A stretch of DNA of 64,000 nt from Pseudomonadota bacterium (GTDB taxonomy: Bacteria; Pseudomonadota; Gammaproteobacteria; Pseudomonadales; JADFDG01). Both the position numbers and the translations under genes were made by a program. The stretch spans positions 163,557 through 227,556 of the forward strand of contig JBMOOO010000011.1 in NCBI GenBank assembly GCA_049324475.1. Direction: 5' to 3'. Below are positions 1 to 64,000 of this stretch, piece after piece (position 1 is the stretch's first letter; the number at the start of each line of letters is the position of its first letter). The notes beneath the pieces were generated by a model. It did no database searches. It was not told where the DNA came from and saw only the letters and a list, made by a program, of their open reading frames with translations.

Positions 1-124
1 CACGGACCGGCAGTTCGAAGACGATGCCGCCCGTCGGACCCTGATCGAGATATTCGACATGCTGGGACGTGACGATCCGCTGACGGCGCAGTACCGTCGG
101 CGCATGGCCAATGCCCTGAATTGA
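1..124 (+). CDS. 3' end of a thioredoxin-like TPR co-chaperone gene (YbbN/CnoX-like), truncated by the window edge
   Basis: Frame 2 is open from the window edge to TGA 122-124 and reads TDRQFEDDAARRTLIEIFDMLGRDDPLTAQYRRRMANALN*. The tail resembles the C-terminus of YbbN-type proteins. Only 40 codons are visible, so the family call is tentative. Confidence 0.35.
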   Translation, partial: TDRQFEDDAARRTLIEIFDMLGRDDPLTAQYRRRMANALN

Positions 125-240
125 CGCATGGCCCCCGGAACCGGGGAGACCGGTTCCGGTGTGACAGGAAAGCACTGGCCGGCGCCCTGCTGCGGGCTAT
201 ACTCCGGCTCGCCCATGGATTCGGCTGCAGGTATTTCCCC

Positions 241-1587
241 ATGCAAACCCCCCCACGATTCCATCCGATTGTGCGATCGGCCCTCTTTCTGACCATGCTT
301 GCGGTTGCCCTGCCTGCGCACGCAGACAGCGTCGATGAACTGCATGCGCTGGTCGATGCAAACGACACCGCTGCCTGGGATATGGCGCAACGCATGGAGC
401 CTGACCATGCCGGCGATCCCGAGTTTGATTTCTGGTACGGCCTGGCGGCGAAAGCTGCCGGCAACAAGCAGAAAGCGATCTTTGCCTTCGAGCGCGTTGT
501 GATCAGCCAGCCCCAGAATGGCCGTGCCAAGCTTGAGCTGGCCGATGCCCATGCCGCCTATGGCAATACCCGCGAGGCAAAACGCCTGTTCCGGGAGGTG
601 CTCGCCACGACGCCGCCGGAACCGGTGCAGCAGCGTATCCGCACCTATCTGGGCGCGATTGATGCTGCGGACAGCAAGCAGAAAACCCGGGTCAGCAGTT
701 TCATCACCCTGGGCGGTGGTTACGATTCGAACGTCAACAGTGCGCCGGCACTGGCTGACCATGAAGTCGGCCCGCTGACGTTCACGCTGACGTCGGCTTC
801 GCTGGAAACCGATGCAGGCTTCGTCGATGTGCTGGCCGGTGTCGACGTGGTGAATCCGGTCAACCAGCGCACCCTGCGTTTCCTCAATGCCTCGGTGCAG
901 CGTCGCGACAACAACGAGATTTTCTCCGGCGGCAACTTCGATTATTCACAGGCCACACTTTCCGGTGGCTGGATGCTCAGGCGGGGCGCCGCCACCTGGC
1001 GTCTGCCGCTGACGGTGCAGGGCCTGTGGGTGGAAAGTGCCAGCGGCCCCGGCGCAGTCGTCAACGATGACCGTTTCGTCTTCTCTGCCGGCGCCGAATA
1101 CAACAAGCCGCTGTCGGCGCGCACGGCCGTGACCTGGTTTGGCCAGGCCGGCACGATGCACTATCCGTCCGAAGAGGACCGCGACGCCGACATCCTGTAT
1201 GTCGGCGGTGCCTGGATCTGGCAATCCGCCTCCAGCCCGCTGCGCCTCACCACCACGGGTCGCCTCGGCACCGAGCCGGCCGACGAGGACTTCAACAGCC
1301 GTGATTACCTGGCCCTGCGCCTGAATGCGCGCTGGGCCCTGTCGGCGACCCGCTCGGTCTACGGGGCGCTCGGTGTGCAGCAGTCGATGTACCAGGGCGA
1401 TCACCCGGTACTGACCTACGAACGCGAGGACACCCTGGTGGATGCATCGCTGGGCTGGCAGTGGCAGGTGGACAGTGACTGGAACCTGAATGTCGACCTG
1501 TCGTTTGCCGACAACAACTCGACCGACAACACGCTCTACGATTTCAACCGGGCCCAGTTCAAACTGGGTTCCACCTGGCGCTTCTGA
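241..1587 (+). CDS. Slam/DUF560-type outer-membrane protein (signal peptide, TPR region, C-terminal beta-barrel; type XI secretion-like translocon)
   Basis: ORF 121..1587. ATG 241 is preferred because it gives a signal peptide (MQTPPRFHPIVRSALFLTMLAVALPAHA|DS). TPR-like helix pairs (FDFWYGLAAKAAGNKQKAIFAFERVV; AKLELADAHAAYGNTREAKRLFREVL) are followed by a beta-strand-patterned region that starts FITLGGGYDSNVNSAP and ends with the OMP-type terminus FKLGSTWRF. Confidence 0.6.
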   Translation: MQTPPRFHPIVRSALFLTMLAVALPAHADSVDELHALVDANDTAAWDMAQRMEPDHAGDPEFDFWYGLAAKAAGNKQKAIFAFERVVISQPQNGRAKLELADAHAAYGNTREAKRLFREVLATTPPEPVQQRIRTYLGAIDAADSKQKTRVSSFITLGGGYDSNVNSAPALADHEVGPLTFTLTSASLETDAGFVDVLAGVDVVNPVNQRTLRFLNASVQRRDNNEIFSGGNFDYSQATLSGGWMLRRGAATWRLPLTVQGLWVESASGPGAVVNDDRFVFSAGAEYNKPLSARTAVTWFGQAGTMHYPSEEDRDADILYVGGAWIWQSASSPLRLTTTGRLGTEPADEDFNSRDYLALRLNARWALSATRSVYGALGVQQSMYQGDHPVLTYEREDTLVDASLGWQWQVDSDWNLNVDLSFADNNSTDNTLYDFNRAQFKLGSTWRF

Positions 1588-1601
1588 GCGGAGGACGAGA
1601 C

Positions 1602-3197
1602 ATGAAACAGGAATTCAGGCTGCGCCCGCTGGCGGCGCTGATCGTGGGCAGTGTCATGTTCGCTCCGGTGTCGGCCATCGCCGCCGAGCAGGCCGGCGTG
1701 CTGCTGGTCTCTTCCGGCGGTGTGAAGGCGATCGATGGCAGCGGCAATGCCCGCGACCTCAACCGCAAGTCGGCGGTCTACAGCGGTGACAAGCTGAAGA
1801 CCGGGTCCGGCGCGCGCGCGCAGATCAAGTTCACCGACGGTGCCATCGTCGGCCTGCGTCCGAACAGCGAGCTGCGCATCGACGAATATTCCTACACCGG
1901 TGATTCCGCCTCGAAGAGCTTCATGTCGTTGCTGAAAGGCGGGTTCCGGACCGTGAGCGGTGCCATCGGCAAGGCCGGTGGCGGCGACTACAAGGTGACG
2001 ACGCCGGTGGCCACCATCGGTATCCGCGGCACCTTGTGGGATGGCGAATACGACCCGGAAACCGGGCTGGACCTGGCCGTGTGGGACGGTGGTATCTCCG
2101 CCTGCGCGGCGGCCGGTGGCGGCTGTCTGGATCTGGGCGGTGATGTCGATTACCGCTACGGCCATGTCAGCCCGGACGGAACCATGACGGGCCTGAAGGA
2201 ATCACCGATCGACGAAGACGAAGATGACGAAGGCAACAGCGGTGCGGAGTACGACACCGTTTTCGACCAGCAGGAAAGCGACATGCTGGACGAGGACATC
2301 ACGCTGTTCCTGCCGTCGGACCATCTCTCCCGTGAGCGCTATCCGCTGGCCGGCTTCGGTGTCGCCAGCGGCAGCCGCTTCCCGTCGAGCCTGCTGCACC
2401 TGGACTTCGCCCGTTTCGATTCCGCGGCGTACATGGCCAATGCGTACGGCGGCTGGGGCGCGTTCCGGGAGTCGTCGACGGGGCAGTTCCTGATTCCGGG
2501 CTCGAGGTACGAGATCTGTGACGGGGAGTGCTATGTCTACGACAGCGGTTTCTCCGGCTCGGTTCAGGAGATCACCCTGGGACAGGATCCGGACACGGAT
2601 ATCATCTGGGGCTACTGGAACTACAACGGCATGTCACTGAGTGGCAGTGACGGCGATCCGACCCTGGATGCCCTGGATAACTACGGTCTGTTCGTACTCG
2701 GCTACAACGCAACCCCGGCGGTTGTGGCGACACTGACCGGCAATGCCTCGTTCACGCTGAGCAACCTCCAGATCCTGGATTCCAGCGGTTCTCCGAGCAC
2801 CGTGTCCGGTACCGGTTCCCTGAGCATGAACATGGATACCGGCAGTGCCTATGGCGGCATGTCCTTCCAGGACACCGGTTTCGACAGCTGGACCCTGGAT
2901 TTCTCGGGTACGGTGTCGAATGACGGCCTGAGCCTGGCGATGCTGACGGATACCGCCAACGCGACCAATGCGTCCTATTACATGTCCTATGGCGGCGCGG
3001 TGACGGCGCCCGTCCAGGGCACGGTGGAAGCGTCTTTCGTCGGCCAGACCTTTGTGGAGGCCGTCATCGGCGGATTCCAGGCGGACGCTGTGGATGCCGT
3101 GGATCCGACCACCGTTATCGACAGCGTCAAAGGCGTGTTCGTCATGCCGAATGACAATCCGCCCGTCATCATCGTGACGGAACCCCCCGCCAACTGA
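1602..3197 (+). CDS. Secreted FecR-domain protein with a C-terminal TbpB-like beta-barrel-type segment (candidate Slam cargo)
   Basis: GGAGGA 1589-1594 precedes ATG 1602. The signal peptide has no Cys (MKQEFRLRPLAALIVGSVMFAPVSAIAAEQ). FecR-type domain: SAVYSGDKLKTGSGARAQIKFTDGAIVGLRPNSELRIDEY ... YKVTTPVATIGIRGTLW. The C-terminal strand pattern GNASFTLSNLQ..GSLSMNMDTGSAYGGMSF..WTLDFSGTVSNDGLSL..GTVEASFVGQTFVEAVIGGFQA resembles TbpB-type barrel domains. Confidence 0.6.
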   Translation: MKQEFRLRPLAALIVGSVMFAPVSAIAAEQAGVLLVSSGGVKAIDGSGNARDLNRKSAVYSGDKLKTGSGARAQIKFTDGAIVGLRPNSELRIDEYSYTGDSASKSFMSLLKGGFRTVSGAIGKAGGGDYKVTTPVATIGIRGTLWDGEYDPETGLDLAVWDGGISACAAAGGGCLDLGGDVDYRYGHVSPDGTMTGLKESPIDEDEDDEGNSGAEYDTVFDQQESDMLDEDITLFLPSDHLSRERYPLAGFGVASGSRFPSSLLHLDFARFDSAAYMANAYGGWGAFRESSTGQFLIPGSRYEICDGECYVYDSGFSGSVQEITLGQDPDTDIIWGYWNYNGMSLSGSDGDPTLDALDNYGLFVLGYNATPAVVATLTGNASFTLSNLQILDSSGSPSTVSGTGSLSMNMDTGSAYGGMSFQDTGFDSWTLDFSGTVSNDGLSLAMLTDTANATNASYYMSYGGAVTAPVQGTVEASFVGQTFVEAVIGGFQADAVDAVDPTTVIDSVKGVFVMPNDNPPVIIVTEPPAN

Positions 3198-3217
3198 CGG
3201 GGTGCTGGGCCTCAGCG

Positions 3218-3245
3218 ACGGCGCCTTCGGGCGCCGTTTCTGTTT
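3218..3245 (+). terminator. Rho-independent terminator after the FecR-domain gene
   Basis: Stem ACGGCGCC (3218-3225), loop TTCG, stem GGCGCCGT (3230-3237), followed by TTCTGTTT. Confidence 0.7.
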
Positions 3246-3322
3246 CCGGGGCGAACCATATCGGTGCGATCCGGGGTGCAGCGCCCGATATTGGGGCGAT
3301 TCCGGGCGATCGCATCGCCTAA

Positions 3323-3790
<468 letters not shown>

Positions 3791-3800
3791 GGAGCCCTCC

Positions 3801-5108
3801 ATGAAAAAGATTCTCGCCGCGCTGCTGGCCGCAGCGCCGGCCGGCGCTTTTGCGGCCGACGGTATTGATCCGGGCGCCAGTGCCTGGCTGCTGACCGCCA
3901 CCGGTCTGGTGCTGTTCATGACCCTGCCGGGCCTCGCGCTGTTCTACGGCGGTCTGGTCCGCAGCAAGAACGTGCTGTCCGTGCTCATGCAGTGTTTCGC
4001 CATTGCCTGCGTCGCCACGCTGCTGTGGTTCGCCGTCGGCTACACGATGGCCTTCGGTGCCGGTGGCAACGGGTTCATCGGCGGTTTCGGCAATGTGTTC
4101 TTCGCGCAGATTGCCGAAGGTACGCTGACGCCGACGCTGTCCGCATCCGTGCTGGTGCCGGAATCGCTGTTCGCGCTCTTCCAGATGACCTTCGCCATCA
4201 TCACGCCGGCGCTGATCGTCGGCGCCTATGCCGAGCGCATGCGCTTCGGCGCCATGCTGCTGTTCAGCGCACTGTGGCTGCTGGCGGTGTACGCGCCGAT
4301 CACGCACTGGGTCTGGCACAGCGACGGCTGGCTGTTCAAGCAGGGGCTGCTGGATTTTGCCGGCGGCACGGTGGTTCACATCACGGCCGGTGTGGCGGCG
4401 CTGGTGTGCGCGCTGGTGCTCGGTCCGCGCAAGGGCTTCCCGCAGCAGCCGATGCCGCCGCACAACCTCACCATGGCCATGACCGGCGCCGGCATGCTGT
4501 GGGTGGGCTGGTTCGGTTTCAACGCCGGCTCCGCGCTGGCGGCCGACGGCAACGCCGCGATGGCGCTGGCGTCCACGCAGATTTCTGCGGCGGCGGGCGC
4601 TTTTGCCTGGATGTGCATCGAGTGGATCAGGCACGGCAAGCCGAGCGCGCTGGGCATCATCACCGGCATGGTGGCCGGCCTGGGCACCATCACGCCGGCG
4701 TCCGGCTACGTCGGCCCGGCCGGTGCGCTGGTGATCGGCCTGTCGGCCGGTGTGGTCTGCTTCTTTGCCACCATGGCGATCAAGCGCAAGCTGAAGATCG
4801 ACGATTCCCTCGACGTGTTCCCGGTACACGGCGTCGGCGGCATCCTCGGCACGTTCATGGCGGGCATTTTTGCGTCCGGCGCGCTGGGCATTTTCAGCGG
4901 CCAGGGCTATGCCGAAGGCGTGACCATGGGCAGCCAGCTCACGGTCCAGCTGACCGGCATTGCCGCCACCGGCCTGTACACGGCGGTGGTGACCTGGGTG
5001 CTGCTCAAGGCGGTTGGCCTGGTGACGGCCCTGCGGGTGACCCCGGACGAGGAAACCGAAGGTCTGGACCTCGTGCTGCACGATGAGCGCGGCTACGACA
5101 TCCGTTGA
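3801..5108 (+). CDS. amtB: Ammonium transporter AmtB
   Basis: 435 aa with a signal-like N-terminus and about 11 TM segments. Amt motifs: FYGGLVRSKNVLS, DFAGGTVVHITAGVAAL, WFGFNAGSA, VHGVGGILGT. AGGAG lies upstream of the ATG. Confidence 0.95.
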   Translation: MKKILAALLAAAPAGAFAADGIDPGASAWLLTATGLVLFMTLPGLALFYGGLVRSKNVLSVLMQCFAIACVATLLWFAVGYTMAFGAGGNGFIGGFGNVFFAQIAEGTLTPTLSASVLVPESLFALFQMTFAIITPALIVGAYAERMRFGAMLLFSALWLLAVYAPITHWVWHSDGWLFKQGLLDFAGGTVVHITAGVAALVCALVLGPRKGFPQQPMPPHNLTMAMTGAGMLWVGWFGFNAGSALAADGNAAMALASTQISAAAGAFAWMCIEWIRHGKPSALGIITGMVAGLGTITPASGYVGPAGALVIGLSAGVVCFFATMAIKRKLKIDDSLDVFPVHGVGGILGTFMAGIFASGALGIFSGQGYAEGVTMGSQLTVQLTGIAATGLYTAVVTWVLLKAVGLVTALRVTPDEETEGLDLVLHDERGYDIR

Positions 5109-5150
5109 GATCGCCGTGACATCCGGCAAGGCCGGAAGCGTGAACCGGAA

Positions 5151-5176
5151 CGGGGCCTGCGGGCCCCGCTTTCGTT
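5151..5176 (+). terminator. Rho-independent terminator after amtB
   Basis: CGGGGCC-TGC-GGGCCCCG hairpin (5151-5168) followed by CTTTCGTT. Confidence 0.6.
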
Positions 5177-5325
5177 GGCCGGCTCATTGACCGGATGTGC
5201 AGGGGGGGTGAACGAAAAGGCTATTGCCAAGGGGAGGGGGCGTCAGTAGGTTTGACCCTCGCTTCGAACACCCGTTTGAACGGATTCACCCCCACGATTC
5301 ATCCACCCGCGAGGAGACAGCACAC

Positions 5326-5715
5326 ATGGCCAAGTTCATGACCGACGCCTGGTTCACCGAAGTAGAGAAACTGATCGCCGCCGCCGGCGACCTGCAGCCG
5401 CCGGCTGCCCTGGCCGATCTCGTGCTGAACGTCACCGTGACCGGCACTTCCGAAGGTGACAAGCCGATGGCGATCGTTGCCGGCAAGTTCCAGAAAGGCC
5501 ACCAGTCGGGCGCCCCGACCCACCTGATCCTGCCGGTCGAGCTGGCCCAGCGCATCTTCATCGACAACGACCAGTCTGCCGGCATGCAGGGCTTCATGAG
5601 CGGCCAGATCAAGATCGAAGGCGACATGAGCCGCCTGATGGTCATGAACACCGTTCAGCCGTCCGCTCCGCAGAAAGACCTGCAGGGCAAGATCAAGGCG
5701 ATGACCACCGCCTGA
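5326..5715 (+). CDS. SCP2 (sterol/lipid carrier) domain protein
   Basis: GAGGAG 5311-5316 precedes ATG 5326. The 129-aa product reads MAKFMTDAWFTEVEKL...LNVTVTG... and ends with the SCP2-type FMSGQIKIEGDMSRLMVM. The longer ORF from 5224 lacks an RBS. Confidence 0.7.
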   Translation: MAKFMTDAWFTEVEKLIAAAGDLQPPAALADLVLNVTVTGTSEGDKPMAIVAGKFQKGHQSGAPTHLILPVELAQRIFIDNDQSAGMQGFMSGQIKIEGDMSRLMVMNTVQPSAPQKDLQGKIKAMTTA

Positions 5716-5732
5716 TTTGCACATGTGCAATG

Positions 5733-5760
5733 AAAAGGGCCCTGCGGGGCCCTTTTTGTT
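5733..5760. terminator. Bidirectional hairpin terminator between convergent genes
   Basis: AAAAGGGCCC-TGCG-GGGCCCTTTTTG is a perfect GC stem flanked by an A-run and a T-run. It lies between the stop at 5715 (+) and the stop at 5770 (-). Confidence 0.8.
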
Positions 5761-5769
5761 TTCCGGCGC

Positions 5770-6834
5770 TTACGAAGCGTTTTGCCGGCCTGCCTGCCGC
5801 ATTGGCAGCTGCAGTACCGGTGCTTCTTCCAGCGTGTTGCCGGCCCGCCGGTAACGGCCGGGGCTGGTGCCCGTCCAGGCGCTGAAGGCCTTGCTGAAGC
5901 TGGCCTGGTCGCCATAGCCGACCTGTTCCGCGATTTCCTCGATCGGCAGGCTGGAACCGCGCAGCAGCCGGCGTGCGAATTCCAGCCGCACGCAATTGCG
6001 GATGTCGGTGAAGCTCTGGCCGGTTTCCTGCAGATGCCGGCGCAGCGAGCGGGCACTCAGACCCATGCGCTCGGCCACAGACTCCAGCGTGCAGTCACGC
6101 CCCGGATTCGACAGCACGCACCGGCGCAGCCGCAGCACGATTTCCGCTTCATCGGTGATGCCGGTTTCATGTGCGCCCAGTTTGGCGATGAGTTCCGGCG
6201 CGCGGTTTTCCTCCTGCCAGGCCGGGCGGCTGTGGTAGGTCAGCGTCGCCCGGCAGGCGGCCTGTCCGAACACCACCTGCCCGCGGTCCAGGCCGTGGAA
6301 GCCGCGGGTCGTGCGTGGCGCCGCGCAATCGAACTCGAGCCGGAGATCGCGTGTGGCCAGCGAGGCGATCGACAGAATGCTGCCCAGGTACATGCCGGTG
6401 ACGAAGTGACGGGTCGTTCCCAGGTCCCAGGTGTCTTCCATCTGCAGGTGCTGGCGCGGGCCGTCCTCGGTCAGCCGGATGTCCAGCAGTGGCAACCGGA
6501 CCCGGATGACGGTGACCACCATGCCGACCAGTTCACGCAGACGTTCGCGCCGCAGGATGCTGAAGCCGAGCAGCCCGTGTGCCGACAGATCGATGGTTCG
6601 TCCGAATTCGAAGCCCAGCGACTCGCGGGGCACCAGCCGGCAGGCCTGCTCGATCAGCCGCTGGATCTGCGCCACCGACAGGTAGACCTCGGGTTCGCGC
6701 AGGGCGGAAATGGGAACGCCCGTACCATCCAGCAGGACTTCCGGCGAAATGCCCTCACGCTGCATGTAGCGTGCAAGCACGGCGGCATAGTGGGCCGAGA
6801 TCATCGGGAAATTGCGTTCGTAGGCGTGTTTCAT
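5770..6834 (-). CDS. AraC-family transcriptional regulator (N-terminal effector domain plus C-terminal HTH)
   Basis: C-terminal AraC HTH: LSARSLRRHLQETGQSFTDIRNCVRLEFARRLLRGSSLPIEEIAEQVGYGDQASFSKAFSAWTGTSPGRYRR. It is divergent from the 7165 operon across a 330-nt, less GC-rich spacer. Confidence 0.85.
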   Translation of the reverse strand: MKHAYERNFPMISAHYAAVLARYMQREGISPEVLLDGTGVPISALREPEVYLSVAQIQRLIEQACRLVPRESLGFEFGRTIDLSAHGLLGFSILRRERLRELVGMVVTVIRVRLPLLDIRLTEDGPRQHLQMEDTWDLGTTRHFVTGMYLGSILSIASLATRDLRLEFDCAAPRTTRGFHGLDRGQVVFGQAACRATLTYHSRPAWQEENRAPELIAKLGAHETGITDEAEIVLRLRRCVLSNPGRDCTLESVAERMGLSARSLRRHLQETGQSFTDIRNCVRLEFARRLLRGSSLPIEEIAEQVGYGDQASFSKAFSAWTGTSPGRYRRAGNTLEEAPVLQLPMRQAGRQNAS

Positions 6835-7164
6835 CGTCTTTTTCTTGTACTTGGGAAGAACACGTCCGTGAAATCTAGACAGCCTTGCTGCGGCGTCAAC
6901 GCTATTCGTGTAGCGATCTGCAAACGTGATGCGGACTCGTCGGTCACCGGTTTTATCCGGCCATGCGCATGAATTCCGGGTGAGAAAAAAGTCTCAGTGA
7001 TGGCGGAAATTCCTGCGCCTAAAGCATTGCTGTGCCGGAACTGACAAAAAACTGGCCGCGGTTCGACTACGGGCCGGACACCCCGGTTTTGATAATCCGC
7101 CGCCGTCCGTACAGGACATTGCACGTGTCATCCCCGCAAAAAAACAACAACGTGGGAGCCTGCC

Positions 7165-7950
7165 ATGACCGAACCACTGACCTGCCGCCATCATCATCTG
7201 GCCGAGGTGTCCGTGCGCGAGATCCGGCGCATGTACGACATCTTCACGCAGTACTACGACAATGCGCCGCTCGACGTCTTTCTGCGCGACCTCAGCCGCA
7301 AGAGCGGCGTTTTCCTGGTGCGCCGGCGCCGTGACGGTGAAATTGTCGGATTCTCGACCGTGCACCGCTTCGACATGCAGGTCGACGGCCGTCCGGCCAT
7401 CGGTGTTTTCTCCGGCGATACGCTGATCGAGCGGGCCTACTGGGGGTCGCGGGCGCTGCAGCTGGCATTCACCCGGTATGTGTTCCGGATCCGTCTGTGC
7501 AATCCGCTCACGCCGTTGTACTGGTGCCTGATCTCCAAGGGCTACAAGACCTTCCTGCTGCTGGCCAACAACTTTCCGCGCTATTACCCGCACCCGGAAG
7601 GCCGCCATCCGGAGCTGGGTTCCGTGGTGCGCCAGTATTGCGGGCAGCTGTTTCCGGGGAATCTCGACGCTGCCGGCATGCTGCTGTATTTCGGCGAGAA
7701 CGCGCAGCGGTTGCGTGAGGAAACGGCCCCGATCACCGAAGCCACCCGCCGGCGCTACGCCAAGGTGGCCTTTTTCGAGCAGTGCAATCCGACCTGGCAA
7801 TCGGGTACCGAGCTGCCCTGCATCGGCATGCTGGGCTGGACGGATTTCGCGATGTTTGCGCGCCGTGACCTGCTGAAACTGTTGCGGCGCCGGCGCGAGG
7901 CGCATCCGGAAATGCAGCTGGCGGCTGCCGACGGCGACATGGCGGACTGA
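7165..7950 (+). CDS. Hypothetical protein, possibly a GNAT-fold acyltransferase (first gene of the GH3 operon)
   Basis: GGGAG 7153-7157 precedes ATG 7165. 261 aa. The segment GEIVGFSTVHRFDMQVDGRPAIGVFSGDTLIERAYWGSRALQLAF looks like a GNAT beta4-alpha3 core. No signal peptide. The fold call is tentative. Confidence 0.4.
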   Translation: MTEPLTCRHHHLAEVSVREIRRMYDIFTQYYDNAPLDVFLRDLSRKSGVFLVRRRRDGEIVGFSTVHRFDMQVDGRPAIGVFSGDTLIERAYWGSRALQLAFTRYVFRIRLCNPLTPLYWCLISKGYKTFLLLANNFPRYYPHPEGRHPELGSVVRQYCGQLFPGNLDAAGMLLYFGENAQRLREETAPITEATRRRYAKVAFFEQCNPTWQSGTELPCIGMLGWTDFAMFARRDLLKLLRRRREAHPEMQLAAADGDMAD

Positions 7951-7953
7951 GCC

Positions 7954-9603
7954 GTGGCTGTGCAGGCTGGCAATGTCCGGGCCGGGCACTTTGCCCTGTC
8001 GCTGGCGGTTGCACCGGCGTATCGGCAGTTTGCGGCCGGTCTTGGCGATCCCGAGTCCGTGCAGCGGCAGCTGCTGGCGCAGTTGCTGAAGGCCGTGGCA
8101 CGCGCACACGGCAACCGCTTCCGCGTCGATGCCGGCTGGCGCTGGGAGGATTTCACGCGTCACGTTCCGGTGACGACCTGGCAGGACTGGCAGCTGGCCG
8201 TGGACGCGCAACTGCATGAGAAGCGTCGGCTGCTGGTGGATTCCCCCGTTGTGCGCTACCAGCCCACCAGCGGTTCCACCTCGGCGATCAAGCTGGTTCC
8301 GTACACGAAGCGGTTTCTCGGCGAGCTCGACGCAGCCATCGCACCATGGCTGGGTGATCTGTACCGGCAGTATCCGGCGATCCGGGGCGGCCGGCACTAC
8401 TGGTCGGTGTCATGGTTGCCGAACACGTTGCGTGAGCGTTTCCGTGCCGACCTGAACGATGACATGCAACTACTGGCTGCCGGCAAGCGCTGGCTCGCTG
8501 CACGCACACAATCGGTACCGCAGGAAACGTCGCTGGCCGATACCTCGGATGGTTCGCTGTTCGCCACCCTGGCATTTCTCGCAGCCGATGAACGTCTCGG
8601 CATGCTGTCGGTATGGAGCCCGACCTTCGGGCTGGCGCTGCTGGAAAGGCTGGCCGTGTGGCGCGATCCGCTGGCGGTGTGTCTGACAACCGGGGAGTGG
8701 CCGCGCGGTTTCGGCGAGTTCGGCGATCTGGCCTGCCCCCGCTCGCCGCGTGCGGCATCGCTGCTGCGGGGCTGGAACGGCCAGCAGGATCCGGAATTCT
8801 TTCGTGCCCTGTGGCCGGCGCTCGCGCTGGTCAGTGCCTGGGATACCGCGGCCGCGGCACCCTGGGCCGACGCATTGCGTGCGCGTTTGCCGCACACGGC
8901 ATTCCAGGGCAAGGGTTTGTGGGCCACGGAAGGTGTGGTCACCATCCCGTTCCGCAACGAGCACGTGCTGGCCTACCGCAGCCATGTGTATGAATTCGAG
9001 GATGCCGACACCGGCCGCATCTGCGCTCCCTGGGAGCTGCAGGCCGGGCAGTCGGTCATCCCCTTGCTGTCCACCGGCAGTGGCCTGCTGCGCTACCGCA
9101 TGAACGACGTGCTGGAAGTCGGCAGGAAAATGGGCGAGGTGCCCACGCTGCGCTTCCTCGGGCGCAATGACGGCGTCGATCTGGCCGGCGAGAAGATCAG
9201 CACGGCGGTTGCGCAGAAAGTGCTGGCAACCCTGGGTGCGCAACACGGCCTGCGTCCGCTGACGCTGCTGGCAGCACACGATGCCGGCAACGGCCGGCCG
9301 GGCTACCTGTTGCTGGCGGAAGCAGCCGACGCACGTGCGCGGATCCCGGAAACCCGGGTGGCTGCAGAACTGGAGCAGGCACTGCTGGCGCACTTCCACT
9401 ACCGGCTGGCCCGCGATCTCGGTCAGCTGGCACCGGCGCGGGTCGTGGTACGGGATGACATGCAGCTGCAGTACGTACGCATGCGGCAGGCAGCCGGCAT
9501 GATCGAGGGCAACGTCAAGGTCGAAGCGCTTACCGCATGGCGCCGGCCACTGCCGCCGGCACTGGCGTTGCCGGCGGAAACGGCCTTGCAGGTGTGTGCA
9601 TGA
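7954..9603 (+). CDS. GH3-family adenylate-forming acyl-acid amido synthetase
   Basis: GTG 7954 lies 3 nt after the upstream stop. GH3 motifs are present in order: PTSGSTSAIKLVPYT, GLWATEGVVTIP, GLLRYRMNDVLEVGRKMGEVPTLRFLGR. 549 aa. The exact start is uncertain. Confidence 0.75.
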   Translation: MAVQAGNVRAGHFALSLAVAPAYRQFAAGLGDPESVQRQLLAQLLKAVARAHGNRFRVDAGWRWEDFTRHVPVTTWQDWQLAVDAQLHEKRRLLVDSPVVRYQPTSGSTSAIKLVPYTKRFLGELDAAIAPWLGDLYRQYPAIRGGRHYWSVSWLPNTLRERFRADLNDDMQLLAAGKRWLAARTQSVPQETSLADTSDGSLFATLAFLAADERLGMLSVWSPTFGLALLERLAVWRDPLAVCLTTGEWPRGFGEFGDLACPRSPRAASLLRGWNGQQDPEFFRALWPALALVSAWDTAAAAPWADALRARLPHTAFQGKGLWATEGVVTIPFRNEHVLAYRSHVYEFEDADTGRICAPWELQAGQSVIPLLSTGSGLLRYRMNDVLEVGRKMGEVPTLRFLGRNDGVDLAGEKISTAVAQKVLATLGAQHGLRPLTLLAAHDAGNGRPGYLLLAEAADARARIPETRVAAELEQALLAHFHYRLARDLGQLAPARVVVRDDMQLQYVRMRQAAGMIEGNVKVEALTAWRRPLPPALALPAETALQVCA

Positions 9604-10691
9604 CAGCCTGCATCCGGCCGGCTGCGATGACCGACGGGCCGCGCATTCTGGATCTGATCGGGCGCACGCCGCAGCGCGGTCTGGTGACGCTCAACTTCGA
9701 GCGCAATCCGGATTTCTTCATCGGTGCCCGTGTGAGCTGCGAGGAGCCGGACGTCTGGGTTGCCGAAGAAGAGGCGGGGCGTTTGCTGGCGGTGTTCAAC
9801 ATCGGCCATCGTACGGTCTTTGTGAACGGTACACCGCGCCGCATCCGCTACGCGCACGATCTGAGGATTGACCCGGAAGCCCGCGGTACCCTGTTGCTGC
9901 ACCGCATGTTCCGCCGGCTGCGCCGGATGCTGTCCGATGGCGAGTGGATGCAGACCGTGATCCTGGCCGAGAACCGGGCGTCGATCGAAACGGTGGGTTC
10001 GGGGCGGGCCGGGTTGCCACGGTATTACCCGTGCGGGGATATCGAGACCTCGCTGGTGTCGACGTCATCTGCGCGCCCGCGGCCCGGCAACGGCATCGAG
10101 GTGTCCGCTGCCACCGCGGCGGACCTCCCGGCACTGCAGGCTTTCCTCGACACGGAAGCGCCGCTGCGGCAATTCTGTCCGCACTATCGTTTGTCCGGAT
10201 TGCTGTCCGACGACAGTTATTTCAACGGCCTGTTGCCCGGCAATTATCTGCTGGCGCGATACGCCGGCCGGATCGTCGGTGTGATGGGTGACTGGGACCA
10301 GGCCGCGTTCAAGAAAACGCGTGTGCTGTCCTATCCCGGCGCGCTGGCCTGGGCGCGGCCGCTCTACAACGCACTGCGTCCCTTTACCGGCGGGCTTCGT
10401 CTGCCGCCGGCGGGTGGTACGCTGCGCTACCGCATGCTGCATACGGTGCTGGTGCACGATCAGGACCCGGACGTGTTCCGGCTGTTGCTGGAATACCAGC
10501 GACATGCACACCGGGATACGGCGGATGCCCTGGTGGTCGGTGCGTTTGCCGGCGATCCGCTGCTGGCCGGCCTGCGTGGCCTGCGCCGGCGTACCCAGCG
10601 CAGCCATCACTATCTGGTCTGCTACGACGGCGACCCCCGCGAGCAGCTGCGGCCGGGTCCGGTGCCGCACATCGATCTGGCACGGCTCTAG
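9600..10691 (+). CDS. Tandem (double) GNAT-type N-acyltransferase
   Basis: ATG 9600 overlaps the GH3 stop (ATGA at 9600-9603); the alternative ATG is 9627. N-terminal GNAT core: RIRYAHDLRIDPEARGTLLLHRMFRRLRRM. A second GNAT-like half follows (LPALQAFLDTEAP...YAGRIVGVMGDW...). Confidence 0.6.
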   Translation: MTACIRPAAMTDGPRILDLIGRTPQRGLVTLNFERNPDFFIGARVSCEEPDVWVAEEEAGRLLAVFNIGHRTVFVNGTPRRIRYAHDLRIDPEARGTLLLHRMFRRLRRMLSDGEWMQTVILAENRASIETVGSGRAGLPRYYPCGDIETSLVSTSSARPRPGNGIEVSAATAADLPALQAFLDTEAPLRQFCPHYRLSGLLSDDSYFNGLLPGNYLLARYAGRIVGVMGDWDQAAFKKTRVLSYPGALAWARPLYNALRPFTGGLRLPPAGGTLRYRMLHTVLVHDQDPDVFRLLLEYQRHAHRDTADALVVGAFAGDPLLAGLRGLRRRTQRSHHYLVCYDGDPREQLRPGPVPHIDLARL

Positions 10692-10696
10692 AGGCA

Positions 10697-10726
10697 CAAA
10701 AAAGCCCGCACTCGGCGGGCTTTCTT
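10697..10726. terminator. Bidirectional hairpin terminator
   Basis: AAAAAAGCCCGC-ACTC-GGCGGGCTTTCTT lies between the stop at 10691 (+) and the stop at 10741 (-). Confidence 0.8.
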
Positions 10727-10740
10727 CGCGGGTACGGTTT

Positions 10741-11919
10741 TCAGGCCGTGACCGGTTTGCGCATCACTTCCTGGGCCAGGATATGCAGGCGCTGCTTTTG
10801 CATGCGCAGCGAGTATTCCAGTTCCTTCAGGCGGGTACGCATCGCGGTATTTTCCCAGCGGCCGGCGATTTCGCGGCGTTTCTGGTCGTACCGTTTCATC
10901 TGCAGTTCGGTGAAGGCGTTCAGCGTGCTGCGGAAGGCTTCGTATTCCTGCTCCACCAGCAGCTTCCAGCGCTCGACATTGCCGGACAGGGCTACCTGCT
11001 GCTCCACACGCTTGAACTGCATGCTGACGATGGCGCGCTGGATCTTGAAGTTGCTGACACGCTTCAGGTCCCAGGTGAGTCCGACCCAGGAACAGGCCTG
11101 GATCATCCACTTGGTCGGATCCCACTGATACCAGCGGATGCCGTTGCGGTAGTCGGTCTGGAAGATGTGGTGATAGTTGTGATACCCCTCGCCCCAGGTG
11201 AACAGTGCCAGCACATCGTTGTCGCGTGCGGTGTTCTCGTCGGTGTAGGGCTGACGGCCCCACATGTGGGCCAGTGAGTTGATGAAGAAGGTCACGTGAT
11301 GGCTGACCACGAGGCGCAGCACGCCGGCCAGCAGGAAATAACCGATGACGTCACCGGCCAGCAGGCCCAGGGCCACGGGAATGCCGATGTTGGTCAGCAG
11401 CACCAGTGGCAGGTAGTAGTTGTGCTGGAACATCACGATCGGGTCGCGCTTCAGGTCGTTGACGTTGCTGAAGTCGACCTTGCCGCTCGGGTATTCGCGC
11501 AGCATCCAGCCGATATGCGAGAACCAGAAGCCGCGCTTCGCGGAATAGGGATCAAGGTCCACGTCATCGACGTGGCGGTGGTGGACGCGATGTCCCGAAG
11601 CCCAGATCAACGCGCTGTTCTGCAGGGCCATGGCGCCGAATACGGCGTAGAACACACGCAGCGACCAGTGCGCTTCGTAGGTCTTGTGTGCCCACAGCCG
11701 GTGATAGCCGCCGGTGATGGACATGCCGTTGGCCACCAGCAGCAGGCCGAAGGCAACCCAGGCGCCGAGGCTGTAGCCGTGCGCGAAGCCGTACCAGGGA
11801 ACAAGGGTGAGCGCGGCGATACCGGTGGCAGCGAACAGGATGGTGGTGGTCCAGATTCGCGGCGCGTGTTCTTTCTGCGTCGCAGTCAGGGAGTCGGCGG
11901 GCTTGCGCTCGTCGGTCAT
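10741..11919 (-). CDS. Membrane acyl-CoA (delta-9) fatty-acid desaturase
   Basis: The three His boxes HRLWAHKTY, HRVHHRHVDD and HNYHHIF are in the canonical order, with N-terminal TM pairs. The ATG at 11919 (MTDERKP) is preferred over 11955. Confidence 0.9.
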   Translation of the reverse strand: MTDERKPADSLTATQKEHAPRIWTTTILFAATGIAALTLVPWYGFAHGYSLGAWVAFGLLLVANGMSITGGYHRLWAHKTYEAHWSLRVFYAVFGAMALQNSALIWASGHRVHHRHVDDVDLDPYSAKRGFWFSHIGWMLREYPSGKVDFSNVNDLKRDPIVMFQHNYYLPLVLLTNIGIPVALGLLAGDVIGYFLLAGVLRLVVSHHVTFFINSLAHMWGRQPYTDENTARDNDVLALFTWGEGYHNYHHIFQTDYRNGIRWYQWDPTKWMIQACSWVGLTWDLKRVSNFKIQRAIVSMQFKRVEQQVALSGNVERWKLLVEQEYEAFRSTLNAFTELQMKRYDQKRREIAGRWENTAMRTRLKELEYSLRMQKQRLHILAQEVMRKPVTA

Positions 11920-12044
11920 CGTGATTCTCTCGGGAGGGCTGCGGGCGGCCGCCAACGGCGGACCGAGCCCGGATCATAGCACGCGGGATTCGCGTCCGAG
12001 CCGCCCCCTCCCTGTGGCGGGGCGACGTAACGTGTTGTTACACG

Positions 12045-12605
12045 TCAGGATTTTCCGTCACGCGGTTTCGTATCCCCGGTGCGCTGCTCGGCGTCGCGGC
12101 GCTCTGCCGACAGGCGGCGTGCCGATGGCGGATTGCGACCCATGATCACCTTCCAGAACGGGATGCGGCGGGTCAGCGAAGCCATCTCGTCAACCCGGTC
12201 GGACAGCCCGGACAGCTTGTCCACGGTATCGCGTACGCCGGCCAGTTCGTCCACGTCCTCGGCGATGCGGAACACCACCATGTAGAACTCCAGCAGGCCG
12301 CGCAGCAGCGAGGCCAGCACCACGAACGTGAGCGGGCCGGCGAAGAACAGGTAGAAGAACCCGCGCCAGTGGCTGCCGGAGGCGAAGGCCTCCACGATCA
12401 GGTAGATGATGCCCACGCCCATGGCGAACAGCAGCATGCCGTACAGGATCGGCAGCATCTGGATGATCATGTATTTCTCGAACGAGAAATCGAACAGCGC
12501 CTTCCAGTACTGGATCACCCACAGCCAGGCGCGGCGGGCGCGCTCCTGCAGGCTGCGTTGCCCTGCCGGCGGTTCCGGGTTCTTCATGTCGTCGTTCGTG
12601 CTCAT
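12045..12605 (-). CDS. DUF4282-type small membrane protein
   Basis: 186 aa. Motif LFDFSFEKYMIIQMLPILYG is followed by two or three TM helices. It lies 4 nt downstream of the DUF2804 gene on the same strand. Confidence 0.55.
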   Translation of the reverse strand: MSTNDDMKNPEPPAGQRSLQERARRAWLWVIQYWKALFDFSFEKYMIIQMLPILYGMLLFAMGVGIIYLIVEAFASGSHWRGFFYLFFAGPLTFVVLASLLRGLLEFYMVVFRIAEDVDELAGVRDTVDKLSGLSDRVDEMASLTRRIPFWKVIMGRNPPSARRLSAERRDAEQRTGDTKPRDGKS

Positions 12606-12609
12606 GCGA

Positions 12610-13653
12610 TCACCATTTGGCGTACTGCTCCTCGACGAATCCGGGCAGGCCGGCGACGGCCAGGGTCTCGTTGCCGACCATGACGGTACCGTGGAAATGC
12701 CCGAAGACCTGTTTGAAATCGGTGGCGAACAGCAGCAGGTTCATCTTCTCGGTGTGGGCGCCGGCCGGCCGGAAGGCCAGGTCGACCGAACCGTCGGCGG
12801 TACGTACCTGCCAGGGGCGGCCGACCGGGTCGCGGGCATCGTAGTCGAACCGGGTCAGGCCGGTGGCCACCCGTTGTCCGTCAAGCCAGAGGCAGTTCTC
12901 GCTGAAACTGGTCTCGTTGACCCCGCAGGACAAATTCAGGCCCAGCAGCCGTTCCCGGCCGCCGGTGCGAACCCGTCCTGACAGGCAGGCCCAGTTCCAG
13001 AAGGTTTCCCGGCGCATGTAGCCGGCCGAGAAGTCGTGGTGGCCGCAGGCGCCCAGTCCGGCCAGATCGTAGTCCTGGCCGGCGGCGGAGATGCGGCCGC
13101 TGACCGGCAGGCCTGCGACCTTGTTGGCGAAGGTCCAGCCGTTGATGCCGGTGCGGGTGCAGAGGGGCAGGGACCGGTAGGAGGCCGGTTCCGGCAGCTC
13201 GGCATCGATCGTCATGGGTGTACGGCCATGCAGCCGCACCTGCAGTGTTTTCAGCAGGCTGCCGTCGGCATGGCGGCGATAGCCGAGCCGGATGCCGGCC
13301 CCGGAGGCGGCCAGCCGGCTTTCTCCCTCGACCGGGGAGCGGCTCATGGCCAGGCCGCGGCCCAGCGGCAGGCGCAGGGTGCGCTCGGTCAGGGTGTTGG
13401 TGGCCAGGTCATGCACGTACACGAAGGCCAGCCCGACATAGCCGGTATGGGCCAGCGCGCAGCCGGCCAGCACGCGGTCGGCCAGCACACCGAAGTACTG
13501 GAACTGCTTGTAGTGAAGGTGCCGGGCCAGTGCGGACTGCGGGCGGCCCAGGGGGGTGCGGTAGTCGAAGTCGCGGCCATTGATGTCGGCCGGAGGACGC
13601 TCGAACAGGCCCAGGCGGACCTGGCCATCGGGGGTGATCAGGGTATCGGTCAT
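12610..13653 (-). CDS. DUF2804-family protein
   Basis: Start ATG 13653 (MTDTLITPDGQV...); the alternative is 13680. The remaining 5' part of the 873-aa ORF is antisense to the oxygenase gene and has no protein-like composition. Recognisable segments: HHDFSAGYMRRETFWNWA and LNLSCGVNETSFSENCLWLDG. Confidence 0.6.
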   Translation of the reverse strand: MTDTLITPDGQVRLGLFERPPADINGRDFDYRTPLGRPQSALARHLHYKQFQYFGVLADRVLAGCALAHTGYVGLAFVYVHDLATNTLTERTLRLPLGRGLAMSRSPVEGESRLAASGAGIRLGYRRHADGSLLKTLQVRLHGRTPMTIDAELPEPASYRSLPLCTRTGINGWTFANKVAGLPVSGRISAAGQDYDLAGLGACGHHDFSAGYMRRETFWNWACLSGRVRTGGRERLLGLNLSCGVNETSFSENCLWLDGQRVATGLTRFDYDARDPVGRPWQVRTADGSVDLAFRPAGAHTEKMNLLLFATDFKQVFGHFHGTVMVGNETLAVAGLPGFVEEQYAKW

Positions 13654-13797
13654 GCGCGGGGTTCCGGGGTGGAAACGCATGGTAAGCGCCGGTTGGCAGG
13701 GTGACCATCGGGTTCTATAGTCCGGACGGCAAAACCCGTCGGTTCGCGCAGCGCATGCCACGGGCCACCCGGAACACCACGCGCAGGGGACACGTCC

Positions 13798-15261
13798 ATG
13801 AACATCGCCCTGACCGGCCAGCGCCGCCTGACCCATGCCGATGTCGGCCTGCCTTCGCACACGCACCGCCGCGGCTTCGACGCCCTGGAAACCGAGCATG
13901 ACTACCGGGTGGAAACCGTGCAGGGCGGCCTGCCGGCGGATTTTGCCGGCACCCTCTTCCGCAACGGCCCGGGCCGCAACCGCATCGGTGGCCGCAAGTT
14001 CGGTCACTGGTTCGACGGCGACGGCATGCTGTCGCGCATTACGTTCCGCGACGGCGAAATCCATTACTGCAACCGCTATGTGCGCACGCCGAAATACATG
14101 GCCGAAACCGCGGCACAGAAAATCCTCTACCGGGGTTTCGGCACGCAGAAGCCGGGCGGTGTGCTGGCCAACATCGGCCGTCCGCCGGCCAACGTCGCCA
14201 ACACCAGCGTGGTGTATCACGCCGGGAAGCTGCTGACGCTGTGGGAAGGCGGGCATCCGTGGGAGATCGACCCGGCGACCATGAGCACGGTCGGGGAGTA
14301 CGACTACGACGGCGTCCTGAAATTCATGTGGCCGTTCAGCGCCCACGGCAAGCTGAACCCGGCCACCGGCGAGTACGTCAACTTCGGTGTGCAACCGGGC
14401 AAAACCTCGCGCATCAATGTGTACCGCATATCGCCGAAGGGGCAGGTGATCGCCACCGGGCACTTCCCGCTGAAGGCGCCGGTGTTCCTGCACGACTTTG
14501 CACTCACGGAAAACCACGCCGTGTTCTTCATCGGGCCGGTCGAGTTCCACCGCATGTGGCGCTTCCTGGGCGGTCTGGATTCGCTGGACCAGTGCATGGC
14601 ATTCAATCCGTCCCGCCCGTCGCGCGTGCTGGTGGTGGATCTGCGCACCATGAGCATGGTGGTCGACAGTGAAATCCCCGCCGGCGTGTTCATCCACTAC
14701 GGGAATTCGTTCGAGGAAAACGGAAAGATCGTCACGGAAGTGACCCGCTATCCGGATTTTGCGGTCGACAGTGCCCTGCGCGACGTATTCAACAGCGAGG
14801 TTCCCGAAGCCGGTGATTACTGGCGGTACACCATCGATCTGGCCAGCGGCAAGGTCGATGGAGCCCCGGTGCCGGGGCTGTTGCAGTGCGAGTTTCCGGT
14901 ATTCGATGCCCGGCTCGGCCTCAGACGTCACCGCTATACCTGGATGGCAACGATGGCCAACAACGGCACGCAGATTTTCTTCAATTCGCTGCAGAAGTAC
15001 GACGCCGTCACCGGCGATGTGCAGACCCACGACTTCGGGCCGGGCCGGTTTACCTCCGAGCCGCTGTTCATGCCACGCCACGAGACGTCCGGTGAAGACG
15101 AGGGCTATCTCGCCAGTGTCGTCTACGATTACCGCAAGGACCTCAGCGAAGTGGTCGTGCTCGACGCCGCCGACATCACGAAGACCGTGGCTGTCGCCAC
15201 CCTGAAGCACCATGTTCCGTTCGGATTCCACGGCTGTTACGTGCCGAAAACGTTTGCCTGA
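13798..15261 (+). CDS. Carotenoid/apocarotenoid (stilbene) cleavage oxygenase family protein
   Basis: FRNGPGRNRIGGRKFGHWFDGDGMLSRITFRDGEIHYCNRYVRTPKY. The four iron-ligand His contexts are present in order (FSAHGKLNP, FLHDFALTENH, FIHYGNSFEE, PFGFHGCYV). Confidence 0.85.
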   Translation: MNIALTGQRRLTHADVGLPSHTHRRGFDALETEHDYRVETVQGGLPADFAGTLFRNGPGRNRIGGRKFGHWFDGDGMLSRITFRDGEIHYCNRYVRTPKYMAETAAQKILYRGFGTQKPGGVLANIGRPPANVANTSVVYHAGKLLTLWEGGHPWEIDPATMSTVGEYDYDGVLKFMWPFSAHGKLNPATGEYVNFGVQPGKTSRINVYRISPKGQVIATGHFPLKAPVFLHDFALTENHAVFFIGPVEFHRMWRFLGGLDSLDQCMAFNPSRPSRVLVVDLRTMSMVVDSEIPAGVFIHYGNSFEENGKIVTEVTRYPDFAVDSALRDVFNSEVPEAGDYWRYTIDLASGKVDGAPVPGLLQCEFPVFDARLGLRRHRYTWMATMANNGTQIFFNSLQKYDAVTGDVQTHDFGPGRFTSEPLFMPRHETSGEDEGYLASVVYDYRKDLSEVVVLDAADITKTVAVATLKHHVPFGFHGCYVPKTFA

Positions 15262-15296
15262 TTGCAGTTTCCGGCCCCGCCGGCGAGGAGATATCG

Positions 15297-16886
15297 ATGC
15301 GTTACGATTACATCATCGTGGGTGCCGGTTCTGCCGGTTGCGTGCTGGCCAACCGCCTGACCGAAGATCCGGGAACCACGGTGCTGCTGCTGGAAGCCGG
15401 CATGAGCGACTGGCACCCGTTCATCCATATGCCGGCCGGTGTCGGCGAGCTGCTGAAGGGGAAACTGTTCAACTGGTACTTCGACACGGCACCGGAGAAG
15501 CACCTCGGTAACCGCCGGTTGTACTGGCCACGCGGCAAGGGTCTGGGCGGCTCGTCCAGCATGAACGGCATGGTGTATATCCGCGGCCACCGCAACGACT
15601 ACGAACACTGGGCCAACGATCTGGGTTGCACCGGCTGGTCGTATGCCGATGTGCTGCCGTACTTCAGGAAGAGCGAGAACTTCTTCGGCGGCGAGAACGA
15701 ATACCACGGCGCCGGTGGTCCGCTGGGCATCACCCAGGATCCCTCCGGCCACATGCTGTTCGGCGTGTTCAAGGACGCGGCGAAACAGGCCGGCTACAGC
15801 GAGACGAAGGACTTCAACGGCGCGCAGCAGGAGGGCTACGGCTCCTACCAGCTCACCATTGCCAATGGCGAGCGCCAGAGCACGGCAGTGACCTTCCTGA
15901 ATCCGGCGAAGTCGCGGCCCAACCTGACCGTGATCACGCGCGCACATGTGCGTTCCATCGATATCGACGGTGGTCGCGCCACCGGCGTCACTTTCCGGCA
16001 CGGTTTCGGATCGGAAACGGTGAAGGCCGTCAAGGAAGTCCTGCTGTGTGCCGGTGCCGTGCAGTCGCCGCAGGTGCTGATGCTGTCCGGTATCGGTGAT
16101 GGCGAGCAGCTGAAGCGTTTCGGCATTCCGGTGAAGCTGCACAAGCCGCAGGTGGGCCAGAACCTGCAGGATCACCTGGATGTCATGGTCCAGCAGAATT
16201 GCTCGCAGCCGGTCACGTTCTACGAGAACACCAAATTTCACCGCGTCATCATGACGCTCATCGAATACTACCGGACCCGTGGCGGCCTGGGCGCCACCAA
16301 TGCCCTGGAGGCGGGCGCCTTCGTGAAGACGGATCCGTCGCTGTCCATGCCGGATGTCCAGCTGCATTTCATCCCGGCCTTCATGCTGGATCACGCACGC
16401 GAGATCGGGCCGGGTCATGGCTACATGCTGCATGCCTGCCAGCTGCGTCCGCGCAGCCGCGGCTGGGTTGGCCTGGCGTCCGGCGACCCGTTCTCGGCGC
16501 CGGTGATCCAGCCGAATTACCTCTCCGATCCGTTCGATGTCGAGGTGCTGGTGAAGGCGGTGAAGATCGCGCGGAAGATCTTTGCACAGCCGGCTTTCGA
16601 CCCTTACCGCGGCCCGGAGCACATGCCGGGTCCTGCGGTGCAGACCGACGAACAGATCGTGGAGTGCGTACGCCAGAAAGCGGAGTCGATCTACCACCCG
16701 GTGGGCAGTTGCCGCATGGGCCCCGACGCCGATGCGGTAGTCGATCTCGATTGCCGCGTACGTGGCATCGGCGGCCTGCGTGTGGTCGATGCCTCGGTGA
16801 TGCCCGCGCTGATCGGCGGCAACACCAATGCCACCACCATCATGATTGCCGAGAAGATCGCCGACCGGATCCGCATGTCGGCCTGA
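15297..16886 (+). CDS. GMC-family FAD oxidoreductase (choline/alcohol dehydrogenase, AlkJ-like)
   Basis: FAD fingerprint YDYIIVGAGSAGCVLANRLTED, GMC signature GLGGSSSMNGMVYIRG, and C-terminal active-site region YHPVGSCRMG. Confidence 0.9.
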   Translation: MRYDYIIVGAGSAGCVLANRLTEDPGTTVLLLEAGMSDWHPFIHMPAGVGELLKGKLFNWYFDTAPEKHLGNRRLYWPRGKGLGGSSSMNGMVYIRGHRNDYEHWANDLGCTGWSYADVLPYFRKSENFFGGENEYHGAGGPLGITQDPSGHMLFGVFKDAAKQAGYSETKDFNGAQQEGYGSYQLTIANGERQSTAVTFLNPAKSRPNLTVITRAHVRSIDIDGGRATGVTFRHGFGSETVKAVKEVLLCAGAVQSPQVLMLSGIGDGEQLKRFGIPVKLHKPQVGQNLQDHLDVMVQQNCSQPVTFYENTKFHRVIMTLIEYYRTRGGLGATNALEAGAFVKTDPSLSMPDVQLHFIPAFMLDHAREIGPGHGYMLHACQLRPRSRGWVGLASGDPFSAPVIQPNYLSDPFDVEVLVKAVKIARKIFAQPAFDPYRGPEHMPGPAVQTDEQIVECVRQKAESIYHPVGSCRMGPDADAVVDLDCRVRGIGGLRVVDASVMPALIGGNTNATTIMIAEKIADRIRMSA

Positions 16887-16901
16887 TGCCTGCCGCCGGC
16901 G

Positions 16902-17510
16902 TCATCCGCCGGCGCGCAGCTCGCGCCGTGCCCGCCAGAAGGCAAGGGCGCACAGGGTAACGGCGCTGCCGATCACCAGTGCCGTGGTGTACTTGAAATA
17001 CAGCCGCGGCATGATCGACCAGGACGTATCTTCCGGGTAGTTGCGCCAGTTGTTGTTGTCAAACAACAAGGGGTGGAAAACCTCGCGCCAGAATGTGGTG
17101 AAGAAGGGCAGCACGGCGATGCAGGCGGCCACGCCCAGCATGCTCCACAGGGCGACCCGCGCGCGGGTCGCCGCATCGGCGTGCAGGAAGACCAGGGCGC
17201 CCAGCATGGCCAGTACCAGCAGCCGGTCCAGCAGCGTGCGGACCTCGGCCAGATGCGCGCGCTCCTTGCGGGTCCAGTCGAAAGCGGACAGCGTGCCCCG
17301 GTGTTGCATGAAATGCCGCAGTTCGGTGATGCGCTCCTGCGCCGCGCCATCGCCGTTTGAAATGTCGTAGTCGGCGCAGCGTTCGTGCCACTGGCAACTG
17401 AGCGTGTGCCAGCCCGGCAGATAGGTGATGGCGGCAATCGGCAACCAGAGCGAGAAAATCAGCAGGCCGGTCAGGGCGAGCAGGGTGCGGGCCGGTTGTG
17501 CTGTGGACAT
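16902..17510 (-). CDS. DUF1461-family integral membrane protein (the family of Lit, lipoprotein intramolecular transacylase)
   Basis: 202 aa with 4 TM segments. The segments RKERAHLAEVRTLLD and FWREVFHPLLFDNNNWRNYPEDTSWSIMPRLYF match my recollection of the DUF1461 pattern (H..DV and F..FH..FF.N..W). It is the last gene of a 4-gene minus-strand string. Confidence 0.5.
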   Translation of the reverse strand: MSTAQPARTLLALTGLLIFSLWLPIAAITYLPGWHTLSCQWHERCADYDISNGDGAAQERITELRHFMQHRGTLSAFDWTRKERAHLAEVRTLLDRLLVLAMLGALVFLHADAATRARVALWSMLGVAACIAVLPFFTTFWREVFHPLLFDNNNWRNYPEDTSWSIMPRLYFKYTTALVIGSAVTLCALAFWRARRELRAGG

Positions 17511-17534
17511 GGAATACCTCGGAACAACATGGAT

Positions 17535-18182
17535 TCAGCCGGCGAGCGTACGTCCGGCCAGTATCTGCAGGCGGGCATACAGGCCGGTGGCCGTATCGCC
17601 GGTCAGGGCCGCTTCCGGAAACTGGCGCGGCGTGTCGGCGAAGCGCCGGTGCGCGGTCAGCGCGCTGCCGGCATCCAGCCTGGCCTGTTCCGGATCCGCG
17701 TTTGCGTCGGCGAGTATGGCGCGTGCCGCGTGAAAGAAGAATCTCTGGACGGGGTCCAGCAATCTTTCGTCCAGGCCGGTCAGCAGTGATGCCGCATCGT
17801 CGTAGCGGTCGACCTGCTGGTGACCGGTGATGAAGGCGGCATACTCCACGGCGATCTGCACGCCCGGATCGGTCACGCTCCGGCAGGCCAGGGCTGCCCG
17901 CCAGGCATCATGCGCCTGCGGCATCCGGCGACAGCGGGCCGATGCCCGTGCCAGCCCGCGCAGGGCATCGCGGCGATCCTGCAGGCGGCGCGCCTGCTCC
18001 GCGGCCATGACAAGCAGGTCGCACGCGGCTTCGGGATTGTTGTCGACGAGATGGTCTGCCTTGCGTCGCAGGTACTTTGCGGGATCGCGCACCGACGACA
18101 GCCGCAGGAAGAATTTCTCCCGGGCCGGAAGTGTCCACTCGCTGTTGCGGCACCAGTCCTTACGGACTTGCGACATAGCCAC
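17535..18182 (-). CDS. Hypothetical all-alpha cytoplasmic protein
   Basis: 215-aa ORF with no signal peptide and no motif I recognise. Its start overlaps the upstream lipoprotein gene by 23 nt, which argues for co-translation in an operon. Confidence 0.45.
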   Translation of the reverse strand: MAMSQVRKDWCRNSEWTLPAREKFFLRLSSVRDPAKYLRRKADHLVDNNPEAACDLLVMAAEQARRLQDRRDALRGLARASARCRRMPQAHDAWRAALACRSVTDPGVQIAVEYAAFITGHQQVDRYDDAASLLTGLDERLLDPVQRFFFHAARAILADANADPEQARLDAGSALTAHRRFADTPRQFPEAALTGDTATGLYARLQILAGRTLAG

Positions 18183-18792
18183 GTTCGCGCATGGCGGCGA
18201 TCAGCGCGCGTGCGTGGGAACGCGCGACCTGGGCCGGATCGTTGGCCTCACGGGTGCGGGTGAGCACGGTCCACAGCAGGGTGCGTGCCGGCAGCGCGTA
18301 GAGATTGGCTTCCAGGTCGACGTGATAGACGCTGCCACGCACGTCGCCGCCTGCCGGTGCGTTGAGCCGGATGTCGACGCCGCCGATCCGGCCGCTGGCG
18401 GGCGCGCTGTCGGCCGGCAGGTCCTGCGGTGACCAGGTCGGTTGCTGCACCAGACCCACCAGCTGTACATGCAGTGCGGCATCGGCACGGTCGGCATACG
18501 TGTGCATGCGTTCGCGGATGTCCTGCATGGAAAGGCCGTTCAGCGTCGGTACCAGGTCGCTGCTGGCAATGCCGGTGATGCCGGCAGCGGCGAGTTCGTG
18601 CACAAAGGCCTGCTCGTAGCGGCGGCGCAGGGCATCGTCGGTGCTGACGCCGACCACCACCAGGCTGCGCGCCGGCCTGGCAGCCGGCTGTTCGTCACTG
18701 CTGCGCAGCAATTCCGTGGTTGGTGCACAGGCGGCCAGCAGGGCGGCTGACATCAGCAGTACGAGGGCCGGCAAACGGTTAAGACATGACAT
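18160..18792 (-). CDS. Lipoprotein of unknown function
   Basis: Signal peptide with lipobox MSCLNRLPALVLLMSAALLAAC|APT. 210 aa. Confidence 0.6.
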   Translation of the reverse strand: MSCLNRLPALVLLMSAALLAACAPTTELLRSSDEQPAARPARSLVVVGVSTDDALRRRYEQAFVHELAAAGITGIASSDLVPTLNGLSMQDIRERMHTYADRADAALHVQLVGLVQQPTWSPQDLPADSAPASGRIGGVDIRLNAPAGGDVRGSVYHVDLEANLYALPARTLLWTVLTRTREANDPAQVARSHARALIAAMRERGYVASP

Positions 18793-18821
18793 GACGACGA
18801 CTCCTGTGACGGCCCGGCGAT

Positions 18822-20879
18822 TCAGCGGGGGAACTGCGGTGACTGCCAGACCGGCAGACCCGCGCGTGGCTGTACGCTGAAACGGAAGCGGAAATTCGGT
18901 GACGCCGGCGGATTGTTCCAGCGCAGCTCGTAGTTGGCCATGCCCGGGCCGGCATCGGCCAGCCAGCGGATCTGCAGATCATTGTGCCACTGGTCGTTGA
19001 GCGGGCGCCCGTTGCTGGCCAGCGGTACCCAGGTATCCGGCTCGCGCAGTGCCTCGATGCCGAGCAGCGGTTCGTGCAGGTCGAGACTGCCGGGTGCGAC
19101 ATCGCGATACACCACCGACCAGTACGGTTCCTGCGTGCCTGCGCCGGGGAAGAAAGACGGGCCGGAGACCAGTTCGCGTTTGCCCTGCGGCGTGACCGGT
19201 TGTGGCCAGTAGCTGCGCGTGGCAAGCCGGAACTGCCAGCGTGCGGGCAGATCGGCAACGGTCGTGTTGTGCGCCATGTCAGCGGCCAGCCGCGCGCCTT
19301 GCCGGGCCAGGAATTCCGTGGTGCCCGGGCCGTACAGGGTGTGGCCGCCTTCATAGAACTGCCGGCTGTATTCTTCCGGCGTGGTGGCATAGCCGAAGTA
19401 GCCATTGGCATGGCTGGCAACCACCACGCGTGCCGGGCTGCCGGAATCCTTGAAGGCGGCGGTCACGCGTTCGTTGATGCGTTGCCCGGCTTCCAGCGTG
19501 ATTTCCCAGGGCAGGTTCACCAGCGCGATTTCGTTGATGCGCAGTATCTGGATCGCGGCCAGATGCGGGAAGCGATCGGCCGGCATCACCAGCGGCTGCA
19601 CCTGCGAAAGCAGCCATTGTTTTTCGGCCTGGCAACCGTCGGCGAACCAGCGTCTCGGCCAGTCTTCCTTGAAATAGGGCAGGTAGCCCACCGGGAACAT
19701 CTCGTCGCCGTTGGCAGCGCCGACCGTGGCAGCGCCCATGATGGCGCGATCGCACAGCGGGAAGCGCACCTCGGATGGCGCCTTCAGCAGATCGATTTCC
19801 CGCATGCCGCCCTGGATGACGGCCTCGCTGCCCATTTGCCCGTCCAGGGCGTTGAACACCCGTGAAGCGATGCCGGCCAGTTCATTGCCGATGCGCCGTG
19901 TTTCGTCACTGCCACGCCAGCCGTCGCGCCAGCGCGGGTTGTTGTCACCGTGCGTTCCTTCGAAAACGGCGTGCGCCACCGGCCACGGCGGATCGAAGCG
20001 CGCACGGATGGCCCATTCGATTTCCTGCTCGAATGCCGCCCAGACATCGGCGTGCCAGCTGCCGCTGTCGGAGGGAATGCCGGTGCCGTGGATGGAGAAG
20101 GATGTGATGGCACCGGCCGGCAGCCAGCGGCCGTCGTCGGTGCGCAGATCAATGCGGATCAGTGTCAGTACCGGATTGACCGCTTCCAGCGAGCGGTCTT
20201 CGTCGGTGTGCTTGTCCAGCACGTTGTAGTTTGACGTCCAGGCCGGCAGTGAACGGTTGCGGGTCAGGCCCCAGACGCTGGTCTGGCCGATGCCGATGCG
20301 TGCCGTGCGCCGGTGCGTGCAGGCTTCGGTAACGGCATCGGCCATGCGGCCGGACAGGAACTCGAACAGCTGTGGATCGAAGCCGGGGCGGTTGGCGCCG
20401 AACGTGTTGTAGAAATCGCTTTCCAGGTACTGTCCGGGCCCGCTGTGGGTGTGCGTGGCCAGCACGGCCAGATTCTGTGCCGGCAGATCGGTGAGTGCGG
20501 CCACCCGTTCTGCGATACGGTGATGCAGGAGCAGCGAGCTGGCGCCGAGATCGGCCTGCAGGATGGCAACCGGTGCGCCCTGTGCCGGTTTCAGGCAGAA
20601 GGCGCGCGCGCGCAGCCGGGTACGGAAGCCGTCGGCGTCGCGTGCCATTGCCGAGTAGCCGAATTTCGGCAGCCCGATCGGTGGTGTGATGTCGCGTACG
20701 GCGACACCGGCCTCGAGACCGGGACGGTCCACGGCGGGCCGGGGTTCGACGCGGGTGATCTCCAGTTCGGTTTCCGGCAGCAGCCAGAACGGCCAGGTGG
20801 CGATGCCGCCGGCGACCAGGAACAGCACGGGCACGGCAATCAGCAGGATGAGCAGCCAGCGGCGCAGACGTCGGAACAT
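18822..20879 (-). CDS. Neutral/alkaline ceramidase-like hydrolase with an N-terminal membrane anchor
   Basis: Start ATG 20879 (MFRRLRRWLLILLIAVPVLFLVAG); the ORF extension to 21116 overlaps ybbP. Ceramidase N-domain pattern: AGVAVRDITPPIGLPKFGYS...RLRARAFCL...LATHTHSGPGQY. Confidence 0.7.
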   Translation of the reverse strand: MFRRLRRWLLILLIAVPVLFLVAGGIATWPFWLLPETELEITRVEPRPAVDRPGLEAGVAVRDITPPIGLPKFGYSAMARDADGFRTRLRARAFCLKPAQGAPVAILQADLGASSLLLHHRIAERVAALTDLPAQNLAVLATHTHSGPGQYLESDFYNTFGANRPGFDPQLFEFLSGRMADAVTEACTHRRTARIGIGQTSVWGLTRNRSLPAWTSNYNVLDKHTDEDRSLEAVNPVLTLIRIDLRTDDGRWLPAGAITSFSIHGTGIPSDSGSWHADVWAAFEQEIEWAIRARFDPPWPVAHAVFEGTHGDNNPRWRDGWRGSDETRRIGNELAGIASRVFNALDGQMGSEAVIQGGMREIDLLKAPSEVRFPLCDRAIMGAATVGAANGDEMFPVGYLPYFKEDWPRRWFADGCQAEKQWLLSQVQPLVMPADRFPHLAAIQILRINEIALVNLPWEITLEAGQRINERVTAAFKDSGSPARVVVASHANGYFGYATTPEEYSRQFYEGGHTLYGPGTTEFLARQGARLAADMAHNTTVADLPARWQFRLATRSYWPQPVTPQGKRELVSGPSFFPGAGTQEPYWSVVYRDVAPGSLDLHEPLLGIEALREPDTWVPLASNGRPLNDQWHNDLQIRWLADAGPGMANYELRWNNPPASPNFRFRFSVQPRAGLPVWQSPQFPR

Positions 20880-20985
20880 GTGGAATCCGGATCCTTCCAG
20901 TGAAACGGCAGCCGCTATCGTACCTGCGCCGGCCGGGCGCCGCTGTTGTCGCCGCGTTAAGGATGCGTGCAGCCCCTTCGCACGA

Positions 20986-23511
20986 TCAGGTGCCGCGCAG
21001 TACCGGGCCGGCGCCGGAAGCCAGGCTGCGGCGTGCCGCCAGTGTGCCCAGCACCGCCAGCAGCAGGGCGCCGGCCAGGGGCAGGGCCAGCAGGGCCGGC
21101 AGGGGTGTCCAGGCAATTTCCATCACCTGCGTGTACAGCAGCCAGCGGGCGGTTTCCGCACCCAGCGCCGCCACCAGTCCGCTGCCGGCGCCCAGCAGCG
21201 CGAATTCGGCGGCCAGTGTCTGCCGCAGCAGGCGTCCGCGTGCACCCAGCACCCGCAGCAGGGCGGCTTCCGTCAAGCGTTCATCAAGCGTGGCGACCAC
21301 CGAGGCCGCCAGCAGCAGCGAGGCGGCACCGAGCAGCAGCACGGCGATGAATTCGATGCCGGCCGCCAGCCCGGACAGGAATTCCCCCAGACGTGCCAGC
21401 AGCGGTCCGACCTCCAGCACTGACAGTGCGGGGAATTCGGCACGCAGTTGCCGGACCAGCATGCGCGGCTGTTCGCTGCGGAAACTGGACAACCAGGTGT
21501 AGGGCGCATCGCGCAGTGTGCCCGGCGACAGCACCATGAAGAAGTTCGGCCGGAAACTGTCCCACTCGACGCGCCGGAATCCGGTCACGGTGGCGGTGAT
21601 CTCCTCGCCGGCGACCAGGAAGGTCAGGCGTTCGCCGATACGCAGGTCCATGTCGCGCGCCAGCTTTTCTTCCACCGACACCAGATTCGGCGCAGCGTCG
21701 GCAGCAAAGCCCCGGCCTTCGGTGACCGTGCCGGCATCGGTGGCTGCGCTGGTCAGGATCAGGTCGCGGTCCAGTGAGCGGCCGGTGTCGGATGCCGGAT
21801 CGACGCGCCCGGCCAGCGGGGTGTCACCGATGCGTATCAGACGCCCGGGCGTTACCGGATACAGCGTCGGCAGGGCAACGCCGTGTCGGGTGAGTGACGC
21901 CAGGAAGCTGTCGCGCTCGTGCGGCAGCAGGTTCATGGCGAACAGGTTCGGCGCATCGGCCGGCAGCTGTTTCTGCCAGCTGGCGAACAGGTCGTTGCGC
22001 AGCAGCGTGGCCAGGGCCAGGGTGGTGAAGATCAGCGCGAAGGCCACCAGCTGGGCGCCGGAACGCAACGGTACATGCGCAAGACGGTCGGCTGCCAGCC
22101 GCACCGGAAGTGCCAGCCGGCCGCGCCGGCGTGCCAGGGCACGCAGCGCTGCCGCGGCCAGCGGTATGCCGACCGCGATCAGGACCGCCACGCCGGCCAG
22201 CAGTGCCAGTGCCAGCGCCGGATCGCCGGACAGGATCACCAGCAACAGGGCCAGCAGACCCAGGCCCAGTGCGTAATGGCGGACGATGCGGGCCGACGGT
22301 GGCTCCAGATCGCGCCGCAGCACGCGCAGCGGTGATACGTCGGTCAGGCGTGCCAGCGGCGGCAGCAGGAAGGCCGGCAGGGCGATGAAGGCGCAGGCGA
22401 AGCCCGCGGCCGCTGCGCGCCAGCCTGCAGGCGGCAGCGCGACCGGCAGCAGATCGCCGAGCAGTCCGGTCAGCAGATGCTGGGCAACGTAGCCGAGCAG
22501 GGAGCCGATGCTGCCGGTGACCAGCGCGATGCTGATGACCTCGATCGCCAGCACCCGCCGCACGGCGCGCTGCGGCAGGCCGAGTGTGCGCAGCAGCGCC
22601 ACGGTATCGAACAGCCGGCGTGCCTGGCGGTCTGCCACCAGCGCGAGTGTGGCGCCGCACAGCAGAACGCCCAGCACGGAAGCCAGCGCCAGGAACTGCA
22701 TGGCGCGGCTCAGTGCGCTGGCTGTGCGCTGGTTGCCGCCCTGTACGTCCCGGAGCTCTTCGTCGGGCGCCAGCCGCACCGCCAGCGCGGCGCGCAGGGC
22801 TGCGATGGCGCTGTCGCTGCCGGCAAACATGACGCGATGGCGCACGCGGCTGCCCGGCTGTATCACGCCGGCAGCATCGAGGTCGTCGCGATGCATCAGC
22901 ACGCGGGGCGACAGTGCGGAGAAGTTGCCGGCGCGGTCCGGTTCCGTGATCACCAGTGCGGTTACCCGCAGCGGCTGTTCGCCGACCAGCACAACGGCGC
23001 CGGTCGTGATCGCCAGTTCTTCTGCGACCTGCGGCTCGATCCAGATTTCACCGGCGGCCGGGCCTGCGGCCACGCGCACGCTAGCGCCGTCGCGGATCTG
23101 CAGTTGCCCGCGCAGCGGGTAGCCGCTGTCGACGGCACGCACCGACACCAGCAGTACGTCGGGTGCGTCGCCGGATGCCGTTGCCGGAGGGAGTGCCGGT
23201 CCGCTGGCTGCCGGGGGCAGGGCGAGCATGGTGCTGAAATCAACGGCGTTGACGCTGACGGCACCGTACTGCCGCGCCAGTGCCGCAACATCCGCCGATG
23301 CCGGCCGGCTGCCGGCCAGCACAAGATCGGCGCCGAGCAGTTCTGCTGCCTTGCGCACCAGTCCGCGTTCCAGGCGGTCGCCGATGGCGGCAATCAGTGT
23401 GGTGATCGCCACGGCCAGCACACCGGCGGCCACGATCAGCCAGAGATCGCCGGCGCGCCATTGCCGGCTTGCCAGCCGGAACGCCAGCGTCAGTTCGTTC
23501 AGCGCGATCAC
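20986..23511 (-). CDS. ybbP: ABC transporter permease, FtsX-type double module (YbbP-like)
   Basis: 841 aa with two 4-TM FtsX-like modules separated by large periplasmic loops. Its start overlaps the ybbA stop (23508-23511). The tesA/ybbA/ybbP synteny matches E. coli. Confidence 0.8.
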   Translation of the reverse strand: MIALNELTLAFRLASRQWRAGDLWLIVAAGVLAVAITTLIAAIGDRLERGLVRKAAELLGADLVLAGSRPASADVAALARQYGAVSVNAVDFSTMLALPPAASGPALPPATASGDAPDVLLVSVRAVDSGYPLRGQLQIRDGASVRVAAGPAAGEIWIEPQVAEELAITTGAVVLVGEQPLRVTALVITEPDRAGNFSALSPRVLMHRDDLDAAGVIQPGSRVRHRVMFAGSDSAIAALRAALAVRLAPDEELRDVQGGNQRTASALSRAMQFLALASVLGVLLCGATLALVADRQARRLFDTVALLRTLGLPQRAVRRVLAIEVISIALVTGSIGSLLGYVAQHLLTGLLGDLLPVALPPAGWRAAAAGFACAFIALPAFLLPPLARLTDVSPLRVLRRDLEPPSARIVRHYALGLGLLALLLVILSGDPALALALLAGVAVLIAVGIPLAAAALRALARRRGRLALPVRLAADRLAHVPLRSGAQLVAFALIFTTLALATLLRNDLFASWQKQLPADAPNLFAMNLLPHERDSFLASLTRHGVALPTLYPVTPGRLIRIGDTPLAGRVDPASDTGRSLDRDLILTSAATDAGTVTEGRGFAADAAPNLVSVEEKLARDMDLRIGERLTFLVAGEEITATVTGFRRVEWDSFRPNFFMVLSPGTLRDAPYTWLSSFRSEQPRMLVRQLRAEFPALSVLEVGPLLARLGEFLSGLAAGIEFIAVLLLGAASLLLAASVVATLDERLTEAALLRVLGARGRLLRQTLAAEFALLGAGSGLVAALGAETARWLLYTQVMEIAWTPLPALLALPLAGALLLAVLGTLAARRSLASGAGPVLRGT

Positions 23512-24254
23512 GGCAGGCGTTCCGCGGGGCGGGAGTCATGTATCAGCCGCCCGGCTTCCAGATGCAGCTGCCGCGCGCAGCGCGCCGCCAGCGTCGTATC
23601 GTGCGTGACCAGGATCAGCGTGGTGCCGGCTTCACGGTTGCTGGCAAACAGCAGGTCGGCAATTTGCTGGCCGGTGCCGGTATCGAGGTTGCCGGTCGGT
23701 TCATCGGCGAACAGGATGGCCGGACGCACCGCGAAGGCGCGCGCGATCGCCACCCGTTGCTGTTCGCCGCCGGACAGCTGTCGCGGGTAATGGCCGGTGC
23801 GGTCGGCAAGACCGACCCGGTGCAGCCATTCGCGTGCCTGCGTCTCCGCATCGGCGTGACCGCCGATTTCCAGCGGCAGCATCACGTTCTCCAGCGCGGT
23901 CATGGCCGGCAGCAGCTGGAAGGACTGGAACACGAAGCCGACACGCCCGGCCCGCAGCGCGGCACGTGCATCCTCGTCGAGTCTGTCGATGCGTACGCCC
24001 GACAGCCAGGCCTCGCCGGCAGTGGGTGCATCCAGGCCTGCCAGCAGGGCCAGCAGGGTGGATTTGCCGGATCCGGAACGGCCGGTGACCGCGACCGATT
24101 CGCCGGCCGGGATGTGGAATGACACGTCGTCGAGAATTGCGAGGGCGCCGTCGCCGACGCGCTTGCCAAGCCCGATGGCCGACACTACGGTCGATGAAGC
24201 TGTCGACAGGGAGCCCGTGGTCGACCGGTCGTACCGTGCGGAGTCTGTGGTCAT
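23508..24254 (-). CDS. ybbA: ABC transporter ATP-binding protein (YbbA-like)
   Basis: Walker A GRSGSGKSTLL, signature LSGGEQQRVAIARA, Walker B ILFADEPTGNLD. The true start may be an internal GTG/TTG, because the ATG at 24254 interlocks with the tesA ATG. Confidence 0.85.
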   Translation of the reverse strand: MTTDSARYDRSTTGSLSTASSTVVSAIGLGKRVGDGALAILDDVSFHIPAGESVAVTGRSGSGKSTLLALLAGLDAPTAGEAWLSGVRIDRLDEDARAALRAGRVGFVFQSFQLLPAMTALENVMLPLEIGGHADAETQAREWLHRVGLADRTGHYPRQLSGGEQQRVAIARAFAVRPAILFADEPTGNLDTGTGQQIADLLFASNREAGTTLILVTHDTTLAARCARQLHLEAGRLIHDSRPAERLP

Positions 24255-24885
24255 GAGCCGTTTTCCTGTGCGCCTGTTGTTGCTGCTCGGCCTGCTGCTG
24301 GGCGCGGCAGGCTGGAGTTCCGCAGTATCCGGTGGTGTGGTGCTGGTCGTAGGCGACAGTATCAGTGCCGGTTACGGGGTACCACCGGCGAAAATCTGGG
24401 TGAATTCCCTGGCGGCAAAAGTGACCGCCGGCGGATATCCGTACACGGTGGTGAATGCATCGATCAGCGGCGATACCACAGCCGGCGGCGTTTCCCGCCT
24501 GCCGGCGTTGCTGCGTCAGCACAAGCCGGCGGTGGTCGTGCTCGAGCTGGGCGGCAACGACGGTCTGCGGGCGCTGCCGATGAAGGCGACGCGGAACAAC
24601 CTTTCCCAGATGGTGCGTCTGGCCCGCAAGAGCGGTGCCCGGGTGCTGCTGCTGGGCATGGATATCCCGCCCAATCTCGGCCAGAAATACGTTCAGGAAT
24701 TCCGCAGTCTGTATCCGCAGGTGGCGAAGGCCGAGGGTGCCCGCCTGGTGCCGGGCTTCATCGCCGACGTGGCCGTGCTGCCCGGCATGATGCAGGCCGA
24801 CGGCCTGCATCCGAACTCGCTCGCGCAGCCGAAGCTGGCCGACAAGGTGTGGGGCGAGCTGGAGCCGTTGCTGAAAGGGCAGTAA
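24253..24885 (+). CDS. tesA: Periplasmic SGNH arylesterase / acyl-CoA thioesterase I / lysophospholipase L1
   Basis: Signal peptide MSRFPVRLLLLLGLLLGAAG. SGNH blocks GDSISAGYG, NASISGDT, ELGGNDGLR and DGLHPN. The sequence is collinear with E. coli TesA. Confidence 0.9.
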   Translation: MSRFPVRLLLLLGLLLGAAGWSSAVSGGVVLVVGDSISAGYGVPPAKIWVNSLAAKVTAGGYPYTVVNASISGDTTAGGVSRLPALLRQHKPAVVVLELGGNDGLRALPMKATRNNLSQMVRLARKSGARVLLLGMDIPPNLGQKYVQEFRSLYPQVAKAEGARLVPGFIADVAVLPGMMQADGLHPNSLAQPKLADKVWGELEPLLKGQ

Positions 24886-24895
24886 CGGCTTCCGC

Positions 24896-27403
24896 TCAGG
24901 ACCCGAGCGCGCGCCGGAAACGTTCCTGCAGCGGGGTGCGCACGTCGGCCGTCACCGGCCCGGTCGACAGCCAGGCGTCTTCCAGTGCGCGTTTCGGATC
25001 GGCATTCCGGGGTTCCTGCGCGCTGCGATGACGCAACGCATCGTTCAGCCTGCCGATTTTTGCCTGCATGCGTGCCTGGGCAAGCTCCGGCGGTGACGGT
25101 ACATCGAGCAGGATTTCCAGTTCCAGGGTCAGCCGCGCCAGCGTATCGCCGTTGGTAGCAAGGGTGCGTGCATCCGGGCGGATACCGGTTGCCATGTGCT
25201 GCGCACGCTGGCGCAGGGACGTGACCAGAGGTGACTTGCCGGGCAGCGCTTCGATGCGGCCGGACACGGAGCCGTCCGCGGCCGTGCCGTCCAGCCAGGC
25301 GGACTCGGCCGTTGCCAGTGCCAGTGCGGCATCGATTTCCTCCTGCCGTGCTGCCCGCAGGGCCTGTGCCTGTGCTGCCCGGCGGGCGTCGTCATCGGCA
25401 CGCTTGCGTGCCGCTTCCGCGGCTTCCGCCTCACGGGCGGCGCGCTCCGCATCACGGGCAGCCCGTTCGGCATCGCGTGCCTGCTCGCGGCGGGCGAACA
25501 CCGCGTCGAGATGGCCGCGCAACTGTTGCCAGAGGGCACGATCGTCGCGCGGGTCGGTCCAGCCGATTTTCTTCCAGTCTTCCTGCAGGGCGCGTGCGGC
25601 GTTCAGGGCGGCCGGCAACGGTTCGTGGCTGATCAGGGCCTGTGCGCGTGCGACCAGGGCGCGTTTGGCGTCGGCATTGCGTCGCCGTTCGCCGTCCAGC
25701 AGTTTGCGCAGTTCGCCCAGCAGGGCATGGAAACGATCCTGGCCGGCCCGGGCTTCGGGCCAGCGCACCGGCTCCAGTGTTTTCCACTGTGCCCGCAGAT
25801 CACGCTCGCGATGTTCCAGCTTGCGCCAGCCGGCGGTGTCGGCCGGCGGTGCGGAGGTCAGTGTGGCCAGCTCGGCCGCCAGCGAATCGCACAGGGCGGC
25901 ACGCGCGGCCAGATTGTCGTCCTGTTTGCGGTGCTGGGCGTCGTACCAGGCTGCGCAGGGCGCGAAGGCCAGTTTTGCCGCGCGGTCGAAACGTGCACGC
26001 AATTCCGGATCGGCGTCCGGGTCGGCGGCACAGAGGGCATTCCAGCGTTCGCGCAGATCGCGCACTTCGGCTGCCCGGCCGGCAACCGCGTTGCTGTCGG
26101 TGAATGCATCCACGGCAGCCAGTGCCTCAATGCGCTCGCAAAGCTCGGTCTTGCGCGGTACCGAGGCGAATTCGTACCAGTCGTGAAGTTTTGCCAGGGC
26201 TTCCGTGAGCGGTGCCAGAGCGGCTTGTTCCTGTGCGGCTTCCCGTGCCGGCAGTTCCGCAATCCGCTTCTGCAGCCAGTGGTGCGTGCGTACGGCCACC
26301 CGCAACTGGCCTTCGTCGATCATGTGCCGCAGTGCACCGCGGCGCTTGCGCAGCTGCGCAAGCTGGTCGCGGACATCGGCCTGCAGTGCACGCCGTCTTT
26401 TCGCCAGTTGCTGCAGGGCTTCATCGATATCGGTCAGTGCCGGCGGTACCGCGCAGTGCTCGGGCCAATCGATACGTGCGCGCAGTTCTTCCAGGGTGTG
26501 CTGCCAGTCGTCGATGCGGTCGAGCCCGGCATCGGCATGCTCGCCCGCGTCGGCAAATACCGCGGCCGTTTCGGCACCGGCCCGGGCCAGCTCGGCCACA
26601 GCCGCCAGCCAGCGGTCGAGATGGCGTGCCGCCGCACGGAAACGGGCGGCCAGCGGCGCGTCGACGGCGGTGTGGACAGCAGCTTCGTCCCAGCGGGTCT
26701 GCTGGATGCTGCGCAGTGCGGCCACGGCGCTGACCGACGTGGACAGGTCCTCGCGTGCCAGTTGTCCGACGGTGGCTTCCAGTTCGCCGCAGGCGGCAAT
26801 CAGTTCCTGTTTTGCGGTGATGGCGTGTGCGCGGCCGGCCAGTTCCGCCGCATGGCGGTTGATGGTGTCCCGGCACAGCGCGGCCTGCTCGGCAAAGCGT
26901 TCCTGCTGGTCCGCGGCGGCCGCAGACGAGATTTCACGCCAGTGGCTTTCCAGCGAATCGAGTTTGGCTTCGTACAGGGGTTCGATGCCGCTGCGGCCGG
27001 CATGGTGGGCAATGGCGTCCAGCAGGTGCCGGATACGCTGCTGCAGTTCCTGCGCCGCGTTTTCCTGCTCGCGCAGGGCCTTGAGCGTGTCACGCACATG
27101 GCGTTGCACGGCCTTGTCGTTGCTTTCCCGGCGCAGCCGTTCCAGGGCGGTGACATCCTGCAGTTTCTCCGCTGCGGCCAGGCGGACCCGCGCCGCCTTG
27201 TCGTGCAGGGCGGCCTCCAGCAGGGCAGCGGTGTCCGTGCTGCGAACGATCTCCGCATGACGGCTTTCGATGTCGGCCTGTTGCTGTGCCCGCCGTGCTT
27301 CGGTTTCCGGATCGGAAGCCGGTGCCGGTTTTTCCGGGGCAACCGGCTGCCCGGTGTCTTCGTTGCCGTTGCGGCGGAACAGGCGGGAGATGCGGTCGAT
27401 CAT
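24896..27403 (-). CDS. DUF349 repeat protein
   Basis: Start ATG 27403 (MIDRISRLFRRNG). 835 aa of helical repeats of the type W..L..RF..A....F.RR (for example EDWKKIGWTDPRDDRALWQQLRGHLDAVFARR). The start overlaps the upstream stop (ATGA at 27400-27403). Confidence 0.7.
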   Translation of the reverse strand: MIDRISRLFRRNGNEDTGQPVAPEKPAPASDPETEARRAQQQADIESRHAEIVRSTDTAALLEAALHDKAARVRLAAAEKLQDVTALERLRRESNDKAVQRHVRDTLKALREQENAAQELQQRIRHLLDAIAHHAGRSGIEPLYEAKLDSLESHWREISSAAAADQQERFAEQAALCRDTINRHAAELAGRAHAITAKQELIAACGELEATVGQLAREDLSTSVSAVAALRSIQQTRWDEAAVHTAVDAPLAARFRAAARHLDRWLAAVAELARAGAETAAVFADAGEHADAGLDRIDDWQHTLEELRARIDWPEHCAVPPALTDIDEALQQLAKRRRALQADVRDQLAQLRKRRGALRHMIDEGQLRVAVRTHHWLQKRIAELPAREAAQEQAALAPLTEALAKLHDWYEFASVPRKTELCERIEALAAVDAFTDSNAVAGRAAEVRDLRERWNALCAADPDADPELRARFDRAAKLAFAPCAAWYDAQHRKQDDNLAARAALCDSLAAELATLTSAPPADTAGWRKLEHRERDLRAQWKTLEPVRWPEARAGQDRFHALLGELRKLLDGERRRNADAKRALVARAQALISHEPLPAALNAARALQEDWKKIGWTDPRDDRALWQQLRGHLDAVFARREQARDAERAARDAERAAREAEAAEAARKRADDDARRAAQAQALRAARQEEIDAALALATAESAWLDGTAADGSVSGRIEALPGKSPLVTSLRQRAQHMATGIRPDARTLATNGDTLARLTLELEILLDVPSPPELAQARMQAKIGRLNDALRHRSAQEPRNADPKRALEDAWLSTGPVTADVRTPLQERFRRALGS

Positions 27404-28320
27404 GGCGATGCCCCGGCATGCGCCGGCGCGTGCGCGGCGAGGCGGGCGATCAGGGCATTCTTCTCCGTCCACAGATCGGCCAGCCAGCGCTGGAAGCGCT
27501 CGCGGTAGGCGGGATCGTTTTCGTAGTCGCCGCCGAGCAGGTCGCGCGGGATCGGCAATTCACGGATCATCACCCGCACTTTCTGCAGGCGGCCGGACAC
27601 CATGTCGATGAAGGTGGGGCGGCCCTGCGGATAGACGATGGTGACGTCAACGATCGATTGCAGGATGTCACCCATCGAGTTCAGCACGAAGGCGACGCCG
27701 CCGGCTTTCGGCTTGAGCAGATGCGGCCACGGCGATTGCTGGCTGTCGCGTTTGCTTTCGGTGAAACGGGTGCCTTCCACGAAATTCATCACCGACACCG
27801 GTACGTGCCGGAATTTCTCGCATGCGGCACGGGTTGTTTCCAGGTCCTTGCCCTTGAGTTCCGGATGCTTTTCCAGCACTTCCTTCGAATGCCGTTTCAT
27901 GAACGGGAAGTCCAGTGCCCACCAGGCCAGCCCCAGCACGGGCACCCAGATCAGCTCCTGTTTCAGGAAAAATTTCAGGAACGGAATGCGCTTGTTGAAG
28001 GTGCGCTGCAGTACCGGGATATCGACCCAGCTCTGATGGTTGCTCACCACCAGGTAATGGCCCTCGTAACGCAGGCCATCATCGCCTTCCACCTGCCAGT
28101 CGATGCGGGTCAGCAGCGAGAAAGTGAAGCCGTTGACCGCGATCCAGCTTTCCGCAATCAGTATCAGCGCGCGTGACAGCAGGGTGCGCACGGCGTGGAC
28201 CGGTATCAGGAATTTCAGCAGTGCCAGAGCGAACAACGGCAGGCAATGCGCCAGCGTGTTGGTAATGAGGATCGCGAAGGCGAGCGGAATGCGCACGAAG
28301 GCGGGCAGGAAGCTGAACAT
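27400..28320 (-). CDS. Lysophospholipid acyltransferase, YihG-like (PlsC superfamily)
   Basis: HX4D motif NHQSWVDIP. Long collinear matches to E. coli YihG as I recall it (KFFLKQELIWVPVLGLAWWALDFPFMKR, NFVEGTRFT, LLKPKAGG). Confidence 0.8.
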   Translation of the reverse strand: MFSFLPAFVRIPLAFAILITNTLAHCLPLFALALLKFLIPVHAVRTLLSRALILIAESWIAVNGFTFSLLTRIDWQVEGDDGLRYEGHYLVVSNHQSWVDIPVLQRTFNKRIPFLKFFLKQELIWVPVLGLAWWALDFPFMKRHSKEVLEKHPELKGKDLETTRAACEKFRHVPVSVMNFVEGTRFTESKRDSQQSPWPHLLKPKAGGVAFVLNSMGDILQSIVDVTIVYPQGRPTFIDMVSGRLQKVRVMIRELPIPRDLLGGDYENDPAYRERFQRWLADLWTEKNALIARLAAHAPAHAGASP

Positions 28321-28331
28321 GGATTCCTCGG

Positions 28332-29372
28332 TCAGTCGGCGTCGTCGGGCGGGGCGTCGACGCGGTCAGGGCTTCCGTGCCGGTAGGCGCCGGGGGTGAG
28401 CCCGGTCCATTTCTTGAAGGCTCGGTGGAACGTGCTTGGTTCGGAAAAACCCATCAGCTGGGCAATCTCCATGATCGACAGCTGCGGGCGGGCCAGATAG
28501 CCGATGGCGGCATCGCGGCGGATATTGTCCTTGATTTCCTGGTAGGAAGCGCCTTCCTCGCGCAAACGGCGACGGAGTGTCTGCGGGGTCATGCGCAGGC
28601 GCAGCGCCACTTCCTCGAAATCGGGCAGTTCCCGGGAAAAATCCCGGCCGAGACTGGCACGTACCTGGGCCGTCATCGAATTGTCGTTGTCGGGGATGAC
28701 CAGCAGATTGCCCGGCGCCTGGCGCAGGAAGCGCCGCAAGGTGCGCGGTGTCTGGGCAATCGGCCAGGACAGGAACCGTGCCGGGAAGGAGATGGCGTTG
28801 CGGTTGGCCCCGAATTCCAGCGGGCAGTGGAACAGCATGCGGTACTCGTCGAGATGTCGCGGCGCCGGCCAGCGGAATTCGGCACGTGTCAGTGCAATCC
28901 TGTGGTCGACCAGCCAGCCGGCAAAGCGCTGGGCCAGCACCAGCAGCACCTCCACCAGCACGTGATCCGGATCGACGGATTCGTCGTCGAGTGCTACCAC
29001 GATATGGGCGTTTTCACCGTCGCGATGCAGTGACAGGCGCATGTCCGGCAACAGGGTGTCGTAGAAGTGCAACGCATGCACCAGCGCCCGTTGCAGGGTG
29101 GGTTCGTGAATGACGCCGCGACACATCAGCGGGAAGGTTCCCATGGCTGTGCGTCGTACGCCGCCCTGCAGCATGAATTCGTCGTTCAGTGCCCGCATGG
29201 CTGTCAGCGTCAGCGCCAGATACTGATCGTGCGACACCCGGGCACGTGCTTCCTCCAGCACGGCCGGCGGGATGCCTGACTGCGCGAGCAGCGTCGGCAC
29301 GTCGAGACCCGCAGCACGGGCCGAGGACAGTGCGGTGCGGATGTAATTGATGGCGACGCTGCTTTCGGTCAT
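28332..29372 (-). CDS. AraC-family transcriptional regulator (paralog of 41176..42246)
   Basis: C-terminal [74 protein letters not shown]. It is divergent from the CoA-transferase gene. Confidence 0.85.
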   Translation of the reverse strand: MTESSVAINYIRTALSSARAAGLDVPTLLAQSGIPPAVLEEARARVSHDQYLALTLTAMRALNDEFMLQGGVRRTAMGTFPLMCRGVIHEPTLQRALVHALHFYDTLLPDMRLSLHRDGENAHIVVALDDESVDPDHVLVEVLLVLAQRFAGWLVDHRIALTRAEFRWPAPRHLDEYRMLFHCPLEFGANRNAISFPARFLSWPIAQTPRTLRRFLRQAPGNLLVIPDNDNSMTAQVRASLGRDFSRELPDFEEVALRLRMTPQTLRRRLREEGASYQEIKDNIRRDAAIGYLARPQLSIMEIAQLMGFSEPSTFHRAFKKWTGLTPGAYRHGSPDRVDAPPDDAD

Positions 29373-29567
29373 GGCAGGGGATCGGGGTCGGGCGGCCGAC
29401 AGGATATCGACGCCGGCTTGCCAGCGGCAATGTTCTGCATCCGGTCTGCTGACGGCGGACAGGCCTGCTGGCGGGCCCGGTCAGGGATTTGAGCATCCCG
29501 GTCATGGGCCGGCCGGGGTGCGGTCCGTACATTGACGGCGTTTCCGTCCTGTACTCCGGAGTTGCCC

Positions 29568-30761
29568 ATGCCCGCCCAGTCGTCCGGCCCGCTGTCGTCC
29601 CTGAAAGTTCTCGATTTCAGCGCCCTGCTGCCGGGCCCGTTCGGAACCATGGTGCTGGCCGATCTCGGCGCGGAGGTGGTACGCCTGGAATCGCCGAACC
29701 GGCCGGACATGGTCCGCGCCCTGCCGCCGATGGAGGACAATATCTCGGCCTGCCACGCCTACCTGAACCGGTCCAAGAAATCGCTGGCCGTCGATCTCAA
29801 GAAGCCGGAAGGCGTCGAGCTGGTGAAGCGCCTGGTGATGGACTACGACATCGTGGTCGAGCAGTTCCGGCCGGGCGTGATGGATCGGCTCGGTGTCGGC
29901 TACGAAGCCCTGAAGGCAGTCAATCCGCGGATCATTTATTGCGCGATCACCGGCTATGGGCAGGACGGTCCGTACAAGGATCGCGCCGGCCACGATCTCA
30001 ACTATCTGTCGATTGCCGGTGTGACCGGCTACAACGGCCGCAAGGGCAGCGGACCGGCGCCGATCAACGTGCAGGTGGCGGATGTCGCCGGCGGTTCCTT
30101 CCACGCGGTGATGGGCATTCTGGCCGCGGTGATCCACCGGCATCAGACCGGTGAGGGCCAGTTCGTCGATATTTCCATGACGGATGCCGCGTTCTCCATG
30201 CATGCGCTGACGGCACCGCCGGCGCTGGTGGGCGGCATTGAGCCCGAGCTGGAAACGACCCAGCTCAACGGCGGCAGTTTCTATGACTGCTATGAAACGA
30301 AGGACGGCCGCTGGTTCTCGGTGGGCGGTCTGGAACCGCAGTTCTTCGTGCAGTTCTGCGCCGCCATCGGCAAGCCGCAGCTGAGCAGCAAGGGGCTGGT
30401 GCTGCTGCCGGAAATCGTGGCGGAGACCAAGCGGGAAATCGCCGAAGCCATGAGGCAGAAAACGTATGCCGAATGGCAGCAGGTATTTGCGGCGATCGAT
30501 TCCTGCACCGAGCCGGTCCTGACCTTCCTGGAAGCCTGCGAACATCCGCAGCTGAAGGCGCGTGGCATGCTGGTGGACGTACCCAGGCCGGGCGGCGGCA
30601 GCCAGAAGCAGATCGCCAGCGCGATCCGGTTCTCGAAAACGAAGCCCCGCTACGATTACATCGGCGCGCCGCTGGGTGCACACACCGACGCTATCCTGAC
30701 AGCGGCCGGAATGACCGCCGATCAGTTGGCAGCCCTGAGAAAAAGCGGCGTTATCGCCTGA
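29568..30761 (+). CDS. Family III CoA-transferase (CaiB/BaiF; alpha-methylacyl-CoA racemase-like)
   Basis: GGAG 29558-29561 precedes ATG 29568. N-terminal fingerprint LKVLDFSALLPGPFGTMVLADLGAEVVRLE, then GYGQDGPYKDRAGHDLNY and DISMTDA. Confidence 0.8.
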   Translation: MPAQSSGPLSSLKVLDFSALLPGPFGTMVLADLGAEVVRLESPNRPDMVRALPPMEDNISACHAYLNRSKKSLAVDLKKPEGVELVKRLVMDYDIVVEQFRPGVMDRLGVGYEALKAVNPRIIYCAITGYGQDGPYKDRAGHDLNYLSIAGVTGYNGRKGSGPAPINVQVADVAGGSFHAVMGILAAVIHRHQTGEGQFVDISMTDAAFSMHALTAPPALVGGIEPELETTQLNGGSFYDCYETKDGRWFSVGGLEPQFFVQFCAAIGKPQLSSKGLVLLPEIVAETKREIAEAMRQKTYAEWQQVFAAIDSCTEPVLTFLEACEHPQLKARGMLVDVPRPGGGSQKQIASAIRFSKTKPRYDYIGAPLGAHTDAILTAAGMTADQLAALRKSGVIA

Positions 30762-30801
30762 TACCTTCCGCCGGTGACGGCTTTGCCCGTAGGCTTCGGG
30801 C

Positions 30802-31962
30802 ATGGCCCTGCGTTCCCGTTGTGTCCTGCTGTTGCTGGTCCTGTCAGCGCCGGCCGTCGCCGGTGCGACGGCTCCCTGCGGCAACGCGCCTACCGGCCAT
30901 GCACGCTGGTTCGACCACGCCCAGGGCTACTTTTCCGAGCGCGCCTGCGTACCGGCCGTGTGGTTCGACCGGTTTTTCGGGGACGAGCGGGAAGACGATG
31001 TGGCATCTGCCTTTGTGCGGGTGATTCCCTCCGCCCAGTACAGCCAGCGTGACGGATTCGAGTACGGCGTCCGCTTCAAGGCACGGGTGTCGCTGCCGAA
31101 CCTGCGCGACCGCTTCAGCCGGGAACGTCTTAGCCTGGTCGTGGACGATACCGACGAAGATGACAGCCTGTTGCCGGGCGAAGCCGACAGGCCCGGCGGT
31201 ACACCGGGGCTGCGGGAAGGGACATCGGCGGCGTTGCGCTACCTGGTGCGTCTGGGCGACGGCTCCCGCTTCGATATCGATCTCGGTCTGCGCTCGCTGA
31301 AATTCTTTGCGCGGGCCCGCTATGTCACCAGCTGGCAGCATTCACCGATCCTGCAGACCCGCTATACGCAATCGTTCCAGTTCCTGGACGGCGATGGCTT
31401 CGGCGAAACCTCGCTGATCGAAGTGGAGCGCATCCTGCGCTCCGACACGTTGTTGCGCTGGAGTACCCAGGCCACGGTATCGGAAGCCGCCAACGGCCTG
31501 GCCTTGCGCGAAGGCGTGCAGGTCCGGCATCAGCTGGATCCCGATCGCGCGATCAGCTGGGGCATTGCCACCACCATCAATTCCGATCCGGCCTGGAAGG
31601 CCAACAGCTATTCCGCCAGCGTGCGTTACCGGCAGCGCATGTTCCGGCCCTGGTTCTTTGTCGAGGCGGAGCCTTATCTGGACTGGATACGTGCCGACCG
31701 TTTCAACACCAATCCGGGCATCGCGCTGCGGGTCGAGTTCTGGTTCGGTGATACCGGCCGACGCAGGGGCGATACGGCACCGGAAGGCGAAGGCGCCACG
31801 GAGCCGGCAGCACCGCTCCCGGAAGCGCCGGCGCCTGTCGGCGAGCCTGTGCCGGAGGCGGCGGAGTCGCCCGTGGCCGCACCGGAAGACGGTGCAGCAG
31901 CGCCGTCACTCACCGACCCGACGAGCGCCGCCCCGGCTGACGCGCCAGCAGCCAGCCAATGA
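30802..31962 (+). CDS. Exported beta-rich hypothetical protein with an acidic Pro/Ala/Glu-rich tail
   Basis: Signal peptide MALRSRCVLLLLVLSAPAVAGA. Alternating-hydrophobicity segments are present (FDIDLGLRSLKFFARARYV, IALRVEFWFG). C-terminal low complexity: EGATEPAAPLPEAPAPVGEPVPEAAESPVAAPEDGAAAP. The last 53 nt overlap the convergent SH3 gene. Confidence 0.5.
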   Translation: MALRSRCVLLLLVLSAPAVAGATAPCGNAPTGHARWFDHAQGYFSERACVPAVWFDRFFGDEREDDVASAFVRVIPSAQYSQRDGFEYGVRFKARVSLPNLRDRFSRERLSLVVDDTDEDDSLLPGEADRPGGTPGLREGTSAALRYLVRLGDGSRFDIDLGLRSLKFFARARYVTSWQHSPILQTRYTQSFQFLDGDGFGETSLIEVERILRSDTLLRWSTQATVSEAANGLALREGVQVRHQLDPDRAISWGIATTINSDPAWKANSYSASVRYRQRMFRPWFFVEAEPYLDWIRADRFNTNPGIALRVEFWFGDTGRRRGDTAPEGEGATEPAAPLPEAPAPVGEPVPEAAESPVAAPEDGAAAPSLTDPTSAAPADAPAASQ

Positions 31963-32575
31963 TGATGCCGCCGAACACGATCAGCCCGCCGTAGAGCAGG
32001 AAGTCGGAGCGTTCCGAGCTGCCCAGGCGCTCGACTTCGGCCTTCAGTTTCTCGTTGTCGATGCCGAGCGTGACTGCGCGTGCATTCAGCTCGCGATTGG
32101 ATTCCGCGATGCGCTGCGGGCCGGCGGCGTTGAGCTTGAGGTCGCCGAGCTGCTGCAGCGCACTGTCACGTTCTGCCTGGGTCTGGGCCAGGGCCGCGCG
32201 CAGCGACTGCGTCTCCGCTTCCAGATCCTTCAGGCGCGAGCCGCCGGTTTTCTGCTCCCGGTCGATGGCATCGAACCGGGCCTGCAGCTCCAGCAGGCGA
32301 TCGCGTGCGGCCTGTTCTTTCTGCAATTGCGCAGTACTGATCCAGCCTTCCACCTGCTGGAAGCGCACCCGTGCCCATTTGCCGTCCGGCGAGCGCTGCA
32401 GTACTTCCACCGGATTGCCGGAGCTGAGCGGATTGCCGACGGCTTTTGCATCGTTCACCGGGCTGGCGCGCAGCGTGACGGTGATGGAATCCGTGATGTA
32501 CTGCACGTCGGCGTGTGCCGGTGCAATCGCGCACAGCAGGGCAACAAACGGCAGCAGGGACAGGGAACGCAGCAT
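31910..32575 (-). CDS. SH3-domain / coiled-coil / C-terminal TM protein (YgiM-like, TIGR04211-type)
   Basis: Signal peptide, then SH3-like YITDSITVTLRASP...GNPVEVLQRSPDGKWARVRFQQVEGWISTAQL, a long coiled coil, and the TM anchor LLYGGLIVFGGIIIGWLL. Confidence 0.7.
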   Translation of the reverse strand: MLRSLSLLPFVALLCAIAPAHADVQYITDSITVTLRASPVNDAKAVGNPLSSGNPVEVLQRSPDGKWARVRFQQVEGWISTAQLQKEQAARDRLLELQARFDAIDREQKTGGSRLKDLEAETQSLRAALAQTQAERDSALQQLGDLKLNAAGPQRIAESNRELNARAVTLGIDNEKLKAEVERLGSSERSDFLLYGGLIVFGGIIIGWLLARQPGRRSSGR

Positions 32576-32583
32576 CGGGCACC

Positions 32584-32883
32584 TCAGGGCAGTACGCGCC
32601 GGAACGGTTTGACGGTGACGGTACGGAAGACGCCGGCCTCGACATAGGGATCGGCGTCGGCCCAGGCCTGCGCCGCGGCGAGCGACGCGAATTCCGCCAC
32701 GATCAGGCTGCCGGTGAAGCCTGCCGGCCCGGGATTTTCGCTGTCGATGGCCGGATGCGGCCCCGCCAGCACCAGGCGGCCGGCGTCGCGCAGTGCCTCA
32801 AGGCGTGCCAGGTGCGCAGGGCGTGCGGCGAGACGCTTGTCCAGCGAACCCGGGTGGTCTTCACCGGCAATGGCATACAGCAT
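32584..32883 (-). CDS. YciI-family protein
   Basis: 99 aa: [31 protein letters not shown]...[11 protein letters not shown]. It is adjacent to yciB, as in enterobacteria. Confidence 0.8.
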
Positions 32884-32885
32884 GT

Positions 32886-33506
32886 TCAGGTCCGTGGTGT
32901 GGAGTCAGGAGGGGTGGCGTCGGCCGGGTTCTCCGCTGCCGTTTCCGGTTCGATCACATGCCGCCACAGCCAGGCGATCAGCGCCACCATGAACACGATG
33001 TTCAGCAGCGGATAGCCGAAGGTCTTGATGTTGACCCAGGTGGCGGTGTCGTAATGTTCAATCACCCAGAGATTGAGCAGTGCGCAGCCGACGAAGAAGA
33101 CGATCGCTGCGGCATTGATCCAGCGCCAGGTGGCGGCCGGCGCCTCGATGCGGGCGCCTTCTCCGATGCGCTCGACTGCCGCCTCGGCGCCGATCCGCAG
33201 CAGGTTGCGGGCGCCGACGAACTCGCTGCCCAGCAGCACGGCAGCGATGATCAGGTCGACGATGGTCGGCTTCCACTTGATGAACTGCTCGTCATGCAGG
33301 GCCAGCGTCAGGCCGCCGAACACCAGCACCACGCCGAATACCGCCAGATGCATGCGGTCGAAACGTCCGAAGGCGGCCCGGCCCAGGACGACCTGCACGG
33401 CACAGGCGGCCATCAGCGCGGCCGTGGCGGTTATGATGTCCTTTCCGGTGAAAGTGAAGACCGCGAAAAACACCAGTGCGGGAAACAGTTCAAACAGGAA
33501 TTTCAT
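32886..33506 (-). CDS. yciB: Inner-membrane septation/phospholipid-homeostasis protein YciB (IspZ)
   Basis: Start ATG 33506. [17 protein letters not shown]...[20 protein letters not shown]...VNIKTFG is collinear with E. coli YciB. Confidence 0.9.
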
Positions 33507-33539
33507 GGGCAGCCGCAAGACGACAAACGGGGCGGGGCG

Positions 33540-34364
33540 ATGATAGCGGACCTGCACTGCCACTCCCACCGCTCGGACGGCACGCTGGCGCCGGCCGAGG
33601 TGGTGGCGCGTGCCGTGCGGCGCGGCGTCGGGCTGCTGGCCCTGACCGACCACGACACCCTGGACGGCATCGCCGAGGCGCGTGCCGCGGCCATGGCGGC
33701 AGGCCTGCGTTTTGTGGCCGGGGTGGAGATTTCCTGCCGCTGGAACGGCCACGACATCCACGTGGTGGGTCTGAACGTGGATCCGGAGCAGCCGGTACTG
33801 AAGGCCGGCCTGGACGGCCAGCACCGGGCCCGCAGCGAGCGGGGGCGGACCATCGGCGAACGGCTGGCCCGGGCCGGCGTGCCGGGCTGCTGGGAAAAGG
33901 CCTGTGATCTGGCCGGCAACGACCGTCCGGGGCGGCCGCATTTTGCCCGGGCGCTGGTCGAGGCCGGTGCGGCACGGGACGTCGAGCACGCCTTCAACCG
34001 CTTCCTGAAGCAGGGCCAGGTGGCCTATGTGCCCACCCCCTGGGCCACCATCCCGGATGCCGTGGCCTGGATACGCGCGGCCGGCGGCGTGGCGGTGATC
34101 GCCCACCCGGCCCGCTACAAGCTCACCCGCTCGAAACTGCGCCGGCTGGTATCGGAATTCGCGGCGGCCGGCGGCGGTGCCCTGGAAGTGCAGTTGCCGG
34201 GGCAGCAGCCGAACCAGGTGCAGGCCATGGTGCTGCTGGCCAACCAGTTCGGGCTCGCCGGATCCGTGGCCAGCGATTTCCACGGCGGCAGCACGCCCTG
34301 GGCGGAGCTGGGTGCCGCCGGCGAACTGGTTGCCGGCGTACGTCCGGTCTGGGAGTTGTTTTGA
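33540..34364 (+). CDS. yciV: PHP-domain phosphoesterase YciV/TrpH (RNase AM-type)
   Basis: ATG 33540. MIADLHCHSHRSDGTL...LALTDHDTLDG...AHPARY. Confidence 0.85.
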   Translation: MIADLHCHSHRSDGTLAPAEVVARAVRRGVGLLALTDHDTLDGIAEARAAAMAAGLRFVAGVEISCRWNGHDIHVVGLNVDPEQPVLKAGLDGQHRARSERGRTIGERLARAGVPGCWEKACDLAGNDRPGRPHFARALVEAGAARDVEHAFNRFLKQGQVAYVPTPWATIPDAVAWIRAAGGVAVIAHPARYKLTRSKLRRLVSEFAAAGGGALEVQLPGQQPNQVQAMVLLANQFGLAGSVASDFHGGSTPWAELGAAGELVAGVRPVWELF

Positions 34365-34407
34365 CGACGGTTTGCGCTATCGTGCCGGCTGCGTCGAGCG
34401 AGCACCC

Positions 34408-35028
34408 GTGAGCCAGTATTTCAGCATCCACCCCGACAATCCCCAGCACCGGCTGATCAGGCAGGCGGCCGACATCGCGCGTGCCGGTGGCGTGATTGTC
34501 TATCCCACCGACACGGCCTATGCCATCGGCTGCCATCTGGCGGACAAGCAGGCACTGGAGCGCATCGTGCGCATCCGGCGCCTGGATGAGAAACACCTGT
34601 TCACGCTGCTGTGCCGGGACCTCTCCGAAATCGCCACCTATGCGAAGGTCGACAACAGCCAGTTCCGCTTCCTGAAGGCGCACACGCCCGGTGCCTACAC
34701 CTTCGTGCTGCAGGGCACCAATGAAGTGCCGCGCCGGTTGATGCACGAGAAGCGCAAGACCATCGGCATACGGGTGCCGGACAATGTCATCTGCCAGGCC
34801 CTGCTGGCCGAATTGGGCGAGCCGCTGATCACCACCACGTTGCTGTTGCCGGGTGAGGAGTTCCCGCGCACCGATCCGGAGGAGATCCGCGACGCGCTGC
34901 AGAAGCAGGTCGATCTGGTCATCGACGGCGGTTTCGGTTCGCTGGAAGAAACCTCGGTGGTCAGTCTTACCGACGGCGCACCGCAGGTGCTGCGTGCCGG
35001 CGCAGGACCGGTCGATGCCTTTGCCTGA
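34408..35028 (+). CDS. yciO: YrdC/Sua5-fold protein YciO
   Basis: GTG 34408. VSQYFSIHPDNPQHRLIRQAADIARAGGVIVYPTDTAYAIGC...KRKTIGIRVP is near-collinear with E. coli YciO. Confidence 0.9.
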   Translation: MSQYFSIHPDNPQHRLIRQAADIARAGGVIVYPTDTAYAIGCHLADKQALERIVRIRRLDEKHLFTLLCRDLSEIATYAKVDNSQFRFLKAHTPGAYTFVLQGTNEVPRRLMHEKRKTIGIRVPDNVICQALLAELGEPLITTTLLLPGEEFPRTDPEEIRDALQKQVDLVIDGGFGSLEETSVVSLTDGAPQVLRAGAGPVDAFA

Positions 35029-35785
35029 TTTTTTCCGTCGTCGTACCGGTGCCAGCCGCACGCCCGTGAAACGGGGCTGGCGTGCCGCGCTCTGGCGCTG
35101 GTGTCGCCGGCTGGCGGTGCTCGGCATCGTGGTGCTGTTCGTCCTGCCCGTGCTCTGGTTCGTGGTGTTCCGCTTCGTGCCGGTGCCGGTAACCAGCTTC
35201 ATGATCCGTGGCACGGTGACCGGCTGGCTGGAGGACAAGCCCTATACGCTGCACCACGACTGGGTGCCGCTGGCAGACATCAATCCGCACCTGCAGCGGG
35301 CGGTGATCGCCAGCGAAGACCAGAAATTCGCGGAGCACTACGGACTGGACATCGAGGCCATGGAGAAGGCATTGGTCCACAACAAGCGCAGCAAGCGTGT
35401 GCGTGGTGGCAGCACCATCTCCCAGCAGACGGCCAAGAACATTTTCCTCTGGCCCGGCCGCAGCTATGTGCGCAAGGGGCTGGAGGCCTACCTCACCGTG
35501 CTGATGGAAACCCTGTGGAGCAAGGAACGCATCCTCGAGGTTTATCTGAACAGCGCGGAGTTCGGCCGGGGCGTGTATGGCGCCGAAGCGGCTGCCAGGG
35601 TGTATTTCCGCAAACCGGCGGGGAAGCTCACATCCAGGGAATCGGCATTGCTGGCTGCCGTGTTGCCGGCACCGCGCAAGCGAAACCCTGCCCGTCCGTC
35701 ACCGCTGGTGATTTCTCGCGCTGCCTGGATACAGGGGCAGATGGCGCGGCTCGGACCGGTCGAAAAGGCATTCACCGCCGACTGA
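35015..35785 (+). CDS. mtgA: Monofunctional peptidoglycan glycosyltransferase
   Basis: ATG 35015 overlaps the yciO 3' end by 14 nt. GT51 motifs EDQKFAEHYGLD and RGGSTISQQTAKN, with an N-terminal TM segment. Confidence 0.9.
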   Translation: MPLPDFFRRRTGASRTPVKRGWRAALWRWCRRLAVLGIVVLFVLPVLWFVVFRFVPVPVTSFMIRGTVTGWLEDKPYTLHHDWVPLADINPHLQRAVIASEDQKFAEHYGLDIEAMEKALVHNKRSKRVRGGSTISQQTAKNIFLWPGRSYVRKGLEAYLTVLMETLWSKERILEVYLNSAEFGRGVYGAEAAARVYFRKPAGKLTSRESALLAAVLPAPRKRNPARPSPLVISRAAWIQGQMARLGPVEKAFTAD

Positions 35786-35944
35786 CTGCGGTGCTTTCCC
35801 ACGTCGGGTGATGTTTTCGTCTGCTGTCGTCGTTCCGTGCGATGACCACAATGACTGCCGCGCCATGATTCATCCAGGGAGCATGGCGTGCCATCCCTGC
35901 GGATTCATGCAGGGCCGGGTCATCCACACAGGGAGAGTCGTTCC

Positions 35945-36217
35945 ATGAAAGGCATGCTGAAAATCGTTCCGCTCGTTGCCGTACTGCTGTCACTGGGCAT
36001 GGCCGTGCCGGCCACCGCGGCGCCGGTCAACGTCAACAAGGCCAGTGCCGAGGAAATCGATGCTGCGCTCAAGGGCATCGGCCTGAAGACGGCGCGTGCC
36101 ATTGTCACTTTCCGCGAGCAGCAGGGGCCGTTCAAATCGGTCGAGCAGCTGGGTGATGTGAAGGGCGTCGGTGCCAAGACCATCGAGAAGAACCGCGCCA
36201 ACATCAAGCTGCAGTGA
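35945..36217 (+). CDS. ComEA-type helix-hairpin-helix periplasmic DNA-binding protein
   Basis: GGGAGAG lies upstream of ATG 35945. Signal peptide, then VNVNKASAEEIDAALKGIGLKTARAIVTFREQQGPFKSVEQLGDVKGVGAKTIEKN. Confidence 0.8.
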   Translation: MKGMLKIVPLVAVLLSLGMAVPATAAPVNVNKASAEEIDAALKGIGLKTARAIVTFREQQGPFKSVEQLGDVKGVGAKTIEKNRANIKLQ

Positions 36218-36224
36218 GTGTCAG

Positions 36225-36249
36225 CGGGCCGGGCGTGATGTCCGGCCCG
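36225..36249. terminator. Hairpin between convergent genes
   Basis: CGGGCCGG (36225-36232), 9-nt loop, CCGGCCCG (36242-36249), followed by TTCCCTC. It lies between the stops at 36217 (+) and 36255 (-). Confidence 0.5.
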
Positions 36250-36254
36250 TTCCC

Positions 36255-36668
36255 TCAACGGCCGGCCCGTGTGGCCTGCTGCAGTGCTTCGATGCGCCGG
36301 GTTCTTTCCGCCGCCTCGTAGGGCTGCGCCGTGCCGCGTCCCCAGACCGGAGCCGGCCACTCGCTGTCAGTACGGAACCGGGCCACATGGTGCACATGCA
36401 GTTGCGGCACCAGATTGCCGATGGCCGCGACATTCAGTTTGTCCGGCGAGAACAGCTCCCGCAGTGCGCGCTGCAGGGCGACTGATTCGCGGTGCAACTG
36501 GTCGATGTCGGCCGGCTCCAGATCGATGATGTCACGCATGCCATCCCGACGGGGCACCAGGATGCACCATGGAAAGCGCGCATCGTTCATCAGCAGCAGT
36601 TCGCACAACGGCAGGCTGCCGATGCGCACGGTGTCTGCAGCAAGACGTTCGTGAAGCCGGAATGTCAT
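36255..36668 (-). CDS. HIT-family (histidine triad) nucleotide hydrolase
   Basis: ATG 36668 is preceded by AGGAG on the minus strand. Histidine triad: NLVPQLHVHHVAR. Confidence 0.85.
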   Translation of the reverse strand: MTFRLHERLAADTVRIGSLPLCELLLMNDARFPWCILVPRRDGMRDIIDLEPADIDQLHRESVALQRALRELFSPDKLNVAAIGNLVPQLHVHHVARFRTDSEWPAPVWGRGTAQPYEAAERTRRIEALQQATRAGR

Positions 36669-36973
36669 GCGGGTCTCCTGTCTGTACTGGCCGGATGGCG
36701 GGACATTATGCCTGCGCCCCGATTCGGGGCAATTCCGGGAATTGTGCCCCAATATCAGGCGCGCATGCGTGCGCGTGCGCGCATTGCCACAGGTGTCATC
36801 CGGACGGCCGTTGATCGCGTTTTTGCCGGCAATCGCTTGATCCCGTTTGTTGCTGGCCTAGGATTGCTGCTGACCGCGCCTTACGGTGGCAACGAAGCTA
36901 CCGGAAAAATCCTGTCCGGTGCGGTGACGATCGGTGCCAGCCGATTCCGAGAACAAAAACAGGACTCCGTGTC

Positions 36974-37249
36974 ATGGATCAGCAGACACTGCAGAAATTG
37001 TCCCGCCTCCGCATTCTTGCCGGCAAGGAAGGCAAGGAAATGGACCTCGTCAGGTTCGTCTCCGATCGCGACTATGCCCGGGAAGCCCTGACCCGCATCC
37101 TGAGCAGCGACAAGGAAGACGTGGTCCTGCTCGGCATGGAGGTCATGGACATCATGGGGTTGATTCCGGCGCAGCCGGCAGCGGCACCTGCCGCCGGGCC
37201 GAAGGCGGAAGAACCGGCGCCCGACAAGTACGTCCGTTCGCTGCGCTGA
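36974..37249 (+). CDS. Small acidic hypothetical protein
   Basis: 91-aa ORF (MDQQTLQKLSRLRILAGKEGKEMDLVRFVSDRDYAREAL...) with coding-like composition after a less GC-rich spacer. No recognised motif. Confidence 0.4.
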   Translation: MDQQTLQKLSRLRILAGKEGKEMDLVRFVSDRDYAREALTRILSSDKEDVVLLGMEVMDIMGLIPAQPAAAPAAGPKAEEPAPDKYVRSLR

Positions 37250-37261
37250 CCAGACGGCGCT

Positions 37262-37606
37262 CTAGGGGACAATCCGCAGTGCGCGCGCCCGCGCGCGCAG
37301 GCGGATATCGTCCGTGGTATGCCGCGAGAGTGCGAACGCGAGCAGTGTCATGGCCACGATGTCGTCGCCGAAGCCGAGCAGCGGCAGCAGGTCGGTGATG
37401 AAGTCGAAAGGAAACAGGAAATAGGCCACAACCAGCAGGCTGGCCAGTTTCAGCCTGCGCGGCGTGCCGGGCGCACGTGCCGTGTAGTAAAGCCTCAGCA
37501 GCCGTTCGAGCGTACCGCGCAGGAAGCCGCGGAACAGGCCGGGGTGGGGCGGTGGCAGGTCGTTGGTGCCGTTCATGCCGCGCATCATAGACGGCAGGGC
37601 GGGCAA
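37262..37606 (-). CDS. YkvA/DUF1232-family membrane protein
   Basis: Hallmark YFLFPFDFITDLLPLLGFGDDIVAMTLL. The start is uncertain (37606, or ATG 37576). Confidence 0.7.
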   Translation of the reverse strand: MPALPSMMRGMNGTNDLPPPHPGLFRGFLRGTLERLLRLYYTARAPGTPRRLKLASLLVVAYFLFPFDFITDLLPLLGFGDDIVAMTLLAFALSRHTTDDIRLRARARALRIVP

Positions 37607-37611
37607 ACAAG

Positions 37612-37633
37612 AAGGCCGCCCGGAGGCGGCCTT
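37612..37633 (-). terminator. Terminator of the beta-oxidation operon
   Basis: AAGGCCGCC-CGGA-GGCGGCCTT. On the minus strand it is followed by CTTGTTTGCC. It lies 33 nt downstream of the thiolase stop. Confidence 0.65.
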
Positions 37634-37665
37634 TATCGTACCCGTGGAGGGTCATCGACGCGGCA

Positions 37666-38856
37666 TCAGCCGCGTCGATACATCGTCACGACGCAGGCGC
37701 CGCCGATGCCGATGTTGTGCTGCAGGGCGACCTTCGCACCGGCCACCTGACGCTTGTCGGCACTGCCGCGCAGCTGGTGTACCAGCTCGTAGCACTGCGC
37801 GAGGCCGGTTGCGCCCAGCGGGTGGCCTTTCGAGAGCAGACCGCCCGACGGGTTGACCACGACCTTGCCGCCGTGGGTGTTGTTGCCGTCGTTGATGAAC
37901 TTCTCGGCCGTGCCTTCCGGCGTCAGGCCGAGTGCTTCATAGGTGATCAGCTCGTTGGCGGTGAAGCAGTCGTGCAGTTCCACGACGTTCACGTCCTGCG
38001 GGCCGATGCCGGCGGCTTCGTACACGGCTTTCGAGGCGCGCTGCGCCATGCCGTAGCCGACCATGTCCATCATGCTGTCCTTGAAGGAGTCCGGCTTGTC
38101 GGTCTCCATATGCTGGGCGGCGATGTACACGGCCTTGCTGACATCAATGCCGTTTTTCCGGCAGAAATCCTCGCTGGCCAGGATGGCAGCGCCGGCGCCG
38201 CAGGTCGGCGGACAGCACTGCAGACGGGTCAGCGGGCCGTACTGGTGCGGCGACGCCAGGACTTCCTCGACCGTCACCTGCTCGGTGAACAGGGCCTTCG
38301 GGTTGTGCTGGGCGTGTTGACGGGCCTTCACCTGGATTTTCGCGAACGTCTCGTTCTTCGCGCCATATTTCTTCTGGTACTCGGCGCCGGCACCGCCGAA
38401 CATCTGCGCCGCCGGCGGGGCGGGCTTGAACTCCTGCAGGCGCATCATGGTCATGGCATGCAGTTCCATCGGATTCATCCGATCGTTCCACTTCGACATG
38501 AGCATGCCTTTTTCCATCTTCTCGAAACCGAGTGCGAGTGCGCAGTCGACTGCGCCGCTCTGCACGGCCTGACGGGCACCGAACAGTGCCGACGAGCCGG
38601 TCGAGCAGTTGGAGTTGACGTTGAAGATCGGAATGCCGGTCTGGCCGACTTCGTAGACGGCGCGCATGCCGCAGCAGCTGTCACCGTACACGTAGCCGGT
38701 CCAGGCTTGCTGAACCTTGTCGTAACCGACACCGGCATCAGCCAGTGCCTCGAGAATCGCCTCCTTGCCGGCGATATGGTAGTCCGGTGCTGCCGGATCC
38801 CCCGGCTTGGTGAACTTCGTCATGCCGACGCCGATCACATAGACTTTCTTGCTCAT
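37666..38856 (-). CDS. SCPx-type thiolase (nonspecific lipid-transfer-protein-like 3-ketoacyl-CoA thiolase)
   Basis: MSKKVYVIGVGMTKFTKPG N-terminus typical of SCP2/SCPx thiolases. Active-site region NVNSNCSTGSSAL, plus GHPLGATG and NIGIGGACVV. Confidence 0.8.
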   Translation of the reverse strand: MSKKVYVIGVGMTKFTKPGDPAAPDYHIAGKEAILEALADAGVGYDKVQQAWTGYVYGDSCCGMRAVYEVGQTGIPIFNVNSNCSTGSSALFGARQAVQSGAVDCALALGFEKMEKGMLMSKWNDRMNPMELHAMTMMRLQEFKPAPPAAQMFGGAGAEYQKKYGAKNETFAKIQVKARQHAQHNPKALFTEQVTVEEVLASPHQYGPLTRLQCCPPTCGAGAAILASEDFCRKNGIDVSKAVYIAAQHMETDKPDSFKDSMMDMVGYGMAQRASKAVYEAAGIGPQDVNVVELHDCFTANELITYEALGLTPEGTAEKFINDGNNTHGGKVVVNPSGGLLSKGHPLGATGLAQCYELVHQLRGSADKRQVAGAKVALQHNIGIGGACVVTMYRRG

Positions 38857-38868
38857 GGTCGTGGCCTC

Positions 38869-39771
38869 TTATTTGTTCTGCAGGTTCTGCATGATCTGCA
38901 TCAGCGCTTCCTGGCCCGAGCCCGGGTAGGAGGACTTGCTGAAGTCGGTGATCGCTGCCCACTGGTCATTGATCTGTTCCGGGGTCAGTTCCTTCGTGAT
39001 CGGGAAGCCGTGGCCCAGGGTACGGTTCCAGCGCAGCTTGCCGATCCAGCCGGCGCCGACCTCGTACAGGCCGCCGGTCTCGGTGTGGCCTTCGGCAGCC
39101 AGCTTCAGGACCAGCGGCGACACGAATTCCGGCTTCAGTTGCTCGAGGATCTGCGGCGGCATGATGGTCGCCGTAAGGCGCGAGCCGGCGATCGGTGCGA
39201 TGGTGTTGGACGTGATGTTGTACTTCTTGCCTTCCAGCGCCAGGGTCTGGCTCAGGCCGTGCAGTGCCAGCTTGGCCATGGAGTAGTTGGCCTGGCCGAA
39301 GTTGCCGTAGATGCCGGCGGCAGAGGCGGTGAAGATCACGCGGCCGTAGGACTTGTCGCGCATGTGCGGCCAGGCAGCGTGGGTCACCTTGTAGGCGCCG
39401 CGCACGTGCACGTTGTACACCAGATCCCAGTCGGCGTCGGTCATCTTGTGGAAGGACACGTCGCGCAGGATGCCGGCGTTGTTGATGACCACGTCGACCT
39501 TGCCGAAATTGTCCAGGGCGCACTGCACGATCTTGTCGCCGTCGGTGACCGAGTCGTAGTTGGCGGCGGCTTCGCCGCCCAGGGCCTTGATCTCGTCGAC
39601 CACGGTCTGCGCCGCGGTTTTCGAGGCGCCTTCGCCGTGGGCAGAGCCGCCCAGGTCATTGACGATCACCTTGGCACCGCGCTTCGCGAACGCGAGAGCA
39701 TGGCTCTTGCCCAGGCCGTTGCCGGCGCCGGTGACGATGACGACGCGGTCGTCAAAACGGACTTGCGACAT
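38869..39771 (-). CDS. SDR 3-hydroxyacyl-CoA dehydrogenase, MFE-2 (peroxisomal multifunctional enzyme 2) dehydrogenase-domain type
   Basis: VIVTGAGNGLGKSHALAFAKRGAKVIVNDLGG, NNAGILRD, and catalytic YSMAKLAL (Y-x3-K). The sequence is collinear with the N-terminal domain of eukaryotic MFE-2 as I recall it. Confidence 0.75.
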   Translation of the reverse strand: MSQVRFDDRVVIVTGAGNGLGKSHALAFAKRGAKVIVNDLGGSAHGEGASKTAAQTVVDEIKALGGEAAANYDSVTDGDKIVQCALDNFGKVDVVINNAGILRDVSFHKMTDADWDLVYNVHVRGAYKVTHAAWPHMRDKSYGRVIFTASAAGIYGNFGQANYSMAKLALHGLSQTLALEGKKYNITSNTIAPIAGSRLTATIMPPQILEQLKPEFVSPLVLKLAAEGHTETGGLYEVGAGWIGKLRWNRTLGHGFPITKELTPEQINDQWAAITDFSKSSYPGSGQEALMQIMQNLQNK

Positions 39772-39805
39772 GTGTGCTTCTCCTTGTGATCCGTAAAGTG
39801 GTCGA

Positions 39806-40939
39806 TTACAGGCCCATACCGCGGCCGATCATTTCCTTCATGATTTCGTTGGTGCCGGCGAAGATGGTGGTGATGCGCGCGTCGGTGTAGGCGCGTGCGA
39901 TCGGGTATTCCATCATGTAGCCGTAGCCGCCATGCAGCTGGACGCCGTTGTAGACGACCTTGTTGAGCAGGTCGGTGGTCCAGTACTTGGCCATGAACGC
40001 GTCGTCCGGGGTGATGGTGCCGTTGACGCATTTCATCACGCACTGGTCGACGAAAGTCTGGCCGATGGTGATCTCGGTCTTCATCTCGGCCATGGTGAAG
40101 CGGTTGGCCTGGAAGGAGCCGATCGCCTTGCCGAACGCCTTGCGTTCCTTGACGTATTTCAGGGTTTCCTCGAAGGCGTACTGGGCACCGGAGATGGCGC
40201 CGATGGCGCAGACAATGCGCTCCTGGGCCAGCTTCTGCATCAGGTACATGAAGCCCATGCCCGGCTGGCCGAGGATGTTGGCCTTGGGCACCTTCACGTC
40301 CTCGAAGAACAGCTCGGCGGTGTCCTGCGAGTGCATGCCCATCTTGTCGAGCTTGCGGCCACGCTTGAAGCCTTCCATGCCGCGCTCGACCACGACCAGG
40401 GTCACGCCCTTGCCTTCCCACTGGGCGGCAACGATCACGATGTCGGAGAGGATGCCGTTGGAGATGAAGGTCTTGGCACCGTTGAGGAGGAGGTAATCGC
40501 CCTTGTCCTCGACGCGGGTCTTGATGCTCTTCAGGTCGGAACCGGTGCCCGGTTCGGTCATGGCAACCGCGAGGATCTTCTCCCCGGAGATGATGCCCGG
40601 CATCCAGCGTGCTTTCTGTTCGTCGTTGGCAAAGGAGTCGAGGTACACGCCGATCACGTCACTGTGCAGTGACATGGCAAAGCCCGACTCGCCGATACGG
40701 GACATTTCCTCGATCTGGATCTGGGTGTAGCGGAAGTCCTTCAGGCCCAGGCCGCCCCACTTCTCGTCCACGTACATGCACAGGTAGCCGGCTTCGCCCG
40801 CCTTCTTCCACGCCTCGCGGGAGACGATGCGGTCCTTCAGCCACTGTTCCTGGTGCGGCTTGACCTCGGCCTCGAGGAACTTGCGGAAGTTGTCGCGAAA
40901 GATGTTGTGGTCCTGTTCGAAGATGGCGCGGTTGCTCAT
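39806..40939 (-). CDS. Acyl-CoA dehydrogenase
   Basis: Start ATG 40939 (MSNRAIFEQDHNIFRDNFRKFLEAEV). Typical ACAD segments: AMTEPGTGSDL, and the C-terminal catalytic-base region at the position of the usual YEGTNEI motif (here ITTIFAGTNEIMKEMIGR). Confidence 0.9.
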   Translation of the reverse strand: MSNRAIFEQDHNIFRDNFRKFLEAEVKPHQEQWLKDRIVSREAWKKAGEAGYLCMYVDEKWGGLGLKDFRYTQIQIEEMSRIGESGFAMSLHSDVIGVYLDSFANDEQKARWMPGIISGEKILAVAMTEPGTGSDLKSIKTRVEDKGDYLLLNGAKTFISNGILSDIVIVAAQWEGKGVTLVVVERGMEGFKRGRKLDKMGMHSQDTAELFFEDVKVPKANILGQPGMGFMYLMQKLAQERIVCAIGAISGAQYAFEETLKYVKERKAFGKAIGSFQANRFTMAEMKTEITIGQTFVDQCVMKCVNGTITPDDAFMAKYWTTDLLNKVVYNGVQLHGGYGYMMEYPIARAYTDARITTIFAGTNEIMKEMIGRGMGL

Positions 40940-41175
40940 GGCGTATCCCTGACGGTGCGTACAGCCGCTCCGGGCGGCAGGCTCTGTATAATCAACGGGT
41001 TGCGTGCGGACCTGCGGGGAAACGGGGCAGGGGCCGGCATGGTCGGAGATGGTGTCGGCGGGGGGTGGTACCGGCAATGACGCAATGTGCCAAATTGGTT
41101 GACATTAACTATCATGGCGCGGGCCAATTTTCCCTGTAATTCCGGGACGTTGCGCCAACACCCGCGGCCATCGCG

Positions 41176-42246
41176 ATGCCGCGGCAGACCATCGACGGGA
41201 GAGCGCTTTTGACCCTGGTGCAGAAAAGCATCGTGTCCGGTACCACACTGCCGGTCGCTGTTGCCCTGAGAGTGCTTCAGGGCGCTGCACGCAGTGGCGT
41301 GGATCTCGCGCGGCTGTTTGCCGACATCGGCATCGACCCGCGCGTGCTGGACGATCCCTCCGCGCGCATTGACCGCCGCAAGTTCATTGATCTCATGCTG
41401 GCCGTGATGCAGCAGACCGAAGACGAGTTCATGGGCTTCGGTCAGGGTTATCGTACCCGCCCGGGCACTTTCTCGATGATGGCGCACGCGGTCATCAACT
41501 CCGCGACGCTGGAGAAAGCGATGCGTCGTGCGCTCAACTTCTACGAGTTGTTCGGTGTCGACACCGTGGCCAGGCTGGAGTTGCGGGAGCACGAGGCGGT
41601 GATCCTGTTCAATGTCGGCCCGGTGGAGTTCCGCGAGTTCATCGTGGAAACACTGGTGTTCCTCACCATCCGCTTTTTCGGCTGGCTGATCGGCAAGCCG
41701 ATCGTACCCATGCGCATCACCCTGGATTTCCCGCCGTCCGAGGGTGCCGAGCAGTACAAGGAACTGTTCCCGTCACCGGTCCTGTACGGGCAATCGAAGA
41801 GCCAGATCGTGCTGGACCGTTCCTACATGGACCTGCCGCTGGTGCAGAACGCACTGTCGCTGTCCCGTTTCCTGAAGGATTCGCTGGCCCAGCTGATCGA
41901 CGGCAACTTCCACAGTGTCGGCCTGCCTGCCCAGATCCGCGCCATCATCTCCAAGGAGTACGGCAATAATTTTCCCGATTTCCAGGTGATCTGCGAAAAG
42001 CTGAACATGACGCCGCAGACCCTGCGACGGCGCCTGAAGGAAGGCAATACCAGCTACCAGGAAATCAAGGATTCGATCCGCAAGGACGCGTCCATCTATT
42101 ACCTGTCCAAGCCCGATCTCTCGATCGACGAGATCGCCATGCTCATGGGCTTTTCCGAAGCCAGCTCCTTCCACCGTGCCTTCAAGAAGTGGACCGGCAA
42201 GACGCCGTCTGCCTTCCGCAAGGAAATGTTCAACGATCCGGACTGA
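41176..42246 (+). CDS. AraC-family transcriptional regulator (paralog of 28332..29372)
   Basis: C-terminal [74 protein letters not shown]. It is divergent from the ACAD operon across a 236-nt spacer. Confidence 0.85.
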
Positions 42247-42247
42247 C

Positions 42248-43126
42248 ATGCAAACCAACGGTACCCAGGAAACCACTGCGCGCCTGCTGATCACCTGCCC
42301 GGATCGCCCGGGCATTGTCAGTGCGGTATCCACCTTCTTCTACAACCACGGTGCCAACATCACCGATCTGGACCAGCACTCCTCGGATGCCGAGGGCGGC
42401 ACTTTCTTCATGCGGCTGGAATTCCAGACCCCGCACCTCGACGTGTCCCGCGACGTGCTGCGTGGCGGCTTCCAGAAGGCTGTGGCGGAAAAGCACGACA
42501 TGAAGTGGCACATTTCATATGCGGTCGACCGCAAGAAAATGGCGCTGCTGGTTTCGAAGTACGATCATGCGCTCATGGAACTTCTGTGGCAGGTGCGGCG
42601 CGGTGATCTGGTGGCGCACATCCCGATGGTGATTTCCAACCATGAGGATTTCCGGGCCGATGTCGAGGCCTTCGGCATCCCCTTTCACTGCGTGCCGGTG
42701 ACGAAGGACGGCAAGGCGGCTGCCGAGCAGAAAATGCTGGAGCTGCTGGCGGGCAAAGCGGATGTCATTGTGCTGGCGCGCTACATGCAGGTGCTGTCAG
42801 CGGATTTCGTACGGCATTATCCGAACCGCATCATCAACATCCATCACTCGTTCCTGCCGGCCTTCGCTGGTGCCAATCCGTACCGGCAGGCGTACGACAA
42901 GGGTGTGAAGCTCATCGGCGCGACGAGTCATTACGTCACCGCGGATCTCGATCAGGGCCCGATCATCGAGCAGGATGTGGCAAGGGTGTCGCACCGGCAC
43001 TCCGCGGATGAACTGCGGGTGCTGGGCCAGGAAGTCGAGCGTCGGGTGCTGGCCCGGGCGGTTCGCTGGCATCTGGAAGACCGGGTGATTGTCGACGGCA
43101 ACAAGACCGTCGTTTTCGTCAAATGA
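42248..43126 (+). CDS. purU: Formyltetrahydrofolate deformylase
   Basis: ACT-type N-terminus [21 protein letters not shown]. Formyltransferase core [18 protein letters not shown] and [17 protein letters not shown]. Confidence 0.9.
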
Positions 43127-43146
43127 GCGTGTACGGAGGGTGACTC

Positions 43147-43359
43147 ATGCTGCGCATATTGCTCGGCATGGCGCTGATTTTCGGCGCCCTGTGGTTCTAC
43201 CTGAAAGCGGGCAGCGAGAGTCAGGTTGCCGGTGAACAGCAGAAAAAGATGATCGACTCTGCGCAGGAGGCGGTACAGGCCACGGAAGAGGCTGCCGCGC
43301 TCATGGCCAGACAGGCGGACGCCGCGCGTGATGCCGCCGGTGAGGCAGCCGGCCGTTGA
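43147..43359 (+). CDS. Small single-TM hypothetical protein
   Basis: 70 aa: MLRILLGMALIFGALWFYL followed by an Ala/Glu-rich helix. GGAGGG lies upstream. Confidence 0.4.
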   Translation: MLRILLGMALIFGALWFYLKAGSESQVAGEQQKKMIDSAQEAVQATEEAAALMARQADAARDAAGEAAGR

Positions 43360-43395
43360 CGATCCGTCTGCTGATGCGGGCGGAGCCGTGCAGGA

Positions 43396-44262
43396 TCAGA
43401 AGTTGAGCAGGAATCCGAGCGCGGATACACCAACGGTACCGCGATCGGTGTTGTAGCTGCCGTATTCGATGTACAGCGATGGCACCGTGCCGAGCCTGAC
43501 CGCCAGACCAATCGTGGCAAACAGGTCGAGACCCACATCCGATGCGGACTGGTTGGGTTGGACGTCGTCCGGCAGCGGCGGTGGATCCAGCGGCCCCGGC
43601 TCGTAAGAGAAAGTGATCTGACGGTTGTCGGTGATGTGGTAGAAGTGCGCGCCGGCGCGCACCTGGGCTTCGACCGGGCCGAACAACCGGTAGTCGCTGC
43701 GTACACCGAACTGCAGCGTGGACATGTCCAGCTTCCGTTCCTCCGTCCGGATGTTCCAGTAGCCCTGGATCGGGGAATTCAGCGTGCGGGTGACGCTTTC
43801 CTCCATCGCACGGCCGATGCGCAGATATCCGACCTCCGGCGCCAGCGACCATCGTGTGTGGTTGAAGTGCTCCAGGCGGAAACCGGCGATGAATCGGTAG
43901 CCACCGGGCGTTTCGCTGTAGCCGGCGCTTCCGATGTCGGAGTCCGTGAAGGCGACATCGAAATAGGCGTCGATGCGCGGCGGCTTGTAATCGGGGCCAG
44001 CCGGAATGGCTGCAGCCGGCGCTGCTTCGGGAATTTCCGGCAGGGTGGCGTCGAATTCCTCGTTGTAGAAAAGCCCGCCACCCGTCTGCCCCTGCTCAGC
44101 AGGCGCATCGAAGGGAGCGTCGAAGGGCGTCTCCGGAGACGGGGCGGGTTCTGCCGGCGCGGTGTCGTCCGCCCTTGCCGGGGCAGCGGCCAGCATGGCC
44201 AGCAGCGGCAGCAACAGGGCCACGCGGCCGGCAGCCGCAACACATGAGGTCCGGGCAGTCAT
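43396..44262 (-). CDS. Outer-membrane beta-barrel protein (unknown function)
   Basis: Start ATG 44262 gives the signal peptide MTARTSCVAAAGRVALLLPLLAMLAAAPARA|DD. Alternating beta-strand pattern with the OMP terminus ALGFLLNF. Confidence 0.65.
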   Translation of the reverse strand: MTARTSCVAAAGRVALLLPLLAMLAAAPARADDTAPAEPAPSPETPFDAPFDAPAEQGQTGGGLFYNEEFDATLPEIPEAAPAAAIPAGPDYKPPRIDAYFDVAFTDSDIGSAGYSETPGGYRFIAGFRLEHFNHTRWSLAPEVGYLRIGRAMEESVTRTLNSPIQGYWNIRTEERKLDMSTLQFGVRSDYRLFGPVEAQVRAGAHFYHITDNRQITFSYEPGPLDPPPLPDDVQPNQSASDVGLDLFATIGLAVRLGTVPSLYIEYGSYNTDRGTVGVSALGFLLNF

Positions 44263-44350
44263 TTCGTCTCGGGGGTGTCCTGCGATCATGGGGGCGATCA
44301 TACTGGCCGACCCCGCCCCCTTTATAGTTAAAAACCGTAAACCGTCCCTC

Positions 44351-45430
44351 ATGCCGTCGCTGTTTGCCGTTTGCCGTCCGGGTTTCGAGAAGGAATGCAT
44401 TGCCGCTCTGGGTGAAGCCTGTGCCCGGCGTGGTGTGGCCGGGTTCGGGAGGGCGCGGCCGGAAACCGGCTACGCGCAGTTCGTGCTGCAGGAGACGGCG
44501 GACGGCCCGGTCGATGCGGCTGCGTTGCTGGCATCGCTGCACTGTGACGAGCTGGTCTTCGCACGTGATCTCTTTCTCGCCTCCGACCCGGTTGCCATCG
44601 AGCCACCGGACCGGTTGCTGGGCATACGGCCACATCTGGCCGGGTTGCCGCCACTGGCATCCGTGCAACTCGGCGCGCCCGACACCAACGACGGGCGCGA
44701 ACTGGCGGCCCTGCTGCGCCAGCTGGAGCGCCCCCTGCGCGCAGCACTGGCAGAGCAGGGCGTGCGCACCGGCGATCGATACCAGACGCGGCTGCTCCTG
44801 TTTCTGGCCGACGGTGCAACGGCGTTCATCTGTACCGGCCGCATGGACCAGGCGCCGCCCTGGCCGCTGGGCGTGCCGCGGCTGAAACTGTTGCGCGAGG
44901 CGCCCAGCCGTTCTGCCCTGAAGCTGGAGGAAGCCTGGCACCTGTTCATTCCACGCCAGGAGTGGGCGACCCGGCTCGGCCCCGGGCGCACGGCTGTCGA
45001 TCTTGGCGCTGCTCCCGGCGGCTGGACCTGGCAGATGATCCGCCGCGGCATGCGGGTGGAGGCCGTCGACAACGGACCGCTGGCACCGGTGGTGGCCGAC
45101 GATCCGCTGGTGACACACCACCGTGCCGACGGCTTCACGTTCCAGCCGAAACGGCCGGTCGACTGGCTGGTGTGCGACATGGTGGAAAAGCCGGCCCGCG
45201 TCACGGCGCTGATTGCCCGCTGGCTGGTGCGCGGCTGGACCCGCCAGGCCATTTTCAACCTCAAGCTGCCGATGAAAAGCCGTCATGCGGAAACGCAGCT
45301 CAATCTCGCGCGGCTGGCCGATGAACTCGAGGCTGCCGGACTGGCGTTCGAGCTGCAGGCCCGGCAGCTGTATCACGACCGTGAGGAAATCACCGTGTGC
45401 GTGCGGGTGACGGGCAGGACAGCACCGTGA
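44351..45430 (+). CDS. rlmM: 23S rRNA (cytidine2498-2'-O)-methyltransferase
   Basis: MPSLFAVCRPGFEKECIAAL (THUMP-like N-terminus as in E. coli RlmM), the SAM motif VDLGAAPGGWT, and WLVCDMVEKP. Confidence 0.85.
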   Translation: MPSLFAVCRPGFEKECIAALGEACARRGVAGFGRARPETGYAQFVLQETADGPVDAAALLASLHCDELVFARDLFLASDPVAIEPPDRLLGIRPHLAGLPPLASVQLGAPDTNDGRELAALLRQLERPLRAALAEQGVRTGDRYQTRLLLFLADGATAFICTGRMDQAPPWPLGVPRLKLLREAPSRSALKLEEAWHLFIPRQEWATRLGPGRTAVDLGAAPGGWTWQMIRRGMRVEAVDNGPLAPVVADDPLVTHHRADGFTFQPKRPVDWLVCDMVEKPARVTALIARWLVRGWTRQAIFNLKLPMKSRHAETQLNLARLADELEAAGLAFELQARQLYHDREEITVCVRVTGRTAP

Positions 45431-46677
45431 CGCAGCCCGGGCGTTACGGTATTGCCGATGCGCGCCTGCTCGGCCTGCTGGCCTGTCTTTACTTCGCGCA
45501 GGGTCTGCCGTCCGGGCTGCTCGGCAAGGCGTTGCCGGCGCTGCTGCGTGAGCACGGTGTCTCGCTGTCGGCCATCGGGTTCACCGCCATGCTGGCGGCA
45601 CCCTGGGCGCTGAAGTTCCTGTGGGCGCCTTTTCTCGACCGTTACGGCACACGCCGGCAATGGCTGCTGGTGCTGAATGCCGTCACGTTTGCCCTGATGC
45701 TGTTGCTGGCCGCGCAGGATATCGGCGTCTGGATCCGCGAGCTGTTCCTGCCGCTCATGGCGATACTGTTCCTGCTCAATCTGGTGGCGGCCACCCAGGA
45801 CATCGCCACCGACGGTCTGGCCGTCAGTCGTCTGGACTCGCGCCTGCGCGGTCTGGGCAACAGTGTGCAGGTGATCGGCTACAAGCTCGGCATGGTGCTG
45901 GGCGGTGGTTTCCTGCTGGTGCTGGTCGAGCGCCATGGCTGGTCGCTGTCCTATGCAGGACTTGCCATGCTGATCCTGCTGGTATTGCTGCCCCTGGCGT
46001 TCATGCGGGAAACGCCGTCTGCCGTCGCGGCGAGCCACAGCCACTGGCAGGGCGCACGCGGATACCGGCGCCTGTTCCGGGAATTCGTATCGGCACCCGG
46101 CATGTTGTGGTGGCTGCTTGCCGTGGCCGCCTTCAAGACCGGCGATGCGCTGGCCTCGCGCATGATCGGACCGCTGCTGAGCGATCGCGGCATGAGCCTG
46201 GGCGACATCGGTGTGCTGACCGGCGTGACCGGATCGATGGCAGGCATGGCCGGCGCCCTGCTGGGTGGCGTGTTGCTGCTGCGGCTGGGTTACCGTACGG
46301 CGCTGGTGCTGTCCGGCTGCCTGCAGGCCTGCGGCCTGTTTGCCTATCTGCTGGTGGTGGATGCGCTGCCGTCCCTGCCGATGCTGTATGCCATCGTGTG
46401 TTTCGAGCAGTTTGCCGATGGTCTGTCCACGGTGGCGTTGTTCACCGCCATGATGGCTGTATGCCGTGCGCATTCACCCGGCACGGATTACACGCTGCAG
46501 GCCTCCCTGCAGGTGACGCTGGCCGGTCTGGTGGTGCTGGTATCCGGTGTGGTGGCGGAACAGTCGGGTTACGGCGTGGTGTTTGCCGCCGGCGGCATGC
46601 TCACCCTGCTGGCCCTGGTCCCGGTCGTGCTGTCCTTCCGTGAACGCACGTTGAACGCGATGCGGACGCCGACATGA
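45427..46677 (+). CDS. AmpG-family MFS permease
   Basis: GTG 45427 overlaps the rlmM stop (GTGA). YFAQGLPSGLL...LAAPWALKFLWAPFLDRYG resembles the AmpG signature. About 12 TM segments. Confidence 0.65.
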   Translation: MTQPGRYGIADARLLGLLACLYFAQGLPSGLLGKALPALLREHGVSLSAIGFTAMLAAPWALKFLWAPFLDRYGTRRQWLLVLNAVTFALMLLLAAQDIGVWIRELFLPLMAILFLLNLVAATQDIATDGLAVSRLDSRLRGLGNSVQVIGYKLGMVLGGGFLLVLVERHGWSLSYAGLAMLILLVLLPLAFMRETPSAVAASHSHWQGARGYRRLFREFVSAPGMLWWLLAVAAFKTGDALASRMIGPLLSDRGMSLGDIGVLTGVTGSMAGMAGALLGGVLLLRLGYRTALVLSGCLQACGLFAYLLVVDALPSLPMLYAIVCFEQFADGLSTVALFTAMMAVCRAHSPGTDYTLQASLQVTLAGLVVLVSGVVAEQSGYGVVFAAGGMLTLLALVPVVLSFRERTLNAMRTPT

Positions 46678-46904
46678 AACATGATCATGAACTCGATACC
46701 CGTGGCCTGCGTTGCCCGGAACCGGTGATGCTGCTGCACGCATGCCTGCGGCGTGCAAAGGCAGGAGAGGTCATACGGCTGATGGCGGACGATCCGGCCA
46801 CGCAGCGCGACATCCCGGCGCTGTGCAGCAATCTTGGCCACACCTTGCTGGACAGCACCGAGAGCGACGGCGTCTGGTGCTACTTCGTGCGCAAGCGCGA
46901 CTGA
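46674..46904 (+). CDS. tusA: Sulfur-carrier protein TusA family
   Basis: ATGA overlap with the MFS stop. LDTRGLRCPEPVMLLHACLRRAKAGEVIRLMADDPATQRDIPALC contains the CPxP active site and is collinear with E. coli TusA. Confidence 0.85.
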   Translation: MKHDHELDTRGLRCPEPVMLLHACLRRAKAGEVIRLMADDPATQRDIPALCSNLGHTLLDSTESDGVWCYFVRKRD

Positions 46905-46905
46905 G

Positions 46906-47637
46906 TCACTCCGGCACGGCAACACCGCCGCCGGCCAGAACGGCCAGACAGGCCAGTGCGTCTGGATCGTGGCGCTTCAGCTGGTTGGCGACCGTGTGCT
47001 GGAAGAAATACCGGAACGACGGGTGTTCCTGCGCGGGGAACAGGCACCGGTCGGTGGCGAGTATGGGCGTGTCGGTGACCTGCTCACCATCGGCCAGCAT
47101 GGCCAGCACGCGACCGTCGCCGCGCAATTGCCAGGCCACCACCTCGACCAGATTGACGGTGTGGAAACCGTCCGCCGACATCACCGCGTGCGTGCCCGGC
47201 GAGTCCGGAATGGTCTGCACGACAACGCGGTGATCGTCGCGTGCGGTCCCGAAAAATTCCAGGGCCGATTCCAGTTCCGCCACCTTGTGCGACGGCGCAT
47301 CCGGCAGCAGCCGCTCGCCGTGCGGGTCCCAGTAACCCTCGCAGTGGCCGTTCAGCGGATCGGCCAGCTGTACCGCCGACACCACATCCTTCAGCCAGGG
47401 CACCAGCGCACTGACTTCACCGGTCTCGTGCAGGGCCCAGCCGACGATGTCGAGGGAAACGAGGCGGTCGGGGTGACGGTCATTGCCGTAGAGGGTGCGG
47501 ATGCCGTCGTTTTCCGGCGCGATGCGGACGATGCGCCCGGCCCGGCGCGGACGCCGGGAATCCAGTTCGATGACCTTGCCGCCTGCAGCCGGAGATTTGC
47601 CGTCCGGTGTCCTGCGATGCAGCGTTTTCATAGTCAC
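46906..47637 (-). CDS. Hypothetical protein (243 aa, no recognised domain)
   Basis: The ORF has coding-like composition (MTMKTLHRRTPDGKSPAAGGKVIELDSRRP...), no signal peptide and no TM segment. It is convergent with tusA, with a 1-nt gap. Confidence 0.45.
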   Translation of the reverse strand: MTMKTLHRRTPDGKSPAAGGKVIELDSRRPRRAGRIVRIAPENDGIRTLYGNDRHPDRLVSLDIVGWALHETGEVSALVPWLKDVVSAVQLADPLNGHCEGYWDPHGERLLPDAPSHKVAELESALEFFGTARDDHRVVVQTIPDSPGTHAVMSADGFHTVNLVEVVAWQLRGDGRVLAMLADGEQVTDTPILATDRCLFPAQEHPSFRYFFQHTVANQLKRHDPDALACLAVLAGGGVAVPE

Positions 47638-47813
47638 CTGCCTGCGTGACGCATCAGGCCCGCGGCGAGTTACCGCAGAGCGGAATCACGCTCGAAGGAA
47701 CATAGCGCCGACGCGGCGCCTGCTCAAGCCGGCAACCGGCCGGCGGCACGGCCGGCCGGACGGGACGCTGCCGGTTCGTGACCGGTGTCGCAGCCGACGG
47801 CAGAATGCCGGGC

Positions 47814-48305
47814 ATGGACGATCGTCTGTATTTCGCCTACGGCTCCAACATGAACCCGGCCCGGATGGCGGCACTGGGTGTGTCCTGGCAGCGGCGGGAG
47901 GCGGCCATCCTGCCGGGCTGGCGCCTGTCGTTCAGCAAACGTGCCAGCGATGCGCCGCCGGCGCTGCCGGCTGCCTATGCCACCGTGGTGGCAGACGCGG
48001 GGGCGTGGACGGAAGGCGTGCTGTACACACTGGCCGCCGATGCCGACTGGCTCCTGCTGGATGCCTTCGAGAACCTGTATGAACGTCGCCGGGTCCGTGT
48101 CGTGACGGGCGGGACAGCGGGTGCCGCAAACGCACGCACCTGCGAAGCGGATGTCTACGTGGCGCTGCCCTCCGTCTGCGCGGACGGATTGTTGCCGGAG
48201 TGCTGGTACGTCGGACATCTGCTGCAGGCCTGCGACCTGTTATCGCCGGCGTGGTGCCGGAATCTGCGCGCGCTGTCGATGCTTCAGTCCGTGCCGCGCT
48301 GGTAG
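47814..48305 (+). CDS. Gamma-glutamylcyclotransferase-fold (AIG2/GGACT-like) protein
   Basis: ATG 47814. MDDRLYFAYGSNMNPARM carries the YGSN motif. 163 aa. Confidence 0.7.
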   Translation: MDDRLYFAYGSNMNPARMAALGVSWQRREAAILPGWRLSFSKRASDAPPALPAAYATVVADAGAWTEGVLYTLAADADWLLLDAFENLYERRRVRVVTGGTAGAANARTCEADVYVALPSVCADGLLPECWYVGHLLQACDLLSPAWCRNLRALSMLQSVPRW

Positions 48306-49711
48306 CCGGCGGGGTCGGCGAGGAAGCGTGCCAGCCTCAGGTTCAGCATCAGCGCCGCCACGGCGAGTCCGGCCACCAGGCCGACCCAGAATCCCTGTGG
48401 CCCCAGCGGAGTGATCAGGGGCATGCCGAAGAGGGTGCCGAAGCCGAGCAGCCAGCCGACCGGCAAGCCGATGCACCAGTAGGCAAACAGCGTGATCCAC
48501 ATCGGGCGCCGTGTGTCATGAAAGCCCCGCAGTGCGCCGTTGGCGGTCACCTGCAGCGCATCCGGCAACTGGAAAATGGCCGCATACACCAGCAACGCGG
48601 CAGCCAGTGCACGCACGGCAGCATCTTCGGTGTAGAGCGCCGGTATGGCATGGCGGCCCAGCAACAGCACCAGTGCGTTGAACAGTGCAATGGCGGTGGA
48701 CAGGGCCAGCCCGACCTGCACGGCGCGTCGTGCAGCGGCCTGATCGCCGGCACCGGCCGCCAGCCCGGTGCGCACCGTGAGCGCGAGACCCACCGACAAC
48801 GGCAGCATGAATGTCAGTGAAGCAAAATTGAGCGCGATCTGGTGACCGGCAACCACCTGCTCGCCCAGCCGGGCCAGCAGGATGGCGATGACCGAAAAGA
48901 TGCTGACCTCGAAAAAGATCGCCATGCCGATGGGCAGGCCCAGCGCCAGCATGGCCAGCAATGCGCGCGGATCCGGGCCATGCAGGCGGCCGTCGATGTG
49001 CGTGCCTGGCGGTGTACGGGTCCGGTAGTGCGTGCCGTGTCGTACGTAAAACCACATCAGCACGGCCATCAGCCACATCACGATGGCGGTGGCGACGCCG
49101 CAGCCGGGACCGCCCATGGCCGGCATCCCGAACAGGCCGTGTATGAAGATGTAGTTGAGCGGGATGTTGGCCAGCAGGCCGATCAGGCTGATCACCAGCA
49201 CCGGCTTCGGATGCGACAGTGACTCGCTGTAGCTGCGCATGCCGATGAACAGGGCGACGCCCGGCAGCCCCCATGACAATCCGTTCAGGTACTCCGCTGT
49301 CATGTCGCGCAGGCGCGATGGCACATCCAGGGCATCGAACAGCAGCACGGCATGACGCGCTGCAATGAATCCCAGGATCCCGACGGCCAGTGCCAGCCAC
49401 AAGGCCTGCCAGGCGGTGGGCACGACACGTTCATGCCGGCCGGCGCCGATATGCTGCGACAGGATCGGCGTGGCGGCGATGATCACACCGACCATGAACA
49501 GGAACAGGGGAACCCAGATGCTGGCGCCGATCGCGACTGCCGCCAGATCCGCCGGGCTGACCGCGCCGGCCATGACCGTATCGACAAACCCGTTGGCGGT
49601 CTGCGCGACCTGGCCACCCAGTATCGGAATCACCAGCGACAGCAGCGCACGCAGCTCGCTGCGATGACTGTCCGGATTGACCGGCGGGTCTTGAGCGGGA
49701 GGACAGGTCAC
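48284..49711 (-). CDS. MATE-family multidrug efflux transporter (NorM-like)
   Basis: 475 aa, 12 TM segments. N-terminus LRALLSLVIPILGGQVAQTANGFVDTVMAG. The 3' end overlaps the convergent GGCT gene by 22 nt. Confidence 0.85.
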   Translation of the reverse strand: MTCPPAQDPPVNPDSHRSELRALLSLVIPILGGQVAQTANGFVDTVMAGAVSPADLAAVAIGASIWVPLFLFMVGVIIAATPILSQHIGAGRHERVVPTAWQALWLALAVGILGFIAARHAVLLFDALDVPSRLRDMTAEYLNGLSWGLPGVALFIGMRSYSESLSHPKPVLVISLIGLLANIPLNYIFIHGLFGMPAMGGPGCGVATAIVMWLMAVLMWFYVRHGTHYRTRTPPGTHIDGRLHGPDPRALLAMLALGLPIGMAIFFEVSIFSVIAILLARLGEQVVAGHQIALNFASLTFMLPLSVGLALTVRTGLAAGAGDQAAARRAVQVGLALSTAIALFNALVLLLGRHAIPALYTEDAAVRALAAALLVYAAIFQLPDALQVTANGALRGFHDTRRPMWITLFAYWCIGLPVGWLLGFGTLFGMPLITPLGPQGFWVGLVAGLAVAALMLNLRLARFLADPAGYQRGTD

Positions 49712-49780
49712 GATAGGGTGCGCGCGGCTGCGGGAAAGGGCTGCATTCTATCAGCCGCCACGCAGTGGTCGTTCATCGCC

Positions 49781-50356
49781 ATGCATCCGGAACTTGCCAG
49801 ACTGCTCGACGTGTTCGCTCGCGAATTCGCGGGCAGCCATCGCACGCGCCTGGTGGCGGGAGGCGATGAGCCGCTGTACCGGCCGGCTGCAGATGGCGAT
49901 GGCTGGAACGAAATCGTGTTCCGCCACGACTATGTCCAGAGTGCGCTGCATGAAATTGCGCACTGGTGCGTGGCCGGAGAACAGCGCCGACGCCTGGTCG
50001 ACTACGGGTACTGGTACCACCCGGATGGTCGCACGCGTGCCCAGCAGGAAGTGTTCGAGAAAGTGGAGGCGCGGCCGCAGGCGGTCGAATGGCTGCTGAG
50101 CGCAGCCTGCGGACGGGGTTTCCGGGTCAGCCTCGACAACCTCGATTCCGGTGAGCCGCTGGACGAGGGTTCGCTGTGGCGTGCCGTACACCGTGCCGTG
50201 CAGCACTGTCTTGATCATGGCCTTCCACCGCGTGCGGAACGGCTGGCACGTGCGCTGGCGCATGAATGCGGCAACGTGTGGCCGCTGCCGGCCGACCGGT
50301 TCGTGCTGCCGGCAGAGTACCGTGATGGCGGAGGCGATCAGGCCGGCACACACTGA
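49781..50356 (+). CDS. epmC: Elongation factor P hydroxylase
   Basis: ATG 49781. RTRLVAGGDEPLYRPA...SALHEIAHWCVAGEQRRRLVDYGYWYHPDGR...EARPQAVEWL is collinear with E. coli EpmC (YfcM). Confidence 0.85.
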   Translation: MHPELARLLDVFAREFAGSHRTRLVAGGDEPLYRPAADGDGWNEIVFRHDYVQSALHEIAHWCVAGEQRRRLVDYGYWYHPDGRTRAQQEVFEKVEARPQAVEWLLSAACGRGFRVSLDNLDSGEPLDEGSLWRAVHRAVQHCLDHGLPPRAERLARALAHECGNVWPLPADRFVLPAEYRDGGGDQAGTH

Positions 50357-50422
50357 CGGCGGCCGGGACGCTGGCGTCCCGGGCCGTTGCCGGAAAGTGA
50401 AAGTGCTGTCAGGTGCGGGCGG

Positions 50423-50695
50423 TCATTTCGGGGGAAAGCTGACCGTGTATTTGTCGTCCCACGGCAGGACATCCTTGATCGAACCGAACTTGATGGCCTT
50501 GATGCGTGCAGCCAGCTTCTGTTCGGTTTCGGGATCGGCCAGCTCCGAGGAAACGATTTCAGCCGTTGATACCGAGCCGTCGGGTTCAACGACAAGGCGG
50601 AAGACGACAGCGCCCTTGAGCGCCGGTTTGCTGCGCAGCGCATCCTGCCAGATTGCCTGCAACGCGCCGTTGTTGTGTCCCATGATCGCGCGGAT
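50423..50695 (-). repeat. Paralogous 273-nt segment, copy A (3' end of the lipoprotein gene)
   Basis: It aligns without gaps to 51450..51722, and both start at the stop codon TCA on the plus strand. I counted 44 identities in the first 60 aligned positions. Confidence 0.7.
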
Positions 50696-51319
50696 GCCGT
50701 CCGGGGTTCGCTCCAGTCCGCCCTCGGCGTTTCTGCGCACGCCGGTGATGTCGCTGTCGGCAATGACCAGTGCTTCGGCAGCCCGGGCGGGTGCCGGCGT
50801 TGCCGGCTTGAGCGGAATCAGGTCCTTGGGTGGCGTGAATTCCACCGTGTAGGTGTCGGACCAGGCAGGCACGGCTTCCAGTGCGCCGAAACCGATGGTG
50901 CGCACATAGGCCACGACCTGGCGGGTGAATTCCGCGTCATGGATATCCGACGAGGCAATGTCGGCAGCCTGGACGCTGCCGTCGGGTGCGATGATCAGGC
51001 GCAGTACCACATTGCCTTTCAGCGATGCGTCCTCGGCCAGCCGGCGCTGGTACAGCGTCTGCAGGCCGGGGTTGTAGCGGGCCATGACCAGTTTGACGCC
51101 GCACTCGCTGCGTTTGCGGGTGGGCACTTCCGTGACCGGAACACAGTCGGATTGTGAAACAGGAAGCACCGGTGCGTTGGTGACCACGCGCGCTGCCTCG
51201 GCGCCCGGTTTGCGGTAGATCGGGCCGGAGTAATCCACGCCGATATCGGCGGGTGGCGGGATGCAGCCGGCCAGCAGCGTCAGCATGGCGACAGGCGCGA
51301 TGGTTCGGGTGGTCAGCAT
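50423..51319 (-). CDS. Lipoprotein with two tandem TonB-C-like (AgmX/PglI-type) domains
   Basis: Start ATG 51319 gives the lipobox MLTTRTIAPVAMLTLLAGC|IPP. There are two copies of a ~90-aa module (..LKGNVVLRLIIAPDGSVQAADIASS.. and ..LKGAVVFRLVVEPDGSVSTAEIVSS..LPWDDKYTVSFPPK). Confidence 0.65.
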   Translation of the reverse strand: MLTTRTIAPVAMLTLLAGCIPPPADIGVDYSGPIYRKPGAEAARVVTNAPVLPVSQSDCVPVTEVPTRKRSECGVKLVMARYNPGLQTLYQRRLAEDASLKGNVVLRLIIAPDGSVQAADIASSDIHDAEFTRQVVAYVRTIGFGALEAVPAWSDTYTVEFTPPKDLIPLKPATPAPARAAEALVIADSDITGVRRNAEGGLERTPDGIRAIMGHNNGALQAIWQDALRSKPALKGAVVFRLVVEPDGSVSTAEIVSSELADPETEQKLAARIKAIKFGSIKDVLPWDDKYTVSFPPK

Positions 51320-51389
51320 GGCGGTTTCCGGTGGGAGCGGTATACGCGGGTCGGGCAACGATACCGCAAATTCCCGGCAGAAATAACAA

Positions 51390-51407
51390 GGGGCGCCGAA
51401 GCGCCCC
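51390..51407 (-). terminator. Hairpin after the TonB-like gene
   Basis: GGGGCGC-CGAA-GCGCCCC. On the minus strand it is followed by CTTGTTATTTC. It lies 43 nt downstream of the stop at 51450. Confidence 0.55.
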
Positions 51408-51449
51408 CTGCCTGTTTCACCGGAACATCGTGCCGGCCGGTCACCACGA

Positions 51450-51722
51450 TCAGCTCGGGAAGAAGTTGAGTGTGTACTTGTCATCCCACGGCAAGACACC
51501 TTCGATGGCACCGAAGTTGATGGCCCGGATACGGGTAATCAGCTTCTTCTCGGTTTCCGGGTCACCCAGCTCCGACGACAGGATGTCTGCTGTCGAAACC
51601 GATCCGTCCGGAGCAATCACCAGGCGGATCACGATGGCACCCTTGAGCGTGGGGTTGTTGCGCAGCGCGCGCTGGTAGATGGCCTGGAGTGCACCGTTGT
51701 TGCGGTCCATGATCCGGCGGAT
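51450..51722 (-). repeat. Paralogous 273-nt segment, copy B (3' end of the TonB-like gene)
   Basis: See copy A. It encodes NGALQAIYQRALRNNPTLKGAIVIRLVIAPDGSVSTADILSSELGDPETEKKLITRIRAINFGAIEGVLPWDDKYTLNFFPS, versus NGALQAIWQDALRSKPALKGAVVFRLVVEPDGSVSTAEIVSSELADPETEQKLAARIKAIKFGSIKDVLPWDDKYTVSFPPK in copy A. Confidence 0.7.
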
Positions 51723-52427
51723 TTCTTCCTGCGTGCGCTCCAGTTTGCCACTGGCATTCTTGCGCACGACACCGGTACCGCCTTCGGTGATGGTGGACGT
51801 CACCTTGGTGCCGGCCACGGCAGCCAGCTTGCCGCCGCCCGCCACACCGTAACCGCCGCCGCCACTGGATGCCGCACCCATGGTCACACCGCCGGAGCCC
51901 TTGCCCGCCCGGCTGGTGATCATGTCGCGCGACACACTGCCAGGACCGCCGGGGCCAACCACGCCGGTACCCTTGGTGAGCTGCTGATCACCCATGTCGA
52001 AGGCCGATGCGAGATCCTGCATGGCAGAAATCTCGGCCTCGGCTTCGGCAAAGGCCTTCCTGGCTTTTTCCTTGGCCTTGGTCACCTGGACTTCGGTCGG
52101 TTTCTCCGGCTTCGGTTCATCCGGTTTCGGCTCTTCCGGTTTTTCCTCCTTCACCTCTTCCTTTGGCGGAGGCGGCGGAGGCGGCTCGAGCTTTTTCTGC
52201 ATCACCAGCTTGGCCAGACGTTCCGGCACCTTCTCGGCGGCGGCCCGATCCGGTTTGGGCACCTCGACACTGCTCATCACGTACGACAGTGTGAACGTGA
52301 GCAGCAGTGCCAGCAGTGCCAGCCAGCGGTTGCGCTTGCGATCGCCACCGACGCTGTCCCAGGCGAGATACGAGCCGGGGATGTAGTGATCTTTCGGAGT
52401 GATGCTGTCAAACGGTTTTGCCGTCAT
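51450..52427 (-). CDS. TonB-architecture energy transducer with an AgmX/PglI-type C-terminal domain
   Basis: N-terminal TM segment (WLALLALLLTFTLSYVM), Pro/Glu/Lys linker PPPPPPPKEEVKEEKPEEPKPDEPKPEKP, a Gly-rich spacer, and the C-terminal domain NGALQAIYQRALRNNPTLKGAIVIRLVIAPDGSVSTADILSS...LPWDDKYTLNFFPS. ATGA overlap with the upstream exbD-like gene. Confidence 0.75.
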   Translation of the reverse strand: MTAKPFDSITPKDHYIPGSYLAWDSVGGDRKRNRWLALLALLLTFTLSYVMSSVEVPKPDRAAAEKVPERLAKLVMQKKLEPPPPPPPKEEVKEEKPEEPKPDEPKPEKPTEVQVTKAKEKARKAFAEAEAEISAMQDLASAFDMGDQQLTKGTGVVGPGGPGSVSRDMITSRAGKGSGGVTMGAASSGGGGYGVAGGGKLAAVAGTKVTSTITEGGTGVVRKNASGKLERTQEEIRRIMDRNNGALQAIYQRALRNNPTLKGAIVIRLVIAPDGSVSTADILSSELGDPETEKKLITRIRAINFGAIEGVLPWDDKYTLNFFPS

Positions 52428-52927
52428 GACGCGTCCTCCTTCTTGCGCAGCACGGCGAAGGAGATTTTCGAGTAATCGTTCTCGCTGCAGGTGGCCATGA
52501 TCTTGCGCAGCAGGGCATAGGGGATGCCCTTGTCGCCGATGATCATGACTTCGCGCTCGGGGATACCCTGGTCATTGAGCTTGGGCGGCGTCTTGGAAGC
52601 GCGATACTGCAGTTCCTGGGCAAGACCGGGGATGGTCGCGCTTTTGGAACGGGCAATTTCCGCGATATCCGCCACCTTCACGCCCTGAACAAGGATGTAG
52701 TCCTTGTTGACCATGATTGCCAGCGATTCTCCGGGCATCTGCTCGGAAGTGGAGCGCGGCAACTGCAGGTCTTCGCTGCCCGGGATCTGCGTGACGTTCT
52801 GCTGGTTGACCAGCAGGAAGAACACCAGAACCGTCAGGATGTCGATCAGCGACGTCAGCTGGATGATCGCCGGCTTCATGAACTTGTGCCGGCGTTCCAT
52901 GCGTTTGGCGCGGGCTGACTTCTTCAT
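52424..52927 (-). CDS. ExbD/TolR-family protein (second paralog)
   Basis: 167 aa. Basic N-terminus, TM segment LTSLIDILTVLVFFLLV (the family's conserved TM Asp is in LIDIL), and a periplasmic domain. ATGA overlaps at both ends (52924-52927, 52424-52427). Confidence 0.8.
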   Translation of the reverse strand: MKKSARAKRMERRHKFMKPAIIQLTSLIDILTVLVFFLLVNQQNVTQIPGSEDLQLPRSTSEQMPGESLAIMVNKDYILVQGVKVADIAEIARSKSATIPGLAQELQYRASKTPPKLNDQGIPEREVMIIGDKGIPYALLRKIMATCSENDYSKISFAVLRKKEDAS

Positions 52928-53457
52928 TCCGCACCTCCCGCTGCAGGTGCAGCCGGGGCTGAAGAAGATGCCGGCACGGCATCGCCGATGCTGATGTCGG
53001 GGAACAGGGCGGCCTTGATCTGCTTGCCGTTCACCATCTTCGGCTTGTAGCGCACGGCATCCATCCCGCTGATCAGGACTTCATACGGCGTATCCGGTTC
53101 GAGCATCACGGAGACTTCCGTCACCGAGGGATACTCGTCCTTGAGCTCGATGAGATAGGCCTTCAGGCCCTTGTAATCGAGCACGCCGCCGGGCAGCGCC
53201 GGAAACTCCTTCAGGGGACCGGTCGTCTGGTTGGCGACGAGGATGTGGTCCTTGTAGAAGCTGACTTCCAGCACCAGCGGTGGTTTGTTGTTGTCGGTCG
53301 ACTGGCCGTCCCCGGGTGCAGGCAGATTCACGTCGAGTCGGGTGACTTCGGTGAACACCGCGCTGACCAGCAGGAACGCGAGCAGAACCACCATCAGGTT
53401 GATGAAGGTGGTCATGTCCAGATCGGCCTCCATTTCGCGAGGCTTCTTGGCCCTCAT
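52924..53457 (-). CDS. ExbD/TolR-family protein (first paralog)
   Basis: 177 aa. ADLDMTTFINLMVVLLAFLLV (Asp-containing TM) followed by a periplasmic domain. Confidence 0.8.
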   Translation of the reverse strand: MRAKKPREMEADLDMTTFINLMVVLLAFLLVSAVFTEVTRLDVNLPAPGDGQSTDNNKPPLVLEVSFYKDHILVANQTTGPLKEFPALPGGVLDYKGLKAYLIELKDEYPSVTEVSVMLEPDTPYEVLISGMDAVRYKPKMVNGKQIKAALFPDISIGDAVPASSSAPAAPAAGGAE

Positions 53458-53487
53458 AACGACTCCTGGCGTTCGGTCTGAGGGGGC

Positions 53488-54150
53488 TTACTCGGTGCGG
53501 CCGCTGATCTGGCGGATGACGTTCAGGCATTTGACCGACGCAGCCTCGAAGCTGGCCACGGTCTCGCCGGCCTTGGATTGCAGGAAGGAGAACAGCACCA
53601 GCATCGGGATCGCGGTGACGAGACCGAAGGCCGTACAGTTCATGGCTTCGCCCACGGCGGCAGACAGCATGTTGGCTTTTTCGGCCGGGTCGGCGCTGGC
53701 GACGGCGGTAAACGCGTGGATCAGACCGATGATGGTGCCGAGCAGGCCGAGCAGGGTGGCTACGTTGGCCAGCGTCGACAGGTAGTGGGTGCGCTTCTCG
53801 ATGCGCGGCAGCACTTCCATCAGGGCTTCTTCCATGGCCAGCTCGATGTCTTCGGTGCGGCGCGCGGTGGCGGCACGGGTCAGGCCGGAAGCGATGATGT
53901 TGCCCATGAAGCTGTTGGAGTTCTTGGCGACTTCCAGGGCCTGCTTGAAGTTGCCCTTGGTCATGACCGGATAGAGCTCGTCCCAGACCTTGCTGTTGCG
54001 GCTGGCCATGTTGGCCAGGAAGAAATAACGCTCAAGGCCGATGAAGATACCGGCGATCAGGGTCAGCAGGATGGGGTACATCCAGAAGCCGCCCACCTGG
54101 AAAAACTCGATGGTGCTCATGATCAGGCCGGGTTCGTTCGCGGTTGCCAT
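53488..54150 (-). CDS. MotA/TolQ/ExbB-family proton channel subunit
   Basis: 220 aa, 3 TM segments. Conserved C-terminal pair LSTLANVATLLGLLGTIIGLIHAF and GEAMNCTAFGLVTAIPMLVLFSFL. Confidence 0.85.
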   Translation of the reverse strand: MATANEPGLIMSTIEFFQVGGFWMYPILLTLIAGIFIGLERYFFLANMASRNSKVWDELYPVMTKGNFKQALEVAKNSNSFMGNIIASGLTRAATARRTEDIELAMEEALMEVLPRIEKRTHYLSTLANVATLLGLLGTIIGLIHAFTAVASADPAEKANMLSAAVGEAMNCTAFGLVTAIPMLVLFSFLQSKAGETVASFEAASVKCLNVIRQISGRTE

Positions 54151-54207
54151 TGCTGTTCTCCTGTGTAATTCGATGTGGATCTGTGATGGATGCCTGGATC
54201 AGGGCGG

Positions 54208-54567
54208 TTACTGGGTCTGTTCCTGCAGACTGCGGAAGTACTGCACCTCCCGGCGCAGTACATCACGGTCCAGCGGTTGCAGGACCTGATTGAGAATCGA
54301 CGTGGTCGGCGATTTCTTCTCGAGTTTCACTTCCTTGTCTTTCCACGGTACGACGTTCAGTACCGTGGGGGCCTCCTGCGAGCCGACGACGTTGGTCACC
54401 AGCTCGCTTTCGGGTTTGGCATCGGCCGGCTGCTTTTTTGCCGCCGCGTTGGCGGCATTGGCGAAATTGCCGGCAGCGGCAGCCGGCTTCGCCGGGTCGG
54501 CAGCGAAAACCGGTGAGACGGAGAGAAGGGCGGCAACCAGTGTTGCCATGACGAGACGATGCTTCAT
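54208..54567 (-). CDS. Small secreted protein of unknown function
   Basis: 119 aa. Signal peptide MKHRLVMATLVAALLSVSPVFA|AD, an Ala/Lys/Pro-rich stretch, then VLNVVPWKDKEVKLEKK. The start overlaps the upstream stop (ATGA at 54564-54567). Confidence 0.55.
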   Translation of the reverse strand: MKHRLVMATLVAALLSVSPVFAADPAKPAAAAGNFANAANAAAKKQPADAKPESELVTNVVGSQEAPTVLNVVPWKDKEVKLEKKSPTTSILNQVLQPLDRDVLRREVQYFRSLQEQTQ

Positions 54568-55352
54568 GACGACTGACCTGTTGCAGGAGTGGCCGCAGGT
54601 GCGGCGGCCGGCGCGGATTGTTCGGCCGGAGCGGCGGGCGGAGTGGCCGGCGCCGGTGCGGCAATGCCCAGGCGGTTGCGCAGGTCGCCGATCCAGTTGC
54701 CTACCGCCTGGTCCGGTTTGCGTTGCAGGGCCTGATAGCGCTCATAGTGTTTCAGCGCGAGGTTGAGGTCCTGCAGGTACAAGTCAGCCAGCACGCCAAG
54801 ATTGAAGTGGGCCTTGGCGTAGTTGCCGTCGATGGCCAGCGCCTTCTCGTAGGCGGCGCGCGCTTCCTTGAATTTGCCCTGCTCGCGCAGGACGATGCCG
54901 CGCATGTTCCAGGCGAACGGGTTTTTCGGGTTCACCTTGAGTGTCTGGTCGATGCTGTCCAGGGCGTCTTCCCATTTTTCCTGGCGTATGTAGATCAGCG
55001 CCTGGTTGACCAGCGGGCCGGACAACACCGGGTGCTGGGCGGAAATGGCCTGGAATCCGACCAGGGCGTCGTTCAGCTTGCCGGCTTTCATGGCCTGCAC
55101 GGCGGCGAAGTATTCGCCGATCGCCTGCTGGGCTGCGGCCTGCGCCTGGCTCGATGCCGTGACGGTGGTCTGGTGTACCGAATCGCTGGCAGCAACGGCG
55201 GGTGCCGTCGGTTGCTGACGTACCGAGCGGACGACATTGACGTTGTCGACTTCCGGCTTGGGCTTCGGTGTCGATGAGCAGGCCGCCAGCGTGGCTGCCA
55301 GCAACAGCCACGCGGCACGCCAGGGACGGAAATCAGTAGATGACATCGACAT
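54564..55352 (-). CDS. TPR-repeat lipoprotein
   Basis: Start ATG 55352 (or 55346). Lipobox WLLLAATLAAC|SS. At least four TPR units (for example PKNPFAWNMRGIVLREQGKFKEARAAYEKALAIDGNYAKAHFNLGVLADLY). Confidence 0.7.
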   Translation of the reverse strand: MSMSSTDFRPWRAAWLLLAATLAACSSTPKPKPEVDNVNVVRSVRQQPTAPAVAASDSVHQTTVTASSQAQAAAQQAIGEYFAAVQAMKAGKLNDALVGFQAISAQHPVLSGPLVNQALIYIRQEKWEDALDSIDQTLKVNPKNPFAWNMRGIVLREQGKFKEARAAYEKALAIDGNYAKAHFNLGVLADLYLQDLNLALKHYERYQALQRKPDQAVGNWIGDLRNRLGIAAPAPATPPAAPAEQSAPAAAPAATPATGQSS

Positions 55353-58300
55353 ATTCTTCCGTCTGTTCTTTCTTGGCGAAGCGGCCCGGTTGCAGGACGG
55401 ACAGGGCCTTGAAGCTCTTCTTGACCCAGTCATCGTAGATGTCCTGTTTCACCAGGTCGGTGTTCTGCGTGTACAGGGTGATGGCCTGGTCTTCGAACGG
55501 CAGCGCCTGCTCTTCCAGCAGCAGGTCGTACTGCTCCAGTTCCAGTTCGTCGAGACCGCGCGGGCGCTCGGAAGACATCAGGTCGGCAGCCAGGATCCGG
55601 TACACCTCGGCGGTGCGGAACTGGGCCGCAGATGCGAATTCAGCCACGCCGAGTTTGGCGGTTGTCGCATAGGAATCGAGCGCGGCCTGCATCAGCCGGC
55701 GTTTTTCGGCCAGCGAGGTCTTCAGCGGCGCTTTCAGCTTGTACTCGGTGAAACGCTGGAAGACCGGCTCGGCCACGGTGAACGATGCAAAGGCGCCGAG
55801 ATAGTTGGTGCGCGGTGTGGCTGCCGGGCCGGCATTCTTCGCGCCGGAGGCCAGCGCTGCCAGCAGGGTGTCGCGGGAGCGGAGGTCGCCACGTTTCTCG
55901 GCGATCTTCAGCAGCCGGTACTGCGCTTCCATGCGGGCTTCCAGCGGTTGCGGGTTCTCCGCGATGTACTTGTTGTAGAGCCGGATCACACCGTCCTCGT
56001 TGCCGGTCTTCTCCGTGAACTCGGCGGCCTGCCACAAGGCATTGCGGGCAAGCTCCGGGTCGGTCTTGAGATTGGTGTCGTGGATGGTTTCCATCTCGCG
56101 GGCGGCGCCGGCGAAGTTGCCGGTCTTCTCGTAGGCAACGGCCAGCTTGTCCGGGATGGTGTCGCCCAGGGTGTTTTTCGGGTAGCGGACGCGGAACTGT
56201 TCCAGCACCGGAATGGCGGCGTTCCACTGTTCCTTTTTCAGGTAAATGGTGGCCGCGTCGAACTCCGCGTTGGCCCGGATCCCGGCATCGGGAACCACCG
56301 TGCCCACGCGCATGTATTCCTTCGCACCTTCCAGTTCCTTGCCTTCGGCGATCAGTTTCTCGCCCTGTTTGTAGATGCTGGCGGCCAGGCGCTCGTTGTA
56401 GGTCTTGCGATCAGCCGGTGTCAGGTCGTTGAAGGCCAGCACCTTGGTGAAGGCAAACTCGGCGACCTTGTGGCGGCCGAGGTCGAATTCGCCGTTGGCA
56501 ATGGTCTGCCAGCCGTACTTCTGCAGGGCAGGCGGTGGCGGTGGATTGAGTGATACCAGCAGGCCGGCAGTGCTGATGGCACCGGCCACATCCTTCTTGG
56601 CGAGCTGGTCCTCGACGATGTTCTGCAGCACGCCAGGTGCCTTTTCATGCCCCTGGAAGGTGCGCGCGAACTTCAGGCCGGCATCGATCTTGCGGGTCAG
56701 CAACTGCTTGTATTCGTTGTCCCGCTTCGGATCGCCTTTCATCTCGTCACCGTAGGCCTGGTAGGCCACCAGGCCGAAGTAGGCTGCTTCGGCAGCCTTG
56801 TCGTAGCCCGGATATTCGTACGCGGTACGTTCGAATTCGCGGACCGACTTCACGAACTCGCGACCGGAGAACAGGGCCTCGGCATACAGATGGTTGATGG
56901 TGGCGGCACCCGGATCCTTCGGATCGGTTTCCAGCAGCTGTTTGTACCAGCCGGCGGCCACCAGGAATTCGGCCGTGTCGTTACCCTTCTGGGCGGTGGC
57001 GTGATGGTGCTTGGCCAGATCCAGCAGGTGCGACTTCAGCAGCGGCAGGTACTCGGTGCGCTGCTTCTCGTGCGAGCCCCAGTATTTGCTGTTGATGCCA
57101 TAGGCCTTGACGAAACGTTCCTTGGCCGGCAGTACCTGGGTCGGGAAGCCACCGTCCTGCAGGGCCTTGATGGCGCTGGAGGAGAATTCCGGTGCCAGAT
57201 CGCTGTCGGGATACAGCAGCACGAAGGTTTCGAAAGTGTCGGCGGCATCCACGAAGCGTTCCTGCTTGACGTAGACCTCGCCAAGGGCGCGGTAGATCTT
57301 GTGCTCGTAGCCGCGCCGGCCGTTCTTCCTGAACCAGGCCGTCACCGACTTGGCGCCGTCCAGATTGTTGAACGACATGGAAGCCACGCGGAACGTATCG
57401 TCGAGCAGACGCTGGTTGCGGTCCGCTTCCTTGCCTTCGGCCTGTACCTTGTCCAGCAGATCGATCAGCGCGAAGAAATCGACCAGTGCTTTTTCGTATT
57501 CGGAAACCTTGTAGTAGCCCCAGCCACGCTTGTAGATCGACTGTTCGTAGAAGGTGGTGGCACTGCCGGCCCGGATGACTTCGCTGTAGGCGCCGATCGA
57601 GAGATCGTATTCACCCTCGGAGAAATAGCTCTCACCCAGGCGGAACTGCGCTTCCAGATAGAACGTGCTGTTGGGGTACTGCCTGCCCAGCTCCTTGAGG
57701 GTGGCGACAGACTCTTCATGCTTGCCGGCAATGTCGTAGGCCTTGGCCAGCAGGTAGAAAGCTTCGGCTTTTTCGGCAGGGTCCTGACTGTTCTTGATGA
57801 CGGTCTGGTACAGCAGGATGGCCGTCTCGTAGTTGGCGGCGAGATCGCTGCCTTCCAGCTCCGGCACGATGCCGCCGGCCAGGTCCAGCATGCGGTAGCG
57901 CTCTTCCTGGGTCTTCGCGTCCTGTGCGCCCTGCATGAAGCTCTTGAACAGCATGGCGTCGATTTCGCGGTCGAGTTTGACCTCTTCCGCTTCCGACAGC
58001 TGGGCGGGGACGACCGGTGCTTCCTCGAGGGAAACGCCTTCGCCTTCCTTCTCGGTCGAGGCGGCCATCGCAAGGTCGGCCATCCGGCGCAGCGACTCAA
58101 CACGCTTTTCCGGATCGTTGAACAGTTGCACTGCCTGCTTGTAGTTCACCAGGGCGCCTTCGATCGACGCTTCGTCGATCGAACCCTCCGTGACTTCGAT
58201 CTCCACGTTTTCCAGATCGGCCAGCGTCTGCGATGCGTAGCGGCTTTCCTTGGCCTGCGGGGCAGCGGCCGGTGCCGGTTCGGCCTTGCGTGAAGTCTTC

Positions 58301-58407
58301 CCGGAGACTGTTTTCTCGCTTGCCGGTTGCGACGCGCAGCCGGCGGCAATCATGGCCACCAGTGCGATGCGGACGAAGCGACTGCCGGGGGGCGCCGAAA
58401 ACATCAC
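55333..58407 (-). CDS. Large (about 1020 aa) TPR-repeat lipoprotein
   Basis: GTG 58407 / ATG 58404. Lipobox-like RIALVAMIAAGC|AS. TPR-like repeats run throughout (EAFYLLAKAYDIAGKHEESVATLKEL, YLEAQFRLGESYFSEGEYDLSIGAY, ...). The start overlaps the upstream stop (TGATG). Confidence 0.7.
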   Translation of the reverse strand: MMFSAPPGSRFVRIALVAMIAAGCASQPASEKTVSGKTSRKAEPAPAAAPQAKESRYASQTLADLENVEIEVTEGSIDEASIEGALVNYKQAVQLFNDPEKRVESLRRMADLAMAASTEKEGEGVSLEEAPVVPAQLSEAEEVKLDREIDAMLFKSFMQGAQDAKTQEERYRMLDLAGGIVPELEGSDLAANYETAILLYQTVIKNSQDPAEKAEAFYLLAKAYDIAGKHEESVATLKELGRQYPNSTFYLEAQFRLGESYFSEGEYDLSIGAYSEVIRAGSATTFYEQSIYKRGWGYYKVSEYEKALVDFFALIDLLDKVQAEGKEADRNQRLLDDTFRVASMSFNNLDGAKSVTAWFRKNGRRGYEHKIYRALGEVYVKQERFVDAADTFETFVLLYPDSDLAPEFSSSAIKALQDGGFPTQVLPAKERFVKAYGINSKYWGSHEKQRTEYLPLLKSHLLDLAKHHHATAQKGNDTAEFLVAAGWYKQLLETDPKDPGAATINHLYAEALFSGREFVKSVREFERTAYEYPGYDKAAEAAYFGLVAYQAYGDEMKGDPKRDNEYKQLLTRKIDAGLKFARTFQGHEKAPGVLQNIVEDQLAKKDVAGAISTAGLLVSLNPPPPPALQKYGWQTIANGEFDLGRHKVAEFAFTKVLAFNDLTPADRKTYNERLAASIYKQGEKLIAEGKELEGAKEYMRVGTVVPDAGIRANAEFDAATIYLKKEQWNAAIPVLEQFRVRYPKNTLGDTIPDKLAVAYEKTGNFAGAAREMETIHDTNLKTDPELARNALWQAAEFTEKTGNEDGVIRLYNKYIAENPQPLEARMEAQYRLLKIAEKRGDLRSRDTLLAALASGAKNAGPAATPRTNYLGAFASFTVAEPVFQRFTEYKLKAPLKTSLAEKRRLMQAALDSYATTAKLGVAEFASAAQFRTAEVYRILAADLMSSERPRGLDELELEQYDLLLEEQALPFEDQAITLYTQNTDLVKQDIYDDWVKKSFKALSVLQPGRFAKKEQTEEYVDVIY

Positions 58408-60338
58408 TGGCGTTTCCTCTTCTCGATGGCGTCACTGACCGATGCATCCTGCAGGCGGGCAATGGACAGGTGTGTTTCTGCCAGCTGTGCGCCGATGTTG
58501 CGGCGGTTTTCCTGCAGAACGACCAGTGCCTGGTTCTGCAGTGCCAGTGTCTGTTTCTGCAGGCGCGTGATGACTTCGTCCTTCATGGCCTGCAGGCGCT
58601 GGGCCTGGGCGGTCAGCTGGCGGTCGTATTCGGGGCCGGTGCGGAAGGCAATCTCGTCGCGCTGGCGCTGCAGGGCCTCGACATGCAGTTCCGCCATGTC
58701 GAGATCCGACTTCAGGATCTCGATGTCCTTGATGGCCTGCTGCTGCTGGGCCGTGGCGCTGACGGCGATGTCCCAGATAATCAGGCCCTTGACGCGGCGC
58801 AGACGCTCGCGCAATACCGGGCTTGCACCCAGTTGCGCCTCGACGGCGCGGGCACGGTCCAGCTGGTTGAGCTGTTCCAGGGTTGCGGTCTGCTCGAGAT
58901 CGCCTTTTCGGATGGCGGTTTCGATGCGGGCCTGCAGCGGCGGAATGCGGGCACGCAGGGCCTGTATGTCACGGGTCCGGCGGGCAATGGTGTCCTCGAT
59001 CTTCGGACGCAGGGCCAGCAGACGGCCACGGTGTTCGCCGAGCAGTGACTGGTAGATCGGGATCTGGTCACGCCAGTAGTCGATCAGCTTCTCGGTGCGT
59101 TTCAGCTCCAGGTACAGCTGGTAGTCCTCGGCGAACACGTTCGAGGCAAACAGCGAGTAGAGGTACGGCGCTTCCGGGATGTTGGCCGGCGTGTAGTTGG
59201 TGACCGGTGCCAGCGGGTCGATGGAAACGGCAGCGTCCTTGGCGGTTTCCGGGCTGAGTGAGTCCAGCCAGTCGCTTTCACGCACGCGCAGGATGGTGCG
59301 CTCAACTTTCTTGAGCTCGTTGCGCAGGGTGTCGGCGGCGTAGCGGTAGCCGAACAGTGCCTGGGGCAGGGCGTTCAGTTCTTCATAGGCGCGCGGCGCC
59401 AGCATCAACGCTTCCTGCACCGTGGTGTCGGACGTGTTGCGCTGCAGCAGTTCCAGCCACAGGGGCAGGGCCTTCTTGTAATCGGCCCGCTGGAAGTTCG
59501 CGTAACCGAGGCCGAGCATGGCCTGGTTGGTGAAGGGGCCGTCCATGCGGATGGTGAGCAGCGAATCGCGCGCCAGATCGTTGTTGCCCTTCTGCAGCCA
59601 GGTGAAACCCATGGCGAGCGCAGCGCGGTCCTTGAGTGCGTTGGTCTCCTCGTCACCGGGCGGCAGGTCACGTACACGCTTCAGCAGCGGGAAGCCACGC
59701 TCGGTCTCGCCGGAACGGATGAAGGCGACACCGGCGTTGTACAGCGCATAGGCCCCGATGACATCGTCGGCCTTGACCGTGGCCAGCATGTCGGCGGCTT
59801 TCTGGTACTCACCGCGGCCGATGTAGATGTTGCCCAGCATGACCAGCCGCTCTTTTTCGATGGCGGGCGTGATGTTGGCGATCCGGTTTTCCAGGATCCG
59901 GGCGGCTTCGTCGTATTTGCCCTGCTTGTACTGGACCTCGGCGGTGCGGAACCAGGTTTCGTTGCGGGTCTTGGCCAGGATGTCCCGCTTCATCAGACGC
60001 GAGAAGGTGATCTCCGCGCTGTTGAACAGGCCGAAGTTGGTGTACAGGTTGCCGAGGACCACATCGGAAAAATCGTCGCGTTCGGAGAACACGCCCTGCT
60101 GGCGGGCCATCAGCAGGTTGGTGATGGCCGGCAGGTTGCGGTTGTTGTAGAAGTCGAACATCACCTCGCCGAACAGGATGCTGGCGGGGTCGGCCGGTTC
60201 GACATAGTCGTCCGGTATGAAGCTCTTTTTGGGTGGTGCGGCAGGCGCGGCGAAAGCGGTGCTGCAGACCAGCGCAGCCACGGCTGCCGCCAGCCCCGTA
60301 CGCATCAGCAGGGGAAGGCTCCGGCGGGAATTCAACAT
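58404..60338 (-). CDS. Secreted TPR plus long coiled-coil protein
   Basis: 644 aa. Signal peptide MLNSRRSLPLLMRTGLAAAVAALVCSTAFA|AP. The N-terminal half is TPR-like (WFRTAEVQYKQGKYDEAARILE, LVMLGNIYIGRGEYQKAADML). The C-terminal half has heptad-rich helices (IQALRARIPPLQARIETAIRKGDLEQTATLEQLNQLDRARAVEAQL...). Confidence 0.6.
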   Translation of the reverse strand: MLNSRRSLPLLMRTGLAAAVAALVCSTAFAAPAAPPKKSFIPDDYVEPADPASILFGEVMFDFYNNRNLPAITNLLMARQQGVFSERDDFSDVVLGNLYTNFGLFNSAEITFSRLMKRDILAKTRNETWFRTAEVQYKQGKYDEAARILENRIANITPAIEKERLVMLGNIYIGRGEYQKAADMLATVKADDVIGAYALYNAGVAFIRSGETERGFPLLKRVRDLPPGDEETNALKDRAALAMGFTWLQKGNNDLARDSLLTIRMDGPFTNQAMLGLGYANFQRADYKKALPLWLELLQRNTSDTTVQEALMLAPRAYEELNALPQALFGYRYAADTLRNELKKVERTILRVRESDWLDSLSPETAKDAAVSIDPLAPVTNYTPANIPEAPYLYSLFASNVFAEDYQLYLELKRTEKLIDYWRDQIPIYQSLLGEHRGRLLALRPKIEDTIARRTRDIQALRARIPPLQARIETAIRKGDLEQTATLEQLNQLDRARAVEAQLGASPVLRERLRRVKGLIIWDIAVSATAQQQQAIKDIEILKSDLDMAELHVEALQRQRDEIAFRTGPEYDRQLTAQAQRLQAMKDEVITRLQKQTLALQNQALVVLQENRRNIGAQLAETHLSIARLQDASVSDAIEKRKRQ

Positions 60339-60375
60339 GCTCGGCAGGCTCTGACCGGTGACGGGGAGCGGCGGC

Positions 60376-60891
60376 TTACTCGCTCCATTCCTTGAACTCG
60401 AACTTGTGCTGACGCGTTTCCACGTCGTCCACGACCTTGAGCTCGATCATCTTGCGGCCGGCGCCCTTGACGAACTTGTAGGCGGTGCTGCGCTGGTAAT
60501 CCTTGCCCTGCGGATCGTAGCCGGTGATGGTCGCGCGCAGGGTGTGCTCACCGCTGGTGACGTTGCCGGTGTACAACCGGCTGATGCCGCCCTTGGTCAG
60601 GGCCTGGAATTCCTGGTCGGTGTAGAAGTGATAGCCGACGTTCTTGTTGTCGAGCACGAGGTTGATGTCGACCAGACGGATCGGCGTACCCACATCGATA
60701 GACAGGAACATGGCAACCTGTGTACTCGGATACAGCAGTTGCTGCTCGAGCGAGGTCAGTTCCTTGTTGACGTCGAGGACGCTCTGCTTGAGCGCCTGCA
60801 GGTCGCGGCTGGCAGCGTCCGCGGCGTGGGTGCCGGCGGAAACGAAAGCCAGCAGCAACGCCACAACGAGAGTACGGGCAGGGTGAGCCAT
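60376..60891 (-). CDS. Secreted 171-aa protein (short coiled coil plus beta-rich domain), first gene of the cluster
   Basis: Start ATG 60891 gives the signal peptide MAHPARTLVVALLLAFVSAGTHA|AD, then DLQALKQSVLDVNKELTSLEQQLLY and a beta-rich domain. The longer 271-aa ORF version is rejected because it has no signal peptide and its extension has odd composition. Confidence 0.55.
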   Translation of the reverse strand: MAHPARTLVVALLLAFVSAGTHAADAASRDLQALKQSVLDVNKELTSLEQQLLYPSTQVAMFLSIDVGTPIRLVDINLVLDNKNVGYHFYTDQEFQALTKGGISRLYTGNVTSGEHTLRATITGYDPQGKDYQRSTAYKFVKGAGRKMIELKVVDDVETRQHKFEFKEWSE

Positions 60892-61146
60892 TATTTTTGT
60901 TGTCCTGTGGTCGGCAGGTTCGGGTGTTGCGTCCGGGGCAACCGTAGCGTGGCCCGCGGCAGGATCGCACGCACACAAACCGGCCCTGAAGCGGGTTTGC
61001 ACCGCCCTTTCCCTGAGGCGAGCGGCGACCGAGTATAGCCAGAATTCATTAGCGAGATACATAGCCTTCCCCACGCAACGCCCTGAATTTACTGGAACTG
61101 TCGACATGTCCCTTTTCCCGTTGCGGGCCGGCGCGCCCGGTCTGCC

Positions 61147-62082
61147 ATGACGGTGCCGGACGGGTATCCGGCAGGCCGGAGCGGAGATCATCCCCTGCTG
61201 CTGGTGGACGCTTCGTCCTGTCTGTTCCGTGCCTGGTTCGGTGTTCCGGATGTCTTTTTCGATCGTCGGGGCAGACCGGTCAATGCCGTGGTCGGTTTCT
61301 CACGGACCCTGGCCCGGCTGCTGGCGGAAGCCCGCCCCGGAGCGGTGGCCGTAGCCTTCGACGAAGCGCTTTTCAGTGGATTCCGCCACCGCCTGGATCC
61401 GCTCTACAAGGCCAACCGTGCCCTGCCCGACAAGGATCTGGCGTACCAGATGAAGGCCTGCCGGGAGCTGGTCGAGAGCCTGGGGCTGGTGGCGGTGGCC
61501 AGCCGCGAGTTCGAGGCGGACGACCTGCTGGCCACCTTCGCCGCCCGGGGGCGGAGGGCCGGCCGGCCGGTCCTGGTGGTCAGCGAGGACAAGGACCTTG
61601 CCCAGATCCTGGCCGGTCCGGCGGACCGGCTCTGGCAGTTTGCCCGCAACCGCCTGCTGGATCGCGAGGCCGCCGGCCGCTGGCTGGGCATCGACCCGCT
61701 GCGGTTGCCGGAGTTGCAGGCGCTCACAGGCGATGCCGGCGACAACATCCCGGGCATTCCGGGGTTCGGGCCGGTGTCGGCCCGGGCCGTGCTGGCCTCC
61801 TGCACCCATATAAAGGAAGTGCTGGCGGATCCGGGGCCGGTCGCCGGCCTGCCTGTCAGGGGGGCGGCCCGGTTGGCGGCGGCACTGGCGGAGGGCCGGC
61901 AACGGGCGGCCCTGAACCTTCAGCTGGCCACGCTCTCCAGCCGGGCCAGTCCCGTGCCGGGCCTGCCGTCACTGCGTTTTCGGCCGCCATCCGGCGATAC
62001 CGTCTCTGCTACCCTGCGCGCCCTGGGCCTGCCGGCGGGCAGTGCCCGTGCCTGGGCCGATGTCACCGCACCGGAGTCCTGA
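61147..62082 (+). CDS. 5'-3' exonuclease / flap endonuclease (Xni/ExoIX-like, PIN plus H3TH)
   Basis: LLLVDASSCLFRAWFG..., AVAFDE...FRHRLDPLYKANR, EFEADDLLAT, VSEDKDLAQIL and LTGDAGDNIPGIPGFGPVSA (H3TH). Confidence 0.8.
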   Translation: MTVPDGYPAGRSGDHPLLLVDASSCLFRAWFGVPDVFFDRRGRPVNAVVGFSRTLARLLAEARPGAVAVAFDEALFSGFRHRLDPLYKANRALPDKDLAYQMKACRELVESLGLVAVASREFEADDLLATFAARGRRAGRPVLVVSEDKDLAQILAGPADRLWQFARNRLLDREAAGRWLGIDPLRLPELQALTGDAGDNIPGIPGFGPVSARAVLASCTHIKEVLADPGPVAGLPVRGAARLAAALAEGRQRAALNLQLATLSSRASPVPGLPSLRFRPPSGDTVSATLRALGLPAGSARAWADVTAPES

Positions 62083-63207
62083 ATGCTGATCGTGGCTGAT
62101 CGCAACATGCCGCTGCTGGACGAGTTTTTCGGGCCGCTCGGCGAGATCCGCCGGGTTGATGGCCGCAGCATGGGGCCGGACGATGTGGCCGGTGCCGACC
62201 TGTTGCTGGTGCGCTCGGTGACCCGTGTCGACCAGCACCTGCTGGCCCGCGCGCAGCCGGCCTTCGTCGGCTCCGCCACCATCGGGACCGATCATGTCGA
62301 TCTCGGATACCTGCGGGCGCGTGGCATTCCGTTTGCCAGCGCGCCCGGCTGCAATGCGATTGCGGTGGCGGAGTACGTGGCTACGGTGCTGGCGCTGCAT
62401 GCCGGGCGGCGTGCGATCGCGCCTGACCGTCTGAGGCTCGGTGTCGTGGGGTGTGGCAATGTCGGCCGCGCGGTGATTCCGCGTGCGCAGGCCATGGGGC
62501 TGGCGATCGGTGTCTGCGATCCCTTCGTGGACACATGGCTGGCCGGCACGCAGTCATTTCCGCTGGACGAATTGCTGGCCTGGGCGGACGTGCTGACCCT
62601 GCACGTTCCCCTGACACGGGACGGCGTCCATCCGACCCGGCATCTGCTCGATGCCCGGCGGCTGGCAGCCGGGCGCTGGCAGCTGCTCATCAACACGGCA
62701 CGCGGTCCGGTGGTGGACAACCGGGCGCTGGCGGAGCTGCTGGCGCGGGACCCGGACCGGTCGGCGGTGCTGGACGTCTGGGAAGACGAGCCGGCCGTGC
62801 CGCCGGCCCTGCTGGAGCGGGTCTGGCTGGGTTCGCCGCACATTGCCGGCTACAGCGTCGAGGGCAAATGGCGTGGCACTGCCATGGTGTACGAGGCTGC
62901 CTGCCGCGCACTGGGCATACCGCCGTCCACCACGCTGGCCGCCATCCGGGCGGCCAAGGGCGAAGAACCGCGCAGGTTGCCGGCGGCAGGGTCGCTGGCA
63001 GAGATCCTGACGGTCTGCTGCGATCTGCCCGGTGACGATGCCCGCCTGCGTGCCATCGTCACCGGGGACCCGGTCGCCACCGCGAAGGCCTTCGACGCCC
63101 TGCGTTCGGGCTATGGCGAGCGGCGCGAGTTTTCCGCCTGGCAGGTACCGGCAGAAACAAAAACGCCGCGAGCCATGCTCGCGGCGCTGGGGTTCACAAC
63201 CGGCTGA
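62083..63207 (+). CDS. pdxB: Erythronate-4-phosphate dehydrogenase
   Basis: The ATG immediately follows the upstream stop (TGAATG). MLIVADRNMPLLDEFFGPLGEI..., NAD motif VGCGNVGRAV, and HIAGYSVEGKWRGT. The sequence is collinear with E. coli PdxB. Confidence 0.9.
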   Translation: MLIVADRNMPLLDEFFGPLGEIRRVDGRSMGPDDVAGADLLLVRSVTRVDQHLLARAQPAFVGSATIGTDHVDLGYLRARGIPFASAPGCNAIAVAEYVATVLALHAGRRAIAPDRLRLGVVGCGNVGRAVIPRAQAMGLAIGVCDPFVDTWLAGTQSFPLDELLAWADVLTLHVPLTRDGVHPTRHLLDARRLAAGRWQLLINTARGPVVDNRALAELLARDPDRSAVLDVWEDEPAVPPALLERVWLGSPHIAGYSVEGKWRGTAMVYEAACRALGIPPSTTLAAIRAAKGEEPRRLPAAGSLAEILTVCCDLPGDDARLRAIVTGDPVATAKAFDALRSGYGERREFSAWQVPAETKTPRAMLAALGFTTG

Positions 63208-63209
63208 GT

Positions 63210-63401
63210 TCAGCGGGCGGGTGCGACCTGCGGCATGCGCGGGAACTGCCAGCTGCGGGCCAGTTCGTCGCAGGCACGTTCGATCATCGATTCGGTGATC
63301 GGCACTTCGTTGCCCTGCTCGTCGATGATGGCCGCGCCCCAGCCGACCGAGGCATCGCGGTGCGCCGGATGGCGGCTGTCGGTGTTGCGGATGCTGTTCA
63401 T
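63210..63401 (-). CDS. Small conserved hypothetical protein (possibly PA1571-like)
   Basis: ATG 63401 is preceded by GGAG on the minus strand. 63 aa: MNSIRNTDSRHPAHRDASVGWGAAIIDEQGNEVPITESMIERACDEL. The family assignment is from memory and uncertain. Confidence 0.45.
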   Translation of the reverse strand: MNSIRNTDSRHPAHRDASVGWGAAIIDEQGNEVPITESMIERACDELARSWQFPRMPQVAPAR

Positions 63402-63520
63402 GGGGGCTCCGTGTTCCTGGCGACGGCTGGGTACGGGCAAGCGGGACACGGATGAAATAGTAGACTGCCCGGCCTTTCCGGCCAGCCTTCTGCGGATACG
63501 CAATTGTTAGCAAGGTTTTC

Positions 63521-64000
63521 ATGCATGACAGGAACATGGCAGGAGCCGGTGCCGTGACGCGCCTGCGCATCGGTTTGCTGGTCAATCCCTGGGCCGGTAT
63601 CGGCGGTCCGGTGGGCCTGCGCGGCAGCGACGGCATGCGCGAGCAGGCACTGGCGCGCGGTGCACGCCCGGCCGCGACGGAGCGTGCCCTGCGTTTCTTG
63701 GCGACCCTGTCCGGCACCGGCATCGACTGGCTCACCTGGGGCGGTGGCATGGGGGCCGATGTGCTGGCCGTCGCCGGCTGCACCGGTGTCGTGGCCGGGC
63801 AACCGGCATCGGCCGTGACCTCTGCCGATGACACCCGGGCTGCCGCATGTGCACTGGCCGGGAAGGGCATCGATCTGCTGGTGTTTGTCGGCGGTGACGG
63901 TACGGCCCGCGATGTCTGCGCCGCGGTGGGTGGCAGCGTGCCGGTGCTCGGTGTGCCGGCCGGCGTGAAGATGTACTCCGGTGTGTTCGCGGTGTCGCCG
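63521..64000 (+). CDS. ATP-NAD kinase family protein (AcoX-like), 3'-truncated by the window edge
   Basis: This ORF is not in the supplied track because it runs off the window. My translation from ATG 63521/63536 gives (MHDRN)MAGAGAVTRLRIGLLVNPWAGIGGPVGLRGSDG...LLVFVGGDGTARDV...VLGVPAGVKMYSGVFAVSP, which contains the GGDGT motif of NAD/diacylglycerol kinases. Confidence 0.65.
   Translation, partial: MHDRNMAGAGAVTRLRIGLLVNPWAGIGGPVGLRGSDGMREQALARGARPAATERALRFLATLSGTGIDWLTWGGGMGADVLAVAGCTGVVAGQPASAVTSADDTRAAACALAGKGIDLLVFVGGDGTARDVCAAVGGSVPVLGVPAGVKMYSGVFAVSP

Follow-up and report, generated by a model that had tools for sequence, protein, structure and literature searches.

A probable type 11 (Slam-type) secretion pair with a non-lipidated FecR-like/TbpB-like fusion as candidate cargo

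Two adjacent genes in the analyzed window, a stretch of 64,000 nucleotides from an uncultured environmental proteobacterium (65% G+C), probably constitute a type 11 secretion pair of the Slam type, with a DUF560-family translocon (gene 1) and its cognate non-lipidated substrate (gene 2). Our assignment builds on homology, predicted fold and gene neighbourhood, with the scores of both proteins falling short of the Pfam thresholds that apply to the defining domains, PF04575 and PF01298. The pair is no peculiarity of the window, as type 11 secretion system (T11SS) loci of the same uncharacterised class are widespread in environmental beta- and gammaproteobacteria. Moreover, the N-terminal FecR-like domain of the candidate cargo may be a periplasmic anchor instead of exported cargo, because it is similar to the periplasmic module by which LapA-type adhesins are retained.

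Results and Discussion

Organization of the locus

Congruent with the initial sequence-only reading, the locus consists of two + strand genes with a 14 nt gap and a terminator behind them (Table 1). Both open reading frames exist, and the terminator-like hairpin (3217-3238) has nine pairs, seven of them G-C, and the T-rich tail follows it. Homologs are plentiful for both gene products (E down to 0), and the two genes are thus real rather than chance reading frames. The listed ORF of gene 1 spans 121-1587 and opens at a TTG (488 aa); the true start is the ATG at 241, as given by the database protein P0001 (448 aa, 100% identity) and by the gene call of locus L001, and the gene upstream stops at about 123.

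On the 5' side the pair is neighboured by DUF6726, two unknown genes and a thioredoxin-TPR gene, and on the 3' side by glnK, amtB, SCP2 and an AraC-type gene. No TonB-dependent receptor, sigma or anti-sigma gene is present among these neighbours, in agreement with the earlier remark that the usual signalling context of FecR is missing here. Similarly, neither metal-uptake genes nor a CHASE2 or transducer gene were found near the pair.

Table 1. Coordinates of the gene pair and of its predicted parts (positions in the window)
Feature	Position	Strand	Basis or description
Gene 1	241..1587	+	Predicted divergent Slam / type 11 secretion outer-membrane protein; 448 aa plus stop
Gene 1 signal peptide	241..324	+	MQTPPRFHPIVRSALFLTMLAVALPAHA/DS; charged n-region, hydrophobic core, AHA cleavage motif; read from translation
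Gene 1 periplasmic TPR repeats	430..633	+	Pfam TPR_19 (E 7e-7), TPR_2, TPR_14
Gene 1 C-terminal beta-barrel region, DUF560-like	700..1584	+	hhalign alignment; GGYDSN motif to terminal Phe
Intergenic gap	1588..1601	+	14 nt; ribosome-binding site GGAGGA at 1590-1595 (sequence)
Gene 2	1602..3197	+	531 aa plus stop; non-lipidated FecR-like / TbpB-like fusion, cargo candidate; ORF identical to P0086
Gene 2 Sec (signal peptidase I type) signal peptide	1602..1682	+	MKQEFRLRPLAALIVGSVMFAPVSAIA/AEQ; no Cys
FecR-like all-beta N-terminal domain, residues 28-198	1683..2195	+	PF04773; AF2 model; Foldseek
Acidic, poorly conserved linker, residues 199-246	2196..2339	+	Sequence; pairwise identity; gaps in alignment A1
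Handle / pedestal beta domain, residues 247-360	2340..2681	+	AF2 module model, strands at model residues 5-103
C-terminal TbpB-like beta-barrel, residues 361-517, putative T11SS targeting domain	2682..3152	+	AF2; Foldseek
Intrinsic terminator ending the two-gene unit	3217..3248	+	Hairpin GACGGCGCC-TTCG-GGCGCCGTT plus T-rich tail

Gene 1 encodes a divergent Slam-like outer-membrane protein

The Slam architecture that had been proposed for gene 1 was recovered: TPR repeats follow the signal peptide, and the predicted barrel closes with STWRF. TPR_19, TPR_2 and TPR_14 score above the Pfam cut-off, with the matches at residues 104-171 of the 488-aa ORF, corresponding to residues 64-131 of the 448-aa protein, and the TPR_Slam match is weak (E 0.03). 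The barrel region displays a weak match to OMP_b-brl, and the C-terminus reads ...LGSTWRF, with an aromatic last residue.

The suggested check for DUF560 gave a divided outcome. A direct match to PF04575 (DUF560, SlipAM) was not obtained for the gene 1 protein in Pfam at E<=1, and the domain is also absent from the close relatives P0001-P0035 in the precomputed Pfam column. By the letter, this is the outcome that had been named beforehand as speaking against the proposal. At the level of family profiles, however, homology to PF04575-positive proteins is evident: the gene 1 family alignment (A3) matches an alignment of 31 distant homologs (A4), 30 of which are PF04575-positive, with an hhalign probability of 100% and an E-value of 1.2e-72 over 415 columns, extending from the TPR region to the C-terminal Phe. 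Given this match and the composition of the distant set, gene 1 is, as judged by homology, a divergent Slam/T11SS outer-membrane protein. The phmmer matches to PF04575-annotated proteins have E-values of 1e-36 to 1e-12, and the matches also include a protein named 'surface lipoprotein assembly modifier' by NCBI. The homology at profile level led us to reject a generic TPR outer-membrane protein as the identity of gene 1.

Gene 2 combines a FecR-like domain with a TbpB-like lobe

Inspection of the translation confirmed that gene 2 starts with a Sec-type signal devoid of Cys. As in gene 2, a lipobox-like motif is missing from 60 of the 63 Slam-adjacent relatives, with signal peptide types judged by eye and by regular expression. 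The protein harbors no transmembrane segment, anti-sigma N-domain or FecR_C/STN domain, and no Pfam domain beyond FecR was found in it.

An N-terminal domain of the FecR type, as anticipated, is supported by an above cut-off match to PF04773 at residues 63-164 (E 7e-12, 46.1 bits versus a cut-off of 24). It starts about 30 residues past the cleavable signal peptide, and the surrounding N-domain, which contains an invariant Cys pair, C168 and C175, is predicted by AF2 with a pLDDT of 90. The N-domain is the best conserved part of the protein: its mean pairwise identity is 62%, whereas the handle reaches 29% and the barrel 39%. The acidic middle region mentioned in the sequence-only reading corresponds to the stretch at about residues 199-246, a linker of variable length with gaps in alignment A1, and with a mean pairwise identity of 28% versus 62% for the N-domain.

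The C-terminal strand pattern, which had been likened to a TbpB-type barrel, lies in a confidently predicted beta module comprising the last ~285 residues, handle and barrel together (AF2 pLDDT 91.9, pTM 0.88). In this model an eight-stranded C-terminal barrel, with the strand count read from the DSSP string only, follows a beta handle or pedestal; the barrel strands are located at model residues 118-273 (block pLDDT 93-98), and the handle carries the invariant C306 and C310. The recommended structural comparison with TbpB and HphA barrels was favorable: the first 28 Foldseek matches of the module in the PDB are all TbpB, LbpB, HphA, hemophilin or NHBA, i.e. Slam cargo or the barrels of such cargo, the best with an E-value of 1.8e-5 and a probability of 1.00. 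The comparison gives a TM-score of 0.53 with the TbpB C-lobe and of 0.76 with the barrel of NHBA. As a whole lobe, handle and barrel resemble the TbpB C-lobe, HphA and hemophilin, and fHbp is also found among the structural matches of the barrel.

The HMM search for TbpB_B_D, on the other hand, failed to identify the barrel, as neither PF01298 (TbpB_B_D) nor PF08794 matches the gene 2 protein in Pfam at E<=1, and no PDB relative of the module was found by sequence profile. Among 54 relatives recovered with the module profile, 13 match PF01298 (best E 1e-7) and 45 match FecR; the protein of locus L024 scores 23.8 bits for PF01298 versus a cut-off of 26.

The pair recurs across related genomes

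We surveyed related genome loci for FecR fusions beside DUF560-type genes, as had been suggested, with the survey seeded from the FecR side only. In 61 of the 80 loci, spanning many families, a Slam-like gene is positioned directly upstream of the FecR-domain gene, and 8 of 10 outer-membrane proteins sitting upstream of FecR-domain ORFs pass the Pfam threshold for PF04575. Of 55 FecR ORFs beside a Slam-like gene, 46 possess the barrel, versus 1 of 14 non-adjacent ones (46/9 versus 1/13), with a Fisher p of 1.5e-7 that overstates independence, since the surveyed loci are phylogenetically related. The 14 non-adjacent ORFs are short, and 13 of them have no barrel.

Homologs of gene 1 and gene 2 share contigs with conserved synteny. 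The cargo diverges faster than the translocon, for example with 34-64% versus 54-69% identity on shared contigs, and the cargo family shows duplications of the module as well as of the gene, with two lobes present in some relatives of gene 2. The statement that a FecR-domain fusion is not a described cargo class withstood our search, as the type 11 secretion papers covered by it name no such fusion as cargo and mention FecR solely as a regulator encoded nearby.

Possible routes of transfer

We propose the following sequence of events. Sec would export both proteins, as suggested by their signal peptides, and signal peptidase I would then cut the gene 2 signal after AIA, with no lipid being added as the signal lacks Cys. 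By analogy with Slam1/TbpB, the substrate would be kept unfolded in the periplasm, its C-terminal TbpB-like barrel would be recognized by the translocon, and the handle and barrel lobe would be threaded out C-terminus first, folding at the cell surface. Recognition of the C-terminus is part of the Slam model, where the substrate is proposed to pass unfolded and C-terminus first (PMC9090332). The FecR-like N-domain would occupy the place of the lipid anchor or of the ligand-binding 'effector' in known cargo, and it would either be exported last as a working end or act as a periplasmic anchor.

It is quite possible, while falling short of probable, that the mature protein passes the outer membrane in its entirety and ends up released or only loosely attached to the surface, with the FecR-like domain as its working end outside the cell, such as an adhesin or a ligand-binding head (compare hemophilin, HphA and HrpC). 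Soluble signal-peptidase-I cargo is established for T11SS, and the characterised examples are all secreted whole (PMC8406197), and the published cargo scheme runs from a variable N-terminal effector via a pedestal to a C-terminal barrel (PMC12282271). The N-domain also matches the NCBIfam Leptospira FecR models of the surface adhesin Lsa33 (E 9e-13) and of LipL45 (E 2e-7), both at scores far below cut-off. Speaking against such whole-protein export are the solved-structure relatives of the N-domain, all of which are periplasmic, and a conservation that much exceeds that of the C-terminal lobe, which is unusual for an exposed effector. In addition, a linked ligand or receptor gene, such as one for a TonB-dependent receptor, is missing.

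We regard it as rather unlikely, yet worth considering, that only the handle and barrel lobe surfaces, with the FecR-like domain folding in the periplasm and being unable to pass. The acidic linker would then stay threaded in the Slam barrel, a lipid-free hold on the cell like that given to LapA by its retention module in a TolC-like pore. The periplasmic structures alluded to above are the PupR periplasmic domain (6ovk, Foldseek E 1.5e-5), the anti-sigma protein BDI_1681 (4m0n) and the LapA-type anchoring domain of MpIBP (5ix9; TM 0.78, rmsd 0.8 Å over 62 columns). The last of these is the only significant match of the family N-domain profile to PDB sequences (E 8e-5), and it is the template for the LapA retention module, for which a periplasmic seat and a flexible segment threaded through the pore have been proposed (bioRxiv 10.1101/198937). 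Of 30 family N-domains, 29 match the NCBIfam model retention_LapA (NF033682) at E<=0.01, and so does the gene 2 protein (E 4.6e-5), all however at scores below the NCBI cut-off (23.6-25.4 bits, or about 25, versus 50). The gradient of conservation fits a protected interior and a fast-evolving, exposed exterior, the ~48-residue acidic linker follows an N-domain with an invariant Cys pair, and unfolded Slam substrates have been proposed to pass from the C-terminus (PMC9090332). The handle, which necessarily is exported, also has an invariant Cys pair, and the disulfide argument for such an anchor is therefore weak. Furthermore, the gene 2 sequence contains no type 1 secretion signal, RTX repeats or LapG di-alanine cleavage site, and no LapD, LapG or LapEBC genes are located in the neighbourhood. 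Non-lipidated T11SS cargo, where known, is released in its entirety (PMC8406197), and a stalled substrate would block its own translocon.

Finally, we consider it very improbable that the genes are no secretion pair at all. In this view, gene 2 would serve in the periplasm as a FecR-type sensor or partner, comparable to FecR-CHASE2 or anti-sigma systems, and gene 1 would be an unrelated TPR outer-membrane protein or porin placed there by co-regulation or chance. PF04773 is indeed known best from periplasmic sensing, 14 surveyed FecR-domain ORFs lack a Slam neighbour and gene 1 has no direct PF04575 match, but those ORFs are short and with one exception barrel-less, gene 2 is devoid of the anti-sigma N-domain, transmembrane segment and FecR_C/STN domain, the neighbourhood holds no gene for a sigma factor, a transducer or CHASE2, the C-terminal lobe matches Slam cargo only, and the homology of gene 1 to DUF560 is decisive at the profile level.

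Comparison with known systems

As in the FecR and PupR anti-sigma regulators, gene 2 carries PF04773, and the best structural matches of its N-domain are 6ovk and 4m0n. Unlike these regulators, it lacks a cytoplasmic anti-sigma domain, a transmembrane helix and the STN-like FecR_C domain, its FecR domain is placed directly behind a cleavable signal peptide, and no ECF sigma factor or TonB-dependent transducer is encoded beside the pair. A FecR domain right behind the signal peptide of a non-regulatory envelope protein is also seen in LipL45 and Lsa33 of Leptospira; these are however lipoproteins of spirochaetes that have neither a TbpB-like barrel nor a Slam partner, and the matches of gene 2 to them are partial and far below cut-off.

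In both sequence and fold, the first ~65 residues of the N-domain are similar to the MpIBP region I N-domain (5ix9), a retention module of the kind found in LapA-type RTX adhesins, and as in LapA a flexible segment follows. In contrast to these adhesins, gene 2 would travel via Sec and Slam rather than by type 1 secretion, it has no RTX signal, LapG site or LapDG genes, and the match is below the NCBIfam cut-off.

The pair is like Slam1 and Slam2 of Neisseria (T11SS cluster 1A) in that a Sec-exported substrate is encoded beside an outer-membrane protein in which a signal peptide precedes TPRs in the periplasm and a barrel of the DUF560 type. The handle and barrel lobe resembles the C-lobe of TbpB, of the TbpB, LbpB, fHbp and HpuA system, and the two lobes of some gene 2 relatives are also reminiscent of TbpB. 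Unlike the Slam1/Slam2 cargo, gene 2 has no lipobox Cys and begins with a FecR-like beta domain instead of a lipid anchor and a ligand-binding lobe; the pair also differs in having no linked TonB-dependent receptor and in falling below the PF04575 and PF01298 thresholds.

The soluble T11SS cargo (hemophilin Hpl, HphA and HrpC, with HrpB-type outer-membrane proteins; subcluster 1B) has in common with gene 2 the signal-peptidase-I signal, a single handle and barrel unit and an adjacent T11SS outer-membrane protein, and the top structural matches of the gene 2 lobe include HphA (8gmm, 8glo) and hemophilin (6om5). These proteins are however haem binders of about 230-260 aa with a small N-terminal clamp, and they are found in TonB and haem-oxygenase neighbourhoods, whereas gene 2 has no metal-uptake genes nearby and its lobe is preceded by a ~170-residue FecR-like domain and the ~48-residue acidic linker.

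Organisation of the locus

Two long ORFs on the plus strand occupy window positions 121-3197 in the ORF listing, the first opening at TTG 121. Because the upstream thioredoxin-TPR gene stops at about 123, and both the length of an identical database protein and a gene call in a related locus concur, we assign gene 1, the Slam-like outer-membrane protein (OMP), a later start (see table), with the N-terminus MQTPPRFHPIVRSALFLTMLAVALPAHA|DS and the C-terminus ...LGSTWRF. The gap to gene 2, the cargo candidate, contains GGAGGA. The sequence-only reading of this pair proved correct in every checkable detail. Upstream of the pair are DUF6726, two unknown genes and the thioredoxin-TPR gene, and downstream are glnK and amtB. 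Congruent with the same reading, neither a TonB-dependent receptor nor a sigma/anti-sigma pair was detected near the pair among neighbouring genes in the window and related loci.

Coordinates of features in the window
Feature	Position	Strand	Remarks
Gene 1	241-1587	+	448-aa identical database protein P0001; gene call in locus L001 agrees
Gene 2	1602-3197	+	531 aa; 14 nt after gene 1
Invariant Cys168 codon	2103-2105		gene 2
Invariant Cys175 codon	2124-2126		gene 2
Invariant Cys306 codon	2517-2519		gene 2
Invariant Cys310 codon	2529-2531		gene 2
G+C-rich hairpin and T-rich tail	3217-3248		after gene 2
Sigma-54-like site	3349-3364		TGGCCCGGAACATGCA; GG and GC ten bases apart
glnK	3452-3790		after sigma-54-like site
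amtB	3801-5108		after sigma-54-like site
ORF with weak TPR match	54567-55448	-	E 1e-5

The site ahead of glnK and amtB matches the sigma-54 -24/-12 pattern; a sigma-54 promoter is expected ahead of nitrogen-regulated glnK-amtB operons. In window 1-9603 and on the related contigs L082, L083 and L084, the pair belongs to a conserved core-genome neighbourhood rather than to an island. Together, L082 and L084 give the gene order purC, DUF6726, two unknown genes, thioredoxin-TPR, Slam-like, FecR cargo, glnK, amtB and an SCP2-like gene, with AraC-type and GH3 genes seen further along in L084 and the window, and the 7.5-kb contig L083 covers only the upstream half of this order. No GT41 gene or second Slam/FecR copy was found within the window; the distal minus-strand ORF weakly matches the Slam comparison profile in the TPR section of that profile and most likely encodes an ordinary TPR protein.

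Gene 1 and the Slam superfamily

Direct Pfam and NCBIfam scans gave no PF04575/DUF560 match in gene 1, the Pfam matches being TPR repeats, a sub-threshold generic OMP barrel and a weak TPR_Slam (E 0.03). As the lack of DUF560, taken literally, is the refuting condition set with the sequence-only reading, the relationship was tested further. A phmmer-type search recovered 35 close relatives without PF04575, followed by some 50 that share 22-32% identity along ~90% of the length, mostly PF04575-annotated, one of which carries the NCBI name 'surface lipoprotein assembly modifier'. Alignment of the close family (A3) against the distant homologs (A4) using hhalign yielded a probability of 100% (E 1.2e-72) over 415 columns, from the TPRs through the terminal Phe. 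Since PF04575 is in turn matched in 30/31 A4 members, gene 1 is, on profile evidence, a divergent member of the Slam/type 11 secretion system (T11SS) OMP superfamily, just past the reach of the Pfam model. Thus, the DUF560 assignment fails as a direct Pfam match and stands as profile-level homology. The gene 1 profile reached no solved Slam structure among PDB sequences, returning TPR proteins and OmpX only.

The C-terminal module of gene 2

Homologs of gene 2 occur as forms of ~500-550 aa and of ~820 aa, the latter with the last ~280 residues duplicated. TbpB_B_D was not matched in gene 2 by direct Pfam and NCBIfam scans, and the sequence profile of the C-terminal module found no PDB relative, the sole return being a chance prothrombin match (E 1.2). 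AlphaFold2 on 19 aligned module copies (A2) gave a confident all-beta model (pLDDT 91.9, pTM 0.88), comprising a handle domain at residues ~249-347 and a barrel at ~362-517. In a Foldseek search of the PDB, the first 28 matches to this model were exclusively Slam/T11SS substrates or their barrels, including the TbpB C-lobe (E 1.8e-5, TM 0.53 on target), LbpB, HphA, hemophilin and NHBA (TM 0.76), with fHbp further down the list. A link in sequence is provided by a Pfam scan of 54 module relatives, 45 of which carry FecR and 13 PF01298 TbpB_B_D (best E 1e-7). Owing to these two lines of evidence, the TbpB-type barrel initially read from the strand pattern is right. The missing direct DUF560 and TbpB_B_D matches were therefore rejected as refutation of the pair, the profile-level and fold-level tests being positive.

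When 1.84 billion representatives were searched exhaustively with the module profile, 127 clusters came up, with a FecR-like N-domain in 84 and most others resembling fragments. The FecR-headed cargo is highly plastic: the handle-barrel module is duplicated, giving two TbpB-like lobes, or occurs as 5-8 matched stretches in proteins of ~1,800-2,100 aa, and at other loci a single OMP gene is followed by two cargo genes, or OMP-cargo pairs stand in tandem (examples include P0090, P0094, P0095, P0101; P0131, P0136, P0180, P0217; L084:6283-9527; L021, L022, L034, L039).

The FecR-like head

The N-terminal FecR-type domain proposed behind a Cys-free signal was borne out by a PF04773 match at residues 63-164 (E 7e-12), directly after the signal peptide. 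Gene 2 contains no anti-sigma domain, transmembrane helix or STN-like C-domain, and identity as a classical FecR anti-sigma factor was rejected on architecture and neighbourhood. An AlphaFold2 model of residues 1-206 (alignment A5; pLDDT 90) structurally matches the PupR periplasmic signalling domain (6ovk, E 1.5e-5) and a Bacteroidetes anti-sigma factor (4m0n), while its first ~62 residues match 5ix9 (TM 0.78, rmsd 0.8 A), which is also the only significant match of the N-domain family profile among PDB sequences (E 8e-5). The structure 5ix9 represents the N-terminal domain by which a Marinomonas ice-binding adhesin is anchored, and it served as template for the LapA 'retention module', proposed to be periplasmic, with a flexible segment running through the TolC-like pore (bioRxiv 10.1101/198937). 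The NCBIfam model retention_LapA is detected at E<=0.01 in 29 of 30 N-domains, every one under the model cut-off. A search behind the N-domain for a TAAG site of the LapG type met only a non-conserved AAAG between the two Cys, and such a site was rejected.

An acidic, poorly conserved linker follows at residues 199-246. Four Cys are invariant in the full-length homologs, 12 in number: two lie near each other in the FecR-like domain, and two form a CxxxC motif in the handle. This invariance points to two disulfides and to a protein located outside the cytoplasm.

Recurrence of the pair

Close homologs of genes 1 and 2 lie together on the same short contigs, and three longer contigs share the synteny of the pair, one with a two-lobed cargo and one with two cargo genes per single OMP. 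Close relatives of gene 2 come from metagenome assemblies only; no close full-length ortholog was present among the GTDB species representatives scanned (one genome per species), the best match reaching 47% identity over residues 2-168. Relatives of the N-domain were found at >571 loci. Surveying Slam-FecR adjacency, as had been proposed, in the best 80 of these revealed a Slam-like ORF directly upstream on the same strand in 61 (A4 profile E 1e-60 to 1e-164), and contig ends interrupt 7 of the 19 others. The Pfam PF04575 threshold was passed by 8/10 FecR-adjacent OMPs.

Iterated barrel profiles join the barrel type of the window to a type just below the Pfam TbpB_B_D cut-off. Among ORFs that are complete and whose upstream region could be assessed, the barrel was present in 46 and absent from 9 Slam-adjacent FecR ORFs, versus 1 and 13 of the non-adjacent ones (Fisher's test, p 1.5e-7, merely indicative since the loci are related). 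A lipobox-like motif is absent from 60/63 Slam-adjacent proteins. The taxa represented include Rhodocyclaceae, Polaromonas, Methylophilaceae, Gallionella, Nitrosomonadales, Thiohalomonas, Acidiferrobacterales, Moraxellaceae, Marinobacterium, Oceanospirillum and Leeia. The window pair is no singular oddity but belongs to a widespread class.

A gene that encodes TPRs together with a GT41 glycosyltransferase (PF13844, E 1e-66 to 1e-102) comes after the pair in ~22 of the best 80 loci (L015:11386-13539, L016:4982-7237, L004:6814-9339, L076:12320-14443, L041:12982-15132, L056:11564-13744 and ~16 more), hinting that the cargo may be glycosylated. Rhodocyclaceae-type loci hold an extra short FecR-domain-only gene (~240-270 aa) just upstream of the Slam gene (L004:2758-3483, L008:328-1140, L017:6025-6807), the long FecR and barrel gene still being downstream.

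Relation to described T11SS cargo

Experimentally verified T11SS cargo all derive from animal-associated 'cluster 1' systems (PMC12282271). For the remaining nine clusters, which come mainly from bacteria of water and soil, not one member had been characterised by 2021 (PMC8406197). About ten cargo architectures are described, none with FecR (PMC12282271), and 'FecR' is absent from the main text of the 2017, 2021 (PMC8406197) and 2025 (PMC12282271) T11SS papers. In the PMC12282271 supplement, PF04773 appears in a co-occurrence table only, next to sigma-70 domains and category labels (supplementary file 2), with 201 co-occurrences with cluster 1 T11SS OMPs and adjacent values of 48 and 0.239, which we take to be control count and ratio. 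Two preprints from 2023 regard FecR in the vicinity of T11SS genes as a regulator for iron. In the searchable literature, subscription-only papers lying outside its scope, neither work on FecR with DUF560, T11SS or Slam nor work on FecR with retention modules turned up a description of the fusion. Since FecR figures there solely as co-occurring or as regulator, the FecR-headed cargo class is undescribed within that literature, in agreement with the initial assessment. Some PF04773 co-occurrences could be FecR-headed cargo, not regulators, and the window pair likewise suggests that part of the FecR occurrences counted as 'regulatory elements' around T11SS genes may be cargo.

The pair is a small, self-contained unit. 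From it, environmental T11SS gain a well-defined candidate class of cargo, in which a FecR-like head without a lipid is joined through a linker to a TbpB-like lobe; the class occurs across many beta- and gammaproteobacterial families, often with a TPR-GT41 glycosyltransferase gene behind it.

Proposed export and possible fates of the head

As read from the sequence, both products carry Sec signals, and that of gene 2 cannot be lipidated. By homology and by analogy with the Slam model (PMC9090332), the unfolded substrate would be recognised via its C-terminal barrel and threaded outward through the gene 1 barrel, with the handle-barrel lobe folding outside the cell. That the entire gene 2 protein crosses the outer membrane is possible, if somewhat short of an even chance, with soluble T11SS cargo as precedent (PMC8406197) and congruent with the published effector-pedestal-barrel scheme (PMC12282271).

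Somewhat less probable is that the FecR-like N-domain acts as a periplasmic stopper, turning the Slam translocon into a permanent anchor for lipid-free surface display, with the substrate lodged across the outer membrane in its own secretion pore. Four points favour such retention: the solved relatives of the head are periplasmic, the head resembles the retention module of LapA, the linker behind it is long, and conservation is inverted, mean pairwise identity being 62% in the head but 29% and 39% in handle and barrel, respectively. However, the retention-module scores are sub-threshold, a LapG-type release system is absent, and the handle, necessarily exported, likewise has an invariant Cys pair. 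As FecR/PupR-type domains are periplasmic signal receivers, a protein held by such a stopper could in addition pass events at the cell surface on to the periplasm.

If the head is a periplasmic anchor, it would offer a new means of attaching proteins to the Gram-negative surface and connect FecR domains with the modules that retain giant adhesins. The stopper topology would be undescribed for type 11 secretion; its likeness to LapA retention in type 1 systems would reflect either convergence or a true relationship.

Follow-up and report, generated by a model that had tools for sequence, protein, structure and literature searches.

What does a GH3 enzyme, a member of the acyl-acid amido synthetase family, do in a bacterial operon? 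The question arises from a stretch of 64,000 nucleotides from a Pseudomonadota bacterium (hereafter the window), in which three plus-strand genes lie in a row: ORF1 (7165–7950, 261 amino acids), the GH3 gene (7954–9603, 549 amino acids, GTG start) and ORF3 (9600–10691, 363 amino acids). Divergent from this trio, on the minus strand, is the gene for an AraC-family regulator (5770–6834, 354 amino acids), which is separated from ORF1 by a 330-bp control region (6835–7164). The initial annotation had described these genes and their junctions, three GH3 motifs and a downstream hairpin, and each was present where it had been placed. In particular, the tight coupling that it claimed was found at both junctions: the stop codon of ORF1 (TGA, 7948–7950) lies 3 nucleotides before the GTG at 7954, and an ATGA at 9600–9603 combines the GH3 stop codon with the overlapping start codon of ORF3. 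In a near-identical public contig (L001), genes that were called independently have the same four starts and stops. None of the four proteins (AraC, ORF1, GH3 and ORF3) matched the anti-phage defence models of PADLOC.

The GH3 enzyme and its control region

Pfam searches with the GH3 family profiles (PF03321/PF23571/PF23572) confirmed the middle protein, at the level of sequence, as a three-domain GH3-family enzyme. The N-terminal domain matched at 4.5e-26 (92.2 bits, cut-off 23.6) and GH3_M at 6.2e-10 (39.5 bits, cut-off 23.6), while the match to GH3_C, a domain annotated in many close homologues, was slightly below its cut-off of 23.6 (4.2e-4, 21.4 bits); the original GH3 assignment thus survived the profile search. 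Every sequence match in the PDB was a plant GH3 amido synthetase, and none was a generic ANL ligase. The three motifs for which it had been singled out (PTSGSTSAIK, GLWATEG and YRMNDVLEV) were all located by reference to the SSGTSxGxxK-like, YGSSE-like and GLYRYRxGD-like motifs of the family (PMC12493201): motif I, PTSGSTSAIK, at residues 104–113 (TSGSTSAIK, 105–113; nucleotides 8263–8292); motif II, FQGKGLWATEG, at residues 317–327 (WATEG, 323–327; nucleotides 8902–8934); and motif III, GLLRYRMND, at residues 377–385 (nucleotides 9082–9108), with YRMNDVLEV at 381–389. The C-terminal lysine lies in GNVKVE (nucleotides 9508–9525). The core residues of the motifs, including S106, were invariant in 35 homologues.

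The divergently encoded regulator has an N-terminal ligand domain of the Arabinose_bd type (1.7e-18) and a C-terminal HTH_18 domain (7.6e-24), and its Pfam matches to HTH_18, HTH_AraC and Arabinose_bd all exceeded their cut-offs, which places it in the AraC/XylS family; its best NCBIfam matches, to QhpR, CypR and GliR, were all far under the cut-offs. The same divergent position is taken by an orthologue in the locus L012 (70% identity), in loci of Alcanivoracaceae and elsewhere. The operon had been described as AraC-controlled: the divergent gene is there as claimed, whereas control by its product is what we infer, and only 22 of 51 trio loci have a divergent AraC gene within 800 nucleotides. 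Aligned with the orthologous spacer of L012, the 6835–7164 spacer shows islands of identity amid otherwise diverged sequence, with conserved boxes AACTGACAAAAAACTGGCC (7039–7057) and GATAATCCGCCGCC (7091–7104), the latter including a −10-like GATAAT. A putative ribosome-binding site for ORF1 (GGGAG) is at 7154–7158, and by consensus scan the AraC gene has a predicted sigma-70-like promoter at 6899–6872 on the minus strand.

At the other end of the trio, between ORF3 and a convergent desaturase gene on the minus strand, a hairpin can be read at 10701–10723, with a 9-bp GC-rich stem (AAAGCCCGC / GCGGGCTTT) and a 5-nucleotide loop. Its folding energy is −17.1 kcal/mol (z = −2.3) on the plus strand and −21.0 kcal/mol (z = −3.3) on the minus strand, and only on the minus strand is it followed by a U6 tail (UUUUUU). 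The hairpin is a predicted bidirectional intrinsic terminator of ORF3 and the desaturase gene, and because of the better U-tract on the minus strand it would terminate the desaturase gene at least as much as the operon.

Two flanking proteins with predicted GNAT folds

ORF1 had no match in Pfam or NCBIfam even at E = 10. Its AlphaFold model (pLDDT 89.4, pTM 0.83) comprises a single GNAT domain with an insertion of ~80 residues between helix α4 and strand β6, and the best Foldseek match of the model was the GNAT enzyme AAC(2')-Ia (E = 8.7e-7, probability 1.0), with Eis, N-myristoyltransferase and PA4794 next; many GNATs were matched with a probability of 1.0. Because no sequence profile matched, it is by predicted fold only that we assign ORF1 to the GNAT superfamily. 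Across 42 homologues 48 columns are invariant, and the signatures are GFSTV (62–66), FSGDT..YWGSRAL (82–98), which spans β4 and the predicted pyrophosphate-binding loop, LISKGYKTFLLLANNF (122–137) and FFE.CNP.W..GTELPC.G (203–221). With ORF1 as its founding member we define a large family, of 1844 cluster representatives, for which Pfam has no model. In this family the ORF1 domain is found fused to FA_desaturase, to PAP2 plus FA_desaturase, and to an MMPL transporter, fusions that point to lipid substrates. Eight ORF1 homologues are solitary, standing among housekeeping genes with no GH3 gene, and ORF1 is therefore not strictly dependent on GH3 and ORF3. One further fusion in the family is to a topoisomerase fragment, and some fusions could be gene-calling artefacts.

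ORF3 fell below every Pfam and NCBIfam threshold, has no Pfam family of its own and matched no solved structure at the level of sequence; weak matches to the Pfam GNAT profiles Acetyltransf_1/9 occurred in 11 of 44 members of its family (best 6.7e-5). Its AlphaFold model (pLDDT 93.6, pTM 0.91) matched the glucosamine N-acetyltransferase of C. acetobutylicum over its full length (Foldseek E = 2.8e-12, TM 0.62–0.70), and other full-length matches were the tandem GNAT MAB_4324, MshD, N-myristoyltransferases, Eis and VipF. As modelled, ORF3 consists of two consecutive GNAT domains and so belongs to the tandem class. The N-terminal domain (residues ~1–155) carries a CoA-type β4-loop-α3 signature, RYAHDLRIDPEARGTLLLHRMF, which the C-terminal domain (residues ~165–345) lacks, and the latter would probably serve as an acceptor-binding pseudo-GNAT. 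Both flanking proteins have the canonical β4-loop-α3-β5-α4 GNAT core in high-confidence models, and their earlier description as a GNAT-like and a tandem-GNAT protein is borne out by AlphaFold and Foldseek as predicted acyltransferase folds, one single and one tandem. The GNAT fold itself is hardly informative on the acyl donor or acceptor, and the top Foldseek matches are aminoglycoside and sugar acetyltransferases.

Conservation of the trio and its proposed pathway

The three genes proved to be conserved together. GH3 homologues led to 12 loci of relatives, in Pseudomonas, Alcanivoracaceae, Burkholderiales and the lineage of the window, and all 12 contained the trio in the same order; among loci reached through ORF1 the GH3 gene was directly downstream in 44 of 52 and ORF3 was present in 41 of 50, counts that overstate independence because the samples include near-duplicate contigs. 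As the same gene order is kept in dozens of unrelated loci, the tight coupling of the trio is more than chance. The linkage of the three families persists at 25–44% identity: it is seen in A. baumannii (ORF1-GH3-OMF-ORF3, behind MFP-MFS), in Burkholderia arboris (ORF1-ORF3-x-desaturase-GH3-Rieske) and on a Citrobacter plasmid (ORF1-GH3-2 rSAM-ORF3-2 rSAM-PAP2). The A. baumannii trio, which also has overlapping start and stop codons, lies inside a complete tripartite efflux operon, and the desaturase type of the ORF1 fusions recurs within the B. arboris cluster.

Pump genes (of the RND or MFS type, with a membrane-fusion protein) accompany the trio in 36 of 43 loci, and a condensation/PapA-type acyltransferase with HxxxDG in 28 of 43; some loci add desaturase, TauD, radical-SAM or PAP2 genes, and Abhydrolase_10 genes occur sporadically near relatives' loci. 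The window operon has the divergent AraC regulator only and no pump, and its closest relative is likewise pump-less. The surroundings had also been called lipid-oriented, a description that held in part. MaoC and SelO genes separate ORF3 from the desaturase gene in the closest relative, so the adjoining desaturase reflects lineage synteny and falls outside the system. The SCP2 call in the window (E = 0.004) is under the Pfam threshold, yet an SCP2-like gene beside the AraC gene recurs in three lineages. The idea of a lipid connection is itself independently supported by the ORF1 fusions. Trio hosts include hydrocarbon-degrading marine and freshwater bacteria (many are hydrocarbon degraders, among them Alcanivorax, Aquabacterium and Pseudomonas benzenivorans) and the pathogen A. 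baumannii. Hosts that are in culture include A. baumannii ATCC 19606 (trio at F911_01943–01946), Allohahella marinimesophila, Aquabacterium sp. NJ1 and Pseudomonas benzenivorans DSM 8628.

The identities of the three proteins, their intact catalytic motifs and their genomic coupling, as established above, and the folds of their predicted models lead us to read the trio as a single cassette that synthesises an acylated amino-acid (or amine) conjugate, in all likelihood a lipid or surfactant of the lipoamino-acid type, a reading to which we give a probability of roughly 0.55. An N-acylated small-molecule pathway had been suggested before, and the GH3 profiles, the co-conservation and the predicted GNAT folds support it. 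Substrates, step order and product are as we infer them. The pathway would be ATP-dependent, with GH3 moving an acyl group, most likely that of a fatty acid by analogy with the bacterial GH3 enzyme OlsH, onto the amino group of an amino acid or amine to form an amide without CoA or ACP. ORF1 and ORF3 would acylate a further head-group amine from acyl-CoA or acetyl-CoA; alternatively, they may make an N-acylated partner that GH3 then couples. In the window's genome the operon is on its own, presumably controlled by its divergent AraC-type regulator. The trio of most other lineages has a condensation-superfamily (HxxxDG) acyltransferase and a tripartite efflux pump behind it, which suggests that the product there is further acylated and secreted.

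Chance juxtaposition, in which a GH3 gene and two housekeeping acetyltransferases are mere neighbours, would be in keeping with the solitary ORF1 homologues in eight loci, but we regard it as highly improbable: the order is kept across Gamma- and Betaproteobacteria, the linkage outlasts rearrangement at 25–44% identity, and start and stop codons overlap both in the window and in A. baumannii, conservation data that contradict it. A role in detoxification or resistance has more in its favour. Plant GH3s conjugate auxinic herbicides to amino acids, and in such a scheme GH3 would conjugate a toxic exogenous acid (aromatic, naphthenic or xenobiotic) to an amino acid, the GNATs would acetylate amine-bearing toxins, the pump would expel the conjugates and the AraC protein would sense the toxicant. 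The pumps with membrane-fusion proteins in 36 of 43 loci would fit this scheme, as would the many hydrocarbon-degrading hosts and a regulator that is CypR-like (sub-threshold) and related to xenobiotic- or alkane-responsive regulators. Among the best structural matches of the GNATs are two resistance enzymes, AAC(2')-Ia and Eis, but at 10–17% identity this likeness is that of the generic GNAT fold. The strict order and translational coupling of three enzymes suit a pathway better than independent detoxifiers. The acyltransferases that often accompany the trio are biosynthetic in nature, as are the desaturase, TauD, radical-SAM and PAP2 genes of some loci, and the ORF1 fusions indicate endogenous lipids. 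We therefore consider the detoxification scheme as a whole unlikely.

The conjugate might instead be a membrane aminolipid, a GH3-made lyso-aminolipid that stays in the membrane for stress adaptation, as in the OlsH/OlsI pathway, with the GNATs replacing OlsI or modifying the head group. OlsH is a precedent (PMC12493201), neither the window nor its closest relative has a pump, the fusion partners of ORF1 are membrane lipid enzymes and an SCP2-like gene is close by. Most trio loci have a dedicated exporter, however, and the A. baumannii operon contains an outer-membrane factor; GNATs are typically N- rather than O-acyltransferases and so would be poor stand-ins for OlsI or OlsA; and an AraC-type activator suggests a conditional rather than a structural role. 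These points leave a membrane aminolipid doubtful.

As for the cassette for an acylated conjugate, its members have no described product, substrate or phenotype, in A. baumannii as elsewhere. A bolder proposal, to which we give somewhat less than even odds, is that the trio forms the core of a widespread and so far undescribed pathway of Gamma- and Betaproteobacteria, whose secreted product, a biosurfactant or signal, would be an amino-acid lipid of a new, multiply N-acylated class, made by way of two profile-less GNAT families, with ORF1 defining a lipid-acting family of more than 1800 cluster representatives. Identifying the product would assign functions to two sizeable Pfam-less protein families, might bring to light a new surfactant or signal of the lipoamino-acid type, and would yield amide-forming enzymes that need neither CoA nor ACP and are of interest to biotechnology.

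Comparison with known systems

ORF3 shares its full-length two-GNAT architecture with MshD, N-myristoyltransferase, Eis, the C. acetobutylicum glucosamine N-acetyltransferase and MAB_4324, at just 10–16% identity, and like MshD and N-myristoyltransferase it has the CoA-type loop signature in one domain and lacks it in the other. ORF1 resembles the GNAT-fold lipid N-acyltransferases OlsB, GlsB and FeeM (Pfam Acetyltransf_5) in size (~250–300 amino acids) and fold, and an N-acyl amino acid role, as in FeeM-type enzymes, would suit its lipid-linked fusions. Against the OlsB/GlsB/FeeM-type Pfam models, however, ORF1 had no match at E = 10, and these enzymes were absent from its top 50 structural matches. 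ORF1 retains a CoA-type pyrophosphate loop (YWGSRAL), which acyl-ACP-dependent members of this group are not known to have.

The plant GH3 enzymes (JAR1/AtGH3.11, AtGH3.5, AtGH3.12 and AtGH3.15) belong to the same Pfam family as the window GH3 and share all three domains and the motif architecture; two-step adenylation and amidation is established for the family, and by analogy we take it to be the same here. Similarity is very low (PDB phmmer E of at least 2e-4), the window GH3 is ~50 residues shorter and lies in a bacterial operon, and a phytohormone is an unlikely acyl substrate for it. The legionellol cluster of Legionella pneumophila likewise combines a GH3 gene (lol1/lpg2225) with an MFS exporter in a lipid/surfactant cluster, but that cluster is assembled from genes of the FAS/PKS type and includes none for a GNAT (PMC5640695). 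Inactivating lol1 left legionellol production unchanged (PMC5640695), so GH3 is dispensable for that lipid and the cluster lends the trio no functional support.

Bacterial GH3 proteins had been called essentially uncharacterised in the initial annotation, a statement outdated by OlsH of Singulisphaera acidiphila, which joins a free fatty acid to ornithine, with ATP and Mg2+, to give N-acyl-ornithine (J Biol Chem 2025; PMC12493201). Like the window GH3, OlsH has the three nucleotide-binding motifs, and its essential S115 corresponds to the invariant S106 here (PMC12493201); both are encoded in operons with one or more acyltransferases, and the ATP/Mg2+-dependent joining of fatty acid and amino acid is the chemistry that we propose for the trio. 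The partners differ. Those of OlsH are the α/β-hydrolase O-acyltransferase OlsI and the methyltransferase OlsG, whereas those of the trio are two GNAT-fold proteins, often with an added condensation-type acyltransferase and pump, and neither gene calls nor Pfam placed an α/β-hydrolase gene in the window's operon. In the published survey of OlsH (Sinac_1599) homologues (at least 30% identity and at least 70% coverage), the trio-bearing orders Pseudomonadales, Oceanospirillales, Moraxellales and Burkholderiales are missing from the list of orders, which suggests that the window GH3 is not an OlsH ortholog and makes any transfer of substrate from OlsH weak. OlsH is the only bacterial GH3 with a demonstrated function, and the trio would represent a second, differently wired GH3 pathway.

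Architecture of the operon and identities of its products

An ORF scan placed three plus-strand genes, ORF1 (7165–7950, 261 aa), the GH3 gene (7954–9603, GTG start, 549 aa) and ORF3 (9600–10691, 363 aa), beside a divergent AraC-type gene (5770–6834, minus strand), and independent gene calls on the near-identical public contig L001 gave the same four coordinate pairs. The tight coupling proposed in the initial annotation could be read directly in the sequence: the TGA of ORF1 (7948–7950) is separated from the GH3 gene by a 3-nt gap, and the GH3 gene and ORF3 overlap in an ATGA at 9600–9603. The GC-rich hairpin described there does lie directly 3′ of the ORF3 stop codon, with a stem (10701–10709/10715–10723) that folds on either strand, at –17.1 (plus) and –21.0 kcal/mol (minus). 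Because a clean U6 tail is found on the minus strand only, this hairpin suits the convergent desaturase gene no less well than the operon. Three islands in the spacer between the AraC gene and ORF1 were retained in L012, the 70%-related locus of the closest relative: 7039–7057 (AACTGACAAAAAACTGGCC), 7091–7104 (which includes GATAAT) and the RBS at 7154–7158. All are candidate operator and promoter elements. A divergent AraC gene lay within 800 nt of the three genes (hereafter the trio) in 22 of 51 loci.

Pfam searches detected all three GH3 domains in the middle protein (N-terminal, 4.5e-26; middle, 6.2e-10; C-terminal, 4.2e-4), which also contains the three nucleotide-binding motifs, namely motif I (PTSGSTSAIK, residues 104–113), motif II (FQGKGLWATEG, residues 317–327), motif III (GLLRYRMND, residues 377–385) and the C-terminal element GN(I/V)K(I/V)E with its lysine. 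The core residues of the three motifs and the C-terminal lysine element were invariant across 35 homologues with 50–71% identity, and the only matches among solved structures, all weak, were to plant GH3 amido synthetases. The domains and motifs thus uphold the proposed GH3 assignment over that of a generic ANL ligase.

Neither ORF1 nor ORF3 matched anything above threshold in Pfam, NCBIfam or PADLOC, the last of which led us to reject a role in anti-phage defence, and their family profiles returned only noise from PDB sequences. Both families are highly conserved, with 48 invariant columns in that of ORF1 and 26 in that of ORF3, and weak Pfam GNAT matches appeared in 11 of 44 ORF3-family members. 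AlphaFold models searched with Foldseek bore out the expectation that both flanking proteins have acyltransferase folds, a single GNAT in ORF1 and a tandem GNAT in ORF3. The ORF1 model (pLDDT 89.4) best resembled AAC(2')-Ia (E 8.7e-7), followed by Eis, N-myristoyltransferase and PA4794, and its predicted core has the canonical beta4-loop-alpha3-beta5-alpha4 arrangement (FSGDT..YWGSRAL.., LISKGYKT..). Ahead of the final core strand, on which an invariant ELPC motif lies, there is a conserved insertion of ~80 residues. The ORF3 model (pLDDT 93.6) matched over its full length the glucosamine N-acetyltransferase of C. acetobutylicum (E 2.8e-12), as well as MAB_4324, MshD, N-myristoyltransferases, Eis and VipF. 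Only the N-terminal half of ORF3 has a CoA-type loop signature, and this half is probably the one that binds the donor.

Co-conservation of the trio

GH3 homologues led to loci from the lineage of the window (L001, L002 and L012), from Alcanivorax and Alloalcanivorax, from two Burkholderiales genomes, one of them Aquabacterium, and from seven Pseudomonas genomes (the latter from a single-sequence contig scan, beyond which an alignment query would reach further), and the trio kept the same gene order in each of them. Among 80 metagenome loci fetched with the ORF1 profile, ORF1 was directly followed by GH3 in 44 of the 52 long enough to contain it, and ORF3 was found in 41 of 50, although these counts are not fully independent because the contigs are partly near-duplicates. 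At much greater distances the three families remained together after rearrangement, in A. baumannii, Burkholderia arboris and a Citrobacter IncF plasmid. The interpretation in the initial annotation would have failed had the three genes not been co-conserved in relatives, and it withstands this check.

The A. baumannii locus (L097, NZ_CP104448.1, 3443–12035) has the order MFP-MFS-ORF1-GH3-outer-membrane factor-ORF3, in which stop and start codons overlap, and which places the trio within a tripartite efflux operon. Its MFP gene is apparently broken by IS elements (transposase ORFs at 2309–3334 and 3616–4548), and the record is 4.09 Mb long and bears a plasmid label. In Burkholderia arboris the order is ORF1-ORF3-unknown-FA desaturase-GH3-Rieske oxygenase. 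The Citrobacter portucalensis IncF plasmid (L098, NZ_CP134684.1, 7301–17488) is mobilisable and bears a distantly related form of the cassette, ordered ORF1-GH3-two B12-radical-SAM-ORF3-like GNAT-two radical-SAM-PAP2. Five radical-SAM genes, no fewer than three of which encode a B12-binding domain, and a PAP2 phosphatase gene are interspersed with it, a gene content that suggests a heavily tailored, horizontally mobile lipid product.

ORF1 relatives of ~50% identity also occur without GH3 or ORF3 (L030, L044, L045, L048, L058, L063, L065 and L079). Seven of these eight solitary homologues form one clade, sister to the ORF1 of the window, amid housekeeping genes, and a TyrRS gene adjoins the solitary ORF1 in two of four loci examined (L030 and L044). 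An Abhydrolase_10 gene directly follows the solitary ORF1 of L044, and another lies near a distant trio in L095.

Export genes and a possible lipid link

We counted accessory genes in the 43 trio loci whose downstream sequence extends for 5 kb or more. In 36 of these the trio was accompanied by genes for an efflux pump (of the RND or MFS type, together with a membrane-fusion protein), and 28 encoded a condensation/PapA-type acyltransferase whose HxxxDG motif is intact; 25 loci had both, and four, including L012, had neither. No homologue of these acyltransferases and pumps turned up when the window was searched for them. The window has the minimal, AraC-linked form of the cassette. In Allohahella marinimesophila (L100, 6083–8537), the operon of trio and pump genes is flanked by divergent genes for a full condensation/PapA_C protein and for a dioxygenase of the TauD family, an arrangement that may point to a hydroxylated amino-acid head group in this species.

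The ORF1-family profile recruited 1844 cluster representatives, with E ≤ 1e-30 for 602. Among the best 150 of the 1844, ORF1 domains with intact signature motifs were joined in one protein to FA_desaturase, to PAP2 and FA_desaturase together, to an MMPL transporter or to Cupin_8/JmjC (fusion-bearing proteins P0370, P0387, P0407, P0423 and P0361, with Lnb_N domains also among the partners); these proteins come from a library that lacks genomic context, and some may be gene-calling artefacts. One such fusion has a desaturase domain that shares 30% identity (E 4e-29) with the desaturase encoded in the B. arboris cluster. The ORF1 family, for which Pfam has no model, thus has the look of a large GNAT family, associated with lipids, that has gone unrecognised.

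The initial annotation had also called the surrounding genes (SCP2, desaturase) lipid-oriented. The adjacent desaturase (10741–11955) was rejected as a member of the system: two extra genes intervene in the closest relative, it is absent elsewhere, and it belongs to a different subfamily, unrelated to the desaturases that occur in ORF1 fusions or share a cluster with ORF1. A small SCP2-like protein encoded upstream of the AraC gene (5323–5715, plus strand) recurs beside that gene in three lineages (84% identity in L012, 54% in L017 and L020) and is a possible lipid-carrier accessory, but its Pfam match (E 0.004) falls below the cut-off. Downstream, at 10741–16886, lies a conserved mixed-strand block that is shared in synteny with L001 and L012 and has no linkage to the trio elsewhere. 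It encodes a Delta9-type FA desaturase extended by a long C-terminal segment, DUF4282 and DUF2804 proteins, a carotenoid oxygenase of the RPE65 family and a GMC oxidoreductase. Farther upstream (3377–5108 and 121–3197) the context is one of housekeeping genes, with glnK (P-II), the ammonium transporter gene amtB and genes for two FecR-domain proteins, as in L012.

A proposed pathway and its relation to known GH3 systems

The best-supported reading is that the trio is a biosynthetic cassette, which agrees with the original interpretation of the operon as one that makes or edits an N-acylated small molecule; the finding is real. The protein identities, the integrity of the motifs and the genomic coupling are what the data establish, whereas we infer substrates, step order and product. 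GH3 would adenylate a carboxylic acid (most likely a fatty acid) and join it through an amide bond to an amine or amino acid, and ORF1 and ORF3 would transfer acyl or acetyl groups from CoA thioesters onto further amines. Alternatively, the GNATs might act first and supply an N-acyl amino acid, the carboxylate of which would be joined by GH3 to a second amine. In most lineages, the additional condensation-type acyltransferase and the exporter would complete the pathway.

Other explanations seem less probable than such a cassette. A pathway for a membrane aminolipid, with a product that stays in the cell rather than being secreted, is unlikely, and a module for conjugating and expelling xenobiotics is somewhat more doubtful still. 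That the three genes adjoin by chance is very improbable and is contradicted by the conservation data.

Our literature searches on this cluster in Alcanivorax, Marinobacter, Aquabacterium and Acinetobacter returned only a STRING-derived mention, and for the A. baumannii locus F911_01941-01946 we found no functional work beyond a STRING association. The legionellol cluster of Legionella contains a GH3 gene, lol1, that is dispensable for that surfactant (PMC5640695), and since knocking it out changed nothing we did not count it as functional support. Bacterial GH3 proteins can no longer be called essentially uncharacterised. OlsH, a GH3-like enzyme of Singulisphaera acidiphila, converts a free fatty acid and ornithine, with ATP and Mg2+, to N-acyl-ornithine and requires its motif-I serine, S115; the alpha/beta-hydrolase OlsI then O-acylates the product, and the authors remark that other bacterial GH3 homologues probably take other amino acids (PMC12493201). 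The orders that carry the trio are missing from the homologue lists of both that study and a 2026 review (PMC12971839). The cassette is widespread, present in a major pathogen and linked to export in most loci, and its underlying chemistry now has precedent. It is best classed as chemistry of a known type, GH3-dependent N-acyl amino-acid formation, in which the novelty lies in different and previously unprofiled partner enzymes.

Follow-up and report, generated by a model that had tools for sequence, protein, structure and literature searches.

Amidohydrolases of the neutral ceramidase superfamily cleave an amide-linked fatty acid off a lipid, and Lit moves an ester-linked acyl chain to a nearby free amine in an intramolecular reaction. 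In diderm gammaproteobacteria, lipoproteins are normally N-acylated by Lnt. The neutral ceramidase of Pseudomonas aeruginosa (PaCD/CerN; 2zws) is described as secreted (PMC5150637), and the human enzyme (ASAH2; 4wgk) is a single-pass membrane protein (PMC10243590). In Lit of Bacillus cereus and Enterococcus faecalis (7b0o), the catalytic pair His85/His153 is conserved along with F157, N159, W162, V89, K90 and D88, and the only known substrate is the S-diacylglyceryl-cysteine of lipoproteins (PMC8275575). In E. coli, the type VII ABC transporter-lipid hydrolase complex YbbAP-TesA is proposed to pull lipids, among them lysophospholipids, out of the inner membrane so that they can be hydrolyzed (PMC12646458).

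We identified relatives of all three systems in the window (the whole 64,000-nucleotide stretch of DNA analyzed). At their center are four consecutive genes on the minus strand that are predicted to encode a ceramidase-type amidase (gene 1, 18822..20879, 685 aa), a lipoprotein (gene 2, 18160..18792, 210 aa), a TPR-like protein (gene 3, 17535..18176) and a Lit-like membrane protein (gene 4, 16902..17510, 202 aa). In each of the four, the codon-usage and GC3 signature is confined to the gene's own frame and is about as strong as in neighboring genes of known families. The original prediction described four minus-strand open reading frames with spacings of 29 nt, -23 nt and 24 nt, and this is what we find: genes 1 and 2 are 29 nt apart, genes 3 and 4 are 24 nt apart, and genes 2 and 3 overlap by 23 nt if gene 3 begins at GTG 18182 (215 aa). 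That start has since been corrected. The database copy of gene 3 is 213 aa long and the alignments of its homologues begin at residue 7-8, thus translation most likely starts at ATG 18176 (213 aa), which reduces the overlap to 17 nt. The start of gene 1 at 20879 matches those of its homologues. An intergenic scan revealed no terminator-like site between the four genes, and a sequence scan found no promoter or terminator signal for the cluster.

The assignment of gene 1 to the neutral ceramidase superfamily of zinc amidohydrolases is well supported at the sequence level. The protein matches Ceramidase_alk (PF04734, 180.8 bits against a Pfam cut-off of 32.1) and aligns with residues 11-473 of PaCD (2zws, E 1.2e-27). 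H143, H145, R209, H264, E459, Y497 and Y509 correspond to PaCD H97, H99, R160, H204, E411, Y448 and Y460, the full set of seven zinc-binding and catalytic positions in the P. aeruginosa enzyme, and do not vary across 16 family members and PaCD. The motifs DITPPIGLPKFGYS and THTHSGPG are likewise invariant in the 16 homologues. A single hydrophobic segment (residues 9-27), preceded by RRLRR, lies ahead of the catalytic domain, and we predict that this one N-terminal helix anchors the protein in the inner membrane with the catalytic domain facing the periplasm. Gene 1 thereby resembles human ASAH2, which also has an N-terminal membrane anchor, and differs from the secreted PaCD, although it has the catalytic domain and the zinc-ligand and catalytic residues in common with both. 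It departs from the neutral ceramidases in other respects: the Ceramidase_alk_C domain was not detected by Pfam in its C-terminal 160 aa, the Ser of the amidase motif 'GDxSPN' is not conserved in the family (the position is variable), and gene 1 has an obligate lipoprotein neighbor.

Sequence and predicted structure support gene 4 well as a four-helix membrane protein that belongs to the Lit (DUF1461) family and retains both catalytic His. It scores 41.7 bits against the Pfam profile (PF07314, cut-off 24), and its family profile matches B. cereus Lit (7b0o) with an E-value of 7.6e-7. The protein has four hydrophobic segments, and Lit is the sole PDB fold match of its AF2 model (pLDDT 95.9; TM 0.77-0.82, identity 12-15%), with four TM helices and an extracytoplasmic cap in common. 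H86, H146, F150, N152, W155, V90, R91 and E89 are invariant in the family and correspond to Lit H85, H153, F157, N159, W162, V89, K90 and D88, so the two catalytic His and the surrounding Phe, Trp, Asn and Val are the same in both. The gene 4 family differs from Lit in additional invariant residues (W34, C45, H70, K82 and E83, with C39 nearly invariant). Unlike the Gram-positive Lit genes, gene 4 belongs to a diderm gammaproteobacterium and adjoins a gene for a putative N-acyl amidase. The original prediction had recognized by eye a ceramidase domain behind a TM anchor in gene 1 and DUF1461 in gene 4, and had proposed profile searches for both families; both assignments hold in profile, fold and catalytic residues, each protein scoring above its Pfam cut-off. 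Since both enzymes fall below the NCBIfam equivalog scores (109 bits against 1200 for neutral ceramidase; 14 bits against 400 for Lit, with the TIGR01906 cut-off also far off), 'ceramidase' and 'lyso-form lipoprotein synthase' stand here for enzyme classes and not for demonstrated activities.

As the original prediction of a lipoprotein implied, the gene 2 product carries a signal peptide that contains the lipobox LLAAC, whose Cys22 is invariant in the family. Pfam and NCBIfam gave no family match. The best PDB fold matches of its AF2 model (pLDDT 83.9) are chains of PelC (E 3.5e-7, Foldseek probability 1.00), the outer-membrane lipoprotein of the Pel exopolysaccharide exporter (5t0z, 9h80). 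Like the gene 2 product, PelC is a lipoprotein, and the two alpha/beta folds are similar, but TM lies at only 0.43-0.63, with 7-16% identity, a Pfam sequence-profile match is lacking, pel genes are absent nearby, and gene 2 carries a conserved insertion of about 40 residues (115-155), modeled with low confidence. Gene 2 most likely serves as a scaffold or activator and not as an enzyme.

Genetically, gene 2 is a constant companion of gene 1. In a profile search covering 83 loci, the lipoprotein gene came directly after the amidase gene in 52; the pair is carried by the window's clade and otherwise mostly by Alcanivoracaceae, where it is nearly universal among the loci recovered and occurs without Lit. 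A further 28 amidase homologues stand alone, including those of Ketobacteraceae, Moraxellaceae, Leptospira and Pseudomonas. The order amidase-lipoprotein-Lit is found on about ten distinct contigs, all from the window's uncultured clade (the relatives are L001, L003, L013, L014, L015, L092, L094, L095 and L096). Its recurrence on these independent contigs at 48-76% protein identity indicates that the arrangement is not due to chance. Among Lit-like sequences with readable context, all those at least 52% identical to gene 4 are in this cluster, and the roughly 60 more distantly related Lit-like genes are flanked by other genes, none of them from this cluster. The evolutionarily stable unit is the amidase with its lipoprotein; the Lit-like gene has joined it in a single uncultured clade only.

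By its sequence, gene 3 encodes a small, soluble, TPR-like protein, and its presence in the slot that separates genes 2 and 4 is optional. The protein has no hydrophobic segment, and its own sequence gave no family match in Pfam; TPR profiles match 21 of 30 members of its family (226 cluster representatives of about 210 aa each). Compared with L001, L003, L013 and L015, gene 3 is a clean extra segment of about 650 bp. The slot is empty in most relatives, contains a short-chain dehydrogenase (SDR) gene in L094, and holds a TPR gene only in the window and in L092, where the gene 3 homologue is 51% identical. In L092 this gene overlaps both the lipoprotein gene and the Lit gene, which suggests translational coupling. 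The original prediction of a four-gene remodeling module is partly supported: its enzyme families and context hold, but gene 3 is not a conserved member and the Lit linkage is restricted to one clade.

Upstream of gene 1, by 106 nt and on the same strand, lies a ybbP-like gene for a type VII ABC permease (20986..23511, minus strand; Pfam FtsX and MacB_PCD), whose sole, full-length NCBIfam match is YbbP (497.5 bits, cut-off 999). It overlaps by 4 nt a ybbA-like ABC ATPase gene (23508..24254, minus strand; Pfam ABC_tran; best NCBIfam match YbbA, 269 bits, cut-off 336). Divergent from the latter is a tesA-like gene for a periplasmic SGNH esterase/lysophospholipase (24256..24885, plus strand; Pfam Lipase_GDSL_2; sole NCBIfam match TesA, 178.9 bits, cut-off 270). 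A DUF349 gene (24896 to about 27400) follows, and upstream of it is a gene for a YihG-family lysophosphatidic acid acyltransferase (27400..28320, minus strand; Pfam Acyltransferase; NCBIfam LPAAT_acyl_YihG, 432.7 bits, above the cut-off of 260). The predicted ybbAP/tesA/YihG context is thus correct, with YbbP, YbbA and TesA as best NCBIfam matches, all below the equivalog cut-offs, and YihG above its own. Lipid-related genes in the flanks include, besides the YihG acyltransferase, those for a fatty-acid desaturase and a GMC oxidoreductase. The order acyltransferase-DUF349-tesA-ybbAP-amidase also occurs in L001 and, with DUF4442 and DUF924 genes between DUF349 and tesA, in Isoalcanivorax pacificus (L009). 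Of the 52 loci with the amidase-lipoprotein pair, 21 also have a same-strand ybbP upstream, whose product is only 32-35% identical to the YbbP of the window, and 31 have no ybbP within 10 kb; in L003 and L092 unrelated genes (CYTH, CHAD, His_Phos_1) separate ybbP from the amidase gene. The divergent tesA/ybbA-ybbP layout is the same in E. coli (PMC12646458). E. coli lacks an amidase, lipoprotein or Lit-like gene after ybbP, whereas the window and part of the Alcanivoracaceae encode directly downstream a second predicted periplasm-facing hydrolase of other bond specificity.

Based on families, folds, catalytic residues, predicted topology and conserved gene order, we tentatively propose that the locus may be a periplasm-facing module for editing acyl lipids or lipoprotein anchors, attached to YbbAP-TesA. 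We infer a substrate, a sequence of reactions, a role for the lipoprotein and a cooperation of the enzymes with each other and with YbbAP-TesA as follows. Acyl chains on amphiphiles would be edited where the inner membrane faces the periplasm. Most likely, the gene 1 amidase would strip a lipoprotein or lipopeptide anchor, or another N-acyl aminolipid, of its N-acyl chain, with the PelC-fold lipoprotein as its scaffold or activator, and the Lit-like protein would then work on the free-amine, ester-bearing species made or consumed by the amidase reaction. YbbAP-TesA would take amphiphiles out of the inner membrane and cleave their ester bonds, a theme of extraction and periplasmic hydrolysis that the locus would have in common with the E. 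coli system, so that together the two could cover both ester-linked and amide-linked acyl chains. The TPR gene would be an optional passenger.

It seems unlikely that gene 1 instead encodes a genuine ceramidase that makes exogenous or endogenous sphingolipids available as food, the fatty acid going to beta-oxidation, with the Lit-like protein and YbbAP-TesA sharing no pathway with it. Superfamily membership and the fully kept zinc-binding and catalytic positions would fit such an enzyme, and many family members are from Alcanivorax, Ketobacter (by name) and Leptospira, which are lipid- or hydrocarbon-degrading lineages. A membrane anchor would fit as well, as human neutral ceramidase is also a single-pass membrane protein (PMC10243590). 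However, the low equivalog score, the undetected Ceramidase_alk_C domain and the variable motif Ser argue against it, genes for sphingolipid uptake or sphingosine catabolism are absent at the locus, and this reading would not explain why the amidase gene has such a close and conserved link to its own lipoprotein gene. The pairing of the two genes, nearly universal in the Alcanivoracaceae loci recovered, could point to a substrate made by the cell itself, as Alcanivoracaceae are known for glycine-containing glucolipids. The pair would then process the producer's own N-acyl amino-acid lipid or biosurfactant (ornithine or glycine lipid, glycine-glucolipid), and the Lit-like protein would rearrange the acyl chains of the same lipid class and not those of lipoproteins. 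The lipid-related flanking genes are consistent with this, but genes for aminolipid or biosurfactant synthesis were not found near the cluster within the window, the literature searched yielded no link between Alcanivorax and ceramidase, and Lit is known to act only on lipoprotein S-diacylglyceryl-cysteine (PMC8275575); we consider this reading quite improbable.

The genes could also act independently, their adjacency being synteny inherited in one lineage. The single clade with Lit linkage, the unrelated genes (TPR, SDR) accepted between lipoprotein and Lit, and those that separate ybbP from the amidase gene in certain relatives would be expected in this case. Against it, order and tight spacing are kept although the proteins have diverged to 48-65% identity, and bacterial synteny rarely outlasts such divergence without selection; the gene overlaps in L092 also suggest coupling. 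We regard independent action as doubtful. If instead the locus edits acyl chains at the periplasmic face of the inner membrane, it would represent an uncharacterized acyl-chain editing system for envelope lipids or lipoproteins, appended to lipid-extraction genes.

The four genes of the cluster are on the minus strand at 20879-18822 (gene 1, 685 aa), 18792-18160 (gene 2, 210 aa), 18182-17535 (gene 3) and 17510-16902 (gene 4, 202 aa), and both the reading frames and their spacing (29 nt, a 23-nt overlap and 24 nt) are as originally predicted. In each of the four, third-position GC is high and the codon-usage score positive in the gene's own frame only, as in neighboring genes of known family. 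The database copy of gene 3 has 213 aa and alignments with its homologs begin at residue 7-8, which makes the ATG at 18176 its probable start. Promoter- and terminator-like sites were not identified between the four genes in a scan that is weak at ~67% GC, and tRNA, rRNA and Rfam families were not detected across the 64-kb window by Rfam and tRNA scans.

The protein encoded by gene 1 belongs, as had been proposed, to the Ceramidase_alk family (PF04734; 180.8 bits vs. a cut-off of 32.1). Residues 61-522 align to residues 11-473 of the Pseudomonas aeruginosa neutral ceramidase (PaCD, PDB 2zws; E 1.2e-27), and the human neutral ceramidase ASAH2 could also be aligned. Based on a MAFFT alignment, PaCD His97, His99, Arg160 and His204 correspond to H143, H145, R209 and H264 of gene 1, and Glu411, Tyr448 and Tyr460 correspond to E459, Y497 and Y509. 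His97, His204, Glu411 and Tyr448 of PaCD are reportedly its zinc ligands, and His99, Arg160 and Tyr460 its catalytic residues, from work by Inoue and co-workers in 2009 and by Airola and co-workers in 2015. The seven equivalent positions are identical in 16 of 16 family members and in PaCD in this alignment.

Gene 1 nonetheless differs from the characterized ceramidases. It scores 109.2 bits on the NCBIfam equivalog for neutral ceramidases, for which the cut-off is 1200. No C-terminal ceramidase domain was identified (there is no Pfam match beyond PF04734 at E<=1), leaving the last ~160 residues without a Pfam domain. Ceramidases reportedly carry the amidase motif GDxSPN with its serine, a motif said to have been described by Galadari and co-workers in 2006. 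The corresponding region in the gene 1 family reads TH[GA]DN[N/S/T/R]P; here the serine position varies and the alignment is ambiguous. A single hydrophobic segment (residues 9-27) is preceded by RRLRR, from which we predict an N-in anchor and a periplasmic catalytic domain. Judged from sequence, the product of gene 1 is a predicted zinc N-acyl amidohydrolase that faces the periplasm and whose active site is intact.

Gene 4, which had been assigned to DUF1461, indeed matches the Lit family profile (PF07314; 41.7 bits vs. a cut-off of 24). A profile built from 25 homologs matches Bacillus cereus Lit (PDB 7b0o) with an E of 7.6e-7. Lit transfers the sn-2 acyl chain of S-diacylglyceryl-cysteine to the free alpha-amine, and has the catalytic dyad His85/His153, the conserved residues Val89, Phe149, Phe157 and Trp162, and the supporting residues Asp88, Lys90 and Asn159 (PMC8275575). 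In the profile alignment, His85, His153, Val89 and Phe157 correspond to H86, H146, V90 and F150 of gene 4, and Trp162, Asp88, Lys90 and Asn159 to W155, E89, R91 and N152. These eight residues are invariant in 25 of 25 sequences (the mapping does not include Lit Phe149).

The AlphaFold model of gene 4 (mean pLDDT 95.9) has Lit chains as its sole matches in the PDB (TM 0.72-0.82, rmsd 2.9-4.3 A; E > 1 for all others). Four hydrophobic segments are consistent with the topology of Lit, whose fold, defined by four transmembrane helices and an extracytoplasmic cap, is unique in the PDB. Identity to Lit is 12-15% by structural alignment, which places gene 4 in a distant branch. It scores 14.1 bits on the NCBIfam equivalog for Lit (cut-off 400) and 33.1 bits on TIGR01906 (cut-off 74.8). 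Beyond the residues shared with Lit, further positions are invariant in the gene 4 family (W34, C45, H70, K82 and E83, with C39 nearly invariant). We conclude that gene 4 encodes a Lit-fold enzyme that is predicted to be catalytically intact and, in the window's clade, is part of the same tight gene string as the amidase. Both gene 1 and gene 4 are thereby assigned to known superfamilies, and neither is an ortholog of a characterized enzyme.

Gene 2 encodes a signal peptide and the lipobox LLAAC, with an invariant Cys22, and belongs to no sequence family in Pfam or NCBIfam. Its structural model (pLDDT 83.9, with a conserved insertion of ~40 residues at low confidence) resembles PelC, the lipoprotein of the pel operon (Foldseek E 3.5e-7, although TM is only 0.43-0.63). 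Gene 2 has a lipobox, and its predicted fold may be the alpha/beta fold of PelC; pel genes were not identified in the window or in the related loci. Alcanivoracaceae encode paralogs of gene 2 elsewhere in their genomes (loci L075-L080 and L066 at about 500-3800, L072:16126-16824, L040:19600-20400 and L060:13806-14513). Some of these paralogs diverge from a Hydrolase_4 (lysophospholipase-like) gene, others come after a gene for an acyl-CoA dehydrogenase, and in Alcanivorax these contexts provide no consistent functional clue.

The amidase profile was used to scan species-representative genomes, yielding 80 loci; together with loci identified earlier, 83 were scored. Detection of the downstream lipoprotein required a sequence profile. 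The lipoprotein gene is directly downstream of the amidase gene in 52 of the 83 loci, comprising the window's clade, Alcanivoracaceae (Alcanivorax, Alloalcanivorax and Isoalcanivorax) and some unclassified MAGs. Among these 52, ybbP is upstream on the same strand within 10 kb in 21 (the window's clade and part of Alcanivoracaceae), and a Lit-like gene is also present in five, all from the window's clade. The amidase gene occurs alone in 28/83 loci (Ketobacteraceae, Moraxellaceae, Leptospira, Pseudomonas and other or unclassified MAGs), and the remaining three could not be scored because the downstream region is lost at a contig end. We conclude that gene 2 encodes a dedicated partner lipoprotein that has co-evolved in position with the amidase; its role is most likely that of a scaffold or activator. 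Of the originally proposed four-gene unit, the amidase-lipoprotein pair is the stable part; gene 3 is optional, and the Lit-like gene joins the pair in the window's clade only.

The order amidase-lipoprotein-Lit was identified in homologous loci L001, L003, L013, L014, L015, L092, L094, L095 and L096, the last two being short contigs on which it is visible in part. Lit-like homologs with at least 52% identity and a readable context are all within the amidase-lipoprotein cluster. A general association of Lit with the amidase was considered and rejected, as five genome contexts and ~60 metagenome loci (<=45% identity) have neither the amidase nor the lipoprotein nearby. A distant subgroup of Lit-like proteins (L004, L007 and L098-L158), probably from Thermodesulfobacteriota and relatives, has conserved neighbors of its own. 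These include a convergent ~190-aa HExxH protein with a signal-peptide-like N-terminus (36 loci; ~600 bp downstream on the opposite strand) and an upstream NhaA antiporter (28 loci). The HExxH protein and a third recurrent neighbor of ~160 aa have no Pfam family and offer no functional clue.

In most relatives, the slot between the lipoprotein and Lit-like genes holds no gene (7-27 nt). It is occupied by gene 3 in the window and, in L092, the deepest-branching relative, by its counterpart (51% identity; start and stop codons overlap). In L094 the slot holds a short-chain dehydrogenase (SDR) gene (L094:7199-7963; adh_short, 159 bits). In Escherichia coli, tesA is in one operon with the SDR gene ybbO (PMC12646458). 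Gene 3 is not a spurious ORF, given its frame-specific coding signature and a family of ~210-aa proteins with 226 cluster representatives. Nor is it a core member of the cluster, as it is missing in most relatives and replaced in L094. The protein lacks a hydrophobic segment, and TPR profiles match 21 of 30 family members. One homolog, P0206, is on a 2-kb contig that gives no clue from context.

The surroundings of the cluster are also as first described, with a ybbAP-tesA set directly upstream. For each gene of this set, the best NCBIfam match, or the sole one, is the expected model (YbbP, YbbA or TesA), and the YihG-family acyltransferase scores above the cut-off. The YbbP, YbbA and TesA scores all fall short of the equivalog cut-offs (497/999, 269/336 and 179/270 bits, respectively). 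The divergent arrangement of tesA and ybbA-ybbP is the same as in E. coli, and the order acyltransferase-DUF349-tesA-ybbAP-amidase-lipoprotein is shared with Isoalcanivorax pacificus, in which two extra genes separate the DUF349 gene from tesA. At 23508-24256, there is a 4-nt overlap between ybbA and ybbP, and the longest ybbA ORF begins 1 nt from the start of the divergent tesA gene. Thus, the two transcription units must either overlap or have a very short control region in common, as has been described for tesA/ybbA of E. coli (PMC12646458). In some relatives, a CYTH-CHAD(-His_Phos_1) set is found between ybbP and the amidase gene (L003:5316-7216 and L092:1843-3193), so this junction tolerates insertions.

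Just past the YihG gene, a gene for an AraC-family regulator that carries an Arabinose_bd domain (28332-29372, minus strand) is divergent from one for a family III CoA-transferase (29532-30761, plus strand). SphR is likewise an AraC-family protein. Expression of the P. aeruginosa ceramidase is controlled via the transcriptional regulator SphR (PMC5150637).

On the other side of the cluster, a GMC oxidoreductase gene (15297-16886, plus strand) is convergent with the Lit-like gene, their stop codons being 15 nt apart. Beyond it are genes for an RPE65-type carotenoid oxygenase (13798-15261, plus strand), a DUF2804 protein (12610-~13650, minus strand), a DUF4282 protein (12045-12605, minus strand) and a fatty-acid desaturase (10741-11955, minus strand). 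This block (10741-16886) is conserved in L001, and in L003 without the RPE65 gene. An 873-aa minus-strand ORF (12610-15231) is mostly antisense to the RPE65 gene; the real gene here is confined to the 3' third of the ORF (DUF2804). Such long antisense ORFs are frequent in the GC-rich sequence of the window.

The gene content of the cluster is solid; what the genes do together we infer from their neighborhood. YbbAP-TesA has been proposed to extract inner-membrane lipids for ester hydrolysis (PMC12646458). The amidase would take an amide-linked acyl chain off an envelope amphiphile, and the Lit-like enzyme would handle the free-amine, ester-bearing species of the same pathway. That the two act in one acyl-editing pathway on such an amphiphile is the leading but tentative reading. 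Mere inherited adjacency, which would fit the unrelated genes seen in the lipoprotein-Lit slot and at the ybbP-amidase junction, we regard as improbable. It is also unlikely that gene 1 serves in true ceramide catabolism, which would suit its family membership and its PaCD-equivalent residues, and would suit less well the features that set it apart from characterized ceramidases.

Processing of an aminolipid or biosurfactant seems to us quite doubtful. For the acyl-editing pathway, the amidase and Lit chemistries meet on lipoprotein or lipopeptide anchors, which makes these the most economical substrate. We know of no enzyme that takes the N-acyl chain off bacterial lipoproteins. Within an acyl-editing pathway, the amidase could strip the N-acyl chain installed by Lnt from triacylated lipoproteins or leftover lipopeptide anchors, and the Lit-like enzyme could shift the sn-2 chain to the freed amine. 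This particular scheme is, in our estimate, very unlikely. If true, it would provide a two-enzyme Gram-negative route to lyso-form lipoproteins or a stepwise clearance of anchors, to which YbbAP would be coupled for extraction and TesA for ester cleavage.

No published account came to light of this combination: an amidase of the ceramidase type that has a fixed lipoprotein partner, together with a Lit relative in a diderm host and attachment to ybbAP-tesA. The literature search returned nothing on DUF1461 and nothing pairing Alcanivorax with ceramidase, and the paper on YbbAP-TesA (PMC12646458) does not mention ceramidase. The locus provides candidate genes for the disposal or remodeling of lipoprotein anchors and other amide-linked acyl lipids in Gram-negative bacteria. 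This set (the amidase and its lipoprotein, a Lit relative predicted to be intact, and ybbAP-tesA) also bears on the natural substrate of YbbAP-TesA. The amidase-lipoprotein pair is present in cultured Alcanivoracaceae (Alcanivorax, Alloalcanivorax and Isoalcanivorax), and is therefore genetically testable. If the substrates are ceramide-like or an aminolipid instead, the result would be a function for a branch of the ceramidase family that is widespread and unstudied.
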